Below, in pieces: positions 1 through 64,000 of a stretch of 64,000 bases of DNA; within the stretch, counting starts at the first letter, position 1; every line of letters starts with the position of its first letter. Under the pieces are notes generated by a model, which saw only the letters and a program-made list of their open reading frames with translations, searched no databases and had not been told where the DNA came from. The stretch covers positions 629,589-693,588 of the forward strand of contig AP024675.1 of NCBI GenBank assembly GCA_025998875.1, in the 5' to 3' direction. The translations under genes were made by a program, and so were the position numbers. This stretch comes from Bacteroidota bacterium (GTDB lineage Bacteria > Bacteroidota > Rhodothermia > JANXDC01).

Positions 1-35
1 TTCTGGCCACCCTGTAAGAGAGGGAAGCCGTTTTT

Positions 36-1448
36 ATGGGATGGTGGTCGCTGCTTCCGCCACTGGTCGCCATTGGACTGGCACTGCTCACCCGAGAGGT
101 GTTTTTATCCCTGCTGCTGGGCATCCTGATCGGGGCCATCGTGCTGCACCGGGGCGATGTACTGAGCGGGTTGCGGGAGCTTTTCGATCAGCTCGTGGCC
201 GTTTTTGCGGACGCGGGCAACACGCGCATCCTGATCTTCTGCCTGCTTGTGGGCGGGTTGATGAGCCTGCTACAGGCCTCCGGAGGGGTCGACGGGTTCA
301 TTGCCCGCGCCAGCCGATGGCGCTGGGCGCGTAGCCGGATCGGGGCTCAGTGGCTGGTCTATGTGCTGGGGTTGGTGATTTTTGTGGAATCCAGCATCAC
401 TTGCCTGGTTACCGGCGCCGTAGGACGCCCCCTGTTTGATCGACTCCGGCTATCGCGCGAGAAACTGGCCTATTTCTGCGATGCCACCAGCGCCCCCGTC
501 TGTATGCAGATCCCACTCAACGGGTGGGGGGCTTACGTGCTCGGCCTGCTCATGGCGCAGGGACTGAGCGAGGCCCTGGCCGTGCGGACGCTGCTGGAGA
601 GCCTGCTGTACAATTTCTACAGCCTGATCGTGATCGCAAGCCTGCCTGCGGTGATCTACGGGCTGGACTTCGGGCCCATGCGCCGGGCCGAGGAACGGGC
701 CCGGAATACGGGCAAAGTGCTCCGCGATGGGGCGAAACCTCTGGTGGCCGAAGAGGTCGTCTTCCACGCCCCACCACCGGATCGACCCCATCGGGCCCGC
801 AACATGCTGATCCCGCTGGGCGTGATGATCGCCATGATCCCCTTCGGGCTCTGGGTGACGGGAAACGGCAATCCCATGCAAGGATCCGGCTCCACGGCCG
901 TGTTGTGGGCGGTGAGCGCCGCTACGGCCGTGGCGCTGATGCTGGGCGTTGCGCAACGGCTTTTTTCCCTTTCGGAGGGCGTACAACTGGTGCTCAAGGG
1001 CTCCTCCGGCCTGCTTCCGGTAACTATCCTGCTTGTTTTCGCCTTCGCCCTTGGCCACCTGTGCCGGGAACTGGGTCTGGGCCCCTATGTGGCCAGCCTG
1101 TTATCCCCGGACTGGCCTCTGTTTTGGATCCCCGCGCTGGTGTTCGTAACCGGATGCGTGATTTCCTTTACGCTGGGCTCCAGCTGGGGGGCGTTTGCCA
1201 TCCTCATGCCCGTGGCCGTGCCCCTAGCGCAGGCGACGGGCCTACCGCTCCCCCTCGTGGTGGCCGCCGTACTGAGCGGAGGGGTATTCGGAGATCACAC
1301 CTCTCCCCTCTCGGATACGACGATCATCTCCTCCATGGCCGCTGTATGCGACCATATGGATCACGTGCGCACCCAGTTGCCCTATGGGCTGGGGGCAGCT
1401 GCGCTGGCGAGCGGGGCTTTTGTCGTAGCGGGCTGGTTGCTCAGCTGA
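36..1448 (+). CDS. polytopic membrane transporter, NhaC-family Na+/H+ antiporter-like
   Basis: 470-aa ORF with many hydrophobic helices and a central hydrophilic loop. The family call rests on recalled NhaC-like architecture only. Confidence 0.45.
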   Translation: MGWWSLLPPLVAIGLALLTREVFLSLLLGILIGAIVLHRGDVLSGLRELFDQLVAVFADAGNTRILIFCLLVGGLMSLLQASGGVDGFIARASRWRWARSRIGAQWLVYVLGLVIFVESSITCLVTGAVGRPLFDRLRLSREKLAYFCDATSAPVCMQIPLNGWGAYVLGLLMAQGLSEALAVRTLLESLLYNFYSLIVIASLPAVIYGLDFGPMRRAEERARNTGKVLRDGAKPLVAEEVVFHAPPPDRPHRARNMLIPLGVMIAMIPFGLWVTGNGNPMQGSGSTAVLWAVSAATAVALMLGVAQRLFSLSEGVQLVLKGSSGLLPVTILLVFAFALGHLCRELGLGPYVASLLSPDWPLFWIPALVFVTGCVISFTLGSSWGAFAILMPVAVPLAQATGLPLPLVVAAVLSGGVFGDHTSPLSDTTIISSMAAVCDHMDHVRTQLPYGLGAAALASGAFVVAGWLLS

Positions 1449-2335
1449 GCGGAGGGATAGTAGAGGCGCTGCGCCGCATGCAGCGTGTTTTCCAGGAGCA
1501 TGGCGATCGTCATAGGCCCCACCCCACCGGGCACAGGTGTGATCGCGCTCGTCCGTGGAGCCACAGCCTCGAAATCCACATCCCCCACCAGCACGTAACC
1601 CCGCGGGTGGGTCGGATCCGAGAGCCGGTTGATGCCCACATCGATGACCACAGCGCCGGGGCAGACCATCTCCGCCGTCACAAAACGCGGACGCCCGATA
1701 GCGACGACGAGAACTTCCGCGGTTCGCGTGATCTCTGCCAGATTCGGGGTCCGGCTATGGCAGACGGTCACCGTGGCATCCATACCCCGCTGCAGAAGCA
1801 GGTTGGCCAGCGGCAACCCCACGATATGGCTTCGCCCCAGGATGACCACCCGGCGGCCGCTCAATTCGATATCGTAGGCCCGTAGCAGTTCCACAATCCC
1901 GGCCGGTGTACAGGGCCGAAATCCGGGTTGCCCCAGTACCAGACGGCCCACGTTGATCGGATGAAACCCGTCGACATCTTTGGCCGGATCCAGCGCGGCG
2001 ATAACCCGATCCGGGTTGATGTGCTCCGGCAGGGGAAGCTGCACGAGAATACCATCCACGGCGGCATCGGCGTTGAGCCGATGAATGTGGCCGAGCAGCT
2101 CCTCTTCGGAAATGTCCAGAGGCAGATGGATGGTCTCCGAATCGATGCCCACCTCAGCCGCCGCACGCCTTTTTGCCCGCACATAGGAGGCGGAGGCGGG
2201 ATGATCCCCCACGAGAATCACGGCCAGAAACGGCCTGCGGTGCCCTTCCGCCCCACTCCATCGCTCCAGCTCTTGCCGCAACCGCTGCAGGCGGGTCTCG
2301 GCCACTCGTCTACCGTCCAGAATCCGATAGGACAT
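1382..2335 (-). CDS. folD: bifunctional methylene-THF dehydrogenase/methenyl-THF cyclohydrolase
   Basis: Protein MSYRILDG...VILVGDHPASASYVRAKRRAAAEVGI... is the FolD signature. Start trimmed to the in-frame ATG at 2335; the track start is 2359. It carries a roughly 30-aa C-terminal extension. Confidence 0.85.
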   Translation of the reverse strand: MSYRILDGRRVAETRLQRLRQELERWSGAEGHRRPFLAVILVGDHPASASYVRAKRRAAAEVGIDSETIHLPLDISEEELLGHIHRLNADAAVDGILVQLPLPEHINPDRVIAALDPAKDVDGFHPINVGRLVLGQPGFRPCTPAGIVELLRAYDIELSGRRVVILGRSHIVGLPLANLLLQRGMDATVTVCHSRTPNLAEITRTAEVLVVAIGRPRFVTAEMVCPGAVVIDVGINRLSDPTHPRGYVLVGDVDFEAVAPRTSAITPVPGGVGPMTIAMLLENTLHAAQRLYYPSAQLSNQPATTKAPLASAAAPSP

Positions 2336-2348
2336 CGCTTTCTCCCGG

Positions 2349-3983
2349 CTACTTGGCATAGGATACAGCGCGCACCTCGCGGATCACGGTCACCTTGATC
2401 TGGCCAGGGTACTGCATTTCCTGTTCGATCTTTTTGGCGATATCTATGGCCAACAGCTCCGCGCGCGCATCGTCGACCCTGTCCGCCTCCACAGTGACGC
2501 GCACCTCACGGCCCGCCTGCAGGGCGTAGACCTTCTGTACCCCCTCGAATTGGCTGGCGATCTCTTCGAGCTTCTGCAGCCGCTTGATGTACTGCTCGAT
2601 GGTCTCCCGTCGCGCGCCCGGGCGGGCCCCGCTGATGGCATCGGCCGCCTGCACGAGGGGCGAGATGGGGTTGTCCATCTCGATCTCATCGTGATGAGCG
2701 CCCACGGCATTGCAGACGATCGGGTGCTCGCCATACCGGCGACAGTACTCCATGCCCACCAGCGCATGAGGGCCCTCGGGCTCCCCCTCGACGACCTTGC
2801 CGATATCGTGTAGCAACCCGGCGCGCTTGGCCAGCTTGGCGTCCAGCCCCAACTCGGCGGCCATAATGGCCGCCAGACGGGCCACCTCCATGGAATGGGC
2901 CAGCAGGTTCTGCCCGTAGCTGGAACGAAAACGCATCCGCCCCACCAGACGCACCAGCTCCGGGTGCATGTTCGCGATACCCAGCTCGATGACAGCCCGC
3001 TCCCCGGTCTGGAAGATCTCCTCCTCGATCTCCTGTCGGACCCGGGCCACCACCTCTTCGATACGAGCCGGGTGGATGCGCCCATCCTGGATGAGCCGTT
3101 CCAGGGCGATGCGGGCGATCTCGCGCCGCACGGGGTCGAAGCAGGACAGGATTACGGCCTCGGGGGTATCGTCGACGATCACCTCCACCCCGGTGGCCGC
3201 CTCGAAGGCGCGAATGTTCCTTCCCTCCCGGCCGATGATGCGGCCTTTCATGTCGTCGGACTGGATGTTGACCACGCTGACCGTATTCTCGATCGTATGT
3301 TCGGCCGCTGTGCGCTGAATGGCCTGGATGATGATCTTCTTAGCCTCCCGGTTGGCCTGCAGACGAGCCTGTTCGCGAATTTCCTTGATGAGCTGGGCCG
3401 CCTCATTGCGGGCCTCTTCGAGCATGTTTTCGATGAGCATCTGACGGGCCTCCTCGGCCGTAAGCCCTGCTATGCGCTCCAGGCGCTGATTCTGCTCCCG
3501 GCGCAGGGCCTCGAGCTCTTCCAGCTTCTGGCTGTATTCGGCTTGCAGACGGCGATAGCGCTGCTCCTCCTCGCGTAGCTGCTGCTCCCGGAGGTTGAGC
3601 TGGTCGGCCCGGCGATCGAGGTTGAACTCCCGGTTTTTGAGCTGCTGTTCGAATTCCTGCAGCTTGGTTCGACGGCGCTCGACCTCCTGATCAAACTCCT
3701 GCTTCTTGCGCAGCCATTCGTCTTTGGCTTCGATCAGCTTCTCGCGCTTGAGGTTTTCGGCCTCCCGCTGCGCTTTGCGCAGCAGATCATCGGCCTCCCG
3801 CTGGGCCCGCTTGCGCACATCCTCGGCCTGCCGAGTAGCCCGATCCAGCACCTCCCGGGCCCGTTCCTCGGCCTGTTGCACAATCCAATGGGCACGCCGG
3901 CGTAGCAAGCCCCGACCCAGGACGTAACCACCCCCCAGGGCCAGGGCCGCAGCCGCGGCCACCACGAGCCACATGATGTCCAT
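2349..3983 (-). CDS. rny: ribonuclease Y
   Basis: N-terminal TM helix, long coiled coil, KH domain ([19 protein letters not shown]) and HD domain (LLHDIGK); 544 aa. Confidence 0.9.
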
Positions 3984-4015
3984 AAAAGCTCATACTCCTC
4001 TCCATGTGTGATGGG

Positions 4016-4366
4016 TTACGATCCGGCCGACTTCTTAGGCCTCCGCCTGCGGGCGGGTGCCGCATCGGCCGGAGGGGCCTCGTGGGCGATCCGATCCAGA
4101 AAATCGGCCACCTCCCGCAGCGCGGCGCGCCACGTCTCCTCGGCCACTTGCGACTGCTGCTGACAGAACCGCAACTCCAGAGCCAAATATAAAGCCGCCA
4201 TAATGGCGTACAGCGTATCCGACAAACCCGGCCGCTGCGTGCGGAATTCGCGCATCCGCTGATCAATCTCCTCGGCGGCCTGCGAGAACTCCCACTGCCG
4301 CGCTGGCGGGACCTGGAAGGTGTATTCCCTGTCCAGGATCTGGATTCGAACGGAGACCAGCTCCAT
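4016..4366 (-). CDS. zapA: cell division protein ZapA-like
   Basis: 116-aa protein MELVSVRIQILDREYTFQV... matches the ZapA fold pattern. It lies downstream of pheT as in Bacillus, and its start overlaps the stop of the upstream ORF (TGATG). Confidence 0.5.
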   Translation of the reverse strand: MELVSVRIQILDREYTFQVPPARQWEFSQAAEEIDQRMREFRTQRPGLSDTLYAIMAALYLALELRFCQQQSQVAEETWRAALREVADFLDRIAHEAPPADAAPARRRRPKKSAGS

Positions 4367-4698
4367 CAGGTTTCCCCGGCGCTAGGTTTCTGCTTCTTGC
4401 CTCGAGCGCGGGCGGGAGCCAGCAGGGCATCCATCTGCCTGATCAGCTCCTGAAGCTGCCCTTTGACCTGCCCCCAGCGCTGCGGGTCCACGGGGCTTTC
4501 GAGACGACGGGCCAGCTCCTGACGCAACCGAAGGATCTCCTGATCCCGTTCGGTCACCGTCAAACGCAACCGCTCGACCTGGACCTCCAGGGCGGCGCGC
4601 TCTGAGCGCAGCTGGCGTATCAGGGCCTCGAGAGCATAGAGCCGCTCCCAGAGTGCTTTCCATTCTGGCCTATCCGAGAACGGGTAATCCGCTTTCAT
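4366..4698 (-). CDS. small coiled-coil protein, possibly ZapB-like
   Basis: 110 aa, strongly heptad/coiled-coil, no other domain. Its start overlaps the pheT stop, so it is translationally coupled to pheT and zapA. Confidence 0.3.
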   Translation of the reverse strand: MKADYPFSDRPEWKALWERLYALEALIRQLRSERAALEVQVERLRLTVTERDQEILRLRQELARRLESPVDPQRWGQVKGQLQELIRQMDALLAPARARGKKQKPSAGET

Positions 4699-7136
4699 CG
4701 GCGCAACCGTGCTCCTAGATGCGTTTCCGCAGCCTGTACCATTCGATCCAGTACGGCCTGTACCTCGGCCTCCGTAAGGGTCCGCTCCGGATGGGCCAGC
4801 CGGAGCCGATAGGCCAGGCTGCGCGTGTTCGGGGGAAGGCGTTCCCCCTGATACAGATCAAAGAGCTCCAGCTCTATAAGCTCGGGTTGCCCGACCTGGC
4901 GAAGCAATCGCTCCAGTTCTCCGGCCCTCACCTCCAGAGGGACCACGAACGCCACATCCCGCTCGACGATGGGCTGGCGACTGAAGGGCGAATACGCGCG
5001 CGCACTGACCCGTCTCTGTACCGCCCCCTGTATCGCCTCCCAGTTCAGTTCCGCAAACACCACGGGGCGACGGAGCTCGAAACGCTCCTCCAGACGCGGG
5101 GTGGAACGCCCCATCCAGCCGACGAGATGCTCTCCGTAATAGAGCTGGACCAGATCGCAAAACCACCCCACCGGTTCGTCGGGGACGACGAAGGCAAAGC
5201 GATCCAGTCCAAGCCCCTCGCAGAGCGCCTCCAGCAGACCACGCATATCGAACCAGTCAACCTCTTTCATGGGCCGATCCCAGGCCAAAGGCGCCCGGAG
5301 GCCACTTAGGATTATGCCCAGGTGGAGCCGCTCTTCATATCCCGGGACGGGCCCTGAGGTGGCTTCCGGTCGGCGGCGAAAAACCCGCCCGAACTCGAAG
5401 AAGCGCACGTCTTCCTGCTGGTGGCGCTGATTGTGCGAGACGATGCGCAACAGCCCCGGGATCAGGCTCGGCCGTGCCACGACCATATCCGCCGAAATGG
5501 GGTTGATCGTACGCACCCACTCCTGCGCAGGTGCGAAGGGCTCGGCCAGGGCCTCGGACAGAAGACTGTTGGCGTACACCTCCCAGAGCCCCATACCGGC
5601 CAGCACATCCCGCATGCGATCGGTACGCGCAAAGTCCTCCTCCTCTCCTTCGCCCGGATACGGTAGGGGCACGCGCTCCGGCAGCGTCAGGCTGTCCCAG
5701 CCCCGGATGCGCCCCACCTCCTCGATGAGATCCACCTCTCGATCCAGATCGGGCCGATAGCCGGGAATCGTACACTTCCAGCTCCCTTCGGATTCCGGCT
5801 CCAGCTTCAGACCCAGCCGGGAGAGCACGCCCACGACCTCTTCGGCCCCGTAGCGAGAGCCCAGGAGCGCGTTGAGCCGGCTGAGCCGGAGCCGGACCTG
5901 TCGTAGGGGGATGGGCCGGGGGTAGAGATCCACTGTTCCGGGCACCACCTCCGCTCCCGTCAGCTCGGCGATGAGCTGAGCGGCACGCTCGGCCGCCCAC
6001 AGCGCCCCCTCGGGATCCACCCCGCGCTCAAAGCGATAGGAGGCTTCCGTGTTCAACCCGAGTTGCCGAGCCGCCCGGCGGACAGCGGCGGGATGAAAGT
6101 AGGCGCTCTCCAGGAGCACCCGGCGCGTCTCCGGGCCCACCTCGGAATTGGCCCCGCCCATCACGCCGGCAATAGCAACGGGCTTTTCCGCGTCGCAGAT
6201 CAGCAAGATCCCCTCCTGCAAGGTTCGCAGCCGGCCATCGAGCGTTTCGATCTGCTCTCCAGAGCGGGAAAGACGAACCCGGATCTCAGGGCCGGCCAGT
6301 TTATCCAGATCGAAGGCGTGCAGGGGCTGACCGATCTCGAGCATGACGAAGTTCGTCACATCCACCACATTATTGACCGATCGCATGCCCGCCGCACGCA
6401 GACGCCGGACGAGCCACTGGGGGGAGGGCCCGACGCGCACGTTGTCGATGAGCTTGGCCACATATCGGGGACAGGCTTCCGCATGCTCTATTACGACCCG
6501 CACCATACGAGCCGCCTCGCCGGGTTGACGACAGAGGGTCACCGCAGGCAGACGCAGATCCCGATCGGCCAGCGCGGATATCTCGCGCGCCACACCCACA
6601 TGCGAGGCCGCATCAGCCCGGTTGGGGGTGAGCTCGATCTCCAGTACCACGTCGGGCTCCAGATCCCAGTATGCGGCCAGGGGCTGTCCCACAGGGGCAT
6701 CGTCGGGCAGGACGAGGATGCCGGAATGGTCCTCGCCGAGCCCCAGTTCATCTTCGGCGCAGATCATCCCCTCCGATAGGACGCCCCGAATGGAGCTTTC
6801 CCGAATCGGAAGTCGTCCTCCGGCGCCGCGCTCAAACGGCAGTACCGCTCCGGGCAGGGCCACGGCGACCTTCTGACCTGCGGCGACGTTTGGCGCGCCG
6901 CAGACGATCTGCAGAGCCCGCTCCCGTCCCACATCGACCCGACAGAGGCGCAGCCGGTCGGCGTTCGGATGGGGCAGGCATTCGAGTATCCGCCCAATTA
7001 CCACCCCCTCGAGACGATCCCCGAAGGGCTCTACAGAGGCCACCTCCAGACCGGCGCGCGTGAGCCGCTCCGCGAGCTCCTCTACGGTCCAGGGGATATC
7101 CACATACGTCTGCAACCAGCGCAACGAGATCCGCAT
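4695..7136 (-). CDS. pheT: phenylalanine--tRNA ligase beta subunit
   Basis: 813 aa; N-terminus MRISLRWLQTYVD... and the B3/4, B5 and anticodon-binding-like regions are typical of PheT. Confidence 0.95.
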   Translation of the reverse strand: MRISLRWLQTYVDIPWTVEELAERLTRAGLEVASVEPFGDRLEGVVIGRILECLPHPNADRLRLCRVDVGRERALQIVCGAPNVAAGQKVAVALPGAVLPFERGAGGRLPIRESSIRGVLSEGMICAEDELGLGEDHSGILVLPDDAPVGQPLAAYWDLEPDVVLEIELTPNRADAASHVGVAREISALADRDLRLPAVTLCRQPGEAARMVRVVIEHAEACPRYVAKLIDNVRVGPSPQWLVRRLRAAGMRSVNNVVDVTNFVMLEIGQPLHAFDLDKLAGPEIRVRLSRSGEQIETLDGRLRTLQEGILLICDAEKPVAIAGVMGGANSEVGPETRRVLLESAYFHPAAVRRAARQLGLNTEASYRFERGVDPEGALWAAERAAQLIAELTGAEVVPGTVDLYPRPIPLRQVRLRLSRLNALLGSRYGAEEVVGVLSRLGLKLEPESEGSWKCTIPGYRPDLDREVDLIEEVGRIRGWDSLTLPERVPLPYPGEGEEEDFARTDRMRDVLAGMGLWEVYANSLLSEALAEPFAPAQEWVRTINPISADMVVARPSLIPGLLRIVSHNQRHQQEDVRFFEFGRVFRRRPEATSGPVPGYEERLHLGIILSGLRAPLAWDRPMKEVDWFDMRGLLEALCEGLGLDRFAFVVPDEPVGWFCDLVQLYYGEHLVGWMGRSTPRLEERFELRRPVVFAELNWEAIQGAVQRRVSARAYSPFSRQPIVERDVAFVVPLEVRAGELERLLRQVGQPELIELELFDLYQGERLPPNTRSLAYRLRLAHPERTLTEAEVQAVLDRMVQAAETHLGARLRR

Positions 7137-7146
7137 ATATGCCCCC

Positions 7147-8181
7147 TCAGCTTATGGGGAACTGGCGCAGAAAGCGCAGGTCGTTTTCATAAAAAAGCCG
7201 GATATCGTCGATCTGGTAGCGCAGCATGGCGATGCGCTCCACACCCAAACCAAAAGCATAGCCCGTATAGCGCTCCGGATCGATGCCAACGGCCTCGAAG
7301 ACGTTGGGATCGACCATGCCACAACCCAGGATCTCCACCCAGCCGGAGCCCTTACAGACCCGACATCCGGTTCCCCCACAGAGGAAACAGCTCACATCCA
7401 CCTCAGCGCTGGGCTCGGTGAAGGGAAAGAAACTCGTGCGCAACCGGATCCGGGCCGATGGGCCGAACATATGTCGGGCGAAAACCTGCAGGGTCTGCAC
7501 CAGATCGGCCATCGTCACCCCTTCATCCACATACAGCCCTTCGACCTGGTGGAAAAGGCAATAGCTACGGGCGCTGATGGTCTCGTTGCGATAGACGCGT
7601 CCCGGGGCGATGATGCGGATCGGGGGAGGCTTGCGCTCCATCACACGCACCTGCACCGGTGAGGTATGCGTGCGTAGAAGCACCTCAGAGTCCACAAACA
7701 GGGTATCCTGCATATCGCGGGCCGGATGCTCAGGGGGGAAATTGAGCGCGGTGAAGTTGTACCAGTCCGTCTCGATCTCCGGCCCCTCTGCCACAGCGAA
7801 CCCCATACGAGTGAAGATGCGCACGATCGTGCGCAGCGTCTGGGTGAGCGGGTGCACCCCGCCGACGAAAGGCCTGCGCCCGGGCAGGGACAGGTCCCCG
7901 ATCGGGCTCTGCTGGGCCTCGCGCGCCTCGATCTCGGCCCGGAGCCGCTCATAGCGGGCCAGCACGGCTTCTTTGAGCGCATTGAGCTGTCGCCCCCAGC
8001 GGGCGCGCTCCTCACGGGGCAGTTCGGGCAACCGATCGAAGTAGGCGCTCAGCACCCCCTTTCGGCCCAGAAAGTACGCCTTGAACTGCTCCAGCTCGGA
8101 ACGGGAACTGACGGGATAGGCCTCGATCTGCTCGGCCAGCTCCTGGAGATGTGCTGCAAGTAGCTCCATATCATGCTCCAT
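7147..8181 (-). CDS. pheS: phenylalanine--tRNA ligase alpha subunit
   Basis: 344 aa with class II aaRS motifs (FPFTEPSAEVDV, GCGMVDPNV). Confidence 0.95.
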   Translation of the reverse strand: MEHDMELLAAHLQELAEQIEAYPVSSRSELEQFKAYFLGRKGVLSAYFDRLPELPREERARWGRQLNALKEAVLARYERLRAEIEAREAQQSPIGDLSLPGRRPFVGGVHPLTQTLRTIVRIFTRMGFAVAEGPEIETDWYNFTALNFPPEHPARDMQDTLFVDSEVLLRTHTSPVQVRVMERKPPPIRIIAPGRVYRNETISARSYCLFHQVEGLYVDEGVTMADLVQTLQVFARHMFGPSARIRLRTSFFPFTEPSAEVDVSCFLCGGTGCRVCKGSGWVEILGCGMVDPNVFEAVGIDPERYTGYAFGLGVERIAMLRYQIDDIRLFYENDLRFLRQFPIS

Positions 8182-8189
8182 CTGGCCTG

Positions 8190-8229
8190 TGAAAATACCA
8201 CGAAGGGCTCGAGCGCGCTCGAGCCCTTC
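8190..8229 (-). terminator. intrinsic terminator/attenuator between rplT and pheS
   Basis: Perfect 28-nt palindrome GAAGGGCTCGAGCGCGCTCGAGCCCTTC. On the minus-strand transcript it is followed by GUGGUAUUUUCAC. It sits between the L20 stop and the pheS ATG. Confidence 0.55.
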
Positions 8230-8253
8230 GCATAGCCAACATCATGGGCGCGC

Positions 8254-8601
8254 TCAATGCAAAGCGGCTTCCACCACCGCGGCAAAGGCCTGGGGATCGC
8301 GCACGGCCAGATCGGCCAGCATCTTGCGGTTAAGCGCCATCCCTTTTTTGCGCATGGCATCGATCAGGCGGGCATAGGTGGTGCCATGCGCTCGGGCGGC
8401 GGCGTTGATGCGTATAATCCAGAGGCGACGAAAATCCCGCTTCCGCTGGCGGCGGTCGCGGTACATGTACTGCATCGCCTTCTCAACGCTGTATTTGGCG
8501 ATCGTGTAGTTTTTGCTGCGCCTGCCCCAGAAACCTTTGGCCTGCTTGAGGATTTTCTTGCGTCGGCGCCTGGAGGCCACACTGTTCGTTGCGCGTGGCA
8601 T
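8254..8601 (-). CDS. rplT: 50S ribosomal protein L20
   Basis: 115 aa [28 protein letters not shown]... is classic L20. ATG verified at 8601; the track ORF extends further upstream. An AAGGAG Shine-Dalgarno lies upstream. Confidence 0.95.
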
Positions 8602-8636
8602 GTCTGGCCTGCTCCTTCTTTTGTCTGACGGCGAAC

Positions 8637-8831
8637 TCAAACAGCCAGCAGCCGCCTGATGCGGGGCACGTCGACGGAGGCCACCACATCGGCCTGGCGG
8701 AGGCGGCGCTTGCGCTTGGGCCGCTTCTTGGTAAGCAGATGGCTGTGCCCGGCCCGATAGCGACGGATCTTGCCCGTGGCGGTAACCCGGAAACGCTTCT
8801 TGGCCGAGCTGTTGCTTTTCATCTTCGGCAT
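8637..8831 (-). CDS. rpmI: 50S ribosomal protein L35
   Basis: 64 aa [24 protein letters not shown]...; ATG verified at 8831. Confidence 0.9.
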
Positions 8832-8892
8832 CGCTGTCCTCTCTGGCGAGTACGGCGGGAATCCAAAGATAGCCATCCAGAGCCGAGCTTGT

Positions 8893-8935
8893 CAAAAAAA
8901 CGAGCCCGACCCTTGCTCGTGCGACACCGGCGGGC
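8893..8935 (-). terminator. putative attenuator hairpin in the infC-rpmI spacer
   Basis: GC stem (AGCCCG...CGGGCU) overlapping the infC stop, followed on the minus transcript by a UUUUUUU run. Confidence 0.35.
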
Positions 8936-9438
8936 TATTTCTTCTTTCTATCGGGTGTGAGGATCATGCTCAGCCGCTTGCCTTCCAGTTTGGGAGGCAC
9001 CTCGATCCTGCTGACATCCTCGAGTGCCTGGGCAAAGCGGGCCAGCATCTCCTCCCCCCGTTCCTGATAGACGATGTCCCGACCCCGGAACTGAACGTAG
9101 ACGCGCACTTTATTGCCCTCAAGCAGAAACTCGCGCGCATGACGGGCCTTGAAGGCGAAATCGTGCGTGTCCGTGACGGGCCGCAGCCGGATTTCCTTGA
9201 CCTCCGTGCTCTGCTGCCGCTTGCGCGCCTCGCGCTCTTTTTTCTGCTGCTCGTACCGGAATTTCCCGTAGTCGATGATCTTGCACACCGGGGGGTCTGC
9301 ATGCGGGGCGATCTCCACGAGATCCAACCCCAGCTCGCGCGCCATCTCCAGGGCCTTTTCCCGCGTGTAGATGCCATGCCTGCCGTCCGGGGAGACCACC
9401 CGAACCACGCGGGCCCGGATCTGCTCGTTGACGCGCAC
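8935..9438 (-). CDS. infC: translation initiation factor IF-3
   Basis: RVNEQIRARVVRV...EIAPHADPPVCKIIDYGKF...KEIRLRP... aligns with IF-3. The track start at 9438 is GTG; an in-frame AUA lies 9 codons upstream. The true start is uncertain. Confidence 0.9.
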   Translation of the reverse strand: MRVNEQIRARVVRVVSPDGRHGIYTREKALEMARELGLDLVEIAPHADPPVCKIIDYGKFRYEQQKKEREARKRQQSTEVKEIRLRPVTDTHDFAFKARHAREFLLEGNKVRVYVQFRGRDIVYQERGEEMLARFAQALEDVSRIEVPPKLEGKRLSMILTPDRKKK

Positions 9439-9439
9439 C

Positions 9440-11413
9440 TCAGGGCTTTTGTCGTGCTTGGCTATGGCTCGGCTCCTCCATGCTGATGATGCGTTGGTGA
9501 ATTTCTTCCTGAATCGCCTTTAGGAACACCTCCAAAGGGTGTCTTCCCAGATCGCCCTTGCGGTGGCGCCGAACCGCCACCGTGCCGGTAGCCTGCTCTT
9601 GGGCGCCCAGGACAAGCATATAGGGAACCTTCTGGGTTTCCCAGTATCGGATCTTGTAGCCCACCTTTTCATCGCGCTCGTCGAGCTCAACCCGGATCCC
9701 GGCCTGCAGCAGCTGATCCTGTACCGTGCGGGCATAAGGCAGAAAATCCTCACCCACCGGGATCAGGGCGACCTGAACGGGGGCCAGCCAGGTGGGAAAA
9801 GCCCCGCCGTAGTGCTCGATGAGCAGGCCCACGATGCGCTCGAAGGATCCAAAGGGGGCGCGGTGAATCACCACGGGCCGATGTCTGGCCCCATCAGGCC
9901 CCACATACTCGAGCCCGAACCGCTCGGGCATGACGTAGTCGACCTGCACGGTACCCAGCTGCCAGGCGCGACCCAGCACGTCGCGGACCATGAAGTCGAT
10001 CTTCGGCCCGTAGAAGGAAGCCTCCCCGATGCCGATGAAGTACTCCAGCCCCATGCGTTCGGCTGCGGCCCGCACGTCGGCCTCGGCCTGCTCCCAGAGC
10101 TCTTCCGACCCCCCGTACTTTTCCCGGTTGGCCGGATCCCGGAACGAGAGCCGCACGCTCACCGCCTGCAGGCCGAGCGTGCGGAAAACATGTTGCGTGA
10201 GCGCGATCACCTCACAGAGCTCTTCGCGCAGCCCCTCACGGGTAACGAAGATATGCGCATCATCCTGCGTAAAGCCGCGCACACGTATGAGCCCCGTAAG
10301 CTCGCCGGATTGCTCATAGCGGTATACGGTGCCGAACTCGGCGATCCGCAACGGCAATTCCCGGTAGCTGCGCGGCCGGGCCGCATAGATCATAAAATGG
10401 TGCGGGCAGTTCATGGGCTTGAGCAAGTATTCCTCCCCCTCGATCTGCATGGGGGGAAACTGGCTGTCCTTGTAGTATGGATAATGCCCGCTTGTCTTGT
10501 ACAGCTCGATGTTGCCCACATGCGGGGTATAGACGATCTGGTAGCCCCGACGACGCTGCTCCTCGCGCAGAAAACGCTCCAGCTCATGGCGAATTATGGC
10601 GCCCTTTGGCAACCAGATCGGCAACCCCTGACCCACGCGGGGATCGAGCAGAAAAAGCTCCAATTCCTGTCCCAGCCTGCGGTGATCACGCCGTTTAGCC
10701 TCCTCCAGCCGACGCAGGTAATCTTCCAGCATGGACTGCTTCGGAAAGGAGATCCCGTAAATGCGGGTCAGCTGGGGGCGATCCGATCGTCCCCGCCAGT
10801 AGGCGGCGGCCACGTTGAGCAACTTGACGTGCTTGATATAGCCTGTGGAAGGCACATGCGGCCCCCGACACAGATCCGTAAAAGCCCCCTGGGTGTAGAA
10901 GGTGATCGCACCATCGGGGAGCTCTTCGAGCAGCTCCAGTTTGTAGGGATCCCCTTTTTGCCGGAAGTAGGCGATCGCCTCTTCTTTGGAAACCTCCCGG
11001 CGCTGGAAGGGCACATCGCGCCGGATCAGTTCGCGCATTTTCTCCTCCAGCCGGGCCAGATCCTCCCCGGTAAGCCGGCGGTCTCCGAGATCCACGTCGT
11101 AATAAAACCCGTTGTCGATAGGGGGACCGATGCCGAATTTGACGCCGGGAAAGAGCGCCTCCAGCGCTTCGGCCATCACGTGTGCCGTGGAGTGCCAGTA
11201 CGTCTTGCGTCCCCACTCGTCTTCCCAGGTCAACAGACGCACGCGGGCCGAACGGGTAATGGGACGGGTCAAATCCCAGACCTCGCCGTCCACCTCGATC
11301 GCCAGCGCTTCGCGCTCCCATCGGGGACCGAGCTGGCGGGCTACCTGTAGACCTGTAATACCCGCTGGCACCTCCAGAAGACGGCCATCGGGCAGTTGGA
11401 GCTGAATGGACAT
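9440..11413 (-). CDS. thrS: threonine--tRNA ligase
   Basis: TGS-like N-terminus MSIQLQLPDGRLLEVPAG..., class II core and anticodon-binding domain. ATG verified at 11413; the track ORF extends to 11557. Confidence 0.95.
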   Translation of the reverse strand: MSIQLQLPDGRLLEVPAGITGLQVARQLGPRWEREALAIEVDGEVWDLTRPITRSARVRLLTWEDEWGRKTYWHSTAHVMAEALEALFPGVKFGIGPPIDNGFYYDVDLGDRRLTGEDLARLEEKMRELIRRDVPFQRREVSKEEAIAYFRQKGDPYKLELLEELPDGAITFYTQGAFTDLCRGPHVPSTGYIKHVKLLNVAAAYWRGRSDRPQLTRIYGISFPKQSMLEDYLRRLEEAKRRDHRRLGQELELFLLDPRVGQGLPIWLPKGAIIRHELERFLREEQRRRGYQIVYTPHVGNIELYKTSGHYPYYKDSQFPPMQIEGEEYLLKPMNCPHHFMIYAARPRSYRELPLRIAEFGTVYRYEQSGELTGLIRVRGFTQDDAHIFVTREGLREELCEVIALTQHVFRTLGLQAVSVRLSFRDPANREKYGGSEELWEQAEADVRAAAERMGLEYFIGIGEASFYGPKIDFMVRDVLGRAWQLGTVQVDYVMPERFGLEYVGPDGARHRPVVIHRAPFGSFERIVGLLIEHYGGAFPTWLAPVQVALIPVGEDFLPYARTVQDQLLQAGIRVELDERDEKVGYKIRYWETQKVPYMLVLGAQEQATGTVAVRRHRKGDLGRHPLEVFLKAIQEEIHQRIISMEEPSHSQARQKP

Positions 11414-11555
11414 ACCCGGTAATGCCCGTTGCGGGGTGAAATTACGCCACAACGGCCGCCGATAGCAAACCTCCCCCATTGCCCCGCGGCGATGGGGAGC
11501 CGGATATTTTGGAGGTGCAACTTTCGGGGCTTTTCTGCGAAAAACCTCTCTGTCC

Positions 11556-13622
11556 ATGCCGGTCCGCTACAGCCCCCATATCGGCTGGTTGCTGGGAGCC
11601 CTCCTGCTCAACGGGCTCGTCTTCGGGCTCGATGCCTTCCTGTTGGCCCTGCAGACCGGAGTGGAAACCGGTTTGCACGTTCCGGAGCTGGCCCTGTTGC
11701 GTGGGCTCGCCCTCGTGGCCAGCTATACGGCCCTGTTTGTGTACTTTCACCGACGCTACCAATCCTATCGGCCTGAGCCGCTGGAGGCGCTCTGGACGGT
11801 CCTGCTGGCCGGTCTGGGCCTTCTGCTACTGGCCTATGGCTTCGATGCCCTCTCGGGATCGGTCGAGCACCGGGGTGCGGCGGGCGGGATACGAGGCCTG
11901 CTGCGCGCCCGGGTGTTCGACCTCGGACAGGCGCTCTACACTTTCTGGACGCTGTTCAACCTCCGGGAGCTTGTGCTTTTTAAGCGCACCCTGCGGGCCG
12001 TGCGATACTGGAACGCCATGCTGGTGGTCTTCGCCCTGAGCGCCTTTAGCCTCTTCATGGCCTCCTACCAGCAGGCACCCCACCTGATCGCCCGGATCCT
12101 GGGCTTCGTCGCCATACTGCTCATGATCTGGTGCAGCATGCGCCTGGCCTGGATCGTGTACCTGCCTGCCCGGAAAAAACTGCTCGCGCTGCTGCTGGCG
12201 GGTCTAAACCTGCTCGTCATGGCCGTACTCCTGGGAAGCCAGCTGGGCTTCTGGCCCTCGGAGGAGGTCCGCCGGGAGGCGGGTTGGCTGTACGACTATC
12301 CGCTGGAGATGTTCGGCCTGCTCACGCTCGCCTTCGGTATCCTCTACAATAGCACGACCATCCTGAGCACGCTCTTTCATCTGCCCACTTCTTCCATTTT
12401 CGAACGCCGACAGACGGAGCTCTCCAGCCTGCACAACGTCAGCCGGCTGATCACCGAGGTGTTCGACCCGGAAAAGCTCGTGCGCACGGTCACCACCTCG
12501 GCCGCCGAGGCTGTCGGCGCCCGGGCTGCCTGGCTGGAGGTGCTCGACTGGCAGTCCGGAACCGTCCATCCCCGGCTGGCGGCCTGGTGTGGCATCGAAC
12601 CCGAACAGATCGCACACTGGGTGAACGGAGAGCTCTCCCGTATCGTGCTGGAAAACCGACAGACCGTTGTGCTGCACAGCCTGGAGGGCCGATCCGGATC
12701 CCTGGTGGTCGTGCCCCTCTATGCGCGGCAGGAGCCCATCGGGGTGCTCTATGTGCTCAAAGAGGTCTCCTTCGGCTTCGAGGCGGACGATGTGCTCCTG
12801 CTCCGTACGCTGGCCGACCAGGCGGCGCTCGTGCTGGAAAACGCCCGCCTTTTTACCCTCTCCCTGGAACGAGAAAGACTGAAACGGGAACTGGAGATCG
12901 CCCGACGCATCCAGCAACGCCTCCTGCCTCTGGAACTCCCCCGTTACCCCGGTCTGCACATCAGCGCCCGCGCCATGATGGCCGAAGAGGTCGGAGGCGA
13001 TTACTACGACTTTTACGCCCGCCCGGACGGACGGCTGGCCTTCGCCATCGCCGACGTTTCGGGCAAAGGCATCTCGGCCGCTTTTTACATGGCCGAGCTC
13101 AAAGGCATCTTTCAGGTGCTGGCCAGAGAAAGCCTGCGCCCCGTCGAACTGCTCACGCGCATCAACGAGGCCTTGAGCGCCCATCTGGAGAGCCGGCTTT
13201 TCGTCAGCATGCTCGTCGGATGGATGGATATGCGCACTTTCCGCGTCCACCTGGCCCGGGCCGGACACCCCCCCGCCCTGCTACGCCGGTCCAGTGGAGA
13301 AACCTGCTTTCTGCGCACCCGAGGTCCGGGACTGGGTCTGGTCCGGGATGGCCGATTCAGCAGTCTGGTCGAGGAGTGTGAGCTACAACTCGATCCGGGC
13401 GATCTTTTCCTGCTCTACACCGATGGCCTCATCGAGCTGCGCAACGAGCGAGGAGAGGAATTTGGCTATGAACGCCTGTTCGAGATCGTCCATCAGCACG
13501 GATCCTCGGCCCGGGAACTGGAACATGCCCTGCTGGAAGCCGTCGCCACCCACCGGGGAGCCAACCCGTGGCATGATGATCTAACGCTCGTTATCCTACA
13601 ACGCACCGGAGGGGAGCCATGA
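11556..13622 (+). CDS. membrane sensor PP2C-type phosphatase (RsbU/SpoIIE-like): polytopic N-terminus, GAF, PP2C
   Basis: 688 aa. About 250 N-terminal residues with 6-8 hydrophobic helices, a GAF-like middle region, and a C-terminal PP2C/SpoIIE domain (ARRIQQRLLP...VGGDYYDF...IADVSGKGISAAFYMAELKG...DGLIE). Confidence 0.8.
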   Translation: MPVRYSPHIGWLLGALLLNGLVFGLDAFLLALQTGVETGLHVPELALLRGLALVASYTALFVYFHRRYQSYRPEPLEALWTVLLAGLGLLLLAYGFDALSGSVEHRGAAGGIRGLLRARVFDLGQALYTFWTLFNLRELVLFKRTLRAVRYWNAMLVVFALSAFSLFMASYQQAPHLIARILGFVAILLMIWCSMRLAWIVYLPARKKLLALLLAGLNLLVMAVLLGSQLGFWPSEEVRREAGWLYDYPLEMFGLLTLAFGILYNSTTILSTLFHLPTSSIFERRQTELSSLHNVSRLITEVFDPEKLVRTVTTSAAEAVGARAAWLEVLDWQSGTVHPRLAAWCGIEPEQIAHWVNGELSRIVLENRQTVVLHSLEGRSGSLVVVPLYARQEPIGVLYVLKEVSFGFEADDVLLLRTLADQAALVLENARLFTLSLERERLKRELEIARRIQQRLLPLELPRYPGLHISARAMMAEEVGGDYYDFYARPDGRLAFAIADVSGKGISAAFYMAELKGIFQVLARESLRPVELLTRINEALSAHLESRLFVSMLVGWMDMRTFRVHLARAGHPPALLRRSSGETCFLRTRGPGLGLVRDGRFSSLVEECELQLDPGDLFLLYTDGLIELRNERGEEFGYERLFEIVHQHGSSARELEHALLEAVATHRGANPWHDDLTLVILQRTGGEP

Positions 13623-13990
13623 GCCAGTTTTCCGTCTCCTTTCGCCAGCACAATGGGGTGGATATCCTCGAGCTGCGAGGGGAACTCGATGCCCACACGG
13701 CCTCGGAGCTGGAGGCCGCCTTTGAGCGCCTGCTTCAGGAGGGTCGCTGTCGCGTCGTGATCAACTGCGCCGAGCTGAGCTACATCTCCAGCGCCGGCCT
13801 GGGGGTTTTCATGGCTTATGTGGAGGAGATGCGCAGCCGGGGCGGGGACATCAAGTTCTGCCACATGAGCCCGAAGATCTACAATATCTTCGACCTGCTG
13901 GGTTTTCCCCTGCTGTACGATATCCTGCCCACCGAAACCGAGGCGATCGCCCGCTTTAGCTCCCATGCCCAAACCTCGCAATCGGAGTGA
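13619..13990 (+). CDS. anti-sigma-factor antagonist (STAS domain, RsbV/SpoIIAA-like)
   Basis: 123 aa; ...GELDAHTASELEAAFERLL...INCAELSYISSAGLG is the STAS signature. Its ATG overlaps the upstream stop (ATGA). Confidence 0.85.
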   Translation: MSQFSVSFRQHNGVDILELRGELDAHTASELEAAFERLLQEGRCRVVINCAELSYISSAGLGVFMAYVEEMRSRGGDIKFCHMSPKIYNIFDLLGFPLLYDILPTETEAIARFSSHAQTSQSE

Positions 13991-14387
13991 GCTCACCATA
14001 CCGAGCCGTACAGAGGCCCTGGCCCGAGTACGCCGGTTTGTGCGTCGAAAAGCCCTGCGCATGGGCTTCACGGAAGAGGCCGTCGACCAGATCGTGATCG
14101 CCGTCGATGAGGCCTGCTCGAACATCATCCGGCACGCTTACGGGGGAGATCCCGCCCAGCAGATCCAGATCGTCGTCGACACCTATCCAGATCGGCTTGA
14201 GATCACGCTCTCCGACCAAGGACGGCGTTTTGATCCGAGCACATACCGGGAACCCGATCCGCAGAAGCTGGCCCGTTCCGGCCAGCGAGGGGGTCTGGGC
14301 CTGCTCCTCATGCGCCGCCTCATGGACGAGATCCAGTACGACTATCGGGATGAGTTCAACATTGTTCGGCTGATCAAATACCTATGA
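13965..14387 (+). CDS. anti-sigma regulatory factor Ser/Thr kinase (RsbW/SpoIIAB-like, HATPase_c)
   Basis: 140 aa; ...AVDEACSNIIRHAYGG...QGRRFDP...GGLGLLLMRRLMDE is GHKL kinase-like. It overlaps the STAS gene by 26 nt. Confidence 0.8.
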   Translation: MPKPRNRSELTIPSRTEALARVRRFVRRKALRMGFTEEAVDQIVIAVDEACSNIIRHAYGGDPAQQIQIVVDTYPDRLEITLSDQGRRFDPSTYREPDPQKLARSGQRGGLGLLLMRRLMDEIQYDYRDEFNIVRLIKYL

Positions 14388-16066
14388 CCCCACCCCTCTG
14401 GAACGTCCCTCCGCGCTACGATCTGGACTCCCTGCTGGAGACCAGTCGGCTTCTTGTGGGCTCGCTGGATGCGGACTTTATCCTGGACAACCTGCTCCGG
14501 ATCGCCATGGCCAAGGTGCTCACCTCCCGGGGGGTAATCCTGCTCCGCCAATCCGCAAACCGGTTCCGCGTGGCCCGTGCCCGAGGGATTCCGGACTGGA
14601 GTCCGGGAGCCGAACTTGAGCTGCCCGAAGCATGGCCCCCGAAGGATGGCCGCCTGCATCTGCCGGAATCCCTCCGAAAGCGGGGCCTTGTGTCCTGTTT
14701 TCTGCTGCGAAGCGGACAGGGGTTGCTCGGCCTGCTCGGCCTGGGACCCAAGGCGACCGGAGAACCCTACTCCAGCTATGAGGCCCAGTACATCGAGGCG
14801 CTAGCCAACATCACGGCCATGGGGCTGGAGAACGCCTTCGCCGTCAACCGGCTCCGAGAAATGAACCGGACCCTGGACCGACGCGTGCACGAACTGGAAA
14901 CGCTGCTGGATCTGAGTCGGGCGCTCAACAGCACCCTGGATCGAGAGGTCCTGCTCAAGCGGATCGGCTATACGCTCATGGGCCAGCTGCTGGTGGCCCG
15001 GTTTGCGATCCTGTTCCGCCCCCCGAATCGCCCGACAACCGTGTTGCTGGAACGCGGCCTTGCGCAAGCGCTCTCTGCCGAGCTCATCCCGGAAAGCTGG
15101 CTGCAGGAACCCCGTCCCCGCCGCATCGATCCCGACAGTGCGCTGGCCGCCTGGGGGCTGGAATGGATGGTGCCCATCTGGCTTTCCGATGGCCCGCGCG
15201 GGGTGCTCCTGTTGGGCAGTCGTGCCACGGGCGACCCGTTCGAGGAACAGGAGATCCGCTTTCTGGAGGCCGCCGCCCAGCTGGCCGGTATCGCGCTGGA
15301 GAACACCTATTTGTTTGAGGCGCACCTGGAAAAACAGCGCCTGGAGGAGGAACTGCACATCGCCCGACGCATTCAGCAGGGGCTGCTGCCGCGAACCATA
15401 CCCGATATACCGGGCTGCGAACTGGCCGCTTACTTGCACCCCGTGCGTCCGGTGGGGGGAGACTATTACGACGTACTGCCCCTTGAAGGCGGGCGATTCC
15501 TGCTGGCCGTCGCCGATGTGACAGGAAAAGGGGTGCCAGCCGCTCTGCTCATGGCCAACCTGCAGGCTATGTTGCATGTGCTGGCCCCCATTCCCATGTC
15601 TCTTGAAGAGGCCACAGCGCGCATCAACCGCATTATCTGCCACAATACGGATCCAGGTACCTTTATCACGTTCTTCTGGGGGATCCTCAATCCGGCTGAG
15701 CGCACCTTGCAGTATGTCAATGCCGGTCACGTCCCCCCGCTCCTTGTGCGCGCCAACGGCGACATCGAGGAACTCACCACCGGAGGCCTGCTCCTGGGCG
15801 TCATGGCGGAAACCGGAGCCTATGAGAGTCGAACCATCCAGCTACGTACGGGGGACACCCTGCTGCTCTACACCGACGGCCTTACGGAAACGTGCGATCC
15901 ACAGGGAAACTGCTACGATGAGGACCGCCTGCGGGCCACACTGTCCCGTCTGCGCCACGTACCCGCCTCCCTGCTGATCGAAGCGCTTCTCAGCGATGTG
16001 CGCGCATTCAGCGGAAAAGAAGATTTCGACGACGACCTGACCTTGCTTGTCCTGCGCCTTCTGTAG
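14384..16066 (+). CDS. GAF-domain PP2C-type phosphatase (RsbU/RsbP-like), soluble paralog
   Basis: 560 aa; the GAF regions and PP2C motifs (ARRIQQGLLP...VGGDYYDV...VADVTGKGVPAALLMANLQ...DGLTE) are paralogous to the 11556 gene. ATGA overlap with the upstream kinase. Confidence 0.8.
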   Translation: MTPPLWNVPPRYDLDSLLETSRLLVGSLDADFILDNLLRIAMAKVLTSRGVILLRQSANRFRVARARGIPDWSPGAELELPEAWPPKDGRLHLPESLRKRGLVSCFLLRSGQGLLGLLGLGPKATGEPYSSYEAQYIEALANITAMGLENAFAVNRLREMNRTLDRRVHELETLLDLSRALNSTLDREVLLKRIGYTLMGQLLVARFAILFRPPNRPTTVLLERGLAQALSAELIPESWLQEPRPRRIDPDSALAAWGLEWMVPIWLSDGPRGVLLLGSRATGDPFEEQEIRFLEAAAQLAGIALENTYLFEAHLEKQRLEEELHIARRIQQGLLPRTIPDIPGCELAAYLHPVRPVGGDYYDVLPLEGGRFLLAVADVTGKGVPAALLMANLQAMLHVLAPIPMSLEEATARINRIICHNTDPGTFITFFWGILNPAERTLQYVNAGHVPPLLVRANGDIEELTTGGLLLGVMAETGAYESRTIQLRTGDTLLLYTDGLTETCDPQGNCYDEDRLRATLSRLRHVPASLLIEALLSDVRAFSGKEDFDDDLTLLVLRLL

Positions 16067-16077
16067 GAGAGACCGCC

Positions 16078-16635
16078 ATGGATCACGGGCTGAAAGAAAC
16101 CCTTCTGCACAGCCAGCCCCTCGTTGAGGGGGTGCTATTGAAGGTGTATCGGGACACGGTACGCCTGCCCGATGGCCGAACTGCGATCCGGGAATGGATA
16201 CGCCATCCCGGCGCCGCGATCGCCGTTCCCCTCTTCCCGGATGGCAGCACCATCCTGGTACGACAGTTCCGCTACGCGGTGGGCAAAAGCTTTCTCGAAG
16301 TCCCGGCAGGCAAGCTCGATCATCCGGAGGCCGACCCGGAGGAGACCGCAAGGCGGGAGTTAGCTGAAGAAACGGGCTACCGGGCTGGCAAACTCACCTT
16401 CCTGGCGCGTTTCTACCCGTGCATAGGATACTCGAATGAGGTCATGTACCTGTACCTGGCCGAGGAGCTGGAGCCCGTCGTAAGCCACGCCGAAGAGGAC
16501 GAATTCCTGGAACCCGTTCGCCTCCCCTGGACTGAGGCACTCGATCGGATATACCGCAACGAGATCGAGGATATGAAATCCATGCTCGCCCTGTTGCTCG
16601 TAGATCGGTTTCTGACCATCCGGAACGCCCCGTAG
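16078..16635 (+). CDS. NUDIX hydrolase (ADP-ribose pyrophosphatase-like)
   Basis: Nudix box GKLDHPEADPEETARRELAEETGY; 185 aa. Confidence 0.8.
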   Translation: MDHGLKETLLHSQPLVEGVLLKVYRDTVRLPDGRTAIREWIRHPGAAIAVPLFPDGSTILVRQFRYAVGKSFLEVPAGKLDHPEADPEETARRELAEETGYRAGKLTFLARFYPCIGYSNEVMYLYLAEELEPVVSHAEEDEFLEPVRLPWTEALDRIYRNEIEDMKSMLALLLVDRFLTIRNAP

Positions 16636-16673
16636 GCATCGGCAGGGAAACGATCTCAGGGAGCACGGGGAGG

Positions 16674-17519
16674 CTATCGCTCCGGCCGGCGAAACCAGAC
16701 AACCCGAGGTTGGCCGGCGTAATCCTGCTCGAGCTTGGCCTCCCACCCGGCCTCACAGAACAGGTTTCGCACGGCCTCCCCGTAGTAGGCGTGCACTTCG
16801 ACGGCCAGCATCCCCCCGGGGCTCAGCAGACGGGGCAGATGCTTCTCTATGAGCCGATAATAGCGCAACGGATCGGTCCCACAGAAGAGGGCCTCCGGGG
16901 GCTCATAGCAGAGCTCCGGTTCCAGCGTCGACCGCTCCTGATCGGGTATATACGGAGGATTGGCCACGATCAGATCAAAGGACGGGCTTTCAGAGAGAAA
17001 ATTCCGATCCGCCACATCCGCCCGCACCCAGTGAACCGGACGGGCAAGCAAATCCCCGTTTTGCCGGGCCACGGCCAGCGCCTTGGGACTTATGTCCACT
17101 CCCCAGACCTCCGCAGAGGGGAAGAGTCGCTGCAAAGTCAGGGCCAGACAACCGGATCCCGTACCGATATCCAGAATACGCCCGGGATGAGCGGACATGT
17201 GCGCTCGCACCACATCGATCAGGCGCTCTGTTTCGGGCCGCGGTATGAGCACGTCCGGAGTAACCCGAAACACATCCTCATAGAAAGGGGCCCATCCCAG
17301 AATGTAGGCTACCGGTTCCCGCCGCAGACGCCGACTGAGCAACTGCAGAAATCGCGTCTGCTCCGACTCTCCTACGAGCTCACGGGAACGCATGTAGAGC
17401 TCCAGCCGTCCACATCCGAGCACATGGGCCAGGAGCCATTCTGCGCTCTGGCGTGCCTCAGGAACGCCGCAGCTCTCCAGATGCCACACAGCCTGCTGCA
17501 GTACATCCCGAATGGTCAT
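16674..17519 (-). CDS. prmC: release factor glutamine N5-methyltransferase
   Basis: HemK/PrmC family; NPPY motif (VANPPYIP); SAM-binding DIGTGSG. Confidence 0.85.
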   Translation of the reverse strand: MTIRDVLQQAVWHLESCGVPEARQSAEWLLAHVLGCGRLELYMRSRELVGESEQTRFLQLLSRRLRREPVAYILGWAPFYEDVFRVTPDVLIPRPETERLIDVVRAHMSAHPGRILDIGTGSGCLALTLQRLFPSAEVWGVDISPKALAVARQNGDLLARPVHWVRADVADRNFLSESPSFDLIVANPPYIPDQERSTLEPELCYEPPEALFCGTDPLRYYRLIEKHLPRLLSPGGMLAVEVHAYYGEAVRNLFCEAGWEAKLEQDYAGQPRVVWFRRPER

Positions 17520-17524
17520 CTGCC

Positions 17525-18319
17525 CTATCGGCCGAATTCATAGGAGAGGTACAGGGCTACCCCTTGGGAACGAGCGTACTCGGGCACATCCCGCGAGGTA
17601 ACCATGTGCGCCACGATAACGGGGAACAGCTTCCGACTTCCAGCAGGATCGATCTCCGCCAAACGACGCTTGAGGAAACGGTCCACATCGTTTCTGGAAA
17701 GCTGCACCTTGCTTTCTCCCACGATGAGTACCGGCAACCCATCCCTGCGCGCCCGCGCCAGGATATTGACCTCTATTTCTTGCCCCTTGCGGTCGGTGAG
17801 GTAGTCTCGTCTCAGGGGCTCTTCGAGCACGATCCCGTAGTCCCGCTCCAGGAGGGCGGGCAGATACCGGTACGCCTCGTTCTCCAGCGTGTATCCAACC
17901 GTAGCGGCCAGACCACCGAGTTGCCGGTTGGTCTCATCGATACGCCGATTTGTCTGCTCCAGCCGGTGGGCAAGCCGTTGTAACTGCTCTTCCGTCTTCC
18001 GCTGCGCCTCGGCTAGGGCATCTACCCGAGCCGTGAGCAGCCGTTGTGCTTCGGCTAGCTCATCTACCCGGGCCGTGAGCAACCGTTGTGCTTCGGCTAG
18101 TTCATCTACCCGGGCTGTGAGCCTTTCAAGCTGCTCTTCCGTCTTCCGCTGCGCCTCGGCTAGGGCATGGAGGACTCCTTGCAGCGCTTCCCAGTCGGCT
18201 TTTGTGACCGTCCGGGCCAGCTCTTCATAGAACTGGCTCATCACCTCGGCCAGACGCCGGGCGCCCTCCTCTCCAAGGGGTTCGCGCAGGTAGTAGTATA
18301 TCTGCAGCGTATCGGGCAT
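17525..18319 (-). CDS. coiled-coil repeat protein with C-terminal PD-(D/E)XK-like region (DUF3782-like)
   Basis: Central LTARVDELAEAQRL 14-aa tandem repeats. C-terminus has D...EIE...ESK, resembling a restriction-endonuclease-like fold. The track start at 18325 is TTG; the ATG is at 18319. Confidence 0.5.
   Translation of the reverse strand: MPDTLQIYYYLREPLGEEGARRLAEVMSQFYEELARTVTKADWEALQGVLHALAEAQRKTEEQLERLTARVDELAEAQRLLTARVDELAEAQRLLTARVDALAEAQRKTEEQLQRLAHRLEQTNRRIDETNRQLGGLAATVGYTLENEAYRYLPALLERDYGIVLEEPLRRDYLTDRKGQEIEVNILARARRDGLPVLIVGESKVQLSRNDVDRFLKRRLAEIDPAGSRKLFPVIVAHMVTSRDVPEYARSQGVALYLSYEFGR
17981..18170. repeat. intragenic tandem repeat: about 3 copies of a 42-bp unit, flanked by a duplicated 38-bp segment
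   Basis: Units CCGTTGTGCTTCGGCTAG(C/T)TCATCTACCCGGGC(C/T)GTGAGC(A/C)(A/T) at 18041-18082 and 18083-18124, plus a degenerate copy at 18002-18040. GCTGCTCTTCCGTCTTCCGCTGCGCCTCGGCTAGGGCAT is repeated at about 17984 and about 18131. Confidence 0.85.
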
Positions 18320-18340
18320 GATCAAAAATTATAAACGCAA

Positions 18341-18362
18341 AAGCCGGGCTGAAGTGCCCGGC
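18341..18362 (-). terminator. intrinsic terminator downstream of tRNA-Phe
   Basis: Stem GCCGGGC / loop TGAAGT / GCCCGGC, followed on the minus transcript by UUUUGCGUUUAUAAUUUUU. Confidence 0.6.
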
Positions 18363-18367
18363 CTCGG

Positions 18368-18440
18368 TGGACAGGGAGGGAGTCGAACCCCCGACACGAG
18401 GATTTTCAGTCCTCTGCTCTACCGCCTGAGCTACCTGTCC
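18368..18440 (-). tRNA. tRNA-Phe (anticodon GAA)
   Basis: Hand-folded cloverleaf GGACAGG-TA-GCTC...GAGGA-CTGAAAA-TCCTC...GGGGG-TTCGACT-CCCTC-CCTGTCC-A, 73 nt, CCA not encoded. Confidence 0.85.
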
Positions 18441-18486
18441 AGCGCGGCCGTAAAATACGCACGCGCCTCTTCCCCCGTCAAGGCCT

Positions 18487-18996
18487 CTATTGCGGGGCTC
18501 GCATGCGCACGAAGTCCTCAAAGGGCATGCGCTCAAAGGCCCGCTCGCCCACATAGCGCAGGATGAGCAGAAACCGATCCGGGGGATGATACCCGGGCAG
18601 AGGAGCGATAAGCGTCCCGTCCGGCTCCAGAAACAGCGTGGTCGGATACCCCGATACCCGGAAGGCGCGCGCCAGCTGCGCCGGGGTCACGGTCTGTCCT
18701 CGAAACACAAACCGGCTCTCTGTATCCTCGGCGTTAAGGCGTATGGGTACGAACGTGCGCCCCAGATAGGCCTGCACATCGGATCGGCTGTAGACCTCCC
18801 GATCCATACGCCGACACCAGGAGCACCAATCCGTATAGACCGCTATGAGCATCGGTTTCCCTGACCGGCGGGCTTCTTCTAGTCCGGAGGCCGGGTCGAA
18901 CCATCGAAACTCCGGCGACTGCGCTCGCACGGGCAGAGACATCCCCACCACCAGGAGAACCCAGAACAGCTGTGCTCTGTAGAGCAGACCGTGCAT
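18487..18996 (-). CDS. secreted thioredoxin-fold protein (CxxC; Thioredoxin_7-like)
   Basis: Signal-peptide-like N-terminus and a WCSWC motif in ...KPMLIAVYTDWCSWCRRMDREV... ATG verified at 18996; the track ORF extends to 19077. Confidence 0.7.
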   Translation of the reverse strand: MHGLLYRAQLFWVLLVVGMSLPVRAQSPEFRWFDPASGLEEARRSGKPMLIAVYTDWCSWCRRMDREVYSRSDVQAYLGRTFVPIRLNAEDTESRFVFRGQTVTPAQLARAFRVSGYPTTLFLEPDGTLIAPLPGYHPPDRFLLILRYVGERAFERMPFEDFVRMRAPQ

Positions 18997-19000
18997 GACG

Positions 19001-21019
19001 CTATAGCCCTTTGTTCCACGGCCGCATGGAAGCAACAGGGGATCCATTTCGGGTTTGCAGAGCCTCCAGAAGGGCACGAGCGCGCTCCAATACGTGCTCT
19101 ACGGTGAACCCGAACTGGGCAAACAGGACCTCGCCGGGAGCGGAGGCGCCAAAGCGATCCAGCCCGATTACGGCATCGGCGTAGCGCTCCCATCCCAGCG
19201 TGGCGCCCGCCTCGATGGCCAGCCGGGGCACCCCTTCCAGGAGCACCTGGGCACGGTAGGATTCCGGCTGCTGGGCGAAAAGCTCCCAGCAGGGCATGCT
19301 CACCACGCGGGCCGAGACCCCTTCCTCAAGCAACCGCTCCCAAGCAGCCACCGCCAGTGCGACCTCGGATCCCGTGGCCAGAAGCAGCAGCTGTGGCGAG
19401 GGGGCATCCCGGAGCACGTATCCCCCCCGAAGCACGGCCTCCGTGTCCGTGCCTGCGAGCACGGGCACGGGCTGTCGGGTAAGGGCCAGCACCGTGGGCC
19501 CATCGCGCCGTTCCAGGGCGATGCGCCAGGCGTAGACCGTTTCGTTCGCATCGGCGGGCCGGATAACCCAGCAGTTCGGCATCGCCCGCAAGGAGGCCAG
19601 GTGTTCTACGGGCTGATGCGTGGGCCCGTCTTCCCCAAGCCCGATGGAATCGTGGGTGCAGACGAACACCGTGGGTAGATGGGAAAGGGCGGCGATGCGA
19701 ATTGCGGGTCGCATGTAGTCGCTGAAGACCAAGAAGGTGCCCACGTACGGGCGCAACCCGCTCAGGGCCAGCCCGTTGGCGATAGCGGCCATGGCATGCT
19801 CCCGCACACCAAAGTGGACATACCGCCCCGAAAAATCCTCTTTACGGAACGCGTTCACCTCCGAGGGCCGGGTGTTGTTCGAGGGCGTCAAGTCAGCCGA
19901 ACCACCCAGCAGACGGGGAGCCCGAGGAACAGCCACCTCAAGTACCTTCCCCGAAGCCGCGCGTGTGGCCAGCTTCACGCCGACCGGAAAACGGGGGCGA
20001 TCTTCCCACCAGTCCAGATCCCCCTGCCCCGCAAGCACCCGATCCAGTTCGTGCGCTTCTTCAGGATAAGCCTTGCGATAGCGGGCCAGCAACTTCCTCC
20101 ACCGGTTTTCCTGGATCCGACCCCGGCGAAGGGCCCGGCGGAAATAGCGCAACACGGACTCCTCGACCACGAAATCCGCATCCGGAGGAAATCCGAAGCG
20201 CATCTTGACCAGACGGACCTCCTCCGGGCCCAAGGGTTCTCCGTGGGCTTTGGCTGTATCCTGTTTGTTCGGGCTACCGTATCCGATATGGGTGCGGACC
20301 TGCAGCAGGGCCGGCCGACCGGCCTGCAGGGCACCCCGGATGGCCTTGCGCAGCATACCCAGATGATTGCCATCGGGTACCCGACGCACATACCACCCGT
20401 AGGCCCGGTACCGAGCCGCCACATCCTCGCTCCAGGCTAGATCCGTCGGCCCATCGATCGTAATGCGGTTATCGTCGTAGAGCACAATCAGATTGTCCAG
20501 TCCCCAGTGCCCGGCCAGGGAGGAGGCCTCGGCGGTAATGCCTTCCATCAGGTCGCCATCGGAAGCCAACACGAAGACCCGGTAATCAAAGAGCGGGAAA
20601 CCCGGCCGGTTAAAGCGAGCGGCCAGATGCTTGCCCGCCGCCGCCATCCCCACCGCCGTGGCCAGACCCTGGCCCAGAGGACCGGTGGTCGTCTCCACGC
20701 CCGGGGTGAGCCCGTATTCGGGATGTCCGGGCGTACGGCTTCCCCACTGCCGAAACTGCTTGAGCTCCTCTATCGTCAACCCGTAGCCGGTCAGATACAA
20801 CAGGGCATAGAGCAGCATGGAGCCGTGCCCGGCCGAGAGCACAAAGCGATCCCGGTTGGGCCAGTGCGGATTGCCCGGGTTATGGCGCAGAAACTCGGTC
20901 CAGAGCACATAGGCCATAGGCGCAGCCCCCATAGGCATACCCGGATGTCCGGACCGAGCCCGTTCAACGGCGTCCACAGCCAGCAATCGGATCGTATTAA
21001 TGGCTCTTTCGTGGTTCAT
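19001..21019 (-). CDS. tkt: transketolase
   Basis: 672 aa; N-terminus ...[19 protein letters not shown]... and ThDP-binding motifs. Confidence 0.95.
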
Positions 21020-21151
21020 GAAAACCGATCTCCCTCGGGCCTATCACAGCAAAAATCCGTCCCCTATCCGGCCCGAGGCAACGGTTTCCAGATCGTTACA
21101 CCACAACCTCGGATCGTGCCGTATTTTTTCCCTCCCAGCTAGAGGTGCCTC

Positions 21152-22519
21152 ATGCTTCGGTTCCTGGCAAGATGGCTGTTTTTCGGCTGTGTTGCGCTTC
21201 CCCTCCGAGCACAGCCGCTGGATTCGGCCGCGATCGTAGGCACATATCGGCTCATCGCAGAACGTATCATCCAGGAAGCCACCCGGGATAGTTTCGCCTA
21301 CCGACGGCTGGCCGAACTCTGTGATCGCTTCGGACCCCGTTTCAGCGGCACGGAGAACCTAGAGCGGGCCATAGACTGGATTTTGGAGCAGATGCGAGCC
21401 GATGGACTGGAAAACGTTCGGGGAGAGCCTGTCTCCGTCCCCCGCTGGGTGCGGGGTCGGGAGTCGATCGAGATGCTGGAACCCCGCTACCGCCAGCTGC
21501 CCATGCTCGGGCTGGGCGGCAGTATAGGCACCCCTCCGGAGGGTATTACGGCCGAGGTGCTGGTCGTGGGCTCTTTTGAGGAGCTGCGGCGCCGTGCTTC
21601 GGAGGCCCAAGGAAAGATCGTGCTCTTCAATGTGCCCTTTACGACCTATGGGGAAACGGTACGCTACCGGACTCAGGGGGCCATCGAGGCGGCGCGCTTC
21701 GGCGCGGTGGCCAGCCTGATCCGCTCCGTAACCCCTTTCTCCATGCAGACCCCGCATACGGGCTCTATGAGCTATGATCCTGGGGTACCGCGCATACCTC
21801 ATGCGGCGATCACCGTCGAAGATGCCGAACTCATCGCCCGGCTGCAGGCGCGGGGAGAGCGCGTACGCCTGCGGCTGCGCATGGAGGCGCGCACCCTGCC
21901 GGATACCCTGTCCCGAAACGTGATCGCCGAACTGGTCGGCCGGGAAAAACCCGATGAAGTGGTCGTGCTGGGTGGCCACATCGATTCCTGGGACGTCGGA
22001 CAGGGCGCCATGGACGACGCCGGAGGATGCGTGGCGGCCTGGGAGGCGGTGCGGCTGCTCAAAAACCTGGGGCTCCGACCCCGGCGTACCATCCGGGTGG
22101 TGCTCTGGACAAACGAGGAAAACGGCCTCCGGGGCGCCACGGCATATGCGGCACGACACAACCCGGATCAGCATGTGTTGGCCATAGAATCCGATGCGGG
22201 GGTTTTCCGTCCGCTGGGCTTCGGCTTTTCAGGCTCAGAGGAAGCCTACAAGCTTGTGCGCGCCATCGGCACCCTGCTCGATCCCATAGGGGCCGGACGG
22301 ATCACGCGCGGCGGCGGAGGGGCAGACATCGGCCCGCTCATGCGTCGAGGCGTGCCCGGAATGGGGCTCGTTGTGGATGGCACGCGCTACTTCTGGTACC
22401 ATCACACCGAGGCCGATACGGTCGATAAGCTCGACCCCGGAGAGCTCAACCTGTGCGTGGCCGCCATGGCCGTGATGGCCTACGTAGTTGCCGACCTGCC
22501 TGAACCGCTACCCCGCTAG
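21152..22519 (+). CDS. secreted M28-family metallopeptidase (aminopeptidase-like)
   Basis: Signal peptide; ...VVLGGHIDSWDVGQGAMDDAGG... and ...WTNEENGLRGA... are M28 zinc-ligand motifs. Confidence 0.75.
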   Translation: MLRFLARWLFFGCVALPLRAQPLDSAAIVGTYRLIAERIIQEATRDSFAYRRLAELCDRFGPRFSGTENLERAIDWILEQMRADGLENVRGEPVSVPRWVRGRESIEMLEPRYRQLPMLGLGGSIGTPPEGITAEVLVVGSFEELRRRASEAQGKIVLFNVPFTTYGETVRYRTQGAIEAARFGAVASLIRSVTPFSMQTPHTGSMSYDPGVPRIPHAAITVEDAELIARLQARGERVRLRLRMEARTLPDTLSRNVIAELVGREKPDEVVVLGGHIDSWDVGQGAMDDAGGCVAAWEAVRLLKNLGLRPRRTIRVVLWTNEENGLRGATAYAARHNPDQHVLAIESDAGVFRPLGFGFSGSEEAYKLVRAIGTLLDPIGAGRITRGGGGADIGPLMRRGVPGMGLVVDGTRYFWYHHTEADTVDKLDPGELNLCVAAMAVMAYVVADLPEPLPR

Positions 22520-22536
22520 CCATGGGCGGTGCGATC

Positions 22537-22821
22537 TCAGCAGAAGACCACCTCTTCGATCACCGGCCTGCTGAGTCGTTCGTTGATCCGATCGCGCCAG
22601 TGCGAGCGGGCCAGATGTAGCTCCTGACGCCAGACCGGGCTAGAGACCTGCACGTAGAGACGCCCCCGTTCGACCCACACCCTCTTGGTGACGCGCGCAA
22701 TCTGGGGTCCAGCCAGCTCGAACCACTCCACCACAGCCCGGGCCTCGTAGAAAGGCTTCTCTAGGCCGGCTTGGACGATCCAAGCTTCCAGCGCCTGGGC
22801 AAGCGTTGTGGGCTTAGCCAT
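22537..22821 (-). CDS. DUF721 (DciA-like) protein
   Basis: 94 aa immediately downstream of, and overlapping, recF, as is typical for DUF721 in Bacteroidetes-type genomes. Confidence 0.55.
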   Translation of the reverse strand: MAKPTTLAQALEAWIVQAGLEKPFYEARAVVEWFELAGPQIARVTKRVWVERGRLYVQVSSPVWRQELHLARSHWRDRINERLSRPVIEEVVFC

Positions 22822-23959
22822 GATCGATCTCCCGCGGATCGGGTTGTACCCGGGGCTGAATCTCCAGCACCACGACCTCCGATTTCGTTTCGGCCAGATC
22901 GGGCACCTCGGTAGCGCTCAGAAACACCTGTCCGAAACCCCCTCGGGCGAGTACCTGCAGGAAAGCCGCGCTCCGGTGGGCATCCAGATCTCCCAGCACA
23001 TCATCAAGCAACAACAAGGGGCGCTCCTCGAGCACCGCTTCCAGATAGGCATACTGCGCCCACTTGAGCGCCAGCAACAGCGTGCGGTGCTGTCCCTGGG
23101 AGGCATAGCGGCGCACCTCGATATCATCGAGGTAGAAGATGAGCTCATCGCGGTGCGGGCCCAGCAGCGTACGAGCCTGGCGGCGCTCCAGGGGCCAGAT
23201 ATCCCGCAATGCCGTCCCGAAGCGCTCGGCTACCTCTTCCAGGCTGGCTGCCCCTTCCAGGGCGAAAGAAGGCCGGTAACGGATGCGGGGTTCCTCGCTC
23301 ACCTGGGCCACCTGCTCATAGGCGCGACGCAGCAAGTCCTGAAAAGCCTCCACGAACTGCATCCGACGCCAGACAATCCGGGAACCGTAGTGGATAAGCG
23401 CGTAATTCCATGGCTCCAGCACCTCCAGCCACGCGGTACCCCTTTCATGCCTGTGCGCCCACAGGAGCGCGTTGCGCTGCCGCATCGCCCGTCGGTAGGC
23501 CAGCAGATCTTCCAGATACAGGGGGCTGGCTTGGCTGATCACCGTATCTAGAAAGCGCCGGCGCTCCTCGGGCCCATCCATGGTCAGGCGTCGGTCATGC
23601 GGGGCGAAAACGACGACCGGAAAACGGCCCACCAGATCGGCAAGCCGCTCCAGAGGGGCCATGTTGATCCAGAAACGCTTGCCCGTTTCAGGATGATACT
23701 GCACACGCACCGTACGCTCGGCCCCCTGATCGGTCTCAAAGACCCCCTCCAGCTCAAAAAACGGCCTGCCAAACTGCACCAGATGGCGGTCCTCGACCCC
23801 CAGAAAACTCTTACTGAGGCACAGCACGTAGATGGCCTCCAAGACATTGGTCTTACCCCGGCCATTGGGCCCGACGAGCAGGTTCAGCCCGGGACCGAAG
23901 ACCAGATGGCTGTCCGCGTGAGCCCGAAAATAACGCAACCGCAAGCTTCGCAAGCGCAT
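22814..23959 (-). CDS. recF: DNA replication and repair protein RecF
   Basis: Walker A (LLVGPNGRGKTNVLEAI) and the rest of the ABC-ATPase RecF family pattern. ATG verified at 23959; the track ORF extends to 24064. Confidence 0.9.
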   Translation of the reverse strand: MRLRSLRLRYFRAHADSHLVFGPGLNLLVGPNGRGKTNVLEAIYVLCLSKSFLGVEDRHLVQFGRPFFELEGVFETDQGAERTVRVQYHPETGKRFWINMAPLERLADLVGRFPVVVFAPHDRRLTMDGPEERRRFLDTVISQASPLYLEDLLAYRRAMRQRNALLWAHRHERGTAWLEVLEPWNYALIHYGSRIVWRRMQFVEAFQDLLRRAYEQVAQVSEEPRIRYRPSFALEGAASLEEVAERFGTALRDIWPLERRQARTLLGPHRDELIFYLDDIEVRRYASQGQHRTLLLALKWAQYAYLEAVLEERPLLLLDDVLGDLDAHRSAAFLQVLARGGFGQVFLSATEVPDLAETKSEVVVLEIQPRVQPDPREIDHG

Positions 23960-24006
23960 ACGAAAAAAATACACCGACACCCTTTCCCCCGGCCAGGAGA
24001 GGGGCG

Positions 24007-24036
24007 AAAAAAAAGCGGCCGGAAGGCTCCGGCCGC
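24007..24036 (-). terminator. intrinsic terminator downstream of glnA
   Basis: A8 run, then GCGGCCGGA-AGGC-TCCGGCCGC on the plus strand, which is a stem followed by U8 on the minus transcript. Confidence 0.7.
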
Positions 24037-24060
24037 CGCGGGGTTCCGGTACAGGGGCGT

Positions 24061-25512
24061 TCAAACGTCAAAGTACAGCATGAACTCATGCGGGTGGGGC
24101 CGCATGCGCAGCTGCTGTACCTCATTGTCGTACTTGTATTTGATCCAGGCCGCGATCGTATCCTCACTGAACACCTCCCCGACGAGCAGGAACTCGTGAT
24201 CCCGCTCCAGGGCCTCGAGGGCCTCTTCCAGCGATTTGGGCGCCTGAGGCAGGGCGGCCAACTCAGCCGGATCGAGATGGTAGATGTCCTTATCCACCGG
24301 CTCGCCCGGATCGATCCGGTTGCGGATACCGTCCAGGCCCGCCAGTAGCAGAGCGGAAAAGGCCAGGTACGGATTGCAGGAGGGATCCGGGAAGCGGGCC
24401 TCTATGCGTTTGGCCTTTGGGCTGTCGGAGTAGACGGGGATCCGCACAGCCGCGCTGCGGTTGCGCGCCGAATAGACCAGGTTCACCGGGGCCTCAAAGC
24501 CGGGCACCAGCCGGCGGAAGGAGTTCGTGGTGGGATTGGTAAAGGCGATCACGGCCGGGGCGTGATGCAAAATCCCGCCGATAAACCAGAGCGCCAGCTG
24601 ACTCAAGCCGGCATATCCGTCGCCGAAGAAAAGAGGCTGCCCTTCTTTCCAGAGCGAGATGTGCACGTGCATGCCCGAGCCGTTGTCACCGAAAATGGGC
24701 TTGGGCATGAACGTGACGGTTTTGCCGTACTTCCAGGCCGTGTTCTTGACGATGTACTTGTAGTTGAGCAGCGCATCGGCGCAGCGCAACAGGGGCTGAT
24801 AGCGGATGTCGATCTCGCACTGGCCACCGGAGGCCACCTCGTGATGCTGCGCCTCGACTTCGATGCCGATGGAGAGCATATGAAGCACCATCTCGGCGCG
24901 CAGATTCTGCAGGGAGTCGGTGGGCGGCACGGGGAAGTATCCGCCTTTGGTGGTGGGCTTATACCCCAGGCTGTCGTGCCGGCCCCGGTTCCAGAAACCC
25001 TCATCGGAATCGAGCTTATAGAAGGCGTGATTGGGGCCCTCGTCAAAAGAGGCGTGATCGAAGACGAAGAACTCCGCCTCGGGGCCGAAATAGGCCACAT
25101 CGGCGATCCCGGTCTGCTTCAGGTAGCGTTCGGCCCGGCGCGCAATGCCCCGGGGACAGCGGGGAAAGGGCTCCAGGGTGCCCGGCTCATGAATCTCCCC
25201 CAACACGACCACGGTTTTGTGCGCAAAAAACGGATCCACAAAAGCCGTCGTCGGATCCGGGAGCACGAGCATATCGGATTCGTGGATGCTCTTCCAGCCC
25301 CGAATAGAGGAGCCATCGAAGCCCACCCCCTCGTCGAAGATCTCCGGCTTGAAGTGGGCCACGGGAATGGAAAAGTGCTGCTGCTGGCCCAGGAAATCGA
25401 CAAACCGGATGTCGACCATCTGGGCCCCGTTTTGCTCGATGAGCTCGAATACCTGCCGGATCGCCTCCCGGCGGAGCTCCACGGGCATGTCCATGATAAG
25501 CGGCGGCGTCAT
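24061..25512 (-). CDS. glnA: glutamine synthetase, type I
   Basis: 483 aa; GS motifs FDGSSIRGW, MHVHISLW and the ATP-binding region. ATG verified at 25512. Confidence 0.9.
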   Translation of the reverse strand: MTPPLIMDMPVELRREAIRQVFELIEQNGAQMVDIRFVDFLGQQQHFSIPVAHFKPEIFDEGVGFDGSSIRGWKSIHESDMLVLPDPTTAFVDPFFAHKTVVVLGEIHEPGTLEPFPRCPRGIARRAERYLKQTGIADVAYFGPEAEFFVFDHASFDEGPNHAFYKLDSDEGFWNRGRHDSLGYKPTTKGGYFPVPPTDSLQNLRAEMVLHMLSIGIEVEAQHHEVASGGQCEIDIRYQPLLRCADALLNYKYIVKNTAWKYGKTVTFMPKPIFGDNGSGMHVHISLWKEGQPLFFGDGYAGLSQLALWFIGGILHHAPAVIAFTNPTTNSFRRLVPGFEAPVNLVYSARNRSAAVRIPVYSDSPKAKRIEARFPDPSCNPYLAFSALLLAGLDGIRNRIDPGEPVDKDIYHLDPAELAALPQAPKSLEEALEALERDHEFLLVGEVFSEDTIAAWIKYKYDNEVQQLRMRPHPHEFMLYFDV

Positions 25513-25516
25513 AGCG

Positions 25517-26014
25517 CTACTCCTGTTTTTGGGGTTCTGCGGAAACCGTATCGGAAAGCCCGATGGGCAGAGCGCGCGTCTCTTTGAACGTGGACAACAC
25601 AATGCTCGTTTGCGTCTGCTTGACCCCGGGCCAGGCCTGAATGGTGGACAACAAGCGCTCCAGGGTCGTGGTGTTCCGGGTGCGGACCTTGAGCAGGTGC
25701 GACCCCTCCCCCGTGATGGAATGACACTCCAGCACCTCCGGTAAGGCCGTCGCCCGCTCTACAAAACCCGCATAATACGGGGATCCATCGACAAAGACCC
25801 GGATGAAGGCCGTGATATCGATGCCCAGCGCTTTGTGGGCCACCACGGCGTGATAGCCTTCAATGAATCCACGGGCCTCCAGCTTGCGCATGCGTTCCGA
25901 CAGGGCCGGCAACGACAAACCGACGCGCTCGGCCAGTTCGGTGCGCTTCATGCGCCCATGCTCCTGCAGAAGCTGCAGAATCTGCAGGTCGATGGCATCA
26001 AGCTCGTGATGCAT
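25517..26014 (-). CDS. Lrp/AsnC-family transcriptional regulator
   Basis: HTH (LDAIDLQILQLLQEHGRMKRTELAERVGLS) plus an RAM/ACT-like C-terminus; 165 aa. It ends 4 nt before the glnA start. Confidence 0.85.
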   Translation of the reverse strand: MHHELDAIDLQILQLLQEHGRMKRTELAERVGLSLPALSERMRKLEARGFIEGYHAVVAHKALGIDITAFIRVFVDGSPYYAGFVERATALPEVLECHSITGEGSHLLKVRTRNTTTLERLLSTIQAWPGVKQTQTSIVLSTFKETRALPIGLSDTVSAEPQKQE

Positions 26015-26039
26015 AACTCACTTTCATAAGGTCGATGCG

Positions 26040-26068
26040 AATATCGGCGGAACTTTCTTATATGTCAA
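26040..26068 (-). promoter_or_regulatory. sigma70-like promoter for the lrp-glnA operon
   Basis: On the minus strand: TTGACA, a 17-nt spacer, then GATATT, about 25 nt upstream of the lrp ATG, in a locally AT-rich stretch. Confidence 0.45.
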
Positions 26069-26231
26069 GCGGAAAAATCAGAACTTTTTCAGGTATATCC
26101 CCTGCCGAACTGCAAAAACGATCAGCGCCCCAACATATCCCCGGAAGACCCGCCGTGGAGGGCAGAGGGGCCTTTCTGCGGCGGGAAGCCGCCCATCCCG
26201 GCCGATTCAGTAGAACAGGAAGGAGAAAGGA

Positions 26232-26261
26232 GAAAAAAATCCGGCGAGCACGACTCGCCGG
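26232..26261 (-). terminator. intrinsic terminator downstream of tRNA-Asp
   Basis: CCGGCGAG-CACGA-CTCGCCGG, preceded on the plus strand by an A7T run, so U-rich on the minus transcript. Confidence 0.7.
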
Positions 26262-26282
26262 ATGGATCCGAACCGGATTTTG

Positions 26283-26356
<74 letters not shown>

Positions 26357-26400
26357 AGAAGCAGAGCAAATATAGCACCCCGCCCAACACCGCGCAAGGC

Positions 26401-26649
26401 TCAGGCGGGGGTATTCGAATCAGGGCGATAGAGGATCGCCACCACAACTTGCCCAACCCCCCCCAGAATGAGCAGGGGAGAAAGGTAGAGGGAGATCCAG
26501 CCGTCGACGGCGTTCTCCAAGCGCATGGCCACAAAACCCACCAGGATGAGCCCTACCCCGATCAGTAACAGCAGGTAGTTGATGGGCTCAAAGGGCAGGG
26601 AGCGAACCCCTCGGCTCGAGGATATCCGCCGCCGTCTCTGTTGCGCCAT
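26401..26649 (-). CDS. small membrane protein, DUF3098-like
   Basis: 82 aa with two TM helices (...INYLLLLIGVGLILVGFVAM...). ATG verified at 26649. Confidence 0.5.
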   Translation of the reverse strand: MAQQRRRRISSSRGVRSLPFEPINYLLLLIGVGLILVGFVAMRLENAVDGWISLYLSPLLILGGVGQVVVAILYRPDSNTPA

Positions 26650-26698
26650 AACGCCTCTCCTTGGGTATACAAAATATCTGGCAAACCCGCACACAAAC

Positions 26699-27883
26699 TC
26701 AATCCTCGATACGGCGCAGCTCAACACGGCGCTGCAAACGCAGGGAATCCCCCATGGTTCCCTCCCAGGATCCCTCCAGGAAGACCACATCACCCCGCTC
26801 TGGATCCCAGCTCAGGCGCACCTGTCCTTCGGGCAGGGCCCTTCCGCGCTGACGGGGCCGAAGATGCAGCCAGGAGTGATCTTCGTCGATGTTCCCGGAA
26901 AAGAACCACAGACCATAGGCCCATCCCGCTTGCCCCTCCCGTTCTCCCCATTCTCTCCATTCGGCCATCTGCGGCCCGAAAGCCCAGAATAGGTCTTCCG
27001 GCAACAGAGGAATGGGCACCTGAGTACGGACAGACCACGCATGGACATCGGCGCTGAAGCGGATGGTGCCGAGCCGCATATCCAGCCGGCCAACGAGCAC
27101 GCGATCCCGGCCGGGCTGCCAGAAATCCGGTCCTCTCCATCCCCATCCGGATGGGGCCGAAACCAGCTCGAAGCCCTCTCGGGGATCTCCGAAGAGGTAG
27201 AATTGCCGTTCCAGCTCCACCCAGCCATCCCGGTACAGCACCGCACGCGTGCGCGCAAAAGCCGGGGGCAGTCCATCCAGACGCAGACGCCCTCCCGGAT
27301 CCCTATCCAGCTCCAGGCCCAGAAGCAAGATCTCAACCCCGATGCGGTCATACCCCGCATAGATGACCCGCATACGGAAGTGTGTCTCCACATCCAGCCG
27401 GATTTTCTTGACCGCACGCCCTCGTCCCACCTCCAGATACACGATCTGGCGATATCGATATACACCGCTCCAGCGGGGGCCGAAATGCGTCCACGCAGGA
27501 GGCAGATAGACGCGCACGCGCCATTCCCACCAAGGTCGGTGGGCGACGATCGTGCAGGCGAACGAGCGACACTGCCGGCAATAGCGCTGCTCCCCACGCG
27601 CCTGCGTCTGCGATTGCGAGCCGCGCGCCGATCGGTTCGAGGCGGCCTGATCCGACGGCCAGGCTGGGGGCTGGGCCATGGGAACATTTTGTCCCCGCGC
27701 TCGCTCAGGAGCCCATACGACGGAGGAAGGCCGGCTCGGATCCCGCGGCGGAGCCCAGTACCCGTCCCGGGAACGAATCCGCTCCAGGTCTATACGCCGA
27801 GTTCTCAGGGTGTCTTCATCGACCGGATGCCGATACATCACGCTCCCCAGAACCAGCCACGCAAAGACAAGCATCCCGCACAT
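26699..27883 (-). CDS. hypothetical Trp/Arg-rich protein with N-terminal signal anchor
   Basis: A long ORF with no motif I recognise. I chose the start at ATG 27883 (MCGMLVFAWLVLGSVM...). The track start at 28051 would overlap the divergent cdd start. Confidence 0.4.
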   Translation of the reverse strand: MCGMLVFAWLVLGSVMYRHPVDEDTLRTRRIDLERIRSRDGYWAPPRDPSRPSSVVWAPERARGQNVPMAQPPAWPSDQAASNRSARGSQSQTQARGEQRYCRQCRSFACTIVAHRPWWEWRVRVYLPPAWTHFGPRWSGVYRYRQIVYLEVGRGRAVKKIRLDVETHFRMRVIYAGYDRIGVEILLLGLELDRDPGGRLRLDGLPPAFARTRAVLYRDGWVELERQFYLFGDPREGFELVSAPSGWGWRGPDFWQPGRDRVLVGRLDMRLGTIRFSADVHAWSVRTQVPIPLLPEDLFWAFGPQMAEWREWGEREGQAGWAYGLWFFSGNIDEDHSWLHLRPRQRGRALPEGQVRLSWDPERGDVVFLEGSWEGTMGDSLRLQRRVELRRIED

Positions 27884-28039
27884 GGCAACATCCTTTCGAC
27901 AGAAGACGCGCGTTTTTTCTTCAGAGAGCATGCCAGTCGTGGCAAATACCTGCTGAGGTTGTATTTTCTCCGAGTGGGGATCGTACCGCTGTCCGACTTT
28001 CCGGACAGCTCTGTCCCCCGCACAGAAGGAAAAACGACG

Positions 28040-28834
28040 ATGCAAGAGCATACCTTCGAGGTTCTTCGCCAGGCCGCTCGCCGGGCTGCCGAGCGGAGTT
28101 ATGTGCCCTACAGCAGGCGTCCTGCGGGATGCGCACTCTGGACGCGCTCTGGAACCCTGATCCTGGGCGCTCGGGTGGAAAACGCTTCCTATGGGCTGCT
28201 CATCGACCCCCTACAGAACGCCCTCAGCACGGCCTTTGCCTACGGGGAAAGGGATGTGGTCGCCGTAGCGCTCACGGAACCCTGCACGCTGGCCGATCTG
28301 GATCTGTGTGCGGGCTGGTTAGAGGAGGCCTGGATCGTGGACCCTGAGGGGGTAGGTCTGCTCTCCGAGCGGACTGGCCGCTCTGTATCGGTCACGGTGG
28401 CGTTGCCCGAGGCATGGCGTGAGCTGGATCCTTTTCTGCCCGCCCATTCGGACACCGACGGCCTCTCTCTGGCCCGGAAGGCGGCCCGGCAAGCTTATGC
28501 TCCGGAGTCCGGCTTCCGGGTAGGCTGTGCGCTACAGACAGCCGACGGGCGATGGCTTCTGGGCTGCAACGTGGAGCAACGCAATTGGCGTCACGTGCTC
28601 TGTGCGGAGCGTAACGTCCTGAGCACCTGGATATCCTACCGAGGGGCTCCGGTTACGGCGCTGTACATCTGCACCGCCGAGGCCGCTTACTGTCCTCCCT
28701 GCGGGGCCTGTCGGCAGGTGATGGCCGAACTGGCCCCGGAGGCCGAGGTCGCGCTGGCCGGGGGTGTGCACACCTCGAGCGCCGCGCTGCTGCCCCTCTC
28801 CTTCCATCCCGGTCTGCTCATCGGACAGCCATGA
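28040..28834 (+). CDS. cdd: tandem-domain cytidine deaminase: N-terminal ligand-less pseudo-domain plus C-terminal catalytic domain
   Basis: The C-terminal half carries CAERN and PCGACRQ zinc/catalytic motifs. The N-terminal half has the CDA fold pattern (...YVPYS...GARVENASYGL...) but lacks the Cys/His/Glu ligands. ATG verified at 28040. Confidence 0.75.
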   Translation: MQEHTFEVLRQAARRAAERSYVPYSRRPAGCALWTRSGTLILGARVENASYGLLIDPLQNALSTAFAYGERDVVAVALTEPCTLADLDLCAGWLEEAWIVDPEGVGLLSERTGRSVSVTVALPEAWRELDPFLPAHSDTDGLSLARKAARQAYAPESGFRVGCALQTADGRWLLGCNVEQRNWRHVLCAERNVLSTWISYRGAPVTALYICTAEAAYCPPCGACRQVMAELAPEAEVALAGGVHTSSAALLPLSFHPGLLIGQP

Positions 28835-29898
28835 AACAGGTAGCTATTCTCGGTACTGGACTCATAGGCGCCACCCTCGGACTGGCCATCGGACGTCTGC
28901 GCCCCTCCTGGATCCGGATCGGATATGACCGGGCGGAGGTGCTTTCCGTGGCCCGCAGATGCGGCGCGATCGATGAACCAGCCACCTCGGCGGAGGAGGC
29001 GGTCCGGGAGGCCGATCTGGTGCTCCTAGCCACCCCCTTGCGCGCTATGGAGGCGCTGATCGAAGAGCTCGCCCCGCATCTGCGTCCGGGCACCCTGCTT
29101 ACGGACACCGGCAGCGTAAAAGCCCCCCTGTTACACCACGTCCGCCAGCATCTGCCCGCATCCGTCTACTTCCTGGGCGGACATCCCCTGGCCGGATCCG
29201 AGCGCCCTGGACCCGAACATGCCGACCCGCAGCGGCTGGAGGGGGCTTTTTATGTGCTCTGTCCGCGCGATGAGGAGAGCTGGCGGGCATCGGGTTTTTT
29301 TCTGGAGCTGTTGCTGGAAATCGGACTGCGCCTCCTGCGGCTGGACCCGGAAACCCACGATCGCATCGTGGCCATCACCAGTCATCTACCCCAGCTGGTG
29401 GCCACCGTGTTGATGCAGACCATCGGCGAGCTCTGTCGGGAGGAAGAGCCCATACTGGCGGGCGGAGGCCTTCGGGACATGACCCGTATCGCCGACTCCC
29501 CCTTTACGATATGGCGCGACATCCTGGAACAGAACCGTCCGGCCGTCCTGTCCGCCCTGAGCGCCTTTGTGCGCCACATGGAGCGGCTCTACAGTGAGTT
29601 GGAGTTTCGTTCCTGGCGCGCGATCGAAGCACGTTTTGAGCAGGCCCGGAACCACCGGAGCGCGTTGCGCACAGAACCAGCATCCCCGGCCTCAGCCGCC
29701 CTCCAGGTAGAGCTCCCGATCCGCTCCGGTTTCCTCGAGGCGCTGCTTGCATGCCTCGGCGAGCAGCAGCCTGTTGGTCTACAGCTTCAGGGTCGAGCCG
29801 ACAACAGGCTGCTGTATCTGCGCTTCCCGGGTGAGCCGGAAGCCCGGAACGCCCGGGAGCGCCTGCTTGAGGCCGGATACCGGGTCTCTGCCCCCTAG
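28831..29898 (+). CDS. tyrA: prephenate/arogenate dehydrogenase
   Basis: Rossmann N-terminus MKQVAILGTGLIGATLGLA, TyrA catalytic core and a C-terminal ACT-like region. ATGA overlap with cdd. Confidence 0.85.
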   Translation: MKQVAILGTGLIGATLGLAIGRLRPSWIRIGYDRAEVLSVARRCGAIDEPATSAEEAVREADLVLLATPLRAMEALIEELAPHLRPGTLLTDTGSVKAPLLHHVRQHLPASVYFLGGHPLAGSERPGPEHADPQRLEGAFYVLCPRDEESWRASGFFLELLLEIGLRLLRLDPETHDRIVAITSHLPQLVATVLMQTIGELCREEEPILAGGGLRDMTRIADSPFTIWRDILEQNRPAVLSALSAFVRHMERLYSELEFRSWRAIEARFEQARNHRSALRTEPASPASAALQVELPIRSGFLEALLACLGEQQPVGLQLQGRADNRLLYLRFPGEPEARNARERLLEAGYRVSAP

Positions 29899-31601
29899 CG
29901 GCGGCCCCGGGGCGAGGCGGGCGCCGGCGCCGGAGCCGGGCGGGGTACCAGCACCCGTCCGGGCAACGCGCCTGTAAGCTGCCCCTCGTCAACGACGGGC
30001 ACGCCGTTGACGAACACGTATCGGATCCCCTCGGCGTGCTGGTGGGGCTCAAAGAAAGTGGCTTTATCCTGGATTCGATCCAGCTCGAAGATCACCAGAT
30101 CCGCAAAGTAGCCTTCCCGGATGTAACCCCGATCTTTGAGGCCCAGAATCTGCGCCGGCAGTCCGGTCGAGCTTCGGATGGCCTGCTCCAGGGATATCAC
30201 CCCCCAGTCGCGAGCGTACCGGGCGATTTTGCGCGGGTAGGTGCCGTAATAGCGGGGATGAATAGCCGGACCATCCTCCGGTAGCGCAATACCGCCGTCG
30301 GTGGCCGTGGCCGTCCAGGGCTGTTGCATATAGAGCCGCACATCGAGTTCGTCCATCGAAAAGCCCCGCACTCGTGCCCCGCCTGGACGGTTGAAGCCCT
30401 CGCGCTGCAGTCGGATGGCCGCCTCTATGGGAGAGATCCCCCAGATGCGCGCCACCTCCGCCAGGGATTTGCCGATCAGAGAGGAATCCGGATACTCGAA
30501 GATCACGATGCGCTCCGCTCCCCCCCGGCGTTCGATTTCGTGCTGGATATCTATGCGCAACGCCTCGGGCCGCTCGGCCAGTACGCGCTCGAAATGCGCC
30601 TTATAATCCGGCCGCTGGCCATCGGATCCCCTTCCCAGACCGGCGAAGACCCAGTCGGGGATGAGCACGGTGTTGCCATCCGAACCCGAGGTGGTGTAGG
30701 TATACTGATCGGCGTAGACCTGCACGCCCTGTCGGCGCGCTTCCTCGATCAGGTAAATGGCCGCCTGGCTGGAGCCCCAGTATCCGTAGTTTTTCGCCTT
30801 GATATGGGAGGCCACCACGACGGCGCCCGTCTGTCGGCCGATCTCGATGGTCTCCTGCACGGCCTCCAGGAGTGTCGGCGGGCCCGGCGGATCCTGACTG
30901 GGCCAGTACCACATGGGCGTGCGCCCCTCACTGCGCTCATGGGCGATGTAGACCCCCCCATAGGGGACGATCTCCCGCACGAGGGCGATGAGCTCCTCGG
31001 TGGTGCTCCACCGGCCGGGCACGTATTCCAGACCGGCCGATAGCCCCCAGGCGCCCTCTTCCATCCCCTGGCGCACGAGCGCGCGCATGCGTTCGATCTC
31101 CTCCGGACGCGCCGGACGACGAAAGTCCTGCCCCATGACCATGCCCCGCACCGTGCCGTGGCCCACAAGCAAAATGGCGTTGGGCCCGATGCCAAGCTGT
31201 TCCATGGTCCGGCGTTGCTCGCCGATGGGCCACGGAGAGCGGCCGTCCTGGTTGACGACCACCGTGGTGATGCCCTGACTGACCACGTTCGGGGCACTCC
31301 GGCGACGTCGGTCCTCATGCCGCAGCCCCCTGTAGGTAGGCGAGCCATCATCGGCATGGGAATGCAGATCGATGAATCCCGGACAGACGTACAACCCCGA
31401 GGCGTCGATGACCCGACGCGCCGTGGCCCGGGACAGGTCCCCGATGGCCGCTATGCGATCGCCCCGAATGCCGATGTCGGCCCGATACCAGGGGTTCCCC
31501 GTGCCATCGAGTATGCGCCCACCGCGGATGAGGACGTCGAAATCCTGCGCCCGTCCCGTACCGACAGCAAGGGCCATCGCAAGGAGCACAATCCAGCGCA
31601 T
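29895..31601 (-). CDS. secreted N-acyl-D-amino-acid deacylase (D-aminoacylase) family amidohydrolase
   Basis: Signal peptide; ...VLIRGGRILDGTG...GFIDLHSHAD... amidohydrolase metal-binding motifs; 568 aa. Confidence 0.75.
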   Translation of the reverse strand: MRWIVLLAMALAVGTGRAQDFDVLIRGGRILDGTGNPWYRADIGIRGDRIAAIGDLSRATARRVIDASGLYVCPGFIDLHSHADDGSPTYRGLRHEDRRRRSAPNVVSQGITTVVVNQDGRSPWPIGEQRRTMEQLGIGPNAILLVGHGTVRGMVMGQDFRRPARPEEIERMRALVRQGMEEGAWGLSAGLEYVPGRWSTTEELIALVREIVPYGGVYIAHERSEGRTPMWYWPSQDPPGPPTLLEAVQETIEIGRQTGAVVVASHIKAKNYGYWGSSQAAIYLIEEARRQGVQVYADQYTYTTSGSDGNTVLIPDWVFAGLGRGSDGQRPDYKAHFERVLAERPEALRIDIQHEIERRGGAERIVIFEYPDSSLIGKSLAEVARIWGISPIEAAIRLQREGFNRPGGARVRGFSMDELDVRLYMQQPWTATATDGGIALPEDGPAIHPRYYGTYPRKIARYARDWGVISLEQAIRSSTGLPAQILGLKDRGYIREGYFADLVIFELDRIQDKATFFEPHQHAEGIRYVFVNGVPVVDEGQLTGALPGRVLVPRPAPAPAPASPRGRR

Positions 31602-31744
31602 AGACCCTCTCCTGCTCGATTATCCGGATGATGATAGTATCCCGCCCGGCTTTAGGCAATCGTCAGGGAGGTGAAACTTCGGTAACGAGCCGGAAACCCG
31701 GAACCGGAGCCGGACGTTGGCACCCCGGTACGGAGTAACCGAAG

Positions 31745-33121
31745 ATGCGCACCTACCTGGAAGAAGACCCCATCTGCGCCCTGGCCACTCCTCCCGGTCA
31801 GGGGGCGCTGGCCGTGATCCGCGTCAGCGGGCGGGGGGCCATCGAGCGGGTATCCTCCTGCTTCCGAGGCAAAGATCTGCGAACAGTTTCCTCCCATACG
31901 GTACACTTCGGACGGATCGTAAACGATCGCGGAGAGGTCATCGACGAGGTGCTGGCCACCGTCTTCCGCGCCCCCCGGTCTTATACAGGGGAGGACGTGG
32001 TCGAGATCAGCTGTCATGGAGGTTGGCTGGTAAGCCGGCTCATCCTCGAGGTGCTTATCCAGGCCGGATGTCGCCCAGCCGAGCCCGGGGAGTTTACGCG
32101 CCGGGCGTTTCTGAACGGCAAACTCGATCTGGCACAGGCCGAAGCGGTAGCCGATCTGATCCAGGCTAGCTCCCGATGGGCGCATCGGGTATGTATCGAG
32201 CATCTGGAGGGCCGGCTTTCGCAACGCCTGCGAGAGTTCCGGGATCAGCTCCTGCACCTGGTGGCCATGCTGGAGCTGGAGCTGGATTTTGCCGAGGAAG
32301 ATGTCGAATTCGCCGACCGGACCGAGCTGCTGCGCTTACTGGAAAGGCTTCACGCAGAGGTACAGAGGCTGGTCAGCAGCTTCGCTCTGGGAGAGACGAT
32401 CCGGGAGGGCGTATTGACCGTCATTGCGGGTCGGCCCAACGCGGGCAAATCCACCCTGCTCAATCAGCTGTTGGGTCGCGATCGGGCGATTGTGTCGGCC
32501 ATCCCCGGTACCACGCGGGATGTGATTGAGGATCAGCTCCAGCTCGACGGCTTGCTTTTTCGGCTTCTCGATACGGCGGGCATCCGGGATACGGGCGACA
32601 TCATCGAGGAGGAAGGCGTCCGACGCACCCTCCGCACCCTGGAACAGGCCCGGCTCCTGCTCTACGTCTACGATGCAACCGCGGGTTGGACGGAGGAGGA
32701 GGCCCGGTTTCTGGATGCGTATCGAACCCGACATCCGGATACGGCTGTGCTCGTGCTGGCCAACAAGATCGATCAGCTGTCCCCGGACTACAGACCGCCT
32801 GCCCCGGATCATCTGCCCATTTCCGCGCAGACGGGGCACGGTCTGGAGCGGCTCAAGCAGGCCATGGTGCAGAGCGTCATCGATCGGGGTAATCTGACCG
32901 AGGATTCCCTGCTCATCACCAACGCACGCCACTATGCCGCCCTGAAGCGAACCCTCGAGGCCCTGCAAGAGGCCCAAGAAGGCTTTCAGCAGAGGCTCCC
33001 CTCGGACCTGCTCGTCATCCCCCTCAAAAGCGCGCTGCACGAACTGGGCACGATCACCGGAGAGGTGAGTTCCGAGGAGGTGCTTTCGTACATTTTCTCC
33101 CGCTTCTGCATTGGAAAATGA
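31745..33121 (+). CDS. mnmE: tRNA modification GTPase MnmE
   Basis: G-domain (GRPNAGKSTLLN...PGTTRD) and the C-terminal CIGK motif. Confidence 0.95.
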   Translation: MRTYLEEDPICALATPPGQGALAVIRVSGRGAIERVSSCFRGKDLRTVSSHTVHFGRIVNDRGEVIDEVLATVFRAPRSYTGEDVVEISCHGGWLVSRLILEVLIQAGCRPAEPGEFTRRAFLNGKLDLAQAEAVADLIQASSRWAHRVCIEHLEGRLSQRLREFRDQLLHLVAMLELELDFAEEDVEFADRTELLRLLERLHAEVQRLVSSFALGETIREGVLTVIAGRPNAGKSTLLNQLLGRDRAIVSAIPGTTRDVIEDQLQLDGLLFRLLDTAGIRDTGDIIEEEGVRRTLRTLEQARLLLYVYDATAGWTEEEARFLDAYRTRHPDTAVLVLANKIDQLSPDYRPPAPDHLPISAQTGHGLERLKQAMVQSVIDRGNLTEDSLLITNARHYAALKRTLEALQEAQEGFQQRLPSDLLVIPLKSALHELGTITGEVSSEEVLSYIFSRFCIGK

Positions 33122-34425
33122 GGCGGACCGGCTGGCCATATCTGGCCGTGTTGCTGCTCGGCCTTTACTGCGACAGGCCCATGGTCGCCGTAGCCCCCCC
33201 GGAGATCACGGTGCTGGAGCCCGACCCGAATACGGTCATCCGCACTGCGGAAGTAGACCTCCGGGTGCGCGCCACCAGTTTTCGGCCCATCTCCGGCCTG
33301 TGGGCCAACGGCCTTCCGCTCGCCTACCGGGAGAGCGATCGGAGCTGGCATCTGCGGCTTGCCCTCCGGCCGGGTATAAACCGGATCGTGCTCGAGGCGG
33401 CTGATCTTGAGGGCGTCCGCGGTCGGGACACGCTCTACCTGCTTCGGCTTTCTCTGCGGATCCGCCGCGGTGCGGACATGCGCCAGGCGCGCGCCTTTCA
33501 CACCGCCACCCCGCTTGCCGATGGCACCATCCTCCTGGTCGGAGGACTAAGCCACCCGGACGGGGAGGCCATGGCCGAGGTGGAACGCTACGATCCCCGC
33601 ACGGGTCGTAGCTACCCTACGGCGGGCGGGCTCATCCGCGCCCGGGCCGGACACGTGGCCCTGCCCCTGAGCGATGGGCGCGTGCTTTTTTTCGGCGGAG
33701 CCCGACGATACCCCCCTCGAACGGCGGCCGATTTCGTTCGGGAAGCAGAGCTCTACGACCCGGCTACGGATCGTTTTCATCTCCTGCCCCTGGCGGGGTA
33801 TCCCGTCGATCGCGCGTTTTTTGATGCGGTCTGGTATCCCCACCCGAATGGCCCTTATATCTGGATGCTCGGCGGCTGGGGAGATCTGGCCCCCGCCTCG
33901 CCGGATTTTGTCCTCGGCATTCGCCAGGACGGACGCTTTTACCTGTTTCGCAACGATTCCCTTTCCCTCTACGGATCGAGCGGCGCCCCGCTGTACCTGG
34001 AACCCGCCTTCGGCCATCTGCTCCTGCCGCTCGGGGCGCGCACCTACGCCCTGCTGAATACGGCCTTCTACAGCGCAGGATCGACCTCGCAAAACCAACT
34101 GCTGGAGCTGGACCGGCCGCGCGCTCGGGCGTTGCGCCCCTTTCACCAGGCGCGCACCGGACACGCCGCCGCGGAGCTGCAGCCGGGGATCTGGCTTGTC
34201 CTCGGCGGTGCTGTTCTGACAGGCTCGATGCCGGGCTCGTTTGTGCCTTCGATCGAATGTTTCATACCGGCTCTGGAGCGGTTTTACCTGTACCCCGAAC
34301 CGCTTTTTCTTGCCCGAGCCGGGTTGCGTGCAACAAAAACCCCGGATGACCGAATAATGTTATCAGGCGGCTGGTCTGCGCAGGGCATCAGCCGCGCTGT
34401 GGAATGGATTGAGCTGGAGCGTTAA
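33118..34425 (+). CDS. secreted Kelch-repeat beta-propeller protein
   Basis: Repeated Kelch-like blocks (RAFHTATPLADGTILLVGG, RAGHVALPLSDGRVLFFGG, ...). ATGA overlap with the mnmE stop. Confidence 0.6.
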   Translation: MRRTGWPYLAVLLLGLYCDRPMVAVAPPEITVLEPDPNTVIRTAEVDLRVRATSFRPISGLWANGLPLAYRESDRSWHLRLALRPGINRIVLEAADLEGVRGRDTLYLLRLSLRIRRGADMRQARAFHTATPLADGTILLVGGLSHPDGEAMAEVERYDPRTGRSYPTAGGLIRARAGHVALPLSDGRVLFFGGARRYPPRTAADFVREAELYDPATDRFHLLPLAGYPVDRAFFDAVWYPHPNGPYIWMLGGWGDLAPASPDFVLGIRQDGRFYLFRNDSLSLYGSSGAPLYLEPAFGHLLLPLGARTYALLNTAFYSAGSTSQNQLLELDRPRARALRPFHQARTGHAAAELQPGIWLVLGGAVLTGSMPGSFVPSIECFIPALERFYLYPEPLFLARAGLRATKTPDDRIMLSGGWSAQGISRAVEWIELER

Positions 34426-34611
34426 ATGCGGCCTCTGGAATATTTGCTCAGGCTCATCGTCATCGCGCTCATCGCCGTGCTGGCGATTGGGCTTCTGGGG
34501 TTCCTCTTTGAGATCGGCATGGCCCTGCTGAGGCTCGCCTTTCGCGTTGCCCTCTTCCTCTTGTTTCTGGCCATTGTGCTTCGTATTCTGGCAGCACTGT
34601 CGAGGAGGTAG
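34426..34611 (+). CDS. possible small two-TM membrane protein
   Basis: 61-aa entirely hydrophobic/Arg ORF between the Kelch gene and the large exported protein. It could be spurious. Confidence 0.25.
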   Translation: MRPLEYLLRLIVIALIAVLAIGLLGFLFEIGMALLRLAFRVALFLLFLAIVLRILAALSRR

Positions 34612-34627
34612 CCGATCGGCGCTCTCT

Positions 34628-37531
34628 ATGGTGCGGCCTTTCTTTTTCCTGGCGCTGTGGCTTGGCGCCGGCGGCATGCTCTGGGCGCAGGGCTTTAGCC
34701 CCTGGAACAACCGCAATCATCCCGAACTGCGATGGCAGAGGCTGGAGAGCGCGCACTTCCGCATCGTATATCCAGCCCACCTCAGGCAGACGGCTCTGCA
34801 GGCGGCGGTCGTGGCCGAGAGCACGCTTGCGGCCCTGTCCCGTAACCTGAACGGATTTATACCCCGGCGCAGGCTCGGCCTGTATCTGAGCGATACGGAT
34901 GAGATCACCAACGGCTACGCCAGCCCCACGGGGAATGCCTTCGTGTGGGTACACGTTCCGGATGCGGCCGAGCTCTTCAGCGGCCCGGAAAAATGGGTGC
35001 GCAAGGTCGTCGCCCACGAAATCGCTCATCTGCTCCACCTGGAGGCCACCCGCACCCGGCTCGGCCTATGGGGCTACGTGCTCGGACGCCCCCTTCCGCG
35101 TTCTTTCGCCGAAGGGTTGGCCCAGTACTGGACGGAATCCTGGGATGTGCTTCGAGGCGATCTGTGGCTGCGCACGGCCGCCTTTGATGGACGCCTCTCC
35201 TATGGTGACGGGCAGTCCGCCTGGAGCGGTCGACTCCTCTACGCCGTAGGACACAGCCAGGTCCGGTATCTGGCCCAGCAGTACGGCGACTCCGTCCTGA
35301 GTCGTCTGCTGCGCTACCGAAACCGGCTGGGCCTGTATGATTTCCCGAGCGCCTTCCGGTTCGCCACGGGCCTCGATCGACACCAGTTCGAAGAGTCCTG
35401 GCGACGCACGGTACTGCGTCATTACGTGTTCCAGGAAACCCAGAGCCCGCCTCTGCCCAGAGGTCGACAGGACCGCTGGACCAGCGGACCGCGGTATGTG
35501 CACGAAGTCCGATACAGCCGGGATACCCAGTGGGTTGCCCTGAGCGGCCTATGGGATCTCGATGATAGAGAACGCGGCCTCTGGGTTCGTCGTGCCGATC
35601 CGAGAAGCCCTTTTCGCCTCATCGCCCGGGGTGTGGAGCCGTACTTTGGACTCCATCCGGAGGGCCGTGCGGTAGTATACGCCAAAACCGTACGCGATAA
35701 GCACGGGGGGCTCATCCGCGATCTCTTTCTCACCGACCTGCAGACCGGGCGCACCCGCCGACTCACCCGAGGGGCTCGAGCCGCCTATCCGGACTGGTCT
35801 CCGGATGGCTCCTGGATTGTGTACGTGCGATCCGAGGGTCAGGCGGCCAACCTGTGGCGCATACGCCCCGATGGCACAGATGCAGAGCCCCTGACGCGCT
35901 TCTCCGACGATACCCAGTGTCTGCATCCCCGCTACTCCCCGGACGGGCGCTATATCGCCTTTACGCTCTTCGATGCCGTGGGCAACCGGGAGATCGCCCT
36001 GCTGGATGTGGAGCGGCTCCTGGTCCTGCTGCTCACCCTGGACCCCCCGGATGATCGGGCGCCCGTCTGGTCGCCCGATGGCCGCTGGATCGCCTTCACC
36101 TCCTACCGTTCCGGAGTACCGAACATCTATCGCCTCCCCGTGGTGGGGAACAGGAGGCCGGAGGCGCTCACCCGCTTCGCCTACGGAACACGGGTGCAGG
36201 CCTGGCTGCCCTCGGGGGAGCTGGTAGCCATCGTCACCGCCTCTCGCGGATATGACCGCGTCTATCGTCTCCCGGTCCGGGAGGCCATCGGGGATCCGGA
36301 TAGCCTCTCCTCTCCATGGGGGACATGGACGCAACACCGTCCTCCCCATATCCCGCCGATTGCGCCTTCTGTTCCGGATTCCGGCCTTGTTCGTTTCGAG
36401 GGTCCGTATCGGAGCTGGCGTTACATCCGCCCGCTCATCGGAGGCCTTCTGCCCTGGTATGCCTCCCCGAGGAACTGGGGTGTTGCGGGTCTGTCGATCT
36501 GGATGGAGCCCCTGGGCCAGCACACGTTGCTCGGGCTCGGGGCCTTCGTCTTGCCCCGCCCCCGCCGATCCCTTTTCCTGTTCACCTACCGGAACGCGCA
36601 ACTGGAGCCCACGATCACCTTTTCGGTCGGACGCCTTCCCAGCTACGTGGCCTTTTCCGAAAAAGGCGAGCTGGCGCTGGAAACCGCCACCTACACCGAA
36701 TTGAATCTGCGCCTGCCGATAAACGCCCTCGATGCCCCACCCCAGCAGGCCGCCGCAGGCCTGCGGCTGCGTCACGCAAAATACGAGACCCCGCATCCGG
36801 AAGCCTTTCGGAGCTGGCCAGAAGCGATTCGGCCGGGATACGGGATCCTGAGCGAACTCGTCCTCTGGGGCGCGGTGCGCTACGAGGCGCCTTATGGGCT
36901 CGGCACCATACTGCCCCTCAGCGCCCGCGGCCTGCGCCTGCAGTACCGGCTCTCCGGTCCCCTGTGGGGGAGCCGATCAAACCGCTTCCGTGTCGATGTG
37001 GACGCTTTCCTGTCCCACCCCATCGGGCGGGGCTGGGTGCTCTACGGAAGAACCCTGATGGCCTATCGTTCCGGAGCCGACCTGCCCCGGGAGTACATCG
37101 GATTCAGCCGTGGGGATTACGTCTCCATCGCTCCCTCCGGGCTGCCGGTACAGACCTCTGCTTTCGGGGAATTGTGGCCCTACCGGCCCCGGGTGCGCGG
37201 CTATCGATCTCTGGCTTACGGGGAACGGATGGGGTTCGGCACCCTGGAGCTCAGAAAACTGCTCACCCGCAGTGCGCGCACCACGTTTTTCGGGATAATC
37301 CAACTTGGCGGGCTGAGCGGAGCGGCCTTTCTGGAAGGGGGGATACTCTGGGACAGGACGGGCAGAACCGTAACGCAACGCCTAGGGGCCGGGGTGGAGA
37401 TAAAAAACGAGCTCCGAGTCGGGACGATCCGCATCGCGCACGCCTTCGGCCTGGCCTGGCCGCTGACGGCAGGGGCATCCCGACCCCGGGAGGGGTACTA
37501 TCGCATCCAGGCCAGCTTGCCGGTCTGGTAG
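34628..37531 (+). CDS. large exported multidomain protein: zincin-like HExxH domain, TolB-type beta-propeller, C-terminal beta-barrel-like region
   Basis: Signal peptide MVRPFFFLALWLGAGGMLWAQG. HEIAH...EGLAQY gluzincin motif. Repeated WSPDG.../YSPDGR... TolB-like blades. About 350 aa at the C-terminus with alternating-hydrophobic beta pattern ending ...YRIQASLPVW. ATG verified at 34628. Confidence 0.6.
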   Translation: MVRPFFFLALWLGAGGMLWAQGFSPWNNRNHPELRWQRLESAHFRIVYPAHLRQTALQAAVVAESTLAALSRNLNGFIPRRRLGLYLSDTDEITNGYASPTGNAFVWVHVPDAAELFSGPEKWVRKVVAHEIAHLLHLEATRTRLGLWGYVLGRPLPRSFAEGLAQYWTESWDVLRGDLWLRTAAFDGRLSYGDGQSAWSGRLLYAVGHSQVRYLAQQYGDSVLSRLLRYRNRLGLYDFPSAFRFATGLDRHQFEESWRRTVLRHYVFQETQSPPLPRGRQDRWTSGPRYVHEVRYSRDTQWVALSGLWDLDDRERGLWVRRADPRSPFRLIARGVEPYFGLHPEGRAVVYAKTVRDKHGGLIRDLFLTDLQTGRTRRLTRGARAAYPDWSPDGSWIVYVRSEGQAANLWRIRPDGTDAEPLTRFSDDTQCLHPRYSPDGRYIAFTLFDAVGNREIALLDVERLLVLLLTLDPPDDRAPVWSPDGRWIAFTSYRSGVPNIYRLPVVGNRRPEALTRFAYGTRVQAWLPSGELVAIVTASRGYDRVYRLPVREAIGDPDSLSSPWGTWTQHRPPHIPPIAPSVPDSGLVRFEGPYRSWRYIRPLIGGLLPWYASPRNWGVAGLSIWMEPLGQHTLLGLGAFVLPRPRRSLFLFTYRNAQLEPTITFSVGRLPSYVAFSEKGELALETATYTELNLRLPINALDAPPQQAAAGLRLRHAKYETPHPEAFRSWPEAIRPGYGILSELVLWGAVRYEAPYGLGTILPLSARGLRLQYRLSGPLWGSRSNRFRVDVDAFLSHPIGRGWVLYGRTLMAYRSGADLPREYIGFSRGDYVSIAPSGLPVQTSAFGELWPYRPRVRGYRSLAYGERMGFGTLELRKLLTRSARTTFFGIIQLGGLSGAAFLEGGILWDRTGRTVTQRLGAGVEIKNELRVGTIRIAHAFGLAWPLTAGASRPREGYYRIQASLPVW

Positions 37532-37532
37532 C

Positions 37533-38099
37533 TCATCGACCGGCGCGGTAGCGGGATACGTAGGCCACGTAGTTGGCCGCCGCCTCCTCCACCTGGAGGC
37601 GCTCTTCCTCCGTCAGGGGCCGCACCGGACGGGCGGGAACACCCAGCACGAGATAGCCGGACGGCACCCGCATGCCAGGAGGTACGAGCGCGCCGGCACC
37701 GATAAGGCTGTGATGCTCCACCACGGCTCCGTCGAGCACGGTGGCGTGCATGCCAACCAGGACAAAGTCCTCGATGACGCATCCATGCAGTACCGCGCTA
37801 TGCCCCACGGTCACATGACTGCCCACCTCGAGAGGCCAGCGGCGATGGGTTACATGGAGCATGCACAGGTCCTGGATGTTCGTCCGCTCCCCGATGCGGA
37901 TCCAGTGCACATCACCCCGGATAACGGTGTTGTACCATACGGAGCTGTGGGCTCCGATCTCTACATCCCCGATGATGCGCACCCCCTCGCAGAGGTGCAC
38001 CGTGGGATGCACTCGGGGCCAGCGTCCCTCAAACGGGGCGATCGTCACCCCGGGGGGCGAATGGAAGCCCTGGGGGGGTTCCATCCCTTGCGTTTCCAT
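37533..38099 (-). CDS. gamma-class carbonic anhydrase family protein (hexapeptide repeat, YrdA/PaaY-like)
   Basis: ...IIGDVEIGAHSSVWYNTVIRGDV... left-handed beta-helix pattern with His ligands. Confidence 0.8.
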   Translation of the reverse strand: METQGMEPPQGFHSPPGVTIAPFEGRWPRVHPTVHLCEGVRIIGDVEIGAHSSVWYNTVIRGDVHWIRIGERTNIQDLCMLHVTHRRWPLEVGSHVTVGHSAVLHGCVIEDFVLVGMHATVLDGAVVEHHSLIGAGALVPPGMRVPSGYLVLGVPARPVRPLTEEERLQVEEAAANYVAYVSRYRAGR

Positions 38100-38860
38100 G
38101 CGATCAACTCCACCTGCACATAACCCACGATGACGGAGAGGCGGGCCCGGAGGGGCACGCGAGCCTCATCGGCCGAAAACCAGCCCTCGTAGGGCCCCTT
38201 GAATCCCAGTAACCCCTCAAAATGCGCCACCCCACGCAGACACCAGGCCGCCACGGGATAGGGGACAGCCGGAACCCGCACCACAGACAGCCCCGCTGTG
38301 GGCTCGATCTCGGTGGTGCCGAACCGGTAGCTGACCCAGGTCGGCTCATCATAACGCCTCTGCCCCCCCGCTACCAGACGCGTAAAGTAAAAGACGCTGA
38401 TGCCATCCTGTCCACGTCCTCTCAGCGGGAAGGCTCGCTCCTCTACGCCCCCACGTAGAGACCGGCGTATGGTGAGCACACGACCCCGGAGGTAATCGAA
38501 CCGATATTCCGAAAGCACGCTATCCCCCCTATCCTGCTCCCTGGACCAGAAATAGCGACTACGCACCAGCCCGTCAAGCTCCTCCAGATAGGAATGATAG
38601 ACCCCGCTGATGTTCACCAGCGCCGAAACAGCGGGTACGGACCGGATCTCCGTGCTGGCATGACGGACCGTCCTCCCCTCAAAGAGCGTATCGCCATGCA
38701 GGCGTACCGTGATCCAGCCCAATGTAAGAGGACCCCAGCGAACGCGATAAGCCAGCTCTTCACCGGACCAAAATACCCGTGAGGGCTCTTCTGCCCTTAC
38801 GCTCCACTTTCCCGATGTGATCCCCACCCAGAACAGCAACCCGACGGGCAACCACCACAT
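38045..38860 (-). CDS. secreted DUF3108-like protein
   Basis: Signal peptide MWWLPVGLLFWVGITSG, then the YRVRWGPLTLG pattern; 271 aa. Confidence 0.4.
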   Translation of the reverse strand: MWWLPVGLLFWVGITSGKWSVRAEEPSRVFWSGEELAYRVRWGPLTLGWITVRLHGDTLFEGRTVRHASTEIRSVPAVSALVNISGVYHSYLEELDGLVRSRYFWSREQDRGDSVLSEYRFDYLRGRVLTIRRSLRGGVEERAFPLRGRGQDGISVFYFTRLVAGGQRRYDEPTWVSYRFGTTEIEPTAGLSVVRVPAVPYPVAAWCLRGVAHFEGLLGFKGPYEGWFSADEARVPLRARLSVIVGYVQVELIAWKRKGWNPPRASIRPPG

Positions 38861-38981
38861 GTGTCGCGTCCCCTGGATCTGAGGGTCGAAAATATCGCGC
38901 TGCGGGGAAACGGGACAATCTTCCTTCTGGAGGCCTCCGCAGTGTATCTTGTTCCGCTACAGCACAAGCATCCGGCAGCCT

Positions 38982-40148
38982 ATGCACGTCGCGGTGATCT
39001 TTGGAGGGGTTTCCGTTGAACACGAGGTCTCCATCCTGACCGGCCTACAGGCCCTGCATGCCCTTCGAGCAAGCAGGCATACGGCCTATCCGCTCTATAT
39101 CGACAAACAGGGGCGGTGGTATACGGGAGAGGCGCTCCGAGAGCTGGAGACCTTTCGGAATCTGGAAGCTCTTGCCCGCAAAGCCGTCTGCGTTGCCCCC
39201 ATACGCACCCCACAGGGAGATGTGGTGGTGCAGGAATTGGATTCTCCCCGTTGGCGCCGGCCGAGGCGCTGGCCCCTGGATGTGGCCCTGCTTGCCCTGC
39301 ACGGCGGGGAAGGAGAAAATGGCGGTCTGCAGGGGCTCCTGGAAACGCTCGATGTGCCTTATACGGGTAGCGGGGTGCTGGGCTCCGCGCTGGGCATGGA
39401 CAAAGTGGTCACCAAGTTCCTCTGCCTGGCTAACCAGCTTCCCGTGCTGCCCTTCGTATGGTTTCGGGAACGGGACTGGGAACACGACCCCGAGCAATAC
39501 CTCCTGCGGGCTGAGGAGCTGGGCTATCCTCTGATCGTCAAGCCCGCCCGGCTGGGATCCAGCATCGGCGTCGGCTGGGCCGAGCATCGCGCCGCGCTGG
39601 AGGAGGCCATTGAGCTCGCCTTCCGCTTCGATGACAAGGTGCTCATCGAACCCGCCCTTAAGGAGCGCCAAGAGGTCAACTGCGCCGTCCTGGGCACTCC
39701 TTCAGCAGCGCGGGTCTCCGTCTGCGAAGAGCCCCTGGGCCTCGATGCGGTGCTTTCGTATACGGACAAATACCTGCGGGGTGATCCCCAGAAGGGCATG
39801 GCCGGCGCTGAGCGTCGTATTCCGGCCGCGATCTCCGCCGAACAGGCCCGTCAGCTCGAAGAGCTCGCCCTGCGAGTTTTCCAGCTCTTTGAGCTTTCTG
39901 GAACGGCCCGGGTGGACTTTCTCATCGACCGGCGCACCGGATCGGTCTATATCAACGAGGTCAACACGATCCCGGGATCGCTGGCCTTTTATCTCTGGGA
40001 ACGATCCGACCTCCCCTTTGTCGAATTGCTGGAACAGCTGATTCGGATCGCGCTGGATCGCTATCGCGTTAAACAGACGCGCACGCGCTCCTATGAAACC
40101 AACCTTCTGGCTCACAAAAGCCAGACAGGACTCAAGTTGCACAAGTAA
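38982..40148 (+). CDS. ddl: D-alanine--D-alanine ligase
   Basis: MHVAVIFGGVSVEHEVSILTG... and the ATP-grasp C-terminus. The track ORF starts with TTG at 38949; the ATG is at 38982. Confidence 0.9.
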   Translation: MHVAVIFGGVSVEHEVSILTGLQALHALRASRHTAYPLYIDKQGRWYTGEALRELETFRNLEALARKAVCVAPIRTPQGDVVVQELDSPRWRRPRRWPLDVALLALHGGEGENGGLQGLLETLDVPYTGSGVLGSALGMDKVVTKFLCLANQLPVLPFVWFRERDWEHDPEQYLLRAEELGYPLIVKPARLGSSIGVGWAEHRAALEEAIELAFRFDDKVLIEPALKERQEVNCAVLGTPSAARVSVCEEPLGLDAVLSYTDKYLRGDPQKGMAGAERRIPAAISAEQARQLEELALRVFQLFELSGTARVDFLIDRRTGSVYINEVNTIPGSLAFYLWERSDLPFVELLEQLIRIALDRYRVKQTRTRSYETNLLAHKSQTGLKLHK

Positions 40149-40181
40149 CCAACACGGCATCGACTCAAGAGGAAAGGCGCA

Positions 40182-40742
40182 ATGCACAGCACACCCGCAT
40201 CTCACATCGAGCTACTGCGTCGAGCCGACGCAAGTCCGGTCATTCAGGTGCTGGGCATCGTGGGCTTTGCCCTGTTGACGACCCTGGGCGCCAAGGTGCG
40301 CCTCTATCTCTGGGAGGTCCCCATCACGTTTCAGACCCTGGGCATACTGGGGGCTGGCCTCTTCCTGGGGGCCCGCAACGGCCTGTTATCTCAGCTGCTG
40401 TACCTGGGCCTGGGTCTGTTTCTGCCCGTCTTTGCCGGCTCGGGATACGGCCCGCTCTATCTGCTGGGTGCGACGGGCGGATATCTGCTTGCCGCTCCTG
40501 TGGCGGCCTATGTGGTGGGCCGGCTAAGCCAGAGCAGGCGATCCTGGTCCGGACTGTTCCTGGCGCTGGTGGCCGGAGGGGGGGTGCTCTTTGGTATCGG
40601 GGTGCCCTGGCTACACTGGGCCGCGGGACATACGGGGTGGTGGGAGTCTCTGGATAAGGGCCTGTTGCGCTTCCTGCCATGGGAAGCGACGAAGTGGCTT
40701 CTGCTGAGCACCCTGTATCGCGCCTTATGCGCCTGGCGATGA
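40182..40742 (+). CDS. bioY: biotin transporter BioY (ECF S-component)
   Basis: 186 aa, about 6 TM helices, BioY-family pattern. Confidence 0.75.
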   Translation: MHSTPASHIELLRRADASPVIQVLGIVGFALLTTLGAKVRLYLWEVPITFQTLGILGAGLFLGARNGLLSQLLYLGLGLFLPVFAGSGYGPLYLLGATGGYLLAAPVAAYVVGRLSQSRRSWSGLFLALVAGGGVLFGIGVPWLHWAAGHTGWWESLDKGLLRFLPWEATKWLLLSTLYRALCAWR

Positions 40743-41929
40743 GGCCTCCGCTGTCTCTGCGCTGGAGGGCAGCTGCAGCCGTTCTGCTCACCGTGGGGTT
40801 TTTCTGCCTCCGCGGCGGGGCGCAGCCGCGCTCCATCATGGACGACAGCCTCTTTACCCGCCAGGTGCGCCTGGGCCTAGAACGCCTCTATGATCTCGAC
40901 TTCGCCGGGGCCCAGGCCGCCTTCGAGCCCATCCTGCGGCGCTATCCTGATCATCCCGTACGCGCTTTCCTTCCGGGTCTGCTGGCCTGGTGGCGAGTAC
41001 TGCTGGAATTGGACGTAAGGCAGGATCATGACGAGGCCTTCTTTCGACTCATGGACGAGACCGTTCGGCTGGCCGAGCTTCGCTTGAAGCAGAACCCGAA
41101 CGATCCCGATGGACTCTTCTATCGGGGTACGGCGCTGGGCCTTAAGGCCCGCCTGCTGGCCAACCGGGATCGCTGGCTTCCCTCGCTCTGGGCCGGACGT
41201 CGGGCGCTGGGAGACCTGTTTCGCCTTCTGCGTCTGGATTCAAGCAACGTCGATCTGCGTCTGGGCATCGGGTTGTATCGCTACTACGCCGAGGCCATTC
41301 CCGATCGATATCCCGTCACCCGGCCCTTTGTGTGGCTGTTGCCCTATCCCGGCAACCGCCAGCAGGGGCTGCGGGATCTGGAATGGGTTGCCCGCTATGG
41401 CCTCTATACGCGCACAGAAGCGGCCTACTTTCTGACCATGATCTTCATCGAATACGAACAGTCCCCGGCCCGGGCCCTGCCGTACGTGCGCGCCCTGCGA
41501 GAGCGGTATCCCAACAATGCCCTTTTTCACCGCCTGGAGGCCTATGTGCTGTTCTCTAGCGGGGACTGGGAGGGGGCAACAACAAGCTATCGCGGTATTT
41601 GGGCGCGCTACGGACAGGGACGCTTCGGCTATCATGTCCGCATGGCCCAGGAAGCCCGCTACCAGCTGGCCCAGATCGCCCTGCGATCCGGCCGCCTCGA
41701 GGAGGCGCTCGAAGGCTTTCAGGAGACCGAACGATTGGCTGCCGAACGAGAACCGGACTCTCCCTATCGCATCCTGGCCCGGTTACATCAGGGCATGACG
41801 CTCGATCTGATGGGAAGGCGTCAGGAAGCGCTTGCGCAGTACCGTAGCGTGCTCCGCATGCCCGATCAGGCCGGGGCCCATCGGCGAGCCCGCCGCTACC
41901 TGCAACAGCCCTATGGAAGCGGCGCATAA
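40727..41929 (+). CDS. secreted TPR-repeat protein
   Basis: Signal-like N-terminus (start at ATG 40727 or 40739) followed by degenerate TPR helices. Confidence 0.5.
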
Positions 41930-42012
41930 ATTTTTCACAGCTTCTCCGCTTGCGAATACGCTGCTGTCGCGCTAGCATAGCATCACCCTCAAAAAACCGA
42001 CGAGGAGGTGTC

Positions 42013-42942
42013 ATGATCCCCCGCCGCATTCTGGTGCCCACGGACCTGTCGGAAAACGCCGCGCGCGCCTATCCCTATGCTCGCTCTCTTGCCGAGCGCT
42101 TTGCGGCCCGCGTGGATCTGCTGCATATTATCCCCTCGACGGAAGCGCTCTCCCTGTCTCTGGTGCGCTCGGAGGCCTCCTTTGCGTGGTCCAAGGACCT
42201 CTATTCTCTGCTTCAGGCTGAGCGGCAGGAACAACTCGACAGGATCGCCCGGGAAAGCTTCCCGGAAGTCCTCGGGGAAACCCGCATCGCCATAGGCAAA
42301 CCCGATACGGCGCTGCTGGAAACGATCCATGCCGGACACTATGACCTGATCGTCATGGGCACGCGCGGGGGAGACGGGGTCTCTGTCGGAGCGGGAGCGA
42401 CAGCCGAACGGATCCTGCGGCGGGCTCATGTGCCCGTGCTGGCCGTGCCTCCGCATGCTCCGGTACCCCCCCGATGGGAACGCATCCTCTATCCGACGGA
42501 TTTCTCCGAGCTTTCGCGGGCCGCCTTACCCTGGGCGCTGTTGCTGGCCGAGGCCTTCTCAGGCACGGTGATCTTCTTCCACATGCTTTACCTGGGAGAG
42601 GACCCGCGCGTGGTCGAAAAAGCTCCCTCCGAGGCGGAGCTGGAGGCGATGCGCCAGCGGTTGCACGAACACATCCGGGCTGAACACCATGTAGAATCTG
42701 AGGAAAGCCTGCGGCGCAACCGACAATCCCCTCCGGTGCGCTTCGAGCGCGTCTTCGTGCGGGGCTATGCGGCCTATGATGAGATCGTACAGTATGCCGA
42801 TGAGGGAGCCGACCTGATCGTCATGAGCACCCACGGCCGCACGGGGCTGGCCTATCTGCTCCTGGGCAGCACGGCCGAGAAGGTGCTCCAGCACAGCCGC
42901 AAACCCGTCTTGCTCATTCGCCCCGAACGGGTTCGCTCCTAA
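42013..42942 (+). CDS. tandem universal stress protein (UspA x2)
   Basis: Two Usp domains ([11 protein letters not shown]...; ...HVPVLAVP... / ...[11 protein letters not shown]...; ...RKPVLLIR). GGAGG Shine-Dalgarno 5 nt before ATG 42013. Confidence 0.8.
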
Positions 42943-43984
42943 CCCAGCGCCATCGAGCCCGACGCAGCGAGGGGATATCCGGGGAGCCGGTCAAAAACAT
43001 AGCCGCCCGCAGCTGCCAGTGCAACTCCTCGGCGTATCGCTCAAGAGCCCTCCTGCCCCCACGAGCCAGCGCCTGCAGAAACGGCCGGGCGATACCGACC
43101 AGATGCGCCCCGAGGGCGAGGCATTTGGCCACCTCAAGCCCGTTGGTGATGCCTCCGGAGGCGATGATCGTAACCTCTGACCCTGCGACGGAGGCGGCCT
43201 CCTGCAGGGCTATGGCCGTCGGAATGCCCCAGTTGCGAAATACCCATCCCGGCCCATCGGGTTCGCCCCTGCGCAGCAGCTCTACAGCCGCCCAGCTTGT
43301 GCCCCCCGCGCCGGAGATGTCCACGATCCGCACGCCCACTTCCAGAAGGCGCCGCACTACTTCTCCGGAAAGCCCGGCTCCAGTTTCCTTGACGATAACG
43401 GGCACCTGGAGCGCGCCCACGATTCGCTCGATTTGCCGCAACACGCCCCGGAAGCGGGGTGTGCCCTCCGGTTGCAGGAGCTCCTGAAGCGGGTTCAGGT
43501 GCACCGCCAGCGCATCGGCCTCGATGGCCTCCACCAAACGACGAAGCATCTCCACATCCAGCCCTGCGGCCAGCTCCGCGGCCCCGATATTGCCGATAAG
43601 GGGAATCGAAGGGGCGCGACGCCGCACCACGCGATACGTCTCCCATTGCGCGGGATCCTCGAGAGCCGCCCGCTGGCTTCCCACCCCGAGGGGGATGCGA
43701 AAAGCCTCGCAAAACTCCGCCAGCTGTTCGTTGACCGTCCCCCCTTCCGGAAACCCGCCCGTCATGGCAGAGACCAGTACAGGCATATGGATCGGGCGAC
43801 CCAGAAACTCGGTCTCCGTACTGACCTCATCGAAGTCCAGCTCCGGAAGCGCACAGTGGATGAGCTCTATCGCCTCCAGACCCGTGGACTTTTCATACGC
43901 GACCGGACCGGAAATACATAACTGCAGGTGATCGGCCTTGCGGCTTACTGTTCTAGAAGGGGACTTTTCCTGAGGTGCCGGCAT
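42914..43984 (-). CDS. fni: type 2 (FMN-dependent) isopentenyl-diphosphate delta-isomerase
   Basis: 356 aa with the IDI-2 pattern (...KADHLQL...MTGG..., TIM-barrel FMN site). Confidence 0.8.
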
Positions 43985-43998
43985 TGCTCTCGATCATG

Positions 43999-44664
43999 CT
44001 ACATGGTGGCTAACGCCGGGCGCCCCTCCAGAAGTTTCACAATCCGCCGGTGCACTTCCTCCACCTCCCCCAATCCGCTGACACGGTGCAGAAGCCCATT
44101 GGTGGCATAGTAGGCTTTCACGGGTTCGGTCTGGGCCTCGTATACGGCCAGCCGCCGGGCGATGGCCTCCGGACGATCATCCGGACGTTGAATAATGGGT
44201 CCTTTTCCGCAGACCGGACAGCGGCCATCCTCCGGGGGTGGCCGGAAGGTCAAATGAAAGGTCTCCCCGCAGGCATCGCAGATACGCCGCTGGGAGAGGC
44301 GCCAGATGATCTCCTCGGCAGGCACTTCCAAGCTGATGACCGCCTGCAAGGGCAGATGCAGGCGGGCCAGTAAACGACCCAGCGCCTCAGCCTGCGCTAC
44401 GGTGCGGGGAAATCCGTCAAGCACAAAACGGCCATTCTTCAATCGACGCAGCCGGCGCTCCACCATGCCGATTACGAGCTCGTCGGGTACGAGCATGCCC
44501 TGCTCCATGTAGCGCCGCACCTCCCGGCCCAGCGGGGTCTCCTGATGTACCTCCTCTCGAAGCATATCGCCGGTGGCGATAATCGTGGCCTGATAGCGTT
44601 CACGCAGGAGCTTCGACTGGGTACCTTTGCCCGCCCCCGGCGGACCGAAGAGGACAATACGCAT
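43999..44664 (-). CDS. adk: adenylate kinase with Zn-finger lid
   Basis: MRIVLFGPPGAGKGTQ; lid CDACGETFH...CPVCGKG. ATG verified at 44664. Confidence 0.95.
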   Translation of the reverse strand: MRIVLFGPPGAGKGTQSKLLRERYQATIIATGDMLREEVHQETPLGREVRRYMEQGMLVPDELVIGMVERRLRRLKNGRFVLDGFPRTVAQAEALGRLLARLHLPLQAVISLEVPAEEIIWRLSQRRICDACGETFHLTFRPPPEDGRCPVCGKGPIIQRPDDRPEAIARRLAVYEAQTEPVKAYYATNGLLHRVSGLGEVEEVHRRIVKLLEGRPALATM

Positions 44665-44783
44665 AGACGGCTTCCTTCCCGCTGGCCGCTTTTGTGGGGT
44701 AATAGACCGACCGCGCACAGGATAGATGATGGACTATCGGAAAATACGCAACCCCGGGGGCAAGCGCAATGCGAAAAACGGGT

Positions 44784-44823
44784 AAAAAATCAGTCGGGTC
44801 CCCCTGTAGGTGGAGAACCCGAC
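44784..44823 (-). terminator. intrinsic terminator downstream of the second Lrp-family gene
   Basis: GTCGGGT...ACCCGAC stem followed on the minus transcript by UGAUUUUUUACC, about 125 nt after the stop codon. Confidence 0.5.
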
Positions 44824-44950
44824 CGTTTGCCCCCATAACCCCCAAACCCCATTGGCGGTCATCGCGGACATACTCAAGCATCGTGCCGGTTCGGATTCCG
44901 GCGCCTTCAAGGGATTCTCGGCCCACCCTCTCCCGAAGTGAGACTCATCC

Positions 44951-45376
44951 TCAACGCAACAGACGCGCGGAAAGCACCAGCGCCGTTACCGTGCGCTCAA
45001 TCTCTGGGATACGCTGAATGGCGGTGATAACGCGCTCCAGTTCCTCCGGCGTGCGGGCCTCGATACGAATCAGATAATCTGTAGCCCCCGTTACGCTGTA
45101 CAGCTCCACCACCTCGGGCATGCCCTCTAGGCGCTTTGCCAGCGCATCGGTATCCAACCGGGTCACCACCTGCACGAAAGCGGTCTGAAGCGGCCCGAGC
45201 TTTTCCCTTGCGATCACGGCACGATAGCCCTGAATATATCCTTCCCGCTCCAGCCGCTTGACGCGCTGATGCACCGATGGCGGGCTCAGGTCAATGGCCT
45301 CGGCGATCTCCCGATACGTGGCCCGGCCATGGCGCTCCAGGTAATGCAGGATTTTGAAGTCGATTTCGTCCAACAT
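44951..45376 (-). CDS. Lrp/AsnC-family transcriptional regulator (second copy)
   Basis: MLDEIDFKILHYLERHGRATYREIAEAIDLSPPSV... ATG verified at 45376. Confidence 0.85.
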   Translation of the reverse strand: MLDEIDFKILHYLERHGRATYREIAEAIDLSPPSVHQRVKRLEREGYIQGYRAVIAREKLGPLQTAFVQVVTRLDTDALAKRLEGMPEVVELYSVTGATDYLIRIEARTPEELERVITAIQRIPEIERTVTALVLSARLLR

Positions 45377-45549
45377 ACCCGATACGCCCCGCCATCGGTG
45401 TGCAGGGAAAATACGGTAACCCGAAAACTTCTCACCACCGGGGCCAAAATTACCCCCTTTCTGGACCGGAGGGGCGATTTCGGGCATATCCGGAGGGTGG
45501 AACAGGCTTTGCTTGCCCGGAAAAGACGAAACCTATACTTTCGCCCCAC

Positions 45550-46782
45550 ATGCGCCCTCATTGCCTCTATATGCTCCTGCTCCCTGCCGCCCTGTGGTTC
45601 TACCTCCTGCCGGCGGAGCAGGCCAGCGCGCAATCAGCCATCCTGTCGCAGATCACCGTTCACCCCCGTCAGGATGGCCAGGGCTACGTGGTGCGTCTGC
45701 ACACGAACCGGCTGCCTGCGCGCTATAGCTGGAAGCAGGAAACCGAAGGGCGCATTCGGATTTTCCTTGCCGGCGTGCGCCTGCGCCCGGGCTTCCGCAC
45801 CCCACCGGGTCACGGCATTGTACGCCACATCCGGATCAGCCCCTATGCCCGGGGGGTAGAGGTGACGCTCCTGCTCGACGAAGCCCGACCCGCCCAGGCC
45901 GCCCTGTATCCGGATGCGGCGCGGCCCCATCTGCTGCTGGGCCTCACCCTTCAAGCTTCTCCTACACCGGCGGTGCGGGCCCAACCTGTTTCCATCGCCG
46001 CGCCCCCTGCCCGCCAGGACACCACTCCGGCTCCCTCCCCATCGGAATCCTCCAAAACCCGCTGGCGCCTGGATATCGTTGCCATAGACGCCGGGCACGG
46101 AGGCGACGACGCCGGGGCTGTCTATTACGGAGTCCGAGAAAAAGACGTCACCCTGGCTATCGCGCTGCGCCTGGGCCGCATGCTGGAGGAGGAACTGGGC
46201 CTCAAGGTGGTCTATACGCGCACAGATGACCGCGCCGTGGATCTGTACCGGCGGGGGCAGATCGCCAACGAATCGGGAGCCAAGCTGTTTATCAGCATCC
46301 ACTGCAACGTCTCGCCGAGCTCCTCGCGGGTCAAGGGAACGGAGACCTACTTCATGGGGCTACACAAGACGGAAGAAGCCCGGCGCGTGATGGAGCGGGA
46401 GAACGCGGTCATCCGGCTGGAAGCCGACCCGAACCGTTACAAGGACTTTACCGAGGAACAGATCATTATCCACATGCTGGCGCAGAGCGCCTTTCTGCGG
46501 GAATCTGAGCGTCTGGCCGAACTGGTGGAGAAAGCCTTTGCCGCTCAGGGACGCCCAAGCCGAGGGGTCAAGCAGGCCGGATTTGTGGTACTCTGGCGCC
46601 CTTCCATGCCCAGTATCCTGGTGGAGACGGGTTTTCTGAGCAACCCGCAGGAAGCCCGCTTTCTGGCCAGCCCGGAAGGTCAGGAAATCATAGCCCGAGC
46701 GATCTTCAAAGCCGTCCAGCAGTACAAGCAACGCTACGAGAAGGCGCTCGAGGCCAGTTTCGCCACAACAAGCGGCCAGTGA
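45550..46782 (+). CDS. N-acetylmuramoyl-L-alanine amidase (Amidase_3) with N-terminal AMIN domain
   Basis: Signal peptide; AMIN-like block; catalytic ...AIDAGHGGDDAGAV...FISIHCNVS... Confidence 0.85.
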   Translation: MRPHCLYMLLLPAALWFYLLPAEQASAQSAILSQITVHPRQDGQGYVVRLHTNRLPARYSWKQETEGRIRIFLAGVRLRPGFRTPPGHGIVRHIRISPYARGVEVTLLLDEARPAQAALYPDAARPHLLLGLTLQASPTPAVRAQPVSIAAPPARQDTTPAPSPSESSKTRWRLDIVAIDAGHGGDDAGAVYYGVREKDVTLAIALRLGRMLEEELGLKVVYTRTDDRAVDLYRRGQIANESGAKLFISIHCNVSPSSSRVKGTETYFMGLHKTEEARRVMERENAVIRLEADPNRYKDFTEEQIIIHMLAQSAFLRESERLAELVEKAFAAQGRPSRGVKQAGFVVLWRPSMPSILVETGFLSNPQEARFLASPEGQEIIARAIFKAVQQYKQRYEKALEASFATTSGQ

Positions 46783-47420
46783 AACCCATCGTGATCGGCA
46801 TCGCCGGCGGCAGCGGGGCCGGCAAGAGCACCGTGATCGGCAAGATCATCCAGGCCTTTGGCCAGGAGCATATTGCGCTTCTGGAACACGATCATTACTA
46901 CAAAGACCTCGCCCAACACCCTGTTCAGGATCCCGCCAAGATCAACTTTGATCACCCCAGCGCGCTGGAAACAGAGCTGCTCATCGAGCACCTGCGGGAG
47001 CTCAAAGCGGGGCACCCGATCCAGCGGCCCATCTACAACTTCACCACGCATCGGCGCCTGCCCGATACGGTGCGCATCGAACCCCGGGATGTGATCATCG
47101 TCGACGGCATTCTGATCTTCGCCGACCGAACGTTGCGCTCGCTTCTGGACATCAAGATTTTCATCGACACCCCCGCGGATATCCGACTGATCCGGCGTAT
47201 CCGACGGGATATCCTGCAGCGAGGCCGCTCTCTGGAATCCATTCTCCACCAGTACGAGACCACCGTGCGGCCCATGCATTATGAGTTCGTAGAGCCGAGC
47301 AAGGAGTATGCGGACATCATTATCCCGCGGGGCGGGGAAAACGAGGTGGCCATCGAGCTGGTGATCTCCCGTATCCGAACCCTGCTTATGGACCGCACCG
47401 CTCAGGAGACAGCCGGCTGA
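46779..47420 (+). CDS. udk: uridine kinase
   Basis: P-loop IGIAGGSGAGKST; Udk family; 213 aa. Confidence 0.9.
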   Translation: MKPIVIGIAGGSGAGKSTVIGKIIQAFGQEHIALLEHDHYYKDLAQHPVQDPAKINFDHPSALETELLIEHLRELKAGHPIQRPIYNFTTHRRLPDTVRIEPRDVIIVDGILIFADRTLRSLLDIKIFIDTPADIRLIRRIRRDILQRGRSLESILHQYETTVRPMHYEFVEPSKEYADIIIPRGGENEVAIELVISRIRTLLMDRTAQETAG

Positions 47421-48190
47421 GCCTCGGCCACCGCAGTCTCCGCCGGCGTATTGAGCGTCATGATCAGCCGCACGCCGTGCAGTACCAGATGGGGATCGTG
47501 CTCGTCCACAGGCAGGTACTGGGACAGAAAGGCCGACCAGCCGCCGGTCAGGATCACCTTGGAGTCCACCTTAAGATGCTTGCGAATGCGCTGCACAAGG
47601 CCCGTGACCAGATCGATGGTCCCGTAGAGCACCCCGACCTGAATACAGGCCTGCGTGGAGCGGCCAACAGGGTATCGGGGCAACTGCAGATTGACCTCGG
47701 GCAAAAGAGCGGTATCCTGATGCAGGGAGCGCAGGATGAGCTCCAGCCCCGCCGTAATCGCGCCGCCCAGAAAAACCCCCTGCTCATCGACCACGTTGAA
47801 GGTGAGCGCTGTGCCGGCGTCAACGACGATGACAGCCTGTCGATGCCGATTGAAGGCCGCCGCGGCCCCGCAGAGCCGATCCATGCCCAGCGTCTCCGGA
47901 GTGTGGTAGCCCATCTGCACGGGTAGCTTCAGCTTGTGGTGCACCACCAGGGGGGATTGACCGGTGGCCCCCTGAATGGCCTCGCTCATCACCCCCGTCA
48001 GAGCCGGAACCACGGAGACGAGCCCGGCCCGCTCCACAGGGCGCCCCGCTATTCCCTCGCGCAACCAGTCCAGATAGGCCGAAACCGGGGCGCTGGCATC
48101 GGTTCGCCGCTGAAAAGTATGTACCAGGCGATAGCCGTCGAAGAGCCCCCCGACAATGGTTGAGTTACCGATATCCACAGTGAGCCACAT
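47402..48190 (-). CDS. coaX: type III pantothenate kinase
   Basis: MWLTVDIGNSTIVGGLF... CoaX/Bvg-accessory family. Confidence 0.9.
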   Translation of the reverse strand: MWLTVDIGNSTIVGGLFDGYRLVHTFQRRTDASAPVSAYLDWLREGIAGRPVERAGLVSVVPALTGVMSEAIQGATGQSPLVVHHKLKLPVQMGYHTPETLGMDRLCGAAAAFNRHRQAVIVVDAGTALTFNVVDEQGVFLGGAITAGLELILRSLHQDTALLPEVNLQLPRYPVGRSTQACIQVGVLYGTIDLVTGLVQRIRKHLKVDSKVILTGGWSAFLSQYLPVDEHDPHLVLHGVRLIMTLNTPAETAVAEAQPAVS

Positions 48191-49022
48191 AGCCCGATCC
48201 TCCGATTGTCACCTCTGCGGCATAGACGGAAATCTGCTCGTCGGCTCGCGTTCGAATGCGCAACGCTCCGTCCGGAGCCAGGCCGAGAAGCAATCCCTCC
48301 TGAGGGGCTTGCTCGGGCAGACGCTGAATCCAGGCCCACGTGCCCAGAAGGGCCATACGGGCCTCATAGGCCCGCCGCAGGGCCTCCGGCTGTCCCTGTG
48401 TGAGCGCCTCCCACCAGAACTCCAGACGCCCCAGCAAAGCGGCCAGCAGGAGCTCGCGCTCTATCCAACGCCCCGTCTCACAATACAGCGAGGTGGCGCG
48501 CCAGGCCAGCTCCTGGGGGAAAGCCTCTTCGTTCACGTTCACCCCGATACCCGCTATCAGACAGGCCCCGCTTGATTCAATCAACACCCCGGCCACCTTG
48601 CGCCCATTGAGCCAGACATCGTTGGGCCACTTGAGCCGAACCTCATGCCCCGGAACCTGCCCCTCAATGGCCTCAGCCACGGCCAACCCACAGGCCAGCG
48701 CATACCAACCCGGCGGAACCGGGGCCGGTCGCAGAAGCACGGAGGCGAGCACGTTGCGACCAGGAGAAGCCAACCAGGACCGCCCCAACCTTCCCCGACC
48801 CGCCCGCTGATAATCGGCCACAACCAACGCCCCCTCCGGAGCCCCTTCTTCGGCCCAGAGACGCAGAGCCGTATTGGTCGAGTCCAGCTCAGGTACATAG
48901 CGCCAGGCCCGACCCAGGTATCGCGTCTGCAGCGCCTGCTGGAAGCGCTCCGGTTGCCAGTACACACCACAGGTGGCCATTTTAGGTCGCGGGAAAATAA
49001 CTTCATAAAAACCGAAAGTCAA
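48165..49022 (-). CDS. birA: biotin--[acetyl-CoA-carboxylase] ligase, class I
   Basis: GRGRLGRSW motif; no N-terminal HTH. Confidence 0.85.
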   Translation of the reverse strand: MTFGFYEVIFPRPKMATCGVYWQPERFQQALQTRYLGRAWRYVPELDSTNTALRLWAEEGAPEGALVVADYQRAGRGRLGRSWLASPGRNVLASVLLRPAPVPPGWYALACGLAVAEAIEGQVPGHEVRLKWPNDVWLNGRKVAGVLIESSGACLIAGIGVNVNEEAFPQELAWRATSLYCETGRWIERELLLAALLGRLEFWWEALTQGQPEALRRAYEARMALLGTWAWIQRLPEQAPQEGLLLGLAPDGALRIRTRADEQISVYAAEVTIGGSGYVAHCGYR

Positions 49023-49050
49023 TCCATTTCACCATATAGCCATATTTAAA
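49023..49050. promoter_or_regulatory. AT-rich divergent promoter region (birA / TPR gene)
   Basis: A 28-nt spacer plus flanks (about 49000-49075) that are strongly AT-rich relative to the 65% GC background. No specific boxes assigned. Confidence 0.25.
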
Positions 49051-49704
49051 ATGAAAAATTGGATCTTCTGGGTAGGCTTTCTGCTAGCTATATGGGGCCA
49101 GGCCTCCCCTCCCCTCCTGGCGCAGGGGGCCGATGAAGAGCTTTCCCGGGTCCGAACGGCTATCGAAGCGGGCCGCTGGATCGAAGCGCGGGCCCGTCTG
49201 GAGCGCCTGATCCGAGAAAGACCGGAATGGCCAGAGGCGCGCCTGATGAGAATGGAGGTCTACCTGCGGCTCGGGATGCTGGAAGAAGCCGAACAGGAAG
49301 GAAATGCCCTGCGCAGCTGGGGCGAGAATCGTCCCGATTTCTGGACCCTGCTTGGCGATGTGTATGCAGCCCACGGCCGATGGGATGCGGCCTACGAGGC
49401 CTATCAGCAGGGCAGAGAGCGGGACCCGCAGAACCGGACGCTGTTGCTGCGCCTGGGCCACGCTGCGCTCTGGATCGAAGCCTTTGAGCCCGCACGACAG
49501 GCCTTCGAAGCCGTTCTCCGGACCCGGCCCACCGATCCGGAAGCCCATTATGGGCTGGCCCGTCTGGAGGCGCTGCGCGGACGGCCGGAAGCGGCTCTGG
49601 CGCATCTGCGGATCTGTTTCGAGCAGGGCTGGATCCAACCCGACGCAATCCGCAATGACCCCGTCTTCGCCGCCGTGGTCCGGCTTCCCGGTTTCCCTCG
49701 TTAG
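49051..49704 (+). CDS. secreted TPR-repeat protein
   Basis: Signal peptide MKNWIFWVGFLLAIWGQA, then 4-5 TPR units. Confidence 0.6.
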   Translation: MKNWIFWVGFLLAIWGQASPPLLAQGADEELSRVRTAIEAGRWIEARARLERLIRERPEWPEARLMRMEVYLRLGMLEEAEQEGNALRSWGENRPDFWTLLGDVYAAHGRWDAAYEAYQQGRERDPQNRTLLLRLGHAALWIEAFEPARQAFEAVLRTRPTDPEAHYGLARLEALRGRPEAALAHLRICFEQGWIQPDAIRNDPVFAAVVRLPGFPR

Positions 49705-50879
49705 ACGGGATGGTGGCTTCGATTCAGCCAATTCATGCGCTCCAGCACCCGCTCCAGGCGTCTGAGCACCTCGGTGATTTCTTCAGGGCGCGTTTCCCTG
49801 CCCAGGGAAAGGCGCAAGGAGGCGCGCGCGGTGGGTTCATCGAGCCCGATGGCGCGCAGCACATGCGAGGGTTCGAAAGCTCCACTGGAGCAGGCCGCTC
49901 CGTTGGACAAACAAACCCCCTCCAGATCCAAGTTAACGAGCAACATCTCCCCGTCGAGCGCCCGGCCGTTTTGCGGAGGGAAGGAGACATTGACGATATG
50001 GGGCAGGCGATCGGTCTCCGGGCTGTTGATGCGCACCCGTTCTGCAAAACGCTCCTGCAGGCCCTGCACCAGCAGGGCGCGCAGCGCCTCGGCCCGCTCC
50101 CAGTTCTCTGGGGCCTCTTCCCAGGCCAACTCCAGCGCACGGGCCATGCCGATGATCCCGGGCACGTTCTCCGTACCTCCCCGCCGATTGCGCTCCTGAG
50201 CCCCTCCTCGCAACAGGGGCTCAAACGGAGTTCCGGATCGCACGTAAAGAAATCCCACTCCCTTGGGGCCGTAGAACTTGTGCGCCGAGGCCGATAACAG
50301 ATCGACCCCCAGCTCATCTACCCGGAAACGGAGCTTGCCCACGCTCTGCACCCCATCGGTGTGCAGCCACACTCCGCACTGCCGACAGATACGGGCGATT
50401 TCCTCGATCGGGTTTATCGTTCCCAGCTCGTTGTTGGCGTGCAGCACGGAAACCAGGGCCGTGTCCGGCTCGATAGCCCGGGCGATCGCCTCCGGGTCCA
50501 CCCGTCCCCAGGCATCCACCGGCACCAGCGTGGCCCGCACGCCGAGGTAAGCCAGCCCCTCCAGTACCTCCAGCACGGCGTGGTGCTCGGTCGTCGTGCA
50601 GACCACATGTCGGCGTCCGGTGGCCAGAACCACGCCCCACAGGGCCAGGTTATTGGCTTCCGTGCCCCCACTGGTAAAGAGGATCTCCCCTGGATCGGCG
50701 CCCAGCAAAGAGGCGATGCGGTCTCGGGCTTCTTCCAGCGCCGCCCGTACGCGCCTGCCCGCCTGATGAATGGAAGAGGGGTTACCGAACTCCTCTGACC
50801 AGTACGGCCTCATGGCCTCCAGCACACGGGGATCCAGAGGCGTCGTGGCCGCGTAGTCCAGATAGATCACATGGCCCAT
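49701..50879 (-). CDS. cysteine desulfurase (NifS/IscS-like, class V aminotransferase)
   Basis: PLP-Lys motif SAHKFYGPKG; catalytic Cys region SNGAACSSG. Confidence 0.85.
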   Translation of the reverse strand: MGHVIYLDYAATTPLDPRVLEAMRPYWSEEFGNPSSIHQAGRRVRAALEEARDRIASLLGADPGEILFTSGGTEANNLALWGVVLATGRRHVVCTTTEHHAVLEVLEGLAYLGVRATLVPVDAWGRVDPEAIARAIEPDTALVSVLHANNELGTINPIEEIARICRQCGVWLHTDGVQSVGKLRFRVDELGVDLLSASAHKFYGPKGVGFLYVRSGTPFEPLLRGGAQERNRRGGTENVPGIIGMARALELAWEEAPENWERAEALRALLVQGLQERFAERVRINSPETDRLPHIVNVSFPPQNGRALDGEMLLVNLDLEGVCLSNGAACSSGAFEPSHVLRAIGLDEPTARASLRLSLGRETRPEEITEVLRRLERVLERMNWLNRSHHPV

Positions 50880-50954
50880 ATGTCGTACCTTTGTCCTGCT
50901 TACGGGGAAACCGTTCCCTCCATAGTCCGGTTCCAGAAACGCGGAGACCTTTTG

Positions 50955-52268
50955 ATGGACAAGCTCGTACTCCTTGGAGGTCGATCCCTGGAGGGGGAAG
51001 TTGCAATCAGCGGTTCCAAAAACACCGCCTTACCCCTCATGTCGGCCGCCATGCTCGTCGATGGGGTCAGCACGCTGTACAACGTGCCCCGCCTGCGGGA
51101 CATCTACACCTACAGCAACGTGCTGCGTGTAACGGGCGCCCATGTGCACTATGACCCCGAGACGCGCACCATGCACATCGACGCCTCGCGCGTGGGGCAT
51201 TTTGAAGCACCCTATGAGCTGGTCAAAAAGATGCGCGCCTCTTTTTACATCCTGGGGGCGCTTCTGGGGCGTTTTGGGCGCGCGCGGGTCTCCCTGCCGG
51301 GGGGATGTGCCTGGGGGCCAAGGCCGGTCAACCTGCACCTGGAGGGTTTTCGCGCGCTGGGAGCGGAGATCTCCCTCGATCGAGGCTACGTGGTAGCCCG
51401 GGCGCCGGCCTCGGGCCTGCGCGGGGCGCGCATCCGGTTCGAGCCCCCCAGCGTGGGGGCCACGGTGAACGTGCTCCTGGCCGCCGTGCTGGCGCGCGGA
51501 ACAACGCGCCTCGAAAACGCCGCCATGGAACCCGATGTGGTCTGCTTCGGCGAGGCGCTCAATCGAATGGGCGCCCGCATCTCGGGGCTGGGCACACCGG
51601 TCCTGGAGATCGAGGGCGTGCCAGAACTGCAGCCCCTCCTTGCTCATACCCCTCCGGACCGCATCGAGCTGGGCACCTACATGATCGCCGCCGCCATGAC
51701 CCGGGGCCGCGTCCGGCTGCTCCAGGCCGAACCCGCCCATCTGGGCGATTTTCTGGAGATATTCCGCCAGACCGGTGCCCGCGTGGAGGTCGGACCGGAC
51801 TGGATATACGTGGAAGGTCCGGAGGTGATCCAGCCCGTGAGCATTCAGACGGCGGTGTATCCCGGCTTCCCCACCGACTTGCAGGCCCAGTGGACGGCCA
51901 TGATGACCCAGGCCGATGGGGATTCGACCGTCACGGATACGATCTATTTTGACCGCTTCAAACATGTGCCAGAACTCCTCCGGATGGGCGCACAGATCGA
52001 AGTCGTGGGCAACCGCGCCCACATCCGGGGCAGGACCCGGCTGATCGGCGCGCAGGTTATGTCCACAGACTTGCGCGGAAGCGTCTCCCTCGTACTGGCC
52101 GGCCTGGTCGCCGAGGGACGAACAGACGTACTACGCGTCTATCACCTGGACAGAGGCTACGAGGCGCTCGAGGTCAAGCTCTCCGCCTTGGGCGCGGATA
52201 TCCGTCGGGAACAGTACGAGGAGTTCGGCACCGTGGTCCTTCCCCTGGAAGAGGAAGAACAGATGTAA
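50955..52268 (+). CDS. murA: UDP-N-acetylglucosamine 1-carboxyvinyltransferase
   Basis: MDKLVLLGG...ISGSKNTALP... EPSP-synthase fold. ATG verified at 50955. Confidence 0.9.
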   Translation: MDKLVLLGGRSLEGEVAISGSKNTALPLMSAAMLVDGVSTLYNVPRLRDIYTYSNVLRVTGAHVHYDPETRTMHIDASRVGHFEAPYELVKKMRASFYILGALLGRFGRARVSLPGGCAWGPRPVNLHLEGFRALGAEISLDRGYVVARAPASGLRGARIRFEPPSVGATVNVLLAAVLARGTTRLENAAMEPDVVCFGEALNRMGARISGLGTPVLEIEGVPELQPLLAHTPPDRIELGTYMIAAAMTRGRVRLLQAEPAHLGDFLEIFRQTGARVEVGPDWIYVEGPEVIQPVSIQTAVYPGFPTDLQAQWTAMMTQADGDSTVTDTIYFDRFKHVPELLRMGAQIEVVGNRAHIRGRTRLIGAQVMSTDLRGSVSLVLAGLVAEGRTDVLRVYHLDRGYEALEVKLSALGADIRREQYEEFGTVVLPLEEEEQM

Positions 52269-52314
52269 CCGTTGCGCCGTCGTGCTGGATTTTATATTTT
52301 TGGCGGTGCGAGAT

Positions 52315-52387
52315 GGCGCATTCGTCTAGGGGTCTAGGACGCCGCCCTCTCACGGCGGAAACACGGGTTCGAATCCCGTATGCGCTA
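52315..52387 (+). tRNA. tRNA-Glu (anticodon CTC)
   Basis: Hand-folded GGCGCAT-TC-GTCT...CCGCC-CTCTCAC-GGCGG...ACGGG-TTCGAAT-CCCGT-ATGCGCT-A. It is closely parallel to E. coli tRNA-Glu except for a CUC anticodon. Confidence 0.85.
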
Positions 52388-52388
52388 C

Positions 52389-52425
52389 AAAAAAGCGGAT
52401 GAGCGCCGCGCTCATCCGCTTTTTT
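52389..52425. terminator. bidirectional intrinsic terminator (tRNA-Glu/murA on plus; PfPDO-like operon on minus)
   Basis: A6 run, then a 12-bp perfect stem AGCGGATGAGCG-CCG-CGCTCATCCGCT, then a T5 run. Confidence 0.8.
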
Positions 52426-52434
52426 ACTTTGCAT

Positions 52435-53076
52435 TCAGGCTACCGCTCGCTCGATCGCTTCCAGCAGATAAGACTCCGGAACGGCGCCTTCGATGTGCTC
52501 GCGGTCGTTAATTACCGTCTTGGGCACGCCATAGACCTGATATCGGCTGGCCAGATGGGGAAACTCGATGGCCTCTACCATAGAGGCCTGGATGTTCGGA
52601 TTCAGATAGGCGAAGCGGAAAGCGCTCACCACCGCCCGCGGACAATACGGACACGTAGGGGTGACAAATACCTGTAGGTTCACCGGTTTCTGGATCCCGC
52701 GCACCCGTTCGACGATATCCTCGGGCAGATGCGTGTTTCCCGTGGATACAAGCCGGATAGCTTCCAGCAGGCTGGCAAACTCGTATCCCGAGGGAATCCC
52801 GTAGAACCGAATCCCGTAATCGCTTTCCCCCATCACCACGGTGGCCGGTATCTTGTCGATCCCGTAGGAGTTGGCCCGCTGGCGATCGAGCATGAAGTTG
52901 TAGACCTCCAGGGAGATCTGATCAGAAAGTGCGGCGACCTCTTCGAGTAGCTGGCGGGTCTCCCGGCAGTATTCGCACTCCAGCTCCTGGGTGAAGTAGA
53001 CCAGTCGCACCGGGTTTACCAGTCCGGACAGCTCTTGACGTACCAGTTCGCGCTCCCTTTCGCGTAGCAGGGTCAT
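52435..53076 (-). CDS. protein disulfide oxidoreductase, glutaredoxin-like with two thioredoxin folds (PfPDO-like)
   Basis: Two CxxC motifs (CEYC and CPYC) spaced as in Pyrococcus PDO; 213 aa. ATG verified at 53076. Confidence 0.7.
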   Translation of the reverse strand: MTLLRERERELVRQELSGLVNPVRLVYFTQELECEYCRETRQLLEEVAALSDQISLEVYNFMLDRQRANSYGIDKIPATVVMGESDYGIRFYGIPSGYEFASLLEAIRLVSTGNTHLPEDIVERVRGIQKPVNLQVFVTPTCPYCPRAVVSAFRFAYLNPNIQASMVEAIEFPHLASRYQVYGVPKTVINDREHIEGAVPESYLLEAIERAVA

Positions 53077-53093
53077 CGGGGTATCTCCTCTTG

Positions 53094-53444
53094 TTAGTAG
53101 CGTCCATTCTCTACAGGCAATCCGGCCCGACGCCAGGCCAGAATCCCTCCACGGATGTTGTAGACGTTCCGGTAGCCCAGTTGCTGGGCCACCGCCTCGG
53201 CGACCATGGCGGATCGGTTTCCGGAACGACACAGAAACAGGAGCTCCGCCTCCTTATCCGGAGGCAGCCGGGATATATCGAATGCGCTCAGAGGCAGGTG
53301 TAGCGCTCCGGGCACGGCGCCCTGCTCGTGCAACTCCTCCTTTTCCCGCACATCCACCAGCCAGGCGCCTCGCTGAAAACGCGCATAAGCCTCCTGCGGA
53401 GAGAGCTCTTCATACCCCTTTGGGGTCCAGAACCACCCACTCAT
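53094..53444 (-). CDS. single-domain rhodanese-like sulfurtransferase
   Basis: 116 aa; active-site loop CRSGNRS. Confidence 0.8.
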   Translation of the reverse strand: MSGWFWTPKGYEELSPQEAYARFQRGAWLVDVREKEELHEQGAVPGALHLPLSAFDISRLPPDKEAELLFLCRSGNRSAMVAEAVAQQLGYRNVYNIRGGILAWRRAGLPVENGRY

Positions 53445-53995
53445 CTGTATCCTCCTGTGTTGGGTTTACTCTTCCCCTGTTGCCGGGCCAGCAGGCGGGC
53501 CACGGCGCGCTCCAGATAGGGCAGCGCCGACACATCGCGCATCCCGGCCCTGCGGGCCTCGGCCAGCGCCTGCTCGGCAGACAGCCCCTTAAAACGCAGA
53601 TAGCCGTAATAAAGCTGTGCGGACCGATTGCCGGATCGGCAGTGCATAAAGATGGGTCCTGGGCTCTCCTCCAGGGCGCGCACAAAACGCGCCAGCACCT
53701 CCGGGGTAATCGTCTCCGGCCCTCCTACGGGGATGTTCACGTAGCGCAGCCCGAGCCGACGGGCCACCTCGGCCTCATCAAAAGGACGCCGCTCCTCGGG
53801 AAGGCGATTGTCGATCACGGTCCGGTATCCCGCCCTGCTCAGGGCGCGCAACTGCGCCTCCGTGGGCTGCCCACCGCAGGCCAGCCCGGGGCGCAGCAGC
53901 ACCCCATTGGGGATATCCTGAGGCAAGCCAGAATCCTGGACCCCTGTTCCAGCACCGAACACGAACATCAGAATACCGATGAACCACGCGCGCAT
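53441..53995 (-). CDS. DUF442/phosphatase-like (CX5R) sulfur-metabolism accessory protein, putatively exported
   Basis: Signal-peptide-like N-terminus MRAWFIGILMFVFGAGTG, then HCRSGNRS in a PTP-like fold. This domain is commonly fused or adjacent to persulfide dioxygenases (Blh). Confidence 0.55.
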   Translation of the reverse strand: MRAWFIGILMFVFGAGTGVQDSGLPQDIPNGVLLRPGLACGGQPTEAQLRALSRAGYRTVIDNRLPEERRPFDEAEVARRLGLRYVNIPVGGPETITPEVLARFVRALEESPGPIFMHCRSGNRSAQLYYGYLRFKGLSAEQALAEARRAGMRDVSALPYLERAVARLLARQQGKSKPNTGGYR

Positions 53996-54118
53996 AGGGT
54001 TTACCCCGTGTACTTGTGCCCTTTCGATGCAACCGGGTAGCGAAGATGTCATCGGGTTGTGTACTCCGGGGGGAATACGTATTTTCTCCGCGTTTGCCTA
54101 CCTCCTGGGTGGAAGGCT

Positions 54119-54415
54119 ATGAAGCAAAAAGCAGAACAGCTGACCCTTTCGCACATCGAGGATCGAAAGGAAATTCTGCGTCGCCTGGCCCGGATCGAGG
54201 GCCAGATCCGCGCTCTACAGCGTCTGATCCAGGAAGAGGCCGACTGCGCCACAATCATACAGCAGATGATGGCCGCCCGCCAGGCGGTGCATAAAACCTT
54301 TGCCGAGCTGATGGCCCGCCTGCTCACGCGGGAGTGCCTGCTAACGGAACACCTCTCCGAAGAAGAACGCCAGAACCTGGGCCATCTGGCCGATCTGATT
54401 CGCCGTTATCTGTAA
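54119..54415 (+). CDS. CsoR/CstR-family (DUF156) transcriptional repressor with two Cys
   Basis: 98 aa; ...RLARIEGQIRALQRLIQEEADCATIIQQMMAARQAVHKTFAELMARLLTRECLL... (Cys in EADC and RECL). ATG verified at 54119. Confidence 0.7.
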   Translation: MKQKAEQLTLSHIEDRKEILRRLARIEGQIRALQRLIQEEADCATIIQQMMAARQAVHKTFAELMARLLTRECLLTEHLSEEERQNLGHLADLIRRYL

Positions 54416-54463
54416 ACGCCGGACAGGTGTCCGACCCGAAAATACCCGCAGCGGCTCGGATGT

Positions 54464-54492
54464 CTTGACTTTTTAGTCGGACCTCTATACTA
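54464..54492 (+). promoter_or_regulatory. sigma70-like promoter plus GGGGGTAT-containing pseudo-palindrome upstream of the rhodanese-MBL gene (coordinates +/-1)
   Basis: TTGACT, 15-17 nt, TATACT/TACTAT. The ATACTATAGGGGGTAT overlap resembles CsoR-type operators. An upstream inverted repeat CGGACAGGTGTCCG lies at about 54420-54434. Confidence 0.4.
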
Positions 54493-54524
54493 TAGGGGGT
54501 ATCCGGTCAGGAGGTCTTCCACCT

Positions 54525-55709
54525 ATGGAATGGAAAACTCAGTTCACCCCCGAGGAAGTGGCCGAGCTGCTGGAACGAGGCGTTGGCTTCGGCGTGCTGG
54601 ACGTACGCAATGAAGAGGAATTCCGGCGCTGGCGCCTGGAGGGGCCAAACACCCCCCAAACCCTGCATATCCCCTACTTTGAGGCGCTGGAGGATGAGGA
54701 GGCCTTCGTCTCTCGCGTAGAGGCCGAGCTGGGTCGGGGGCCCATCCTAGCCATCTGCGCCAAGGGAGGATCATCGGACTGGATCGCCCAGGAGATCCTG
54801 CGGCCCCGGGGCTTTCAGGTCGCGAACATGATCGGGGGCATGGAGGCCTGGGGATCTAGCTATCGCATTCGCCTGCTTCCGGAATCCAAACAGGATACGG
54901 TGCGCATCTGGCAGCTGGATCGCTTCGGCCGGGGGTGCCTGCATTACGTAGTTGCCTCGGAAGGCGAAGCGATCCTTATCGATCCCCCTCGGCATATCGA
55001 GCGCGTACTGGAGCTCCTGTCGCGGGAAGGGCTACAGATCCGGGCCATTCTGGACACGCACGCCCATGCCGATCACATCTCCGGAGGCCCCGCGCTGGCG
55101 GAACGGACCGGCGCTCCTTACTATCTGCATCCCTACGACGGCATCCACCCTATCGACGTGCTTCCGGCTCAGATCCCGTTTGCCTTTCTGCAAGAGGGCA
55201 TGCGCTTTTCGGTGGGCTCGGCCGCCCTAGACGTTCTGCATATACCCGGCCACACGCTAGGCAATACGGCTTTTCTTCTGCAGGGGCAGAAGCGCTACCT
55301 CTTTACGGGGGATAGCCTCTTCATCCAGAGCGTTGCGCGGCCTGATCTGGGCGGTCGGGGGGAGGCGTGGGCGCCTCTGCATTTCCGATCCCTGCGTCGG
55401 CTGCTTCATCTTCCGGCGGATACGATCGTCCTGCCGGGCCATTACGCCTCGGCCGCGCGGGAGCAGCGCGCCGATGGCCTCTTTGCCGCCCCGCTGGGCG
55501 AGTTGCTCAGGAGCAACCCCGATCTGGCTCTGCAAGAGGAGGAAGCCTTTGTTTCCTATATCCTGGCCCACCTTCCGGAGTTTCCCCCGCAGTACGTGGA
55601 TATCAAACGGGTAAACGCCGGGCTCCTGCGACTGGATGAGGAGGGCCTCAACGAACTGGAGCTGGGCAAAAACGTCTGCGCGCTCTCGGGTGCTTATACA
55701 ACATCATAA
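54525..55709 (+). CDS. rhodanese-MBL fusion, persulfide dioxygenase-like (CstB/Blh-like)
   Basis: N-terminal rhodanese with CAKGGSS loop; C-terminal metallo-beta-lactamase fold with HAHADHISGG (HxHxDH). Confidence 0.75.
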   Translation: MEWKTQFTPEEVAELLERGVGFGVLDVRNEEEFRRWRLEGPNTPQTLHIPYFEALEDEEAFVSRVEAELGRGPILAICAKGGSSDWIAQEILRPRGFQVANMIGGMEAWGSSYRIRLLPESKQDTVRIWQLDRFGRGCLHYVVASEGEAILIDPPRHIERVLELLSREGLQIRAILDTHAHADHISGGPALAERTGAPYYLHPYDGIHPIDVLPAQIPFAFLQEGMRFSVGSAALDVLHIPGHTLGNTAFLLQGQKRYLFTGDSLFIQSVARPDLGGRGEAWAPLHFRSLRRLLHLPADTIVLPGHYASAAREQRADGLFAAPLGELLRSNPDLALQEEEAFVSYILAHLPEFPPQYVDIKRVNAGLLRLDEEGLNELELGKNVCALSGAYTTS

Positions 55710-55722
55710 AGGAGGCTCCGCC

Positions 55723-55983
55723 ATGGGGGAGATCGTCGTAGCCAGGGAACTCGACGTCCGCGGCCTACAGTGTCCCATGCCCCTGGTCAACGCACACCGG
55801 GCGATCAAGCAGATCGCCGTGGGCGAGGTGCTCAAAGTGCTGGCCACGGATCGGGGCTCGCTTTTGGACTTTAAGGGCTGGGCGGAAACAGACGACTCCG
55901 TCGAGTTGCTCCAGCAGGAAGAATATACCGACGAGCAAGGACGACGGGTGTACGTGCACTACCTGCGACGGGTAGAACCCTGA
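55723..55983 (+). CDS. tusA: TusA/SirA-like sulfur carrier
   Basis: 86 aa; LQCPMP (CPxP) motif. GGAGG Shine-Dalgarno; ATG verified at 55723. Confidence 0.8.
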   Translation: MGEIVVARELDVRGLQCPMPLVNAHRAIKQIAVGEVLKVLATDRGSLLDFKGWAETDDSVELLQQEEYTDEQGRRVYVHYLRRVEP

Positions 55984-56007
55984 ATAACCAGGGAGGAGGA
56001 GAGCATC

Positions 56008-56592
56008 ATGGCCGAAGCCATTGCCCAGGATCTGGAGACCCGCCTCCAGGAGCTCACCCAACGCCTGGAAGCGCTGGAGAGCCGCTATGAAAAAGACATG
56101 CGCCGCATCCAGCGGCACCTACCGGAGAACCGGGTGGCGATCATCTGCTTCAGCGGTAATCTGGACAAGGCCATGGCCGCGCTGATCATCGCCACCGGCG
56201 CGGCCTCAATGGGCATGCAGGTCTCGATTTTCTTCACCTTCTGGGGCTTGAGCGTGATCAAAAATGGCGCCCAGCTGCGGGGCAAATCCTTCATGGAAAA
56301 GCTCTTCAGCATCATGCTCCCGGAGAACATGCGCGAGCTCGGCCCCTCTCAGATGAACTTCGGCGGCATTGGCGCGCGTATGATGCGGGCCATTATGCGC
56401 AAAAAGCAGGTTCAGTCCCTCGAGGAGCTCTTCCAGCTGGCCCGTGAGCTGGGAGTTCGCCTGGTGGCCTGCACGATGAGCATGGATGTGATGGGCATCC
56501 GGGCCGAGGAACTGCTTCCCGGCATGGAGCTGGGTGGGGTGGCCACCTACCTGGCCGATGCCTCCAAATCCAAAGTCACGCTGTTTATCTAA
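56008..56592 (+). CDS. DsrE/DsrF-family (DsrE3/COG2210-like) sulfur carrier with N-terminal coiled-coil extension
   Basis: ...RVAIICFSGNLDKAMAALIIATGAASMGMQVSIFFTFWGL...LVACTMSMDVMG (conserved Cys). Confidence 0.65.
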   Translation: MAEAIAQDLETRLQELTQRLEALESRYEKDMRRIQRHLPENRVAIICFSGNLDKAMAALIIATGAASMGMQVSIFFTFWGLSVIKNGAQLRGKSFMEKLFSIMLPENMRELGPSQMNFGGIGARMMRAIMRKKQVQSLEELFQLARELGVRLVACTMSMDVMGIRAEELLPGMELGGVATYLADASKSKVTLFI

Positions 56593-56643
56593 CAGCGCGA
56601 CCCATTCGGACCGCTCACAGAGCCTCAGGAGAGGAGGGCGGGG

Positions 56644-58317
56644 ATGAACTATGGTTTCATCATCGATAACCGTAAGTGTATCGGCTGTCATGCTTGCACG
56701 GTGGCCTGCAAGGCGGAGCACGAAATCCCGCTCGGCGTCAACCGCACCTGGGTCAAATACGTCGAAAAGGGGCGCTATCCGAACACGCGGCGCTTGTTTG
56801 CCGTGCACCGGTGCAACCACTGCGCCGAGGCCCCGTGTGTGGAGATCTGCCCCGTAGAGGCGCTCTTTGTGCGCCCCGACGGGATCGTGGATTTCGATAA
56901 CGCCCGCTGCATCGGGTGCAAGTCCTGCATGCAGGCCTGTCCTTATGATGCGCTCTATATCGATCCGGAGACGCACACGGCGGCCAAGTGCAATTTCTGC
57001 GCGCATCGTATTGACCTGGGTCTGGAACCGGCCTGTGTGGTGGTCTGCCCGGAACATGCCATCATCGCCGGGGATCTGGACGATCCCCACTCGGAGATCA
57101 GCCAGCTTCTGGCCCGCGAACAGGTCCAGGTGCGCAAACCGGAAAAGGGCACCCTGCCCAAGCTCTGGTACATCGATGGGGACGAGGCCTCCCTAGATCC
57201 CCTGGCCACCCGGCGAGAGACGGAATACTTCTGGAGCGAACAGGCCACCGGGGTGGGGCATTTTGCCCGCTATGCGGAGATGCGGCAGGCGAACCGGGAT
57301 CCGGATCAGCTCCTCTATCAGCTGGCCGTCTTGCCCTCGGACTGGGCCCGTGCTGAGGCCCGGGTAGCCGAGGAGCTACGCCGTGAAGACGGACAGCGGG
57401 CCATGGGCGATCCCCTGCTCCGGATGCAGGAGGCCGTCTACGGGCAGAGCCCGGCCAGGCGCACCTATGACACCCCCTCGAAAGGGGTGCTCTGGGGATG
57501 GGAGGTTTCCGGATACATCTGGACAAAGGCCATTGCCGCGGGTGCGTTTCTGGTGCCGTTTCTTCTGCAGGATCTGGGCCTTGTCCGACTCGGCCCCGTG
57601 GCGGAATGGGTCGCCTGGGGGGTTGCCCTCCTGTTTTTGTTGCTGACCGGACTGCTATTAATCAAAGACCTGGACCGACCCGATCGGTTTCTGTACGTAT
57701 TGCTTCGCCCTCAGAAGCGTTCCTGGCTCGTCAAGGGCGCCTATATCCTTACCGGCTACGGAGCGGCCCTGGCCCTGTGGGGGGTATCACGCTGGCTGGA
57801 AAGCCCCGAACTGGGTTGGCTGGCCCGCCTGACGGGTTATCTGGGCGCCCTGGGCGCGGCCACATATACGGCCTTTTTGTTTGCTCAGGCCAAGGGGCGG
57901 GACTTCTGGCAGAGCCCCATGCTTGCCCCGCACATGCTTCTGCACGCCCTGCTGGCCGGAGGATCGGTGGGACTGCTCCTGGCCTGGGGTTTCGGCCTAG
58001 ATGCAACCCCCTTCGGCTGGGTTACCGCCTTCTCGGGGGCAGCAGGGCTCCTGATAGTAGCCATAGAGCTGGCTATGCCGCATCCCACACGGGATGCTCA
58101 TCTGGTGGCCCAGATCATCATGCGCGGCTACTATCGCCGGCTGTTCTGGCATACCGTGCTCTGGGGACACCTGCTGCCCGTAGTCGGGCTTTTCCTCGGA
58201 CTCTGGCTCGGTTGGCCTGTGGCCCTGTTGGCCCTGCTGGGCCTGATACTGCTTGTGGCCGTGCTGCCCATCGAGCACCTCTGGGTGCGCGTGCCTCAGC
58301 TCATCCCCCTGGCCTGA
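56644..58317 (+). CDS. fusion of a 4x[4Fe-4S] ferredoxin-type subunit (PsrB/SoeB-like) with an NrfD/PsrC-like polytopic membrane anchor
   Basis: N-terminal about 200 aa with four Cys clusters (CIGCHACTVAC, CNHCAEAPCVEICP, CIGCKSCMQACP, CNFCAHRIDLGLEPACVVVCP). C-terminal about 310 aa with about 8 TM helices. A single uninterrupted frame with a GGAGG Shine-Dalgarno. Confidence 0.7.
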   Translation: MNYGFIIDNRKCIGCHACTVACKAEHEIPLGVNRTWVKYVEKGRYPNTRRLFAVHRCNHCAEAPCVEICPVEALFVRPDGIVDFDNARCIGCKSCMQACPYDALYIDPETHTAAKCNFCAHRIDLGLEPACVVVCPEHAIIAGDLDDPHSEISQLLAREQVQVRKPEKGTLPKLWYIDGDEASLDPLATRRETEYFWSEQATGVGHFARYAEMRQANRDPDQLLYQLAVLPSDWARAEARVAEELRREDGQRAMGDPLLRMQEAVYGQSPARRTYDTPSKGVLWGWEVSGYIWTKAIAAGAFLVPFLLQDLGLVRLGPVAEWVAWGVALLFLLLTGLLLIKDLDRPDRFLYVLLRPQKRSWLVKGAYILTGYGAALALWGVSRWLESPELGWLARLTGYLGALGAATYTAFLFAQAKGRDFWQSPMLAPHMLLHALLAGGSVGLLLAWGFGLDATPFGWVTAFSGAAGLLIVAIELAMPHPTRDAHLVAQIIMRGYYRRLFWHTVLWGHLLPVVGLFLGLWLGWPVALLALLGLILLVAVLPIEHLWVRVPQLIPLA

Positions 58318-58336
58318 GAGAAGGAGGTATTCGCCT

Positions 58337-61225
58337 ATGGCCAAATCCTGGATAGAGCGCGCCGCCGAAGCTCTGCGCCTGATCCCCCGAATCGACTCCA
58401 ACGGAAGTACCCCCCTGCCCCGACTTGAGCCCGGTTCGGGGTTGCGTTCCTACCCCCCGAGGGAGCGCTGGAATCACTGGGAAGAATATGACCCTCGGGC
58501 CTGGCCCCGGAAGCGCAAACGGGCCTACATGCTTGTGCCCACCATCTGTTTTAACTGCGAAGCCGGATGCGGCCTGTTGGCCTATATTGACAAGGAAACC
58601 GGACAGGTGCGCAAACTGGAGGGCAATCCCTACCACCCCGGTTCGCGCGGCCGTAACTGCGCAAAAGGGCCGGCTACGATCAACCAACTCACCGATCCGG
58701 ATCGTATCCTCTATCCTCTGCGCCGCAAAGGCGAGCGAGGATCCGGTCAATGGGAGCGCGTATCCTGGGAAGAAGCCCTGGAGGATATCGCCGCCCGGAT
58801 CCGCCGCGCGCTCGAAGAGGGACGCAACAACGAAATCGTCTACCATGTGGGCCGACCGGGCCACGAGGGATACATGGAACGCGTGCTGGGGGCCTGGAAC
58901 GTAGACGGACATAACAGCCATACGAACATCTGCTCTTCCGGGGCCCGCTTTGGATACGCCATCTGGCAGGGATACGATCGGCCCTCCCCGGATCACGCCA
59001 ATGCCCGCTTTATCCTGCTGCTGAGTTCCCATCTGGAGACGGGCCATTACTTCAACCCCCACGCCCAGCGCATCATCGAGGGCATGATGCGCGGAGCCAA
59101 GCTGGCGGTTATGGACCCCCGGCTCTCGAACACAGCCAGTATGGCCGACTACTGGCTGCCGACCTATCCGGGCTCCGAAGCCGCTGTACTGCTGGCCATG
59201 GCGCGCATCCTGCTCCTGGAGGGTCGATACGATCGGGAATTCCTGGAGCACTGGGTCAACTGGCACGATTACCTCAACGCCCGACATCCCCAGCGACCGC
59301 GCACCTTCGAGGCCTTCATCGAAGCGCTCCTGGAAGAATATGCCCTCTTCACCCCGGAATTCGCCGCCCGGGAGGCCCAGATCGATCCTGAGCTCATCAT
59401 CGCCGTAGCCCGGGAGATCGGCGAGGCCGGATCCCGCTTTGCCACCCACAACTGGCGCTCGGCCTCCAGCGGCAACCTGGGTGGCTGGACTGTGGCGCGC
59501 GCGCTGCATTTTCTCAACGTCCTTACCGGATCGGTCGGCACCTATGGTGGCACCAGCCCGAGCGCCTGGAACAAGTTCAAGCCCATCGTGCCGCATGCCC
59601 CGCCGGCCACCCGATTCTGGAACGAGCTCCATTTCCCCCTGGAGTATCCGCTGGCCCACTACGAGATGAGCTTCCTACTGCCACACTTCCTCAAGGAGGG
59701 GCGCGGCCGGCTGGAGGTTTACTTTACGCGCGTCTTCAATCCCGTATGGACGTATCCGGACGGCTTTTCCTGGATCGAGGTGTTGCGGGATGAATCCAAA
59801 ATCGGCCTGCATGTAGCCCTGACCCCCACGTGGAACGAGACGGCCTACTGGGCCGACTACGTCCTGCCCATGGGACATGCCTCCGAACGACACGATATCG
59901 TCAGCTACGAAACCCATTCCGGCATCTGGATAGGCTTTCGCCAGCCCGTACTGCGCGAAGCGCTTCGCCGGCAGGGCAAACCGGTCCGCTTCACCTACGA
60001 AGCCAACCCCGGAGAAGTCTGGGAAGAGGACGAATTCTGGATTGAGCTCTCCTGGCGTATCGATCCCGAAGGCCGTCTGGGCATCCGGAAGCACTTCGAA
60101 TCCCCCTATCGTGCCGGGGAGAAGATGACTATTGAAGAATACTACCAGTACGTCTTCGAGCACGTGCCCGGCCTTCCGGAAGCGGCCGCCCGGGAAGGGC
60201 TTACCCCCCTGGAATACATGCGCCGCTACGGAGCCTTCGAGGTGAAAAAGCACGTCTACGAGAAACACCTCGATCCGGTGCCCGAAGAGCTGGCCCGCCA
60301 GGCGGAAATCGATCCGGAAACCCATATCGCCTACGTACATACGGACAGCGGGGAGCGACAGGCCATCGGGGTATACTACCAGGGCCAGATCCGCACGGGA
60401 TTTCCTACCCCCACGCGCAAACAGGAGTTCTACTCGCAGACCATGGTCGACTGGGGATGGCCAGAATACGCCATCCCGACCTATATCAAAAGTCATGTGC
60501 ATCCGGAACGGATTAACCGGGACAACAACGAGTTCGTCCTGGTGCCCACGTTCCGTTTGCCCACACTCATCCACACCCGCAGCGGTAACGCCAAGTACCT
60601 GGTGGAGATCTCCAACCGAAACCCGATCTGGATACACACCCGCGATGCGGAGCGCATCGGGGTGAAAACGGGAGACCTGGTGCGAGTCACCACGGAGATC
60701 GGCTACTTCGTCGATCGCGTCTGGGTCACGGAGGCGATTAAACCCGGCGTGGTGGCCTGCTCGCACCATATCGGGCGCTGGCGACGGGAACAGGATCCGC
60801 CGGGCAACCGATGGGCCACCAGCACCGTGCGGATCGAGGAAATCGCGCCCGGTCAGTGGCGCATGCAACAGGTCCGGGGGGTGGAGCCGTTTGTCAGTTC
60901 CGACCCCGACTCCAGGCGCATCTTCTGGCGGGATGGCGGAGTGCATCAGAACATCACGCACCCCGTACACCCGGATCCCATTTCGGGCATGCACTGTTGG
61001 CACCAGTGGTGCCGCATCGAGAAGGCCAGACCGGAGGACCGCTACGGAGACGTGTTCGTGGACACGAACAAATCTTTTGCCGTCTACCGGCAGTGGCTGG
61101 CCATGACGCGCCCGGGTCCGGGTCCCGGAGGACTGCGCCGGCCCCTGTGGCTGAACCGGCCGTTTCGGCCCGCCCCAGAGACCTTCTATGTAACCTCAGA
61201 GGCGCAATCACCGCCAGAGAGCTGA
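58337..61225 (+). CDS. molybdopterin (DMSO-reductase-family) oxidoreductase catalytic subunit without Tat signal (SoeA-like)
   Basis: 962 aa; N-terminal CFNCEAGCG...C [4Fe-4S] motif and the molybdopterin dinucleotide-binding domain pattern. No RRxFLK motif. Strong GGAGG Shine-Dalgarno; ATG verified at 58337. Confidence 0.75.
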   Translation: MAKSWIERAAEALRLIPRIDSNGSTPLPRLEPGSGLRSYPPRERWNHWEEYDPRAWPRKRKRAYMLVPTICFNCEAGCGLLAYIDKETGQVRKLEGNPYHPGSRGRNCAKGPATINQLTDPDRILYPLRRKGERGSGQWERVSWEEALEDIAARIRRALEEGRNNEIVYHVGRPGHEGYMERVLGAWNVDGHNSHTNICSSGARFGYAIWQGYDRPSPDHANARFILLLSSHLETGHYFNPHAQRIIEGMMRGAKLAVMDPRLSNTASMADYWLPTYPGSEAAVLLAMARILLLEGRYDREFLEHWVNWHDYLNARHPQRPRTFEAFIEALLEEYALFTPEFAAREAQIDPELIIAVAREIGEAGSRFATHNWRSASSGNLGGWTVARALHFLNVLTGSVGTYGGTSPSAWNKFKPIVPHAPPATRFWNELHFPLEYPLAHYEMSFLLPHFLKEGRGRLEVYFTRVFNPVWTYPDGFSWIEVLRDESKIGLHVALTPTWNETAYWADYVLPMGHASERHDIVSYETHSGIWIGFRQPVLREALRRQGKPVRFTYEANPGEVWEEDEFWIELSWRIDPEGRLGIRKHFESPYRAGEKMTIEEYYQYVFEHVPGLPEAAAREGLTPLEYMRRYGAFEVKKHVYEKHLDPVPEELARQAEIDPETHIAYVHTDSGERQAIGVYYQGQIRTGFPTPTRKQEFYSQTMVDWGWPEYAIPTYIKSHVHPERINRDNNEFVLVPTFRLPTLIHTRSGNAKYLVEISNRNPIWIHTRDAERIGVKTGDLVRVTTEIGYFVDRVWVTEAIKPGVVACSHHIGRWRREQDPPGNRWATSTVRIEEIAPGQWRMQQVRGVEPFVSSDPDSRRIFWRDGGVHQNITHPVHPDPISGMHCWHQWCRIEKARPEDRYGDVFVDTNKSFAVYRQWLAMTRPGPGPGGLRRPLWLNRPFRPAPETFYVTSEAQSPPES

Positions 61226-61237
61226 GCGCTGGCCGCG

Positions 61238-63007
61238 ATGGGGCATCCCTCGGAAGACCGGATCCATCTGGCCCCGTTTCTGAAGGATCTGCGCGCTTAT
61301 ACGTGGGGCACGTTTCGGATGGACCTGCAGGCGGGCCTCACGGTGGCCGTCTTCGCTGTGCCGCAGGTCATGGCCTATGCTATCCTGGCTGGCCTTCCCC
61401 CTACCTACGGGCTCTATGCGGCTATCACAACCGCAGCCATAGCGGCCCTCTGGGGCAGCTCCCCGTATGTGAACACGGGCCCCACGAACTCAGCCGCCCT
61501 CCTGACGGCAGGCGCGCTGGCCGCCTTCGCCGGCGATCCAGACTTCCTGGGGATCGTGTTCTTTTTTACCCTGCTGACAGGCCTCATCCGGATGGCTCTG
61601 GGCCTGCTGCGGCTGGGCAACCTGATCGATTTCGTACCCGAGTCGGCCTTTCTGGGCTTTACGATGGGCGCCGGCGTGCTCATCGGACTGGGCCAGTTCC
61701 ATCATCTGCTCGGCGTGGAGGCCTCCTCGAACGCGTGGTTCCCCGGGCGCATCTGGGATACGCTCGCCCGCTTTCCGGAAGCCAATCCGTATGCCCTCTC
61801 CATCGGCCTGGGAACAGCCGTTCTGCTTCTCGCCCTGGAACGCTACAACCGGTACTTTCCCGTTGCCCTTGGGGTCATCGGGCTGGGCACGCTGGGAGCC
61901 TGGCTGTGGGCTGAGGGGAAGCTGACCCTGGTGCGGGACGTCAGCCCCATACCGCGACAGCTCCCCCATTGGGAACTGCCCGCACTCCGATTCGATCTGC
62001 TCGACGAGCTCCTGCCTGGCGCGATGGCCGTGGCCCTTCTGGGCTTGATCGAGGCGGTTTCCATCGGCCAGACGCTTGCGCTCAAGCGCGGAGAGCGACT
62101 CAACTTCAATCAGGAATTTTTCGGCCAGGGCCTGAGCCATGTGGTAGCCGCTTTCTTTCAGGGCATTCCGGGTTCGGGCTCCTTTAGCCGTTCGGCCCTC
62201 ATCGAGCAAGCCGGAGGACAGACCCGCTTTGCCAATGTGGCCTATGCGGCCTGGATCGCTCTGGCTGTGCTCACGATAGCCCCCCTGCTGGAACGCATCC
62301 CGATCGCCTCGCTGGCTGGCTTATTGCTCTACATCGGTTATCGGCTCATCGACCTGCGTCGGCTCAAGCAGACATGGGCCATCTCGCGCTCCGATACCCT
62401 GGTGCTCGGCATCACGTTTCTCGTCACCGTGGGCTATCGAATCGAACTGGGCATCTTCTCCGGACTCCTTGTCGCCCTGATCATGTTTCTACGCCGGGCC
62501 CGTATCCTGCACCTGTTTGAGCTGCTCCCCCAGCAGGGGGGATCGTTCGCAGAGGTATCCTACCTGCCCGATCGAACCCACGAGCCCAGCGGACTGGTGG
62601 CCCTGGGCGTCTATGGGGACCTGTTTTTCGCCGTCGCCCAGGAATTGCGCACGCAACTACAGCAGATCGTGGAACTGCAGAAGCCACGCGTGATCGTGCT
62701 GCGCACCCGAGGCGCCCGCTCGATCGATTACTCCTGCTGGAACGCGCTCTTCGAGTTCGCTACATACTTCCACCGCCGAGGGGGCCGGCTTGTGCTTGTG
62801 GGCCTGCGGGAAGACTATTGGCGCATCATCCGGGATGCCGGCATGGATTCCGTACTACCCCCGCAACAGCTCTACCCAGCAGGCCATTCCCTGCTGGCCT
62901 CCTTTCAAGGCGCGCTGCGGGACTGGTTGCCCCGCGTCGATGCGGAGACGCTTTCCCCCGCCTGGCGGGCCTATCGGGATGCGCTCGTGGCCTCGACGAC
63001 CTCTTGA
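61238..63007 (+). CDS. SulP-family anion (sulfate) permease with C-terminal STAS domain
   Basis: ...AVPQVMAYAILAGLPPTYGLYAA... SulP signature; about 11 TM helices plus STAS. Confidence 0.85.
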   Translation: MGHPSEDRIHLAPFLKDLRAYTWGTFRMDLQAGLTVAVFAVPQVMAYAILAGLPPTYGLYAAITTAAIAALWGSSPYVNTGPTNSAALLTAGALAAFAGDPDFLGIVFFFTLLTGLIRMALGLLRLGNLIDFVPESAFLGFTMGAGVLIGLGQFHHLLGVEASSNAWFPGRIWDTLARFPEANPYALSIGLGTAVLLLALERYNRYFPVALGVIGLGTLGAWLWAEGKLTLVRDVSPIPRQLPHWELPALRFDLLDELLPGAMAVALLGLIEAVSIGQTLALKRGERLNFNQEFFGQGLSHVVAAFFQGIPGSGSFSRSALIEQAGGQTRFANVAYAAWIALAVLTIAPLLERIPIASLAGLLLYIGYRLIDLRRLKQTWAISRSDTLVLGITFLVTVGYRIELGIFSGLLVALIMFLRRARILHLFELLPQQGGSFAEVSYLPDRTHEPSGLVALGVYGDLFFAVAQELRTQLQQIVELQKPRVIVLRTRGARSIDYSCWNALFEFATYFHRRGGRLVLVGLREDYWRIIRDAGMDSVLPPQQLYPAGHSLLASFQGALRDWLPRVDAETLSPAWRAYRDALVASTTS

Positions 63008-63585
63008 GCGCAGGGGCGCGTGCGCTCCAGCATCCGGAAGACGGCTTCCCGGGTCTGGCCCACCATACCTTCGAGGGAAGCCACATACCCCATGCGCCAG
63101 AACCAGAACGCATGCTGGATCATACCCACGATCCAGGCGGTGGCCAGCTCCGGATCGACGGGACGAAATGCTCCCTGATGGATGCCCTCCCGGATCACGG
63201 CAACGAAATACGTCTTGGGCAGCACAACCGCCGGGGGTGGATTCCAGATGACCGGATGACGGTGCAGCTGCTGGAGATAGGCAAAAGCCTCTGGCTCCTG
63301 TAAGGCGAATTCGAACATGCCCACCAGGAGCGCGCCCAACCGGCTACGGGGTCCCTCCCGGCCGGCGAGCGCGTTCTGAAGCGCGGTGCCCATGCGTTCG
63401 GCGCAGGCCTCGAACAGCTTGCGGGCCAGATCCGTTTTGCTGGCGAAATGACGATACAGATTCCCCTCGGCCGTGCCCGCCAGGCGGGCGATTTCCCGCG
63501 TGCTCGTGCCCTCATAGCCTTTCTCGACGAAAAGCCGCAGGGCAGCTTTCCGGATTTCGGCTTCCTTCCGAGCGGAACGCGCCAT
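62971..63585 (-). CDS. TetR/AcrR-family transcriptional regulator
   Basis: HTH ...FVEKGYEGTSTREIARLAGTAEGNLYRHF... ATG verified at 63585. Convergent with, and overlapping, the sulP 3' end. Confidence 0.85.
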   Translation of the reverse strand: MARSARKEAEIRKAALRLFVEKGYEGTSTREIARLAGTAEGNLYRHFASKTDLARKLFEACAERMGTALQNALAGREGPRSRLGALLVGMFEFALQEPEAFAYLQQLHRHPVIWNPPPAVVLPKTYFVAVIREGIHQGAFRPVDPELATAWIVGMIQHAFWFWRMGYVASLEGMVGQTREAVFRMLERTRPCAQEVVEATSASR

Positions 63586-63587
63586 TT

Positions 63588-63974
63588 TCAGAAATCCCTC
63601 CGCATAAACCGCCACTGGGCCCATCCCAGGGGTCCGACAGCCCACAACAGCAGCACCCCCAGCGCGATCAGCTGGCCGAGCACCCCTCCCAGCAGGCGTT
63701 CATAGAGTGCCCCCGTATAACCCATCAGGAGCGCGGCCTCCAGGCGCATCGTCAACAGAATGCGCGCCAGGTCCAGAGGATTGAAAAACGTCAGCACGAA
63801 AGCGGGACGCTCTACCGGGTAATCGCGCAGCAGCAGGAGCAACAAGAGCAACAGGGCGTCGTAGAGCACGGCCGTGAAAAACCAGAAAACCATCCCTATC
63901 CCAAAGGCCCGTGTCCGATCTTCCCGTGTCACCGCCAGCCCAAAACCGATCCCGTAGTAGATGACAATGAGCAA
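63588..63974 (-). CDS. hypothetical polytopic membrane protein, possibly truncated by the window edge
   Basis: 128-aa hydrophobic ORF immediately upstream of tetR. The gene may extend beyond 64000. Confidence 0.35.
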   Translation of the reverse strand: MLIVIYYGIGFGLAVTREDRTRAFGIGMVFWFFTAVLYDALLLLLLLLLRDYPVERPAFVLTFFNPLDLARILLTMRLEAALLMGYTGALYERLLGGVLGQLIALGVLLLWAVGPLGWAQWRFMRRDF

Positions 63975-64000
63975 ACTCCCCGTACCGACTAACCAGAGGC

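Follow-up and report, generated by a model that had tools for sequence, protein, structure and literature searches.

A Four-Gene RsbU/RsbV/RsbW-Type Partner-Switching Operon with Two Phosphatases and No Linked Sigma Factor Gene in a Bacteroidota Bacterium

The locus described here raises the question of whether four adjacent genes that encode the parts of an anti-sigma partner switch, and no sigma factor, make up a genuine signaling module, and if so, what this module might control. Outside two-component systems, few bacterial signaling devices are as common as partner-switching modules, and in canonical anti-sigma pairs the sigma factor gene lies adjacent. To our knowledge, the output has not been established for most partner-switching modules that lack a linked sigma gene, and we know of no member of the present module's family that has been studied. 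The window analyzed is a stretch of 64,000 nucleotides (64 kb) from a Bacteroidota bacterium (contig AP024675.1).

Operon Layout and Switch Proteins

Positions 11556–16066 of the window hold four co-oriented, overlapping open reading frames on the + strand, encoding a phosphatase, a STAS protein, a GHKL kinase, and a second phosphatase, listed here with their surroundings:

11414–11555, + strand: divergent intergenic region between thrS and the membrane phosphatase gene, 142 nt (gene calls in identical contigs, and sequence)
11556–13622, + strand: membrane phosphatase, 688 aa, 8-TM/GAF/PP2C
11556–12380, + strand: sensor-like 8-TM domain within the membrane phosphatase, in which the loops are short and a periplasmic domain is absent
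13619–13990, + strand: STAS-only protein, 123 aa, RsbV/SpoIIAA-like
13965–14387, + strand: RsbW-like GHKL serine kinase, 140 aa
14384–16066, + strand: soluble phosphatase, 560 aa, GAF-GAF-PP2C
16078–16635, + strand: NUDIX hydrolase, 185 aa, NudE/ADP-ribose pyrophosphatase-like (Pfam and NCBIfam)

The initial annotation had placed four translationally coupled genes here, and both the reading frames and the junctions match the sequence exactly. ATGA stop/start overlaps join the membrane phosphatase gene to the STAS gene (13619–13622) and the kinase gene to the soluble phosphatase gene (14384–14387), and the kinase frame opens with an ATG at 13965, 26 nt ahead of the STAS stop codon (13988–13990). 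Using the next in-frame kinase start would remove a conserved N-terminal segment, and the 26-nt overlap is thus independent of the choice of start codon. The overlapping stop and start codons are kept in a sister species, and the overlapping or abutting of all components on one strand is consistent with the linked transcription unit that characterizes RsbU/V/W systems. The operon promoter is presumed to lie in 11414–11555, in front of which thrS (minus strand, called start ~11413) diverges from the module; no sigma-70 consensus promoter above chance and no Rfam element was found in this interval. Pfam bears out the domains originally assigned to the four proteins, save for the number of GAF domains in the soluble phosphatase.

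The STAS protein (Pfam STAS, E 1e-18) passes the NCBIfam anti-sigma antagonist model TIGR00377 (74 bits against a cut-off of 53.45) and, as in RsbU/V/W systems, consists of a single domain with a conserved phosphorylatable serine. This predicted phospho-acceptor, Ser58 (codon AGC at 13790–13792), sits in the loop Y55-I-S-S58-A-G-L-G-V63 and aligns with Ser58 of SpoIIAA; across 76 orthologues this loop varies little or not at all, and S58 is invariant. The STAS protein is also the most conserved of the four, with a mean pairwise identity of 60–67% compared to 45–50% for the kinase, and its conserved positions coincide with the motifs that canonically contact the kinase and the phosphatase (LDxHT loop, phospho-loop, GG turn, and FDxxG), beyond which no further conserved patch is evident in this protein.

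The kinase (Pfam HATPase_c_2, E 3.7e-33) is a small GHKL serine kinase of the kind found in RsbU/V/W systems, with an N box (E49/N53/H57), a G1 box (D84-x-G86), and a G2 box (G109-G110-x-G112), all conserved in 75 orthologues. Its best PDB match, in which every box is aligned, is Bacillus subtilis RsbW (6m36, E 1.3e-18). Against reference sequences, the kinase family profile reaches 99 bits with RsbW and 22 with RsbT, and the STAS family profile 54 bits with RsbV and 9 with RsbS. The kinase nevertheless remains below the RsbW equivalog cut-offs (88.7 bits vs 145 for NF003144, and 84.2 vs 155 for TIGR01924), such that, by these sequence comparisons, it is RsbW-like and not an RsbW orthologue.

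The Two Phosphatases

The membrane phosphatase (Pfam GAF, E 3.5e-9; SpoIIE/PP2C, E 2.6e-49) comprises an 8-TM domain (aa 9–275), a signaling helix (279–300), a GAF domain (~304–429), a long helix (410–456), and a PP2C/SpoIIE domain (~460–685). It is polytopic, with six hydropathy peaks and eight transmembrane helices in the AlphaFold model (pLDDT 92), and its PDB fold matches (RssB, Rv1364c, SiaA, and SpoIIE) are confined to the PP2C part. In 112 homologues, its metal-binding residues D482, D485, and D500 are invariant, and conservation of D623, D674, and D675 reaches at least 90%; in a 19-sequence set, none of the six varies.

The soluble phosphatase (Pfam GAF, and SpoIIE/PP2C with E 9e-51) shows no transmembrane segment in its hydropathy profile, and its PP2C domain aligns to those of Rv1364c and RssB in the PDB. 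The initial annotation described it as a soluble GAF-PP2C protein, which holds for its solubility and for the presence of both domain types, but the domain order is in fact GAF-GAF-PP2C, with a first GAF-like domain (~12–160), a coiled linker, a second GAF domain (~165–310), and PP2C (~318–559). The additional GAF-like domain is indicated by an internal repeat and a weak GAF_3 match (residues 32–150). The metal-binding residues are D360, D363, D378, D498, D550, and D551, and 41 orthologues share the conserved motifs GGDYYD, DVxGKG, TDG, and DD.

Both enzymes thus carry the SpoIIE Pfam domain (reported for the pair as E ≤ 1e-49) and the conserved aspartates of GGDYYD, DVxGKG, TDG, and DD, as RsbU/V/W phosphatases do, and neither is a pseudo-phosphatase, a possibility that the initial annotation had named as fatal to its proposal. 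Their proposed paralogy is likewise confirmed (~36% identity over GAF and PP2C, E ~1e-42). That both act on the one STAS protein is suggested by their linkage to it.

The 8-TM domain has no match in Pfam at E ≤ 1 and no fold match in the PDB (best Foldseek E 0.066, TM 0.2). Its most conserved residues (R150, W199, I200, L203, and K208) lie at the cytoplasmic face, as does a conserved F274-x-L276-P277-T278 ("FHLPT") motif. Profile searches found it only at the N-terminus of GAF and SpoIIE proteins or fragments (611 representatives among 1.84 billion, the complete ones being 660–770 aa in length), and so far as such searches reach it is restricted to this phosphatase family. In both the hydropathy profile and the AlphaFold model, the outside loops between the transmembrane helices are at most ~20 residues long and there is no periplasmic domain, such that any signal would be intramembrane or a membrane state; this renders the originally suggested sensing of an envelope signal doubtful.

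Conservation and Gene Surroundings

In other species, ~70 of 80 independent loci show the same succession of membrane PP2C, STAS, and kinase genes, which argues that the arrangement is not due to chance. The loci bearing this triad belong to Rhodothermales, Ignavibacteriota, and Bacteroidota MAGs, and the same gene order is also present in Cytophagales (Roseivirga). The soluble PP2C gene follows as the fourth gene in ~45 of these loci. Orthologues of the soluble enzyme (40–45% identity) are present in Rhodothermales as well, where, in both of the two genomes checked, the gene stands alone, apart from those for the STAS protein and the kinase. A second STAS-only gene lies ~3 kb away in five related loci. 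The module flagged by the initial annotation as a feature of this window is therefore present, but it is not unusual, being an operon conserved across the Bacteroidota relatives sampled.

The claim that no sigma factor is encoded in cis stands. No sigma-70-family Pfam domain was found in the called genes of the 64-kb window or of ~10 kb to its left, and in 80 related genomes the ±8 kb around the module are likewise free of sigma-70-family genes. A sigma gene immediately beyond the end of the window, which would have counted against the original proposal, cannot belong to the operon, because the latter is flanked by divergent thrS and convergent prmC. Furthermore, no candidate target gene is linked to the module in any genome scanned, and the neighbors in relatives are variable housekeeping genes, such that the surroundings of the module do not point to any output.

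The NUDIX gene (Pfam NUDIX, E 6e-16) does follow the module as initially described, on the same strand after a gap of 11 nt and with no terminator between it and the soluble phosphatase gene, and it is probably cotranscribed with the module here. It might on these grounds be taken for the regulated output, with the kinase or the STAS protein controlling, for example, nucleotide-sugar or alarmone hydrolysis, and its linkage is retained in a 67%-identical sister species. However, this linkage is limited to the source species and that sister, a genus-level clade; none of the 80 other loci has a homologue of this gene within ±8 kb of the module, and the protein resembles housekeeping NudE/ADP-ribose pyrophosphatases (NCBIfam). 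We therefore regard the NUDIX gene as probably a lineage-specific passenger and not part of the system, and an output role for it as extremely improbable.

Candidate Outputs and Precedents

Taking these data into account, the reading that we favor, with moderate confidence, is that these genes form a self-contained partner-switching operon of the RsbU/RsbV/RsbW type, with its output encoded elsewhere in the genome. In such a switch, the 140-aa kinase would phosphorylate Ser58 and turn the STAS protein off, and either PP2C would strip the phosphate again, with the 8-TM/GAF phosphatase answering an intramembrane or membrane-state cue and the GAF-GAF phosphatase a cytoplasmic ligand. The dephosphorylated STAS protein would bind the kinase and free the other kinase partner, for which the likeliest candidate is a trans-encoded factor of the sigma-70 family. 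This reading draws on the parts list, the intact catalytic and switch residues, the conserved linkage, and the RsbW/RsbV-leaning profile scores, as well as on the retention of the soluble PP2C in Rhodothermales even where it is unlinked. Against it stand the lack of a linked sigma gene in 80 genomes, the kinase scores below the RsbW equivalog cut-offs, the presence of the triad in Cytophagales, and the finding that conservation is highest in the STAS protein and not in the kinase, which would fit a role of the STAS protein as hub or output.

It is accordingly possible, if somewhat unlikely in our judgment, that the STAS protein is itself the output, its unphosphorylated form binding a target that is neither a kinase nor a sigma factor, with the kinase as the off-switch and the phosphatases as on-switches. 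Its conservation and the missing sigma linkage would both fit, as would the presence of the triad in Cytophagales, which glide and are not known to have flagella, such that the sigma factor FliA would be excluded as a target common to all. A mode of action of this kind has been proposed for several sigma-less systems, for example, those of SypA, HmpV, and RbaV (PMC8256260). We note, however, that the conserved STAS positions coincide with canonical kinase and phosphatase contacts, with no additional patch evident, and that no genome links a candidate target to the module. The gene order STAS, kinase, PP2C also recalls rsbS-rsbT-rsbU, and one could imagine a cascade in which the STAS-released kinase activates the downstream GAF-GAF-PP2C protein as an output acting on a different substrate, with the membrane PP2C as an RsbX-like resetter. 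The ATGA overlap of the kinase stop with the soluble PP2C start, the occurrence of two PP2C genes in one operon (a feature shared with B. subtilis sigB), and the nearby second STAS-only gene in five related loci are in line with this, but the kinase and STAS profiles are much nearer to RsbW/RsbV than to RsbT/RsbS, an RsbR-like gene is missing, the soluble PP2C carries GAF domains instead of the N-terminal RsbT-binding domain of RsbU, and it stands unlinked and alone in the two Rhodothermales genomes checked. We consider such a cascade very unlikely. Finally, in a broader scenario that strikes us as unlikely, Bacteroidota and their relatives would possess in this module an ancient system, in which a phosphatase with a hitherto undescribed 8-TM intramembrane sensor and the GAF-GAF phosphatase set the phosphorylation of the highly conserved STAS protein, and the STAS protein controls the availability of the short primary sigma factor of Bacteroidota (as has been proposed for Chlamydia sigma-66) or of a non-sigma target; if so, it would be a global growth or membrane-state switch and not a classical alternative-sigma stress response.

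Whatever its output, the module is a real but ordinary RsbU/V/W partner-switching system; its lack of a sigma gene, its membrane PP2C, and its two-phosphatase input all have precedents. The architecture is what a specialist would expect of an Rsb-type system, and the finding is a useful annotation and not a surprise; identifying the target would help to explain how, in these abundant environmental bacteria, gene expression or physiology is coupled to the state of the membrane and to a ligand in the cytoplasm. In the B. subtilis sigmaB switch, two phosphatases, RsbU and RsbP, feed one RsbV. This RsbU/RsbP-RsbV-RsbW-sigmaB system shares with the module its PP2C phosphatases, a STAS-only antagonist with a phospho-serine, and a small GHKL kinase, RsbW being the best structural match to the kinase and SpoIIAA and RsbV being matched by the STAS protein. 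The module operon differs in having neither a sigma gene nor a stressosome (no RsbR-like gene is present, and the profiles are not of the RsbS/RsbT subfamily), and in its inputs, which are 8-TM plus GAF and GAF-GAF, compared to an RsbT-binding N domain and a PAS domain. Another PP2C that acts on a STAS protein is the polytopic membrane protein SpoIIE, and the SpoIIE-SpoIIAA-SpoIIAB system likewise combines a membrane PP2C, a STAS protein with Ser58 at the equivalent position, and a small GHKL kinase; however, the membrane domains are unrelated, the module has no sigmaF gene, and the source taxon is nonsporulating. The match to the SpoIIE model TIGR02865, which would have to span the whole protein with its 10-TM and regulatory domains, scores 34 bits against a cut-off of 490.8 and covers the PP2C part only. 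The SiaA equivalog scores of 41–44 bits against a cut-off of 700, with no GGDEF gene among the flanking gene families scanned, set the module apart from SiaABCD of Pseudomonas.

Among orphan systems, the initial comparison with Chlamydia is apt, as the module loop YISSAGL fits the Chlamydiota phospho-loop motif Y[M/I/L]SSAG[I/V/M/L] (PMC11619594) and both systems have a membrane-anchored PP2C, a likeness drawn from motif and description. Chlamydia RsbW acts on a sigma factor encoded elsewhere, and the C. trachomatis RsbU-RsbV1/RsbV2-RsbW system has no dedicated alternative sigma factor assigned to it, its proposed target being the housekeeping sigma-66 (PMC4552016; PMC11619594). That system has two STAS proteins and one phosphatase, whereas the module has one STAS protein and two phosphatases, with its genes in one operon. 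In the working model, moreover, Chlamydia RsbU responds to periplasmic alpha-ketoglutarate (PMC11619594), in contrast to the short outside loops and cytoplasmic sensor GAF of the module. A phosphatase, a STAS protein, and a kinase with no linked sigma gene also make up the switches SypE/SypA of Vibrio, HmpU/V/W of Nostoc, RbaV/W of Rhodobacter, and BtrU/V/W of Bordetella (PMC8256260), but these lie in or near the loci that they control (syp, hmp, and a T3SS locus), whereas the neighbors of the module vary. Within the Bacteroidota, the marine flavobacterial single-cell genome MS024-2A carries an rsbW-rsbV-rsbU cluster in which RsbU is putatively transmembrane and next to which no dedicated sigma gene lies. 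This cluster, described by annotation only, resembles the module in these respects and, unlike it, is associated with a PAS/adenylate-cyclase gene (PMC2668756).

Layout and boundaries of the operon

ORF calling gave the following arrangement, in which genes 1 to 4 encode a membrane phosphatase, a STAS protein, an RsbW-like kinase and a soluble phosphatase, and gene 5 a NUDIX protein:

11556-16635, + strand: five ORFs of 688, 123, 140, 560 and 185 aa (genes 1 to 5)

The initial annotation described the first four genes as a module with ATGA overlaps at 13619 and 14384 and a 26-nt overlap at 13965, an observation that we confirm, with the junctions at those sites. The ATGA at 13619-13622 joins the stop of gene 1 to the start of gene 2, that at 14384-14387 joins the stop of gene 3 to the start of gene 4, and the ATG of gene 3 at 13965 lies 26 nt ahead of the stop of gene 2, an overlap that we consider real because the next in-frame start would cut a conserved N-terminal segment. 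The gene calls are the same in identical contigs of public assemblies, and the source of the deposited proteins, BCX00527-BCX00531, is KatS3mg041, the MAG of an uncultured, thermophilic “Bacteroidota bacterium”. On one side the operon meets the divergent thrS-infC-rpmI-rplT-pheST genes and on the other the convergent prmC, and GC content is flat over the region. Rfam matched no element within the operon region, and as no internal consensus match exceeded chance either, an internal promoter, terminator or regulatory RNA was rejected.

Gene 5 encodes a NudE/ADP-ribose-pyrophosphatase-like protein. It does follow the module, as originally described, after a gap of 11 nt; however, no NUDIX homologue was found within ±8 kb of the module in the other 80 loci, and the gene is a lineage-specific neighbor rather than a part of the module.

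The two phosphatases

The gene 1 protein carries GAF and SpoIIE/PP2C domains (Pfam) and six strong hydropathy peaks, and its AlphaFold model (112 homologues, pLDDT 92) contains eight TM helices with short loops, followed in order by a signaling helix, the GAF domain, a long connecting helix and the PP2C domain. The positive-inside rule places both termini in the cytoplasm, and the outside loops measure at most about 20 residues, such that the protein lacks a periplasmic sensor domain; the “envelope” sensing suggested for it at first is thus corrected to putative intramembrane sensing. Among its metal-binding aspartates, D482, D485 and D500 are invariant in the 112 homologues, where conservation of D623, D674 and D675 is 90% or higher, and all six are invariant in a 19-sequence set.

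Residues 1-300 of this protein, which span the 8-TM domain, gave no Pfam family match at E ≤ 1 and no match to solved structures with Foldseek (best E 0.066, TM 0.2). Profile searches recovered 611 representatives of the domain among 1.84 billion, the complete ones being 660-770 aa in length, and found it solely in fragments or as the N-terminal part of proteins with GAF and SpoIIE domains as well; its fusion to other outputs was therefore rejected. The best-conserved residues, R150, W199, I200, L203, K208 and F274-x-L276-P277-T278 (FHLPT), lie at the cytoplasmic face beside the signaling helix. Taking this conservation together with the lack of other fusion partners and of any match, we read the 8-TM domain as a likely intramembrane sensor or anchor, dedicated to this phosphatase family.

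The proteins of genes 1 and 4 are paralogues, sharing about 36% identity (E about 1e-42). The assignment of the gene 4 protein as a soluble GAF-PP2C phosphatase holds, in that hydropathy shows no TM segment and the PP2C domain has all aspartates conserved, with the amendment that two GAF-like domains are present in tandem rather than one. We note a strong local match (E 1e-16) between the N-terminal part of the NCBIfam DgcA (diguanylate cyclase) model and residues 164-211 of the gene 4 protein (14384-16066), where the linker passes into the second GAF domain; this suggests a coiled-coil/GAF input cassette common to proteins with different outputs.

The probable phospho-switch core, its conservation and its proposed output

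The gene 2 protein is STAS-only and scores above the NCBIfam anti-sigma-antagonist cutoff, its Ser58 falls opposite the SpoIIAA phospho-serine in the alignment, and its YISSAGLGV loop is invariant or nearly so across 76 orthologues. The gene 3 protein is an HATPase_c_2 kinase with B. subtilis RsbW as its best solved relative (E 1.3e-18); its N, G1 and G2 boxes align with those of RsbW and are conserved in orthologues, and its score is under the RsbW equivalog cutoff. These parts and residues are consistent with standard partner-switch logic, whereby the kinase would phosphorylate Ser58, a PP2C would remove the phosphate, and the dephosphorylated STAS protein would then bind the kinase, ousting its other partner. 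We regard a phospho-switch core as very probable, and the reading of the module in the initial annotation as largely right, with four points to correct.

The module is of a well-known partner-switching kind, itself uncharacterized. In B. subtilis, two phosphatases, RsbU and RsbP, feed one STAS protein, which is also the gene content here, and SpoIIE, like the gene 1 product, is a polytopic-membrane PP2C. In Chlamydia, sigma is encoded elsewhere, as we propose for this module, and the RsbV phospho-loop motif equals that of the gene 2 protein (PMC11619594). Full-text literature searches turned up no study of the module in Bacteroidota, Ignavibacteria or Rhodothermus, bar one annotation-level mention, in which the single-cell genome of a marine flavobacterium is noted to have rsbW-rsbV-rsbU clustered together, the RsbU being transmembrane (PMC2668756).

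Scanning one genome per species with a profile yielded 80 loci, belonging to Rhodothermales, Ignavibacteriota and further Bacteroidota MAGs, and the order membrane PP2C, STAS, kinase (the triad) is kept in about 70 of these, wherever the contig is long enough; a Rhodothermus MAG (L070) is among the carriers. Roseivirga sp. BDSF3-8, a cultured member of the Cytophagales, likewise has the triad, as do other Cytophagales by profile searches, and in a sister genome (67% identity) all five genes and their overlaps are retained. The module is not peculiar to the window but widespread over the related lineages sampled. About 45 loci, chiefly Ignavibacteria-like and unclassified Bacteroidota ones, have the soluble PP2C in fourth place. 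It is not beside the triad in Rhodothermales loci. Full-length orthologues (40-45% identity) exist in Rhodothermales, and in both of the Rhodothermales genomes checked the gene is solitary, with no STAS or kinase gene within ±7 kb:

L092, 7001-8716: soluble PP2C orthologue, unrelated context
L093, 7001-8677: soluble PP2C orthologue, unrelated context

In the second of these contigs, a 279-aa sigma-70-family gene (regions 1.2, 2, 3 and 4) lies 5.5 kb from the soluble PP2C on the other strand, a proximity that is probably coincidental. Separately, in five Ignavibacteria-like loci the opposite strand carries, about 3 kb upstream, another STAS-only gene (27-30% identity to the module STAS; in L011 directly downstream of secF), which could be a second substrate or else belong to an unrelated system:

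L008, 4655-4933, - strand: second STAS-only gene
L011, 4639-4923, - strand: second STAS-only gene
L028, 4284-4607, - strand: second STAS-only gene
L034, 4137-4460, - strand: second STAS-only gene
L072, 4091-4393, - strand: second STAS-only gene

The lack of a sigma factor in the window is borne out by the Pfam-annotated gene lists of identical contigs, which hold no sigma-70-family domain over the whole window or in about 10 kb to its left; this supports its absence in cis. Searching the 1040 flanking ORFs of the 80 loci with phmmer, using RpoE and SigB queries that Pfam confirmed as sigma factors, gave no sigma factor at E ≤ 1. Pfam scanning of 108 flanking gene families showed, among the best 25 listed, none of the sigma type with at least two members, so that a single instance could be hidden. 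Clustering of these ORFs likewise gave housekeeping or envelope families alone (TPR protein, MATE, UbiE, LeuS, SecF, LpxL, heptosyltransferase, AmiA-like, PrmA and XerC-like), none of them universal, and a conserved neighbor was rejected as the output.

Chemotaxis and flagellar genes lie about 12-20 kb left of the window, and a set at 14073-21635 of contig L089 (HisKA kinase, CheW, MCP, flgB, flgC, fliE, fliF and fliG) is placed about 2.5-10 kb left of its start, from which gene content this thermophilic, Bacteroidota-like organism is probably flagellated and chemotactic. FliA was rejected as a general target because the triad is shared with Cytophagales, which are not known to have flagella.

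The main rival to a partner switch acting on a separate target has the STAS protein serving as the output in its own right, a role proposed for SypA, HmpV and RbaV (PMC8256260). Mean pairwise identity among orthologues is 60-67% for the STAS protein, 45-50% for the kinase, 47% for the soluble PP2C and 40-46% for the membrane PP2C (29% for its TM domain alone), and both this superior conservation of the STAS protein and the universal absence of a linked sigma gene favor that rival. A second rival would have STAS, kinase and PP2C act in a cascade like that of RsbS/RsbT/RsbU, its output being the soluble PP2C. It is weakened in that RsbV and RsbW obtain far higher scores with the family profiles than RsbS and RsbT do, an RsbR-like gene is lacking, and the soluble PP2C is unlinked in two of two Rhodothermales genomes checked. 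Returning to the partner switch, we favor, at roughly even odds for the whole, the proposal that the target is encoded in trans, is probably a sigma factor and is held by the kinase.

Other features of the window

Beyond the operon, the following features were observed:

17525-18325, - strand: ORF of 264-266 aa between prmC and tRNA-Phe
18009-18122: repeat within this ORF, 2.7 tandem copies of a 42-nt unit (91% matches)
18366-18440, - strand: tRNA-Phe (GAA), between the repeat ORF and a thioredoxin-like gene
about 52400-63000: sulfur-metabolism cluster

The repeat encodes the coiled-coil repeat LTARVDELAEAQRL; the sole Pfam match of its ORF is a weak one to CEP89, and the ORF is missing from the sister genome (L090), which is syntenic in other respects. 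The sulfur-metabolism cluster comprises thioredoxin-like, rhodanese, BLH phosphatase, CsoR-like repressor, rhodanese/metallo-beta-lactamase, TusA, DsrE, NrfD/4Fe-4S and molybdopterin oxidoreductase genes, together with a SulP transporter that has a STAS domain of its own.

Follow-up and report, generated by a model that had tools for sequence, protein, structure and literature searches.

Results

Gene content, boundaries and conservation of the locus

In the window, by which we mean the whole stretch of 64,000 nucleotides that was analysed, a long operon of seven co-directional genes and a divergent operon of three lie side by side (Table 1). Domain profile searches confirmed all ten genes at their coordinates and strand, each with a significant Pfam or NCBIfam match, so that the gene list and family assignments of an earlier, sequence-only reading stand, apart from some corrected starts and from the label given to the DsrE-type protein. 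From the regulator gene to the SulP gene the co-directional genes are spaced by 109, 13, 24, 51, 19 and 12 bp, and no strong internal terminator was found within this operon. As a correction to the previous description, the last 37 bp of the SulP gene are shared with a convergent TetR gene. A search of the window for an SQR gene gave none.

Conservation of the neighbourhood was evident in a related Bacteroidota MAG (GCA_026416915.1), where the full locus, divergent operon included, is syntenic with 60-89% protein identity and is therefore no chance juxtaposition. A view of the arrangement as peculiar to this genome did not hold, since its core module is widespread (see below) and a five-gene set is also found on plasmid pRHL3 of Rhodococcus jostii RHA1.

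Table 1. Features of the locus, with positions in the window and supporting evidence
Feature	Position	Strand	Evidence
tRNA-Glu	52315-52388		
Terminator-like hairpin, strong, bidirectional	52389..52425	.	17-bp stem; left locus boundary, between tRNA-Glu and the end of the divergent operon
PfPDO-type protein disulfide oxidoreductase	52435..53076	-	last gene of divergent operon; TIGR02187 283.6 bits (cut-off 185)
Single-domain rhodanese	53094..53444	-	CRSGNRS active-site loop; PF00581 2.5e-16; 73% identity in L081
DUF442 (Rhd442-type) sulfurtransferase	53441..53995	-	HCRSGNRS loop; PF04273 3e-10, TIGR01244, Blh N-domain; 65% identity in L081
Candidate CstR operator 1, GTACTCCGGGGGGAATAC	54062..54080	.	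divergent promoter region; inferred
CstR-type two-Cys CsoR-family repressor	54119..54415	+	PF02583 1.5e-17, 64.2 bits (cut-off 22.8)
Sigma-70-like promoter TTGACT-17-TACTAT, overlapped by candidate operator 2, ATACTATAGGGGGTAT	54465..54502	+	
Rho-PDO, N-terminal rhodanese and persulfide-dioxygenase-type MBL	54525..55709	+	PF00753 80.6 bits; 80% identity in L081
TusA sulfur carrier	55723..55983	+	CPMP; PF01206 60.8 bits (cut-off 28.6)
DsrE2-like sulfur carrier	56008..56592	+	PF13686 1e-55; N-terminal coiled-coil extension
4Fe-4S and NrfD fusion	56644..58317	+	four-cluster TtrB/PsrB-like Fe-S part; 8-TM NrfD/PsrC-type anchor
Mo-bisPGD catalytic subunit	58337..61225	+	962 aa, 111 kDa; no twin-arginine signal
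SulP-family anion permease with STAS	61238..63007	+	PF00916 1.2e-88, 298 bits; PF01740 42 bits

A CstR-type regulator and candidate operators

The regulator has the all-helical CsoR/RcnR fold, and its two cysteines ("adC" and "treC"), in the X and Z positions, align with the pair in CstR from E. faecalis (7MQ3). There is a Leu at position -4 and thus no counterpart to the Cu(I)-ligand His of CsoR, while the N-terminus (MKQK) lacks the Pro2/His of FrmR. The pattern is that of CstR, as had been proposed along with a kinship of the locus to the cst operon. Candidate operator 1 has a counterpart, GTACCCCCGGGGGAATAT, in a related locus (L081), and a similar sequence, GTACCCCGGTTGAGTAT, lies upstream of the CsoR-like gene of Thermomicrobium roseum; at the place of candidate operator 2, L081 has ATACTGATATGGAGTAT. 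Promoter and operator-like sites are kept between the window and L081. The operator motif matches the window once; since 28 of 100 shuffled sequences also had one match or more, the match alone is not significant.

A persulfide-dioxygenase-like protein, sulfur carriers and a permease

The gene that follows the regulator encodes a persulfide-dioxygenase-like protein, putatively of the ETHE1/CstB type, in which a rhodanese domain (CAKGGSS loop) precedes the MBL domain (HAHADH, PGHT, GD...ARPDL), an architecture called uncharacterised in PMC13047784. The metal-ligand motifs HAHADH, PGHT and TGD align with those of 3TP9 and CstB. The earlier reading had named a grouping with glyoxalase II as a result that would speak against it; among solved structures, 3TP9, CstB, BpPRF, the Myxococcus PDO and ETHE1 all come before it (3TP9 1e-34, CstB 3R2U 1.5e-19, 5VE3 6e-19, 4YSB 1.7e-16 and 2GCU 1e-14, against 1XM8 3e-12 and 1QH3 7e-7), although the top sub-threshold NCBIfam match is GloB (82.8 vs 200.8). 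The homologue on pRHL3 is 35% identical over its full length.

TusA was recognised correctly from its CPxP motif, which here reads CPMP within a PF01206 fold. The DsrE-type protein, with a conserved Cys within VACTMSMD, had been called DsrE3-like, a label that proved wrong: it is nearer to DsrE2B (2QS7, 4e-17) than to DsrE3A (3MC3, 1.6e-5), following the subgroup assignments of PMC11094781; its best match is 3PNX, and NCBIfam gave DsrE2 as its only match, at 98.9 bits and thus short of the cut-off of 210. In the last gene of the operon both the Sulfate_transp core and the C-terminal STAS domain are present (TIGR00815 320, below the cut-off of 380). The family assignment as SulP/STAS was right, but its description as an exporter overstated what was an assumption; characterised SulP proteins are mostly importers.

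In the divergent operon, the PfPDO-type protein has two thioredoxin folds (CEYC and CPYC), reaches the equivalog cut-off and is 81% identical in L081. The DUF442 protein has a hydrophobic segment at ORF residues 20-38; this hydrophobic N-terminus is probably a signal peptide or else anchors the protein in the membrane, a further correction to the earlier description.

A molybdoenzyme predicted to face the cytoplasm

The Mo subunit has an N-terminal [4Fe-4S] motif, CX2CX3CX27C (C71, C74, C78 and C108), and a Cys ligand to Mo (Cys199). All five cysteines are invariant in 36 sequences, so that the redox chain appears intact. A C-terminal extension contains invariant SHHxGRWRR and DPISGMHCWHQ motifs, and invariant Cys808 and Cys887 within His-rich motifs. 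No Tat motif was found on the A subunits of the window, L081, KSB1, Lewinellaceae, T. roseum, RHA1 and Natrinema, while RRxFLK is carried by PhsA, TtrA, ArxA and every other relative of at least 700 aa. The fusion protein has no signal peptide, its Fe-S domain beginning at residue 1; topology prediction puts the N-terminus inside, with 15 K+R in predicted inside loops vs 1 outside. Because Tat signals are missing and the loop charges put the Fe-S domain inside, sequence evidence places both the active site and the Fe-S domain on the cytoplasmic side, in agreement with the earlier description of a Tat-less molybdoenzyme. The nearest relatives outside this clade are all Tat-exported, and a Tat-exported sister group (P0126, Sulfurovum) has the same active-site and C-terminal motifs, so that these motifs do not single out an enzyme with a cytoplasmic sulfite role.

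The closest characterised relatives of the Mo subunit are the Psr/Phs and Arr/Arx enzymes, at 24-32% identity, with Thermus PsrA (1e-38) and PhsA (182.6 bits vs a cut-off of 694) as the nearest solved or curated entries, and TtrB for the Fe-S part (205.6 vs 416). In a distance tree, PhsA and TtrA lie on branches separate from this family. Membership among the Psr/Phs polysulfide and thiosulfate reductases was rejected on the missing Tat signal, the PhsA score and the separate branch. As in SoeABC, the module combines Mo-bisPGD with an N-terminal [4Fe-4S] cluster, a poly-ferredoxin and an NrfD anchor; here the B and C parts form one polypeptide, and in place of separate soeA-soeB-soeC genes we find the BC fusion directly upstream of A in 69 of 84 loci. 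Among the 150 nearest cluster representatives of the Mo subunit there was no SoeA-sized, Tat-less proteobacterial protein, and a KEGG-based survey had reported SoeC only from Proteobacteria, a few Clostridia and Aquificae (PMC8076601). As indirect evidence, these two observations argue against close kinship with SoeA.

Distribution and neighbourhood of the module

The pair formed by the Fe-S/NrfD and Mo genes is a highly conserved module of at least 598 species-level genomes, with hosts in Bacteroidota, Calditrichota, KSB1, Acidobacteriota, Thermomicrobium, Rhodococcus and haloarchaea; Lutibacter aestuarii and Flavilitoribacter nigricans are among them. In 84 loci its neighbours include SulP (35), CstB-like PDO (24), the two YeeE halves (12 and 9), rhodanese (12) and SQR-like proteins (7); SulP is the most frequent, and commoner than YeeE. 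When only the 41 loci with full flanks are counted, 24 have at least one such sulfur-related gene and 17 have none nearby. The sulfur-pathway setting proposed for the molybdoenzyme thus extends, as a persulfide/sulfite context, to many phyla. No expression or biochemical report on any module member was found in the literature, and the module is apparently widespread but undescribed.

The regulators beside the module are CstR-like (window, L081, T. roseum), ArsR-family (RHA1 and others) or a sigma-54 activator (Myxococcota locus L121), classes that all include persulfide sensors. ArsR-family regulators near several loci could be taken to favour a metalloid substrate, but such proteins, when adjoining PDO genes, are typically persulfide sensors. 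In the window, L081 and RHA1 pRHL3 the tusA and dsrE genes immediately precede the module, and in two Chlorobiota loci they closely follow it; over the 84 loci, TusA or DsrE is nearby in only ~5. Conversely, the Mo module is missing from all 30 metagenomic loci that a search with the DsrE protein gave, and the TusA-DsrE pairs in them lie beside CstR, ArsR or rhodanese genes, as an independent mini-module.

Discussion

The layout of the locus resembles that of Staphylococcus cst and Bacillus yrk, and suggests a persulfide-responsive gene cluster for detoxification and oxidation of persulfide and other reactive sulfur. In B. licheniformis the yrk cluster reads YrkD(CstR)-DsrE-Rhd-PDO-TusA-TauE-thioredoxin, and YrkD binds two intergenic sites (PMC9918477). 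Shared with these systems are a leading gene for a two-Cys CsoR-family repressor, two intergenic sites (candidates in our case), a PDO fused to rhodanese, TusA and DsrE-type carriers, an extra rhodanese and a thioredoxin-like protein (PMC9918477). In contrast to them, the locus has a respiratory molybdoenzyme and a SulP protein where they have a TauE/SafE sulfite exporter, it is without SQR in the window, its rhodanese is N-terminal to the MBL domain, and its host is a Bacteroidota rather than a Firmicute. The closest parallel for the module and its partners is an uncharacterised cluster on pRHL3 (RHA1_RS43835-43855), in which Rho-PDO is divergent to DsrE-TusA-FeS/NrfD-Mo with 35-60% identity and with ArsR-family regulators and thioredoxin nearby. 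That cluster differs in being plasmid-borne, in its swapped tusA/dsrE order, in having ArsR-type regulators instead of CstR and in the Mrp/NBP35 gene that follows the Mo gene in place of SulP.

We propose that the Mo module catalyses sulfite:quinone oxidation as an analogue of SoeABC, a reading to which we assign a probability of roughly one half. With no reactive sulfur present, the CstR-type repressor would occupy two GC-rich pseudo-palindromes, one in the divergent promoter region and the other overlapping the -10 element before the long operon; persulfidation of its cysteines would release it. The rhodanese, the DUF442 protein, TusA and the DsrE2-like protein would gather and relay sulfane sulfur, the PfPDO-type thiol-disulfide oxidoreductase holding the cysteines of all four in the reduced state. 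Within the cytoplasm, Rho-PDO would use O2 to oxidise persulfide to sulfite. This toxic product would then be oxidised to sulfate by the Mo-bisPGD enzyme, membrane-bound and facing the cytoplasm; electrons would leave by the [4Fe-4S] cluster of the Mo subunit and run along the Fe-S clusters of the fusion protein until they reach quinone at its NrfD part, and SulP would carry the resulting anion over the membrane.

The precedent is SoeABC, a Tat-less, quinone-reducing sulfite dehydrogenase (PMC8076601, PMC9774590) known from Allochromatium vinosum and Aquifex aeolicus, and tusA sometimes adjoins soe genes (PMC8076601, PMC9774590, PMC11507549). Both systems have a ~110 kDa Mo-bisPGD subunit with [4Fe-4S], a multi-cluster Fe-S protein and an 8-TM NrfD-type anchor; neither has Tat signals, so that the active site faces the cytoplasm in both and would act after a cytoplasmic sulfite-producing step. 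They differ in the fusion and gene order described above, and the groups from which SoeC was reported (PMC8076601) are not those with this module. Several points count against this model: among characterised enzymes the best relatives of the Mo subunit reduce polysulfide or thiosulfate or act on arsenate or arsenite, the active-site motifs are shared with a Tat-exported sister group, 17 of the 41 loci with full flanks have no sulfur gene nearby, PDO-rhodanese enzymes of the CstB type give off thiosulfate instead of free sulfite, and most characterised SulP proteins import.

An alternative that we regard as unlikely, though it ranks next, is that the enzyme acts on S-S bonded species and that SulP or YeeE carries thiosulfate. 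It could be a cytoplasm-facing thiosulfate reductase working in reverse, joining sulfide or persulfide and sulfite to thiosulfate with electrons going to quinone, or a quinol-driven cytoplasmic reductase that removes thiosulfate, polysulfide or tetrathionate. Enzymes of the S. aureus CstB type, PDO-rhodanese fusions, tend to release thiosulfate rather than free sulfite, and so favour a thiosulfate-linked substrate. The nearest relatives (PsrA, PhsA, TtrB) and the Cys ligand to Mo, as in Psr/Phs/Ttr/Arr, point in the same direction, as do YeeE/Sulf_transp genes, of a thiosulfate uptake family, accompanying the module in 12 loci and in L121. Yet the PsrABC/PhsABC (Thermus 2VPZ, Salmonella) and Arr/Arx enzymes, while the closest solved or curated A-subunit homologues and alike in Mo ligand, [4Fe-4S] motif and types of B/C partner, are Tat-exported, periplasm-facing and 750-880 aa long; they lie on separate branches, and all curated cut-offs are missed widely. 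Besides, SulP outnumbers YeeE, and a reductive role beside an O2-dependent enzyme would make little physiological sense.

Direct, O2-independent oxidation of sulfane sulfur bound to TusA or DsrE (as persulfide or thiosulfonate), with electrons to quinone and the dioxygenase as an aerobic bypass, seems to us quite unlikely. In its favour, tusA and dsrE adjoin the module in the loci named above, and the family-specific extension has the invariant Cys808 and Cys887. Against it stand the rarity of these carriers over all module loci, their independent association elsewhere, and the presence of the same motifs in Tat-exported sister enzymes, which cannot meet cytoplasmic TusA. Moreover, Mo-bisPGD enzymes normally perform two-electron oxo-transfer, whereas sulfane to sulfite requires four electrons. 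The broader proposal, that the module is a third cytoplasmic route from sulfane sulfur to sulfite/sulfate beside rDsr and sHdr, spread by horizontal transfer over >10 phyla including archaea, is very unlikely. Least probable of all is a non-sulfur oxyanion or metalloid (arsenite, selenite, tellurite) as the substrate, with the sulfur genes nearby through shared thiol-stress regulation: the closest relatives include ArrA and ArxA-like enzymes and a Tat-less "Soe-like" Thioalkalivibrio enzyme is induced by arsenite (PMC6620896), but neither the window nor the recurrent neighbour set, made up of PDO, rhodanese, SQR, YeeE and SulP, contains ars, acr3 or any other arsenic-specific gene.

Many heterotrophs oxidise sulfide by means of SQR and persulfide dioxygenase. 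Metagenomic surveys often report much PDO but few or no canonical sulfite dehydrogenases (e.g. PMC12345210), and standard SoeABC markers seem to miss the molybdoenzyme described here. The PDO-associated module could be the missing sulfite-disposal step in Bacteroidota, Calditrichota, Acidobacteriota, Actinomycetota, Thermomicrobiota and haloarchaea, a step that, if the sulfite reading is true, would be energy-conserving, with electrons entering the respiratory chain. Since cultured carriers exist (Rhodococcus jostii RHA1, Thermomicrobium roseum), the hypothesis is directly testable. The module also offers a clean natural example of how a Fe-S/NrfD fusion and loss of the Tat signal invert a respiratory molybdoenzyme.

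The locus, its limits and its conservation

Profile searches and an ORF listing recovered all ten genes that the sequence-only reading had claimed (see table), and the gaps along the long operon measure 109, 13, 24, 51, 19 and 12 bp. When gene-neighbourhood conservation was checked, the entire locus proved syntenic in a second MAG, GCA_026416915.1 ('Bacteroidetes bacterium', L081), which keeps the whole arrangement and its left-hand neighbours at 60-89% protein identity; the observation thus stands. A search of the window for SQR, Sox and YeeE genes found none.

Genes of the persulfide locus in window coordinates
Product	Position	Strand	Remarks
PfPDO-type protein disulfide oxidoreductase	52435-53076	-	TIGR02187, 283.6 bits (cut-off 185); CEYC and CPYC
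Rhodanese, single-domain	53094-53444	-	
DUF442 sulfurtransferase	53441-53995	-	Hydrophobic N-terminus
CsoR-family regulator	54119-54415	+	
Rhodanese-MBL fusion (Rho-PDO)	54525-55709	+	
TusA	55723-55983	+	CPMP motif
DsrE-like protein	56008-56592	+	PF13686
4Fe-4S/NrfD fusion	56644-58317	+	
Mo-bisPGD subunit	58337-61225	+	962 aa
SulP-STAS permease	61238-63007	+	

At the left limit, tRNA-Glu(CTC) is followed by a near-perfect hairpin with a 17-bp stem and A and T runs on either side (52315-52425), which could terminate transcription from both directions; Rfam returned nothing besides tRNAs. Upstream (48165-52268) lie genes for a BirA-like ligase, a TPR protein, an IscS/NifS-type cysteine desulfurase (49701-50879, minus strand) and MurA, also syntenic in L081. 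The desulfurase lies close to a persulfide locus, perhaps by chance and perhaps not. On the right, a TetR-family gene (62971-63645, minus strand) converges on SulP and overlaps its 3' end by 37 bp. Its position in L081 is occupied by a c-type cytochrome gene (14814-15275), so synteny stops at SulP.

Sulfur-handling proteins and regulator

The best solved relatives of the MBL domain are 3TP9, S. aureus 3R2U, BpPRF, Myxococcus 4YSB and the Arabidopsis and human ETHE1 proteins. These are persulfide dioxygenases (PDO) or PDO-rhodanese fusions and outrank glyoxalase II, in agreement with the type first assigned to this domain. The domain retains HAHADH, PGHT and GD...ARPDL, and the N-terminal rhodanese retains its catalytic Cys; this 'Rho-PDO' architecture is known yet uncharacterised according to a 2026 study (PMC13047784). 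The label 'DsrE3-like' given to the DsrE protein is, on the other hand, unsupported, because DsrE2B 2QS7 (4e-17) is a far better match than DsrE3A 3MC3 (1.6e-5; subgroups as assigned in PMC11094781) and the only NCBIfam match, sub-threshold, is to DsrE2. The DUF442 protein has a hydrophobic segment at its N-terminus (MRAWFIGILMFVFGAGTG...), kept in L081, that points to a signal peptide or an anchor in the membrane. Unlike the other pathway members, this product of the divergent operon may therefore be exported or fixed to the membrane.

Both Cys of the regulator align with the two of E. faecalis CstR (7MQ3); Leu stands at the His position of Cu-sensing CsoR, and the FrmR-type Pro2 is missing. 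Two Cys, no His and no Pro2 is the CstR pattern, as had been proposed. A promoter, TTGACT-17-TACTAT, precedes the Rho-PDO gene and is overlapped by ATACTATAGGGGGTAT at 54487-54502, and the divergent region contains the candidate operator GTACTCCGGGGGGAATAC at 54062-54080. Matching candidate sites occur at both positions in L081, and in T. roseum GTACCCCGGTTGAGTAT, a loose resemblance, lies immediately 5' of the regulator gene. Since the motif count by itself is not statistically significant, these sites stay candidates; we retain them because L081 conserves them and T. roseum does so loosely. Their two-site layout resembles that of Bacillus licheniformis YrkD, which occupies two intergenic regions until sulfane sulfur releases it (PMC9918477).

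Cofactors and orientation of the molybdoenzyme

The Mo-bisPGD protein (A subunit) carries the cluster motif CX2CX3CX27C. In alignments its Cys199 falls on the Mo ligand of Thermus PsrA (Cys173) and on that of ArrA. The cluster Cys and Cys199 are invariant in 36 relatives. We found no signal peptide on the A subunit, which upholds its description as Tat-less, or on the Fe-S domain. The NrfD part contains eight hydrophobic segments; when the Fe-S domain is placed inside, 15 Lys and Arg residues fall in the loops predicted as cytoplasmic and 1 in the external loops. Taken together, the missing signal peptides and this charge distribution predict an active site facing the cytoplasm.

The nearest characterised enzymes are distant. 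In the PDB they are PsrA (1e-38) and ArrA (1.7e-35), and the NCBIfam matches, to DmsA/YnfE and PhsA (~183 bits) and TtrB (206 bits), all lie far under their cut-offs, with no Soe model among them. The AlphaFold model is of low confidence (pLDDT 64) and was kept out of fold searches. Formate dehydrogenase, the name used in some sources, and an FqoABC/PSRLC3 complex were both dismissed: models and structures of formate dehydrogenase give lower scores than those of Psr/Phs and Dms, and the context is one of sulfur. The family-specific C-terminal extension (residues 800-895) holds invariant Cys808 and Cys887 within ACSHHxGRWRR and DPISGMHCWHQ, His/Arg-rich motifs that PsrA, PhsA and ArxA lack.

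Family spread and loss of the Tat signal

Relatives at ~70% identity number in the thousands in the protein database. In an exhaustive HMMER search against representatives at 50% identity, the family comes down to one main representative. Scanning one genome per species gave at least 598 loci, from Bacteroidota (Saprospiraceae, Lewinellaceae, Cyclobacteriaceae, Flavobacteriales), KSB1, Calditrichota, Acidobacteriota, Planctomycetota, Chlorobiota and others. Further members turned up in plasmid records, from Thermomicrobium roseum (65%), Rhodococcus jostii RHA1 (60%) and haloarchaea (56-60%).

Tat signals were surveyed with a distance tree and inspection of N-termini. They are missing from the A-subunit family and from the divergent relatives P0124, P0125 and P0128; all other examined relatives of at least 700 aa have a twin-arginine motif, except the two shorter proteins P0204 and P0229 (~740-750 aa). 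PhsA, TtrA and ArxA have it as well. A Tat-exported sister group with 40-45% identity includes protein P0126 and a locus on a Sulfurovum mangrovi plasmid (L086, ~7900-11050), whose copy is frameshifted and unannotated in its record. The active-site motifs SHTNIC(S/A)GAR, SHHxGRWR and DPISGMHCWHQ are common to the Tat-less family and this Tat-bearing group, which encodes the Fe-S protein and the NrfD anchor separately and has a TorD chaperone. In the Tat-less lineage, loss of the signal goes with fusion of the Fe-S protein to the N-terminus of the anchor, and we infer that this is how the complex came to face inward.

Divergent Tat-less paralogues (L121, a Myxococcota contig, 5604-8480; proteins P0124 and P0125) share the PDO/YeeE context, with key cofactor ligands gone: the Mo-ligand Cys in P0124 and the N-terminal [4Fe-4S] cysteines in P0125. 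Such proteins, reminiscent of QrcB and ActB, may be versions that carry no cofactor or ligate it differently.

Neighbours of the module across phyla

We clustered the neighbouring ORFs of 84 loci without prior assumptions and annotated the clusters afterwards. The FeS/NrfD fusion lies directly upstream of the Mo gene in 69/84, forming the module with it. SulP is found in 35, a CstB-like protein with MBL and two rhodanese domains in 24, YeeE/Sulf_transp halves in 12 and 9, a small rhodanese in 12, an SQR-like flavoprotein in 7, and Crp and ArsR regulators in 7 and 4, respectively. At least one sulfur gene is present in 24 of the 41 loci with full flanks. In T. roseum a CsoR-like gene (two to three Cys, no His) precedes FeS/NrfD-Mo; on RHA1 pRHL3 a divergent Rho-PDO is followed by DsrE-TusA-FeS/NrfD-Mo-Mrp, with two further MBL proteins, ArsR regulators and a thioredoxin in the vicinity; the Myxococcota contig reads sigma-54 activator-PDO-Rhd-YeeE halves-FeS/NrfD-Mo, and haloarchaea FeS/NrfD-Mo-Mrp. 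Three regulator classes thus accompany the module, CstR-/CsoR-like, ArsR and sigma-54 activator, and these include persulfide sensors. Its steady companions are enzymes that make sulfite or thiosulfate out of persulfide.

The Mrp/NBP35 Fe-S carrier gene directly follows and overlaps the Mo gene in RHA1 pRHL3 (L083, 11799-12968) and Natrinema (L085, 11011-12171), which suggests a dedicated maturation factor in these lineages; it is absent from the window. TusA-DsrE2-like pairs recur on many metagenomic contigs (L091-L120) as a small unit beside CstR-like, ArsR or rhodanese genes, with no PDO or Mo enzyme within reach.

Relation to SoeABC and proposed pathway

The complex resembles SoeABC in architecture and orientation and differs in gene order, a BC fusion preceding A. 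Among the 150 nearest representatives of the A subunit there is no SoeA-sized Tat-less proteobacterial protein; in KEGG-based surveys SoeC is confined to Proteobacteria, Aquificae and a few Clostridia (PMC8076601), and SoeABC is found chiefly in Rhodobacterales and Oceanospirillales (PMC10580873). Together with the fused BC-A order, this indirect evidence points away from close kinship. Plasmid tblastn candidates for SoeA were rejected as Arx clusters (H9, H51), a cytochrome-c-linked enzyme (H42), a ferredoxin-linked enzyme (H57), a 732-aa protein (H38) and an FdsA-like protein (H61).

We propose to read the locus as a cluster of the yrk/cst type, with a respiratory enzyme and SulP in the place of the TauE sulfite exporter. 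Rhodanese, DUF442, TusA and DsrE2 would gather sulfane sulfur, Rho-PDO would convert it to sulfite, the inward-facing Mo enzyme would oxidise sulfite to sulfate while reducing quinone, and SulP would move the anion. Based on orientation, context and the analogy with SoeABC, we give this whole scheme a probability of about 0.5. The nearest homologues and the YeeE neighbours favour instead a reaction linked to thiosulfate, polysulfide or tetrathionate, which we consider unlikely. Direct oxidation of carrier-bound sulfur by the Mo enzyme is quite improbable: none of the 30 loci retrieved with the DsrE protein in a metagenome scan has a Mo module, which led us to downgrade an obligate TusA/DsrE-Mo enzyme coupling, and this reading is weakened because TusA-DsrE pairs form an independent mini-module. 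A metalloid substrate is more improbable still.

Our literature search, with most subscription journals outside its scope, found no account of a Tat-less family with this fusion or of a connection between it and PDO operons, and an earlier description is possible. We rate the system as a SoeABC-analogous complex iron-sulfur molybdoenzyme within a cst-like operon.

Follow-up and report, generated by a model that had tools for sequence, protein, structure and literature searches.

The genes of the sulfite dehydrogenase SoeABC stand in the order A-B-C. In Allochromatium vinosum and Aquifex aeolicus, the enzyme faces the cytoplasm, and its membrane subunit SoeC is predicted to be inverted (PMC8076601, PMC5114278); SoeC has been listed only in Proteobacteria, a few Clostridia, and Aquificae (Calisto & Pereira, PMC8076601). 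There is no structure of SoeABC in the PDB. In each of its three modules, the enzyme considered here has its best solved relative in T. thermophilus PsrABC (PDB 2VPZ), which, unlike that enzyme, is a periplasmic, Tat-exported reductase composed of three polypeptides, and whose PsrA is ca. 200 residues shorter than the catalytic subunit described below. A further system, PSRLC3 of green sulfur bacteria, is counted as “2 genes” in PMC5473276 and described as “inferred to be sulfite oxidase” in PMC9324843.

We analyzed two adjacent genes, BC and A, in a 64,000-nt stretch of DNA from a Bacteroidota bacterium (the window). The reading we favor, with some reserve, is that the 557-aa product of BC is a natural fusion of electron-transfer and membrane-anchor subunits in a two-gene, cytoplasmic complex iron-sulfur molybdoenzyme (CISM; BC plus A) that functions as a SoeABC-like sulfite:quinone oxidoreductase. 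When compared by described features, SoeABC and BC-A both combine a Mo-bisPGD subunit lacking a Tat signal with four-cluster Fe-S and NrfD-type anchor modules, the anchor being predicted to be inverted, and, as proposed here, would catalyze the same reaction and play the same role after cytoplasmic sulfite formation; they differ in that SoeABC is made of three polypeptides, whereas BC-A is made of two, encoded in the order BC-A. The phyla from which SoeC has been listed (PMC8076601) do not include those that carry the fused form. PSRLC3 is, like BC-A, a two-gene molybdoenzyme proposed to oxidize sulfite in the cytoplasm (PMC5473276, PMC9324843). Unlike PSRLC3, the window cluster belongs to a non-Chlorobi organism, and it adjoins genes for a CsoR-type regulator and a persulfide dioxygenase, not those of a Dsr-based pathway.

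The fused subunit and its catalytic partner

The BC gene (56644..58317, plus strand) begins with an ATG codon preceded by a Shine-Dalgarno-like sequence, AGGAGAGGAGG, and ends with a TGA stop codon at 58315-58317. Pfam searches revealed a Fer4_11 domain at amino acids 51-144 (E 1.6e-23) and, in the same frame, an NrfD domain (PF03916) at amino acids 280-514 (E 3.5e-15). The N-terminal B domain (amino acids 1-210; 56644..57273, plus strand), a ferredoxin with four [4Fe-4S] clusters, was recognized from its match to PsrB, from the TtrB model, and from invariant alignment columns. Amino acids 3-179 match positions 4-180 of T. thermophilus PsrB (2vpw_B) residue for residue (E 4.7e-50). The domain contains four cysteine motifs of the CxxCxxCxxxC type (C12/15/18/22, C57/60/65/69, C89/92/95/99, and C116/119/131/135), and all 16 cysteines are invariant in alignments of 24 and of 119 homologues. 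Just 11 residues precede the first motif, and a signal peptide is absent.

The linker that follows (amino acids ~211-272; 57274..57459, plus strand) is marked by large indels in the alignment and by low pLDDT; in the corresponding alignment columns (~215-300), both its length and its sequence vary among homologues, with no conservation. The C-terminal NrfD/PsrC-like domain (amino acids ~273-557; 57460..58314, plus strand) was assigned from Pfam, AlphaFold2, Foldseek, and charge bias. AlphaFold2 modeled eight transmembrane helices in it (286-310, 318-342, 361-385, 388-416, 427-450, 455-477, 498-522, and 526-553), and the anchor part reached a pLDDT of ~98 in two runs, with 24 and 119 sequences. 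The Fe-S domain reached a pLDDT of only 27-65, and neither run modeled the B domain or its docking in a usable form. In Foldseek searches, the C-terminal part matched ActC (E 2.5e-6) and PsrC (2vpw_C, with a TM-score of 0.70 on the target). The initial annotation had proposed, from the letters and translated frames, a four-cluster ferredoxin and an NrfD-like anchor of about eight helices joined in a single 557-aa frame, and had suggested aligning the two halves to PsrB/TtrB and to the NrfD family; both halves proved to be what had been proposed.

The catalytic subunit A (58337..61225, plus strand) is a Mo/W-bisPGD protein of 962 amino acids with an N-terminal Fe4S4 motif and the Pfam domains Molybdop_Fe4S4, Molybdopterin, and Molydop_binding. 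Its true start is the ATG at 58337, which has an AAGGAGG sequence 7 nt upstream, and not the TTG at 58253 given in a mechanical list of open reading frames. Among solved structures, A is related to PsrA (1e-38) and ArrA (1.7e-35), and the cysteine of its “NICSSG” motif aligns with the cysteine that occupies the Mo-ligand position in PsrA (“SLCTAP”) and ArrA (“SSVCAE”). BC-A is a CISM: a four-cluster ferredoxin, a haem-free eight-helix NrfD/PsrC fold, and an adjacent Mo/W-bisPGD subunit are all present.

Gene neighborhood and putative substrate

BC and A lie in a cluster of seven tightly spaced genes (13-110 nt apart) on the plus strand. The first encodes a CsoR/FrmR/CstR-family repressor of 98 amino acids (54119..54415; Pfam Trns_repr_metal, with FrmR, CsoR, and CstR as PDB relatives). 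It is followed by genes of a persulfide-dioxygenase-like fusion of rhodanese and metallo-β-lactamase (54525..55709; Pfam Rhodanese and Lactamase_B, weak NCBIfam matches to Blh/GloB), a TusA-family sulfur carrier (55723..55983; Pfam TusA, 5.2e-17), and a DsrE2-like sulfur-transfer protein (56008..56592; Pfam DrsE_2, 1.1e-55, with the NCBIfam DsrE2 model below its cutoff). The last gene, which begins 13 nt after A, encodes a SulP-family anion permease with a STAS domain (61238..63007; Pfam Sulfate_transp, 1.2e-88, and STAS). A divergent set of three genes spans 52435..54052 on the minus strand and encodes, according to Pfam and the gene calls of a Logan assembly, a DUF442/BLH-phosphatase-like protein (53441-54052), a rhodanese (53094-53444), and a thioredoxin-like protein (52435-53076). 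A scan of the cluster for promoters and terminators gave nothing informative. tRNA and Rfam scans of the window returned only three tRNAs.

Similar genes recur beside BC-A elsewhere. Across 81 loci, the commonest neighbor was the metallo-β-lactamase-rhodanese gene (27), followed by SulP (25-26), TusA and DsrE2 (8 each), YeeE/YedE halves (7), and SQR (5). TauE/SafE takes the place of SulP in Chlorobium and Natrinema, and TusA also adjoins BC-A in Chlorobiaceae, Rhodococcus, and others. The Chlorobium module consists of TauE, DsrE2, rhodanese, and TusA next to BC-A, similar sulfur modules are found in Rhodococcus RHA1, Natrinema, and Thermomicrobium, and in Thermomicrobium roseum a CsoR/FrmR/CstR-family gene is located directly upstream of BC-A. 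The neighbors of the fused family are consistently genes of sulfide and persulfide oxidation, and its own names are only generic. Taken together, the persulfide dioxygenase-rhodanese, TusA, DsrE2, SQR, SulP/TauE, and CsoR/CstR-like genes point to a cytoplasmic sulfite:quinone oxidoreductase, and the initial suggestion of a SoeABC-like sulfite dehydrogenase agrees with this context. In the proposed pathway, BC-A would carry out the last step of a seven-gene cluster controlled by a CsoR/CstR-type repressor. The rhodanese-persulfide dioxygenase, TusA, and DsrE2 would deliver sulfane sulfur and oxidize it to sulfite, sulfite would be converted to sulfate at the Mo site of A, a chain of five [4Fe-4S] clusters would carry the electrons to quinone on the cytoplasmic side of the anchor, and SulP would export the anion.

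The substrate of a DMSO-reductase-family enzyme is not readable from its sequence, and the sulfite role of BC-A is a putative one. No NCBIfam model reached its cutoff with BC or A, and neither protein matched a Soe model. The best model for the B domain, TtrB, scored 206 bits against a cutoff of 416, and TtrA scored 113 bits on subunit A against a cutoff of 1750. In IMG and NCBI, the proteins carry only unspecific names (“4Fe-4S dicluster domain-containing protein”, “anaerobic selenocysteine-containing dehydrogenase”). An enzyme of the same fused, cytoplasm-facing architecture could also handle another sulfur compound, as a quinol-dependent reductase or as a dehydrogenase; candidate substrates would be tetrathionate, thiosulfate, and polysulfide, as well as a persulfide or thiosulfonate bound to a protein and handed over by TusA/DsrE2. 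TtrB is both the nearest named relative (48.5%) of the B domain and its best NCBIfam model, the genes stand in the order of ttrBCA, the closest solved relatives of A are PsrA and ArrA, and TusA and DsrE2, whose genes are adjacent, are carriers of sulfur in sulfane or thiosulfonate form. Moreover, rhodanese-persulfide dioxygenase fusions of the CstB type, such as that of S. aureus, make thiosulfate as well as sulfite. We nevertheless regard another substrate as less likely. The genes most often found beside BC-A encode anion exporters (SulP/TauE) and a dioxygenase that produces sulfite, known reductases of such a type and the Tat-bearing relatives described below face the periplasm, and PMC9324843 assigns the two-gene complex of green sulfur bacteria a role in oxidizing sulfite.

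The label “SoeB-SoeC” used in the initial annotation is not established; the nearest named relative of B is TtrB, and the nearest split relatives are periplasmic B-C-A-TorD systems. What a tblastn search of a plasmid collection returned were orthologues of the fused type and split relatives of the periplasmic type, among which we recognized no candidate for a Soe operon. The best 150 representatives were mostly fragments of the fused family, the ten that were looked up had no informative names, and none of the proteins listed was identifiable as SoeA. Should BC-A prove to be a sulfite:quinone oxidoreductase, it would complete the SQR-PDO pathway as far as sulfate, and estimates of the sulfite oxidation potential in metagenomes would change.

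Membrane orientation

The initial annotation had argued, from the absence of twin-arginine signals, that the active site faces the cytoplasm. We found no such signal in BC or in A, and no RR motif either in the N-terminus of A or in the N-termini of 16 orthologues. The distribution of charged residues in the anchor leads to the same view. In 24 family members, the side of the membrane that carries the Fe-S domain has on average 13.5 Lys/Arg residues, versus 0.25 on the other side; in BC itself, there are 12 in the loops on the B side versus 1 on the opposite side. Both termini of the NrfD domain lie on the Fe-S-domain side, and the invariant residues of the anchor are in or near the B-side loops, with none in the opposite loops. 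The conserved, cytoplasmic face of the anchor would be the place where the B domain docks and where quinone would bind. The sequence data place the Fe-S domain and the Tat-less A subunit in the cytoplasm and give the NrfD domain an N-in insertion, inverted relative to periplasmic enzymes of the Psr/Ttr type.

That the complex instead faces the periplasm, as Psr, Ttr, and Dms do, after export that involves no recognizable Tat signal, is very improbable, even though most NrfD-anchored molybdoenzymes are periplasmic (PMC8076601). Neither protein has a signal peptide, the B side has the marked excess of positive charge that identifies a cytoplasmic face, and the recurrent neighbors include no TorD-type chaperone, unlike those of the Tat-bearing split relatives. 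To our knowledge, neither Tat nor Sec provides an export route for a folded Fe-S domain that precedes eight transmembrane helices.

Distribution and origin of the fusion

The fusion itself had been called structurally unusual, and a sequencing or assembly error that removed a stop codon or shifted the frame between two separate genes had been named as a possible cause. Apart from a low prior expectation of B-C fusions, which are rare among textbook enzymes, nothing speaks for such an artifact, and we reject it with near certainty: a Logan assembly of run DRR290133, made independently, contains an identical 557-aa protein with the same neighbors, the linker keeps the frame and leads into the first transmembrane helix through a conserved stretch, all of the best 120 homologues listed (503-580 aa) are fused, relatives are encoded in at least 595 GTDB species genomes from many bacterial phyla, and the fused gene occurs in complete genomes of cultured organisms, including haloarchaea.

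The same counts leave nothing of the supposed oddity, and fusion turned out to be routine in relatives, an outcome that the initial annotation had itself set against its own claim. BC is an ordinary member of a large and widespread fused family, which, judging from its gene context, is probably an intracellular sulfite oxidizer; being typical of its family, the gene matters little for the window itself. A 98%-identical protein of 557 amino acids was found in a further cluster, and a Bacteroidetes MAG provides the closest named match (75% for BC, 89% for A). Carriers include the cultured Thermomicrobium roseum, Rhodococcus jostii RHA1, Natrinema, and Lutibacter (L. aestuarii), as well as Chlorobium MAGs. 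The gene pair is RHA1_RS43840/43835 on pRHL3 in R. jostii RHA1 and TRD_RS12035/12030 in T. roseum. The BC-A order, which had been noted at the outset, is kept in 68 of 80 loci, and two Acidobacteriota loci have the fused gene with no adjacent A. Between phyla, the catalytic subunit is 63-76% identical. The fusion is still present at 43% A identity, in a Myxococcota MAG, and a homologue search with the 43%-identical protein P0124 as the query led to the fused family again. Neither the name “SoeBC” nor an explicit description of the fusion was found in the open-access literature.

In Chlorobiaceae, the gene for a 517-aa protein with Fer4_11 and NrfD domains (51-54% identical to BC) precedes that for an A subunit of 953 aa (66-67% identical). 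These genes, two in number as in the published PSRLC3, may be that complex. CT0494-0496 of C. tepidum was also considered as PSRLC3 and dropped, being a three-gene psrABC cluster.

Split relatives have the genes in the order B, C, A, with a homologous NrfD anchor, as do TtrBCA systems. A plasmid of Sulfurovum mangrovi encodes a B protein of 252 aa, a C protein of 322 aa, an A subunit with the motif “SRRSFLKG”, and TorD; the C gene starts 1 nt past the stop codon of B. Plasmid pAZKH of Azoarcus sp. KH32C encodes B, C, an A subunit with “TRRTFLK”, and TorD, and three further relatives (P0126, P0142, and P0152) also bear Tat signals. The split B-C-A-TorD systems are 47-55% (B) and 31-40% (A) identical to their fused-family counterparts; for BC and Sulfurovum, identity is 55% in B (amino acids 1-191) and 23% in C (amino acids 261-557). 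Near the N-terminus of A, ahead of the Fe4S4 site, the fused family, Sulfurovum, and P0126 have a “PP.E.W...W” motif in common. Unlike BC-A, the split systems have separate B and C proteins, a Tat signal on A, and a TorD-family chaperone. TtrBCA likewise differs in the Tat signal on TtrA, and BC and A score below the NCBIfam cutoffs for TtrB and TtrA.

Since the nearest split relatives have Tat signals and, in the case of Sulfurovum, the opposite charge bias, the fusion goes together with the loss of export. It may have become possible because B was no longer exported in a folded state through Tat as a passenger of A. Once B was freed from Tat export, the loss of one stop codon could have merged B with the neighboring C gene in an operon of the B-C-A type. 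We can only tentatively extend this to a history that is possible, though on the doubtful side. Fused BC-A may form an independent lineage, widespread in Bacteria and haloarchaea, that is not orthologous to SoeABC and descends from a periplasmic Ttr-like B-C-A system that lost its Tat signal, had the charge bias of its anchor inverted, and joined B to C. In many heterotrophs, such a lineage would then supply the so far unassigned reaction that oxidizes sulfite downstream of SQR and persulfide dioxygenase. Since no pipeline names the fused enzyme, metagenomic surveys in which soeABC is scored as absent would, on this reading, underestimate direct sulfite oxidation.

The two forms, one Tat-exported, split, and charge-inverted, the other cytoplasmic and fused, make a natural pair for the orientation of NrfD anchors. 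In contrast to fused BC, the Sulfurovum C protein has its Lys/Arg residues predominantly in the opposite loops (15 versus 5, by our count on the alignment).

Architecture of the fused subunit and its catalytic partner

The ORF at 56644..58317 (+ strand) starts with an ATG preceded by a purine-rich ribosome-binding stretch, and encodes a 557-aa protein, BC, in which a four-cluster ferredoxin subunit (B) and an NrfD/PsrC-type membrane anchor (C) share one frame: Pfam places Fer4_11 (4Fe-4S dicluster) at aa 51-144 (E 1.6e-23) and NrfD (PF03916) at aa 280-514 (E 3.5e-15). Over its whole length, the N-terminal stretch of 180 residues aligns with Thermus thermophilus PsrB (2vpw_B, E 4.7e-50). The four cluster motifs contain 16 Cys, all of them conserved without exception when 24 or 119 homologues are aligned. 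In an AlphaFold2 model, the C-terminal part forms eight transmembrane helices (pLDDT about 98), which Foldseek matches to ActC of alternative complex III and also to PsrC. The ~60-residue segment between the domains was read as a linker, since its length and sequence vary widely among homologues. The fusion ORF described in the initial annotation, with its four complete Cys motifs, about eight helices, and a catalytic gene downstream, is confirmed. The ferredoxin domain itself (56644-57273) was modeled at a pLDDT of 27-65 even with 119 aligned sequences, next to an anchor at ~98 (models meafd7382935a and mf612f99c9ce0).

The gene for the Mo/W-bisPGD catalytic subunit, A (58337-61225, + strand), directly follows, giving the order BC-A that had been proposed. 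Its start was assigned to the ATG at 58337, which lies 20 bases past the TGA of BC and has AAGGAGG seven bases ahead of it; the TTG at 58253 from a mechanical ORF list was rejected. By alignment, A has a Cys at the Mo-ligand position, as do Psr and Arr. Identity of 63-76% across phyla suggests that A has one conserved substrate.

Occurrence of the fusion

An identical 557-aa BC with the same neighbors is present in an independently assembled contig (run DRR290133), and a further cluster holds a 98% identical protein. Together with the fused homologues, these rule out a sequencing or assembly artefact. Both domains were found in 120 of the 120 best homologues listed (503-580 aa), and a scan in which each species was represented by one genome revealed a relative in at least 595 species, including Bacteroidota (Lutibacter aestuarii and Gaetbulibacter sp. 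among others), Acidobacteriota, Chlorobiaceae, Marinimicrobia, Planctomycetota, Gemmatimonadota, Spirochaetia, and Actinomycetota. The fused gene adjoins the A gene in finished genomes of cultured Thermomicrobium roseum DSM 5159 and Natrinema species, and on the finished plasmid pRHL3 of cultured Rhodococcus jostii RHA1. Thus, the fusion, previously considered structurally unusual, is routine in close relatives, a situation that the initial annotation had itself named as refuting its reading; BC is a real finding, but an ordinary one for its family.

Among 80 fetched loci, A lies directly downstream of BC on the same strand in 68 and upstream in one (Krumholzibacteriia MAG, L050, order A-BC), while in nine the contig ends too soon to judge. 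No A was found near BC in two Acidobacteriota MAGs, within 3.8 kb in L011 and within 8 kb in L026, where the order is pdxJ, BC, DUF5009, DinB. L026 also encodes, at 5079-8990 (- strand), a 1303-aa DnaB helicase into which intein splicing and LAGLIDADG domains are inserted. The fused form is kept in a Myxococcota MAG whose A is only 43% identical.

Membrane orientation and split relatives

No signal peptide was found on BC, whose first Cys motif is preceded by just 11 residues, or on A. The N-terminal 65 residues of A are a conserved hydrophilic segment and contain no twin-arginine motif, either here or in 16 orthologues. When Lys and Arg were counted in the anchor loops, using helix boundaries from the AlphaFold2 model, BC had 12 on the Fe-S-domain side and one on the opposite side; the means for 24 family members were 13.5 and 0.25. 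By the positive-inside rule, the Fe-S domain and both anchor termini, and hence A, are cytoplasmic, as was initially supposed from the lack of Tat signals. The invariant anchor residues (among them K295, D342, R348, R355-P356, Y408-Q415, G418-Q423, H430, E475, H480, E544, W547, and P551-Q552) are all in or next to cytoplasmic-side loops, with none in the opposite loops; this region would be expected to form the docking side for the B domain and a quinone site beside the last cluster.

In a tblastn search of a plasmid collection, fused orthologues were recovered at 55-65% identity, and the next best full-length matches had a different layout. In Sulfurovum mangrovi, separate genes encode B (252 aa) and, starting one base after the B stop, an NrfD protein (322 aa); they are followed by A with an N-terminal SRRSFLKG and a gene for a TorD-family chaperone. 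The order in Azoarcus sp. KH32C is B, C, A (TRRTFLK), TorD, and Tat signals are also present on other relatives at 36-48% identity. Residues 1-191 of BC share 55% identity with Sulfurovum B, and residues 261-557 share 23% with Sulfurovum C. In Sulfurovum C, Lys and Arg are concentrated in the loops that are uncharged in BC (15 there against 5 in the other loops, by our count), an N-out charge bias. Among the relatives examined, then, split genes accompany a Tat signal and a TorD chaperone, while fusion accompanies the absence of Tat and an N-in anchor. In S. mangrovi (L083, about 5830-7014), the gene for Tat-bearing A, without annotation in the plasmid table, has its reading frame disrupted at no fewer than two points, one past the signal peptide and one near 6956-7014, and may be a pseudogene or reflect a sequencing error.

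On the simplest reading, B of exported enzymes would cross the membrane folded, via Tat, as a passenger of A, and so could not be tethered to a Sec-inserted anchor. Keeping the enzyme in the cytoplasm would remove this constraint, and neighboring B and C genes could then fuse when just one stop codon between them is lost. A gene for an Mrp/NBP35-family Fe-S carrier directly follows A in actinobacterial and haloarchaeal clusters (Rhodococcus L084, 8799-9968; Natrinema L086, 10947-12101, and L087, 10812-11972), whereas in the window it does not. Its product may act as an enzyme-specific maturation factor, taking the role that TorD has in the exported relatives.

Sulfur-handling neighborhood and probable function

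BC and A belong to a cluster of seven genes on the + strand, spaced by 13-110 bases: a CsoR/FrmR/CstR-family repressor (54119-54415), a rhodanese-metallo-beta-lactamase (MBL) fusion of the persulfide dioxygenase type (54525-55709), TusA (55723-55983), a DsrE2-like protein (56008-56592), BC, A, and a SulP-STAS permease (61238-63007). A divergent set directly upstream (52435-54052, - strand), coding for a DUF442/BLH-phosphatase-like protein, a 116-aa rhodanese, and a thioredoxin-like protein, brings the sulfur-handling island to about 10.6 kb. The repressor matches FrmR, CsoR, and Enterococcus faecalis CstR entries in the PDB (E 1e-7 to 1e-10), and has two Cys 30 residues apart (EADC...TREC). 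Four residues ahead of the second Cys, where Cu-sensing CsoR has a His ligand, we read Leu, a pattern resembling that of persulfide-sensing CstR.

Clustering of all flanking ORFs from 81 loci revealed recurrent neighbors of BC-A: MBL-rhodanese (27 loci), SulP (26), TusA and DsrE2 (8 each), YeeE/YedE-type halves (7), sulfide:quinone oxidoreductase (5), and the molybdenum cofactor genes MoaD, MoaE, MoeB-like, and MobA. The Chlorobium cluster consists of BC, A, TauE, DUF1634, DsrE2, rhodanese, and TusA; that of Rhodococcus RHA1, of three MBL genes, ArsR-type regulators, DsrE, TusA, BC, A, and Mrp/NBP35; and that of Natrinema, of rhodanese, TauE, BC, A, Mrp/NBP35, and MobA. In Thermomicrobium, a CsoR-type regulator gene is directly upstream of BC-A.

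Sulfite is the cytoplasmic product of persulfide dioxygenases; SulP and TauE transport sulfate or sulfite. For a cytoplasm-facing molybdoenzyme encoded between a sulfite-releasing dioxygenase and SulP/TauE, the simplest reading is a sulfite:quinone oxidoreductase, which BC-A probably is. The main alternative, action on another sulfur species, was weighed because TtrB is the nearest match to the B domain (48.5%) and also its best NCBIfam model, and because the closest solved relatives of A are polysulfide and arsenate reductases; we consider it unlikely. It is also possible, though less likely than not, that BC-A belongs to an independent and overlooked lineage of cytoplasmic sulfite oxidoreductases whose ancestor was Ttr-like and periplasmic.

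SoeABC, the cytoplasmic sulfite dehydrogenase for which there is experimental support, is known from Allochromatium vinosum and Aquifex aeolicus; there too, A lacks a Tat signal and inversion of the anchor is predicted (PMC8076601, PMC5114278); compared by features rather than by sequence, BC-A is like it in everything tested save subunit number. In a survey of the NrfD family, SoeC is listed for Proteobacteria, Aquificae, and a few Clostridia alone, with no mention of fused forms (PMC8076601). In green sulfur bacteria, polysulfide-reductase-like complex 3 (PSRLC3) is described in PMC5473276 as the product of two genes, and in PMC9324843, with reference to Frigaard & Bryant 2008 and Gregersen et al. 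2011, as "inferred to be sulfite oxidase". In the Chlorobiaceae loci, the complex is encoded by exactly two genes, fused BC and A, and on this gene count these loci are taken to be PSRLC3. IMG labels BC and A by COG names, and NCBI uses "4Fe-4S dicluster domain-containing protein", "NrfD/PsrC family ... anchor subunit", and "molybdopterin-dependent oxidoreductase". The family can therefore be seen in databases and is recorded in work on green sulfur bacteria, yet it is uncharacterized and given no name by pipelines.

Elsewhere in the window, two GAF and SpoIIE (PP2C-type phosphatase) proteins are encoded on the same strand, about 760 bases apart (11556-13622 and 14384-16066). A 597-aa ORF at 27041-28834 has no Pfam match at E <= 1e-5 in its N-terminal ~330 aa, and its cytidine/deoxycytidylate deaminase domains are confined to the C-terminal half (aa 337-567).
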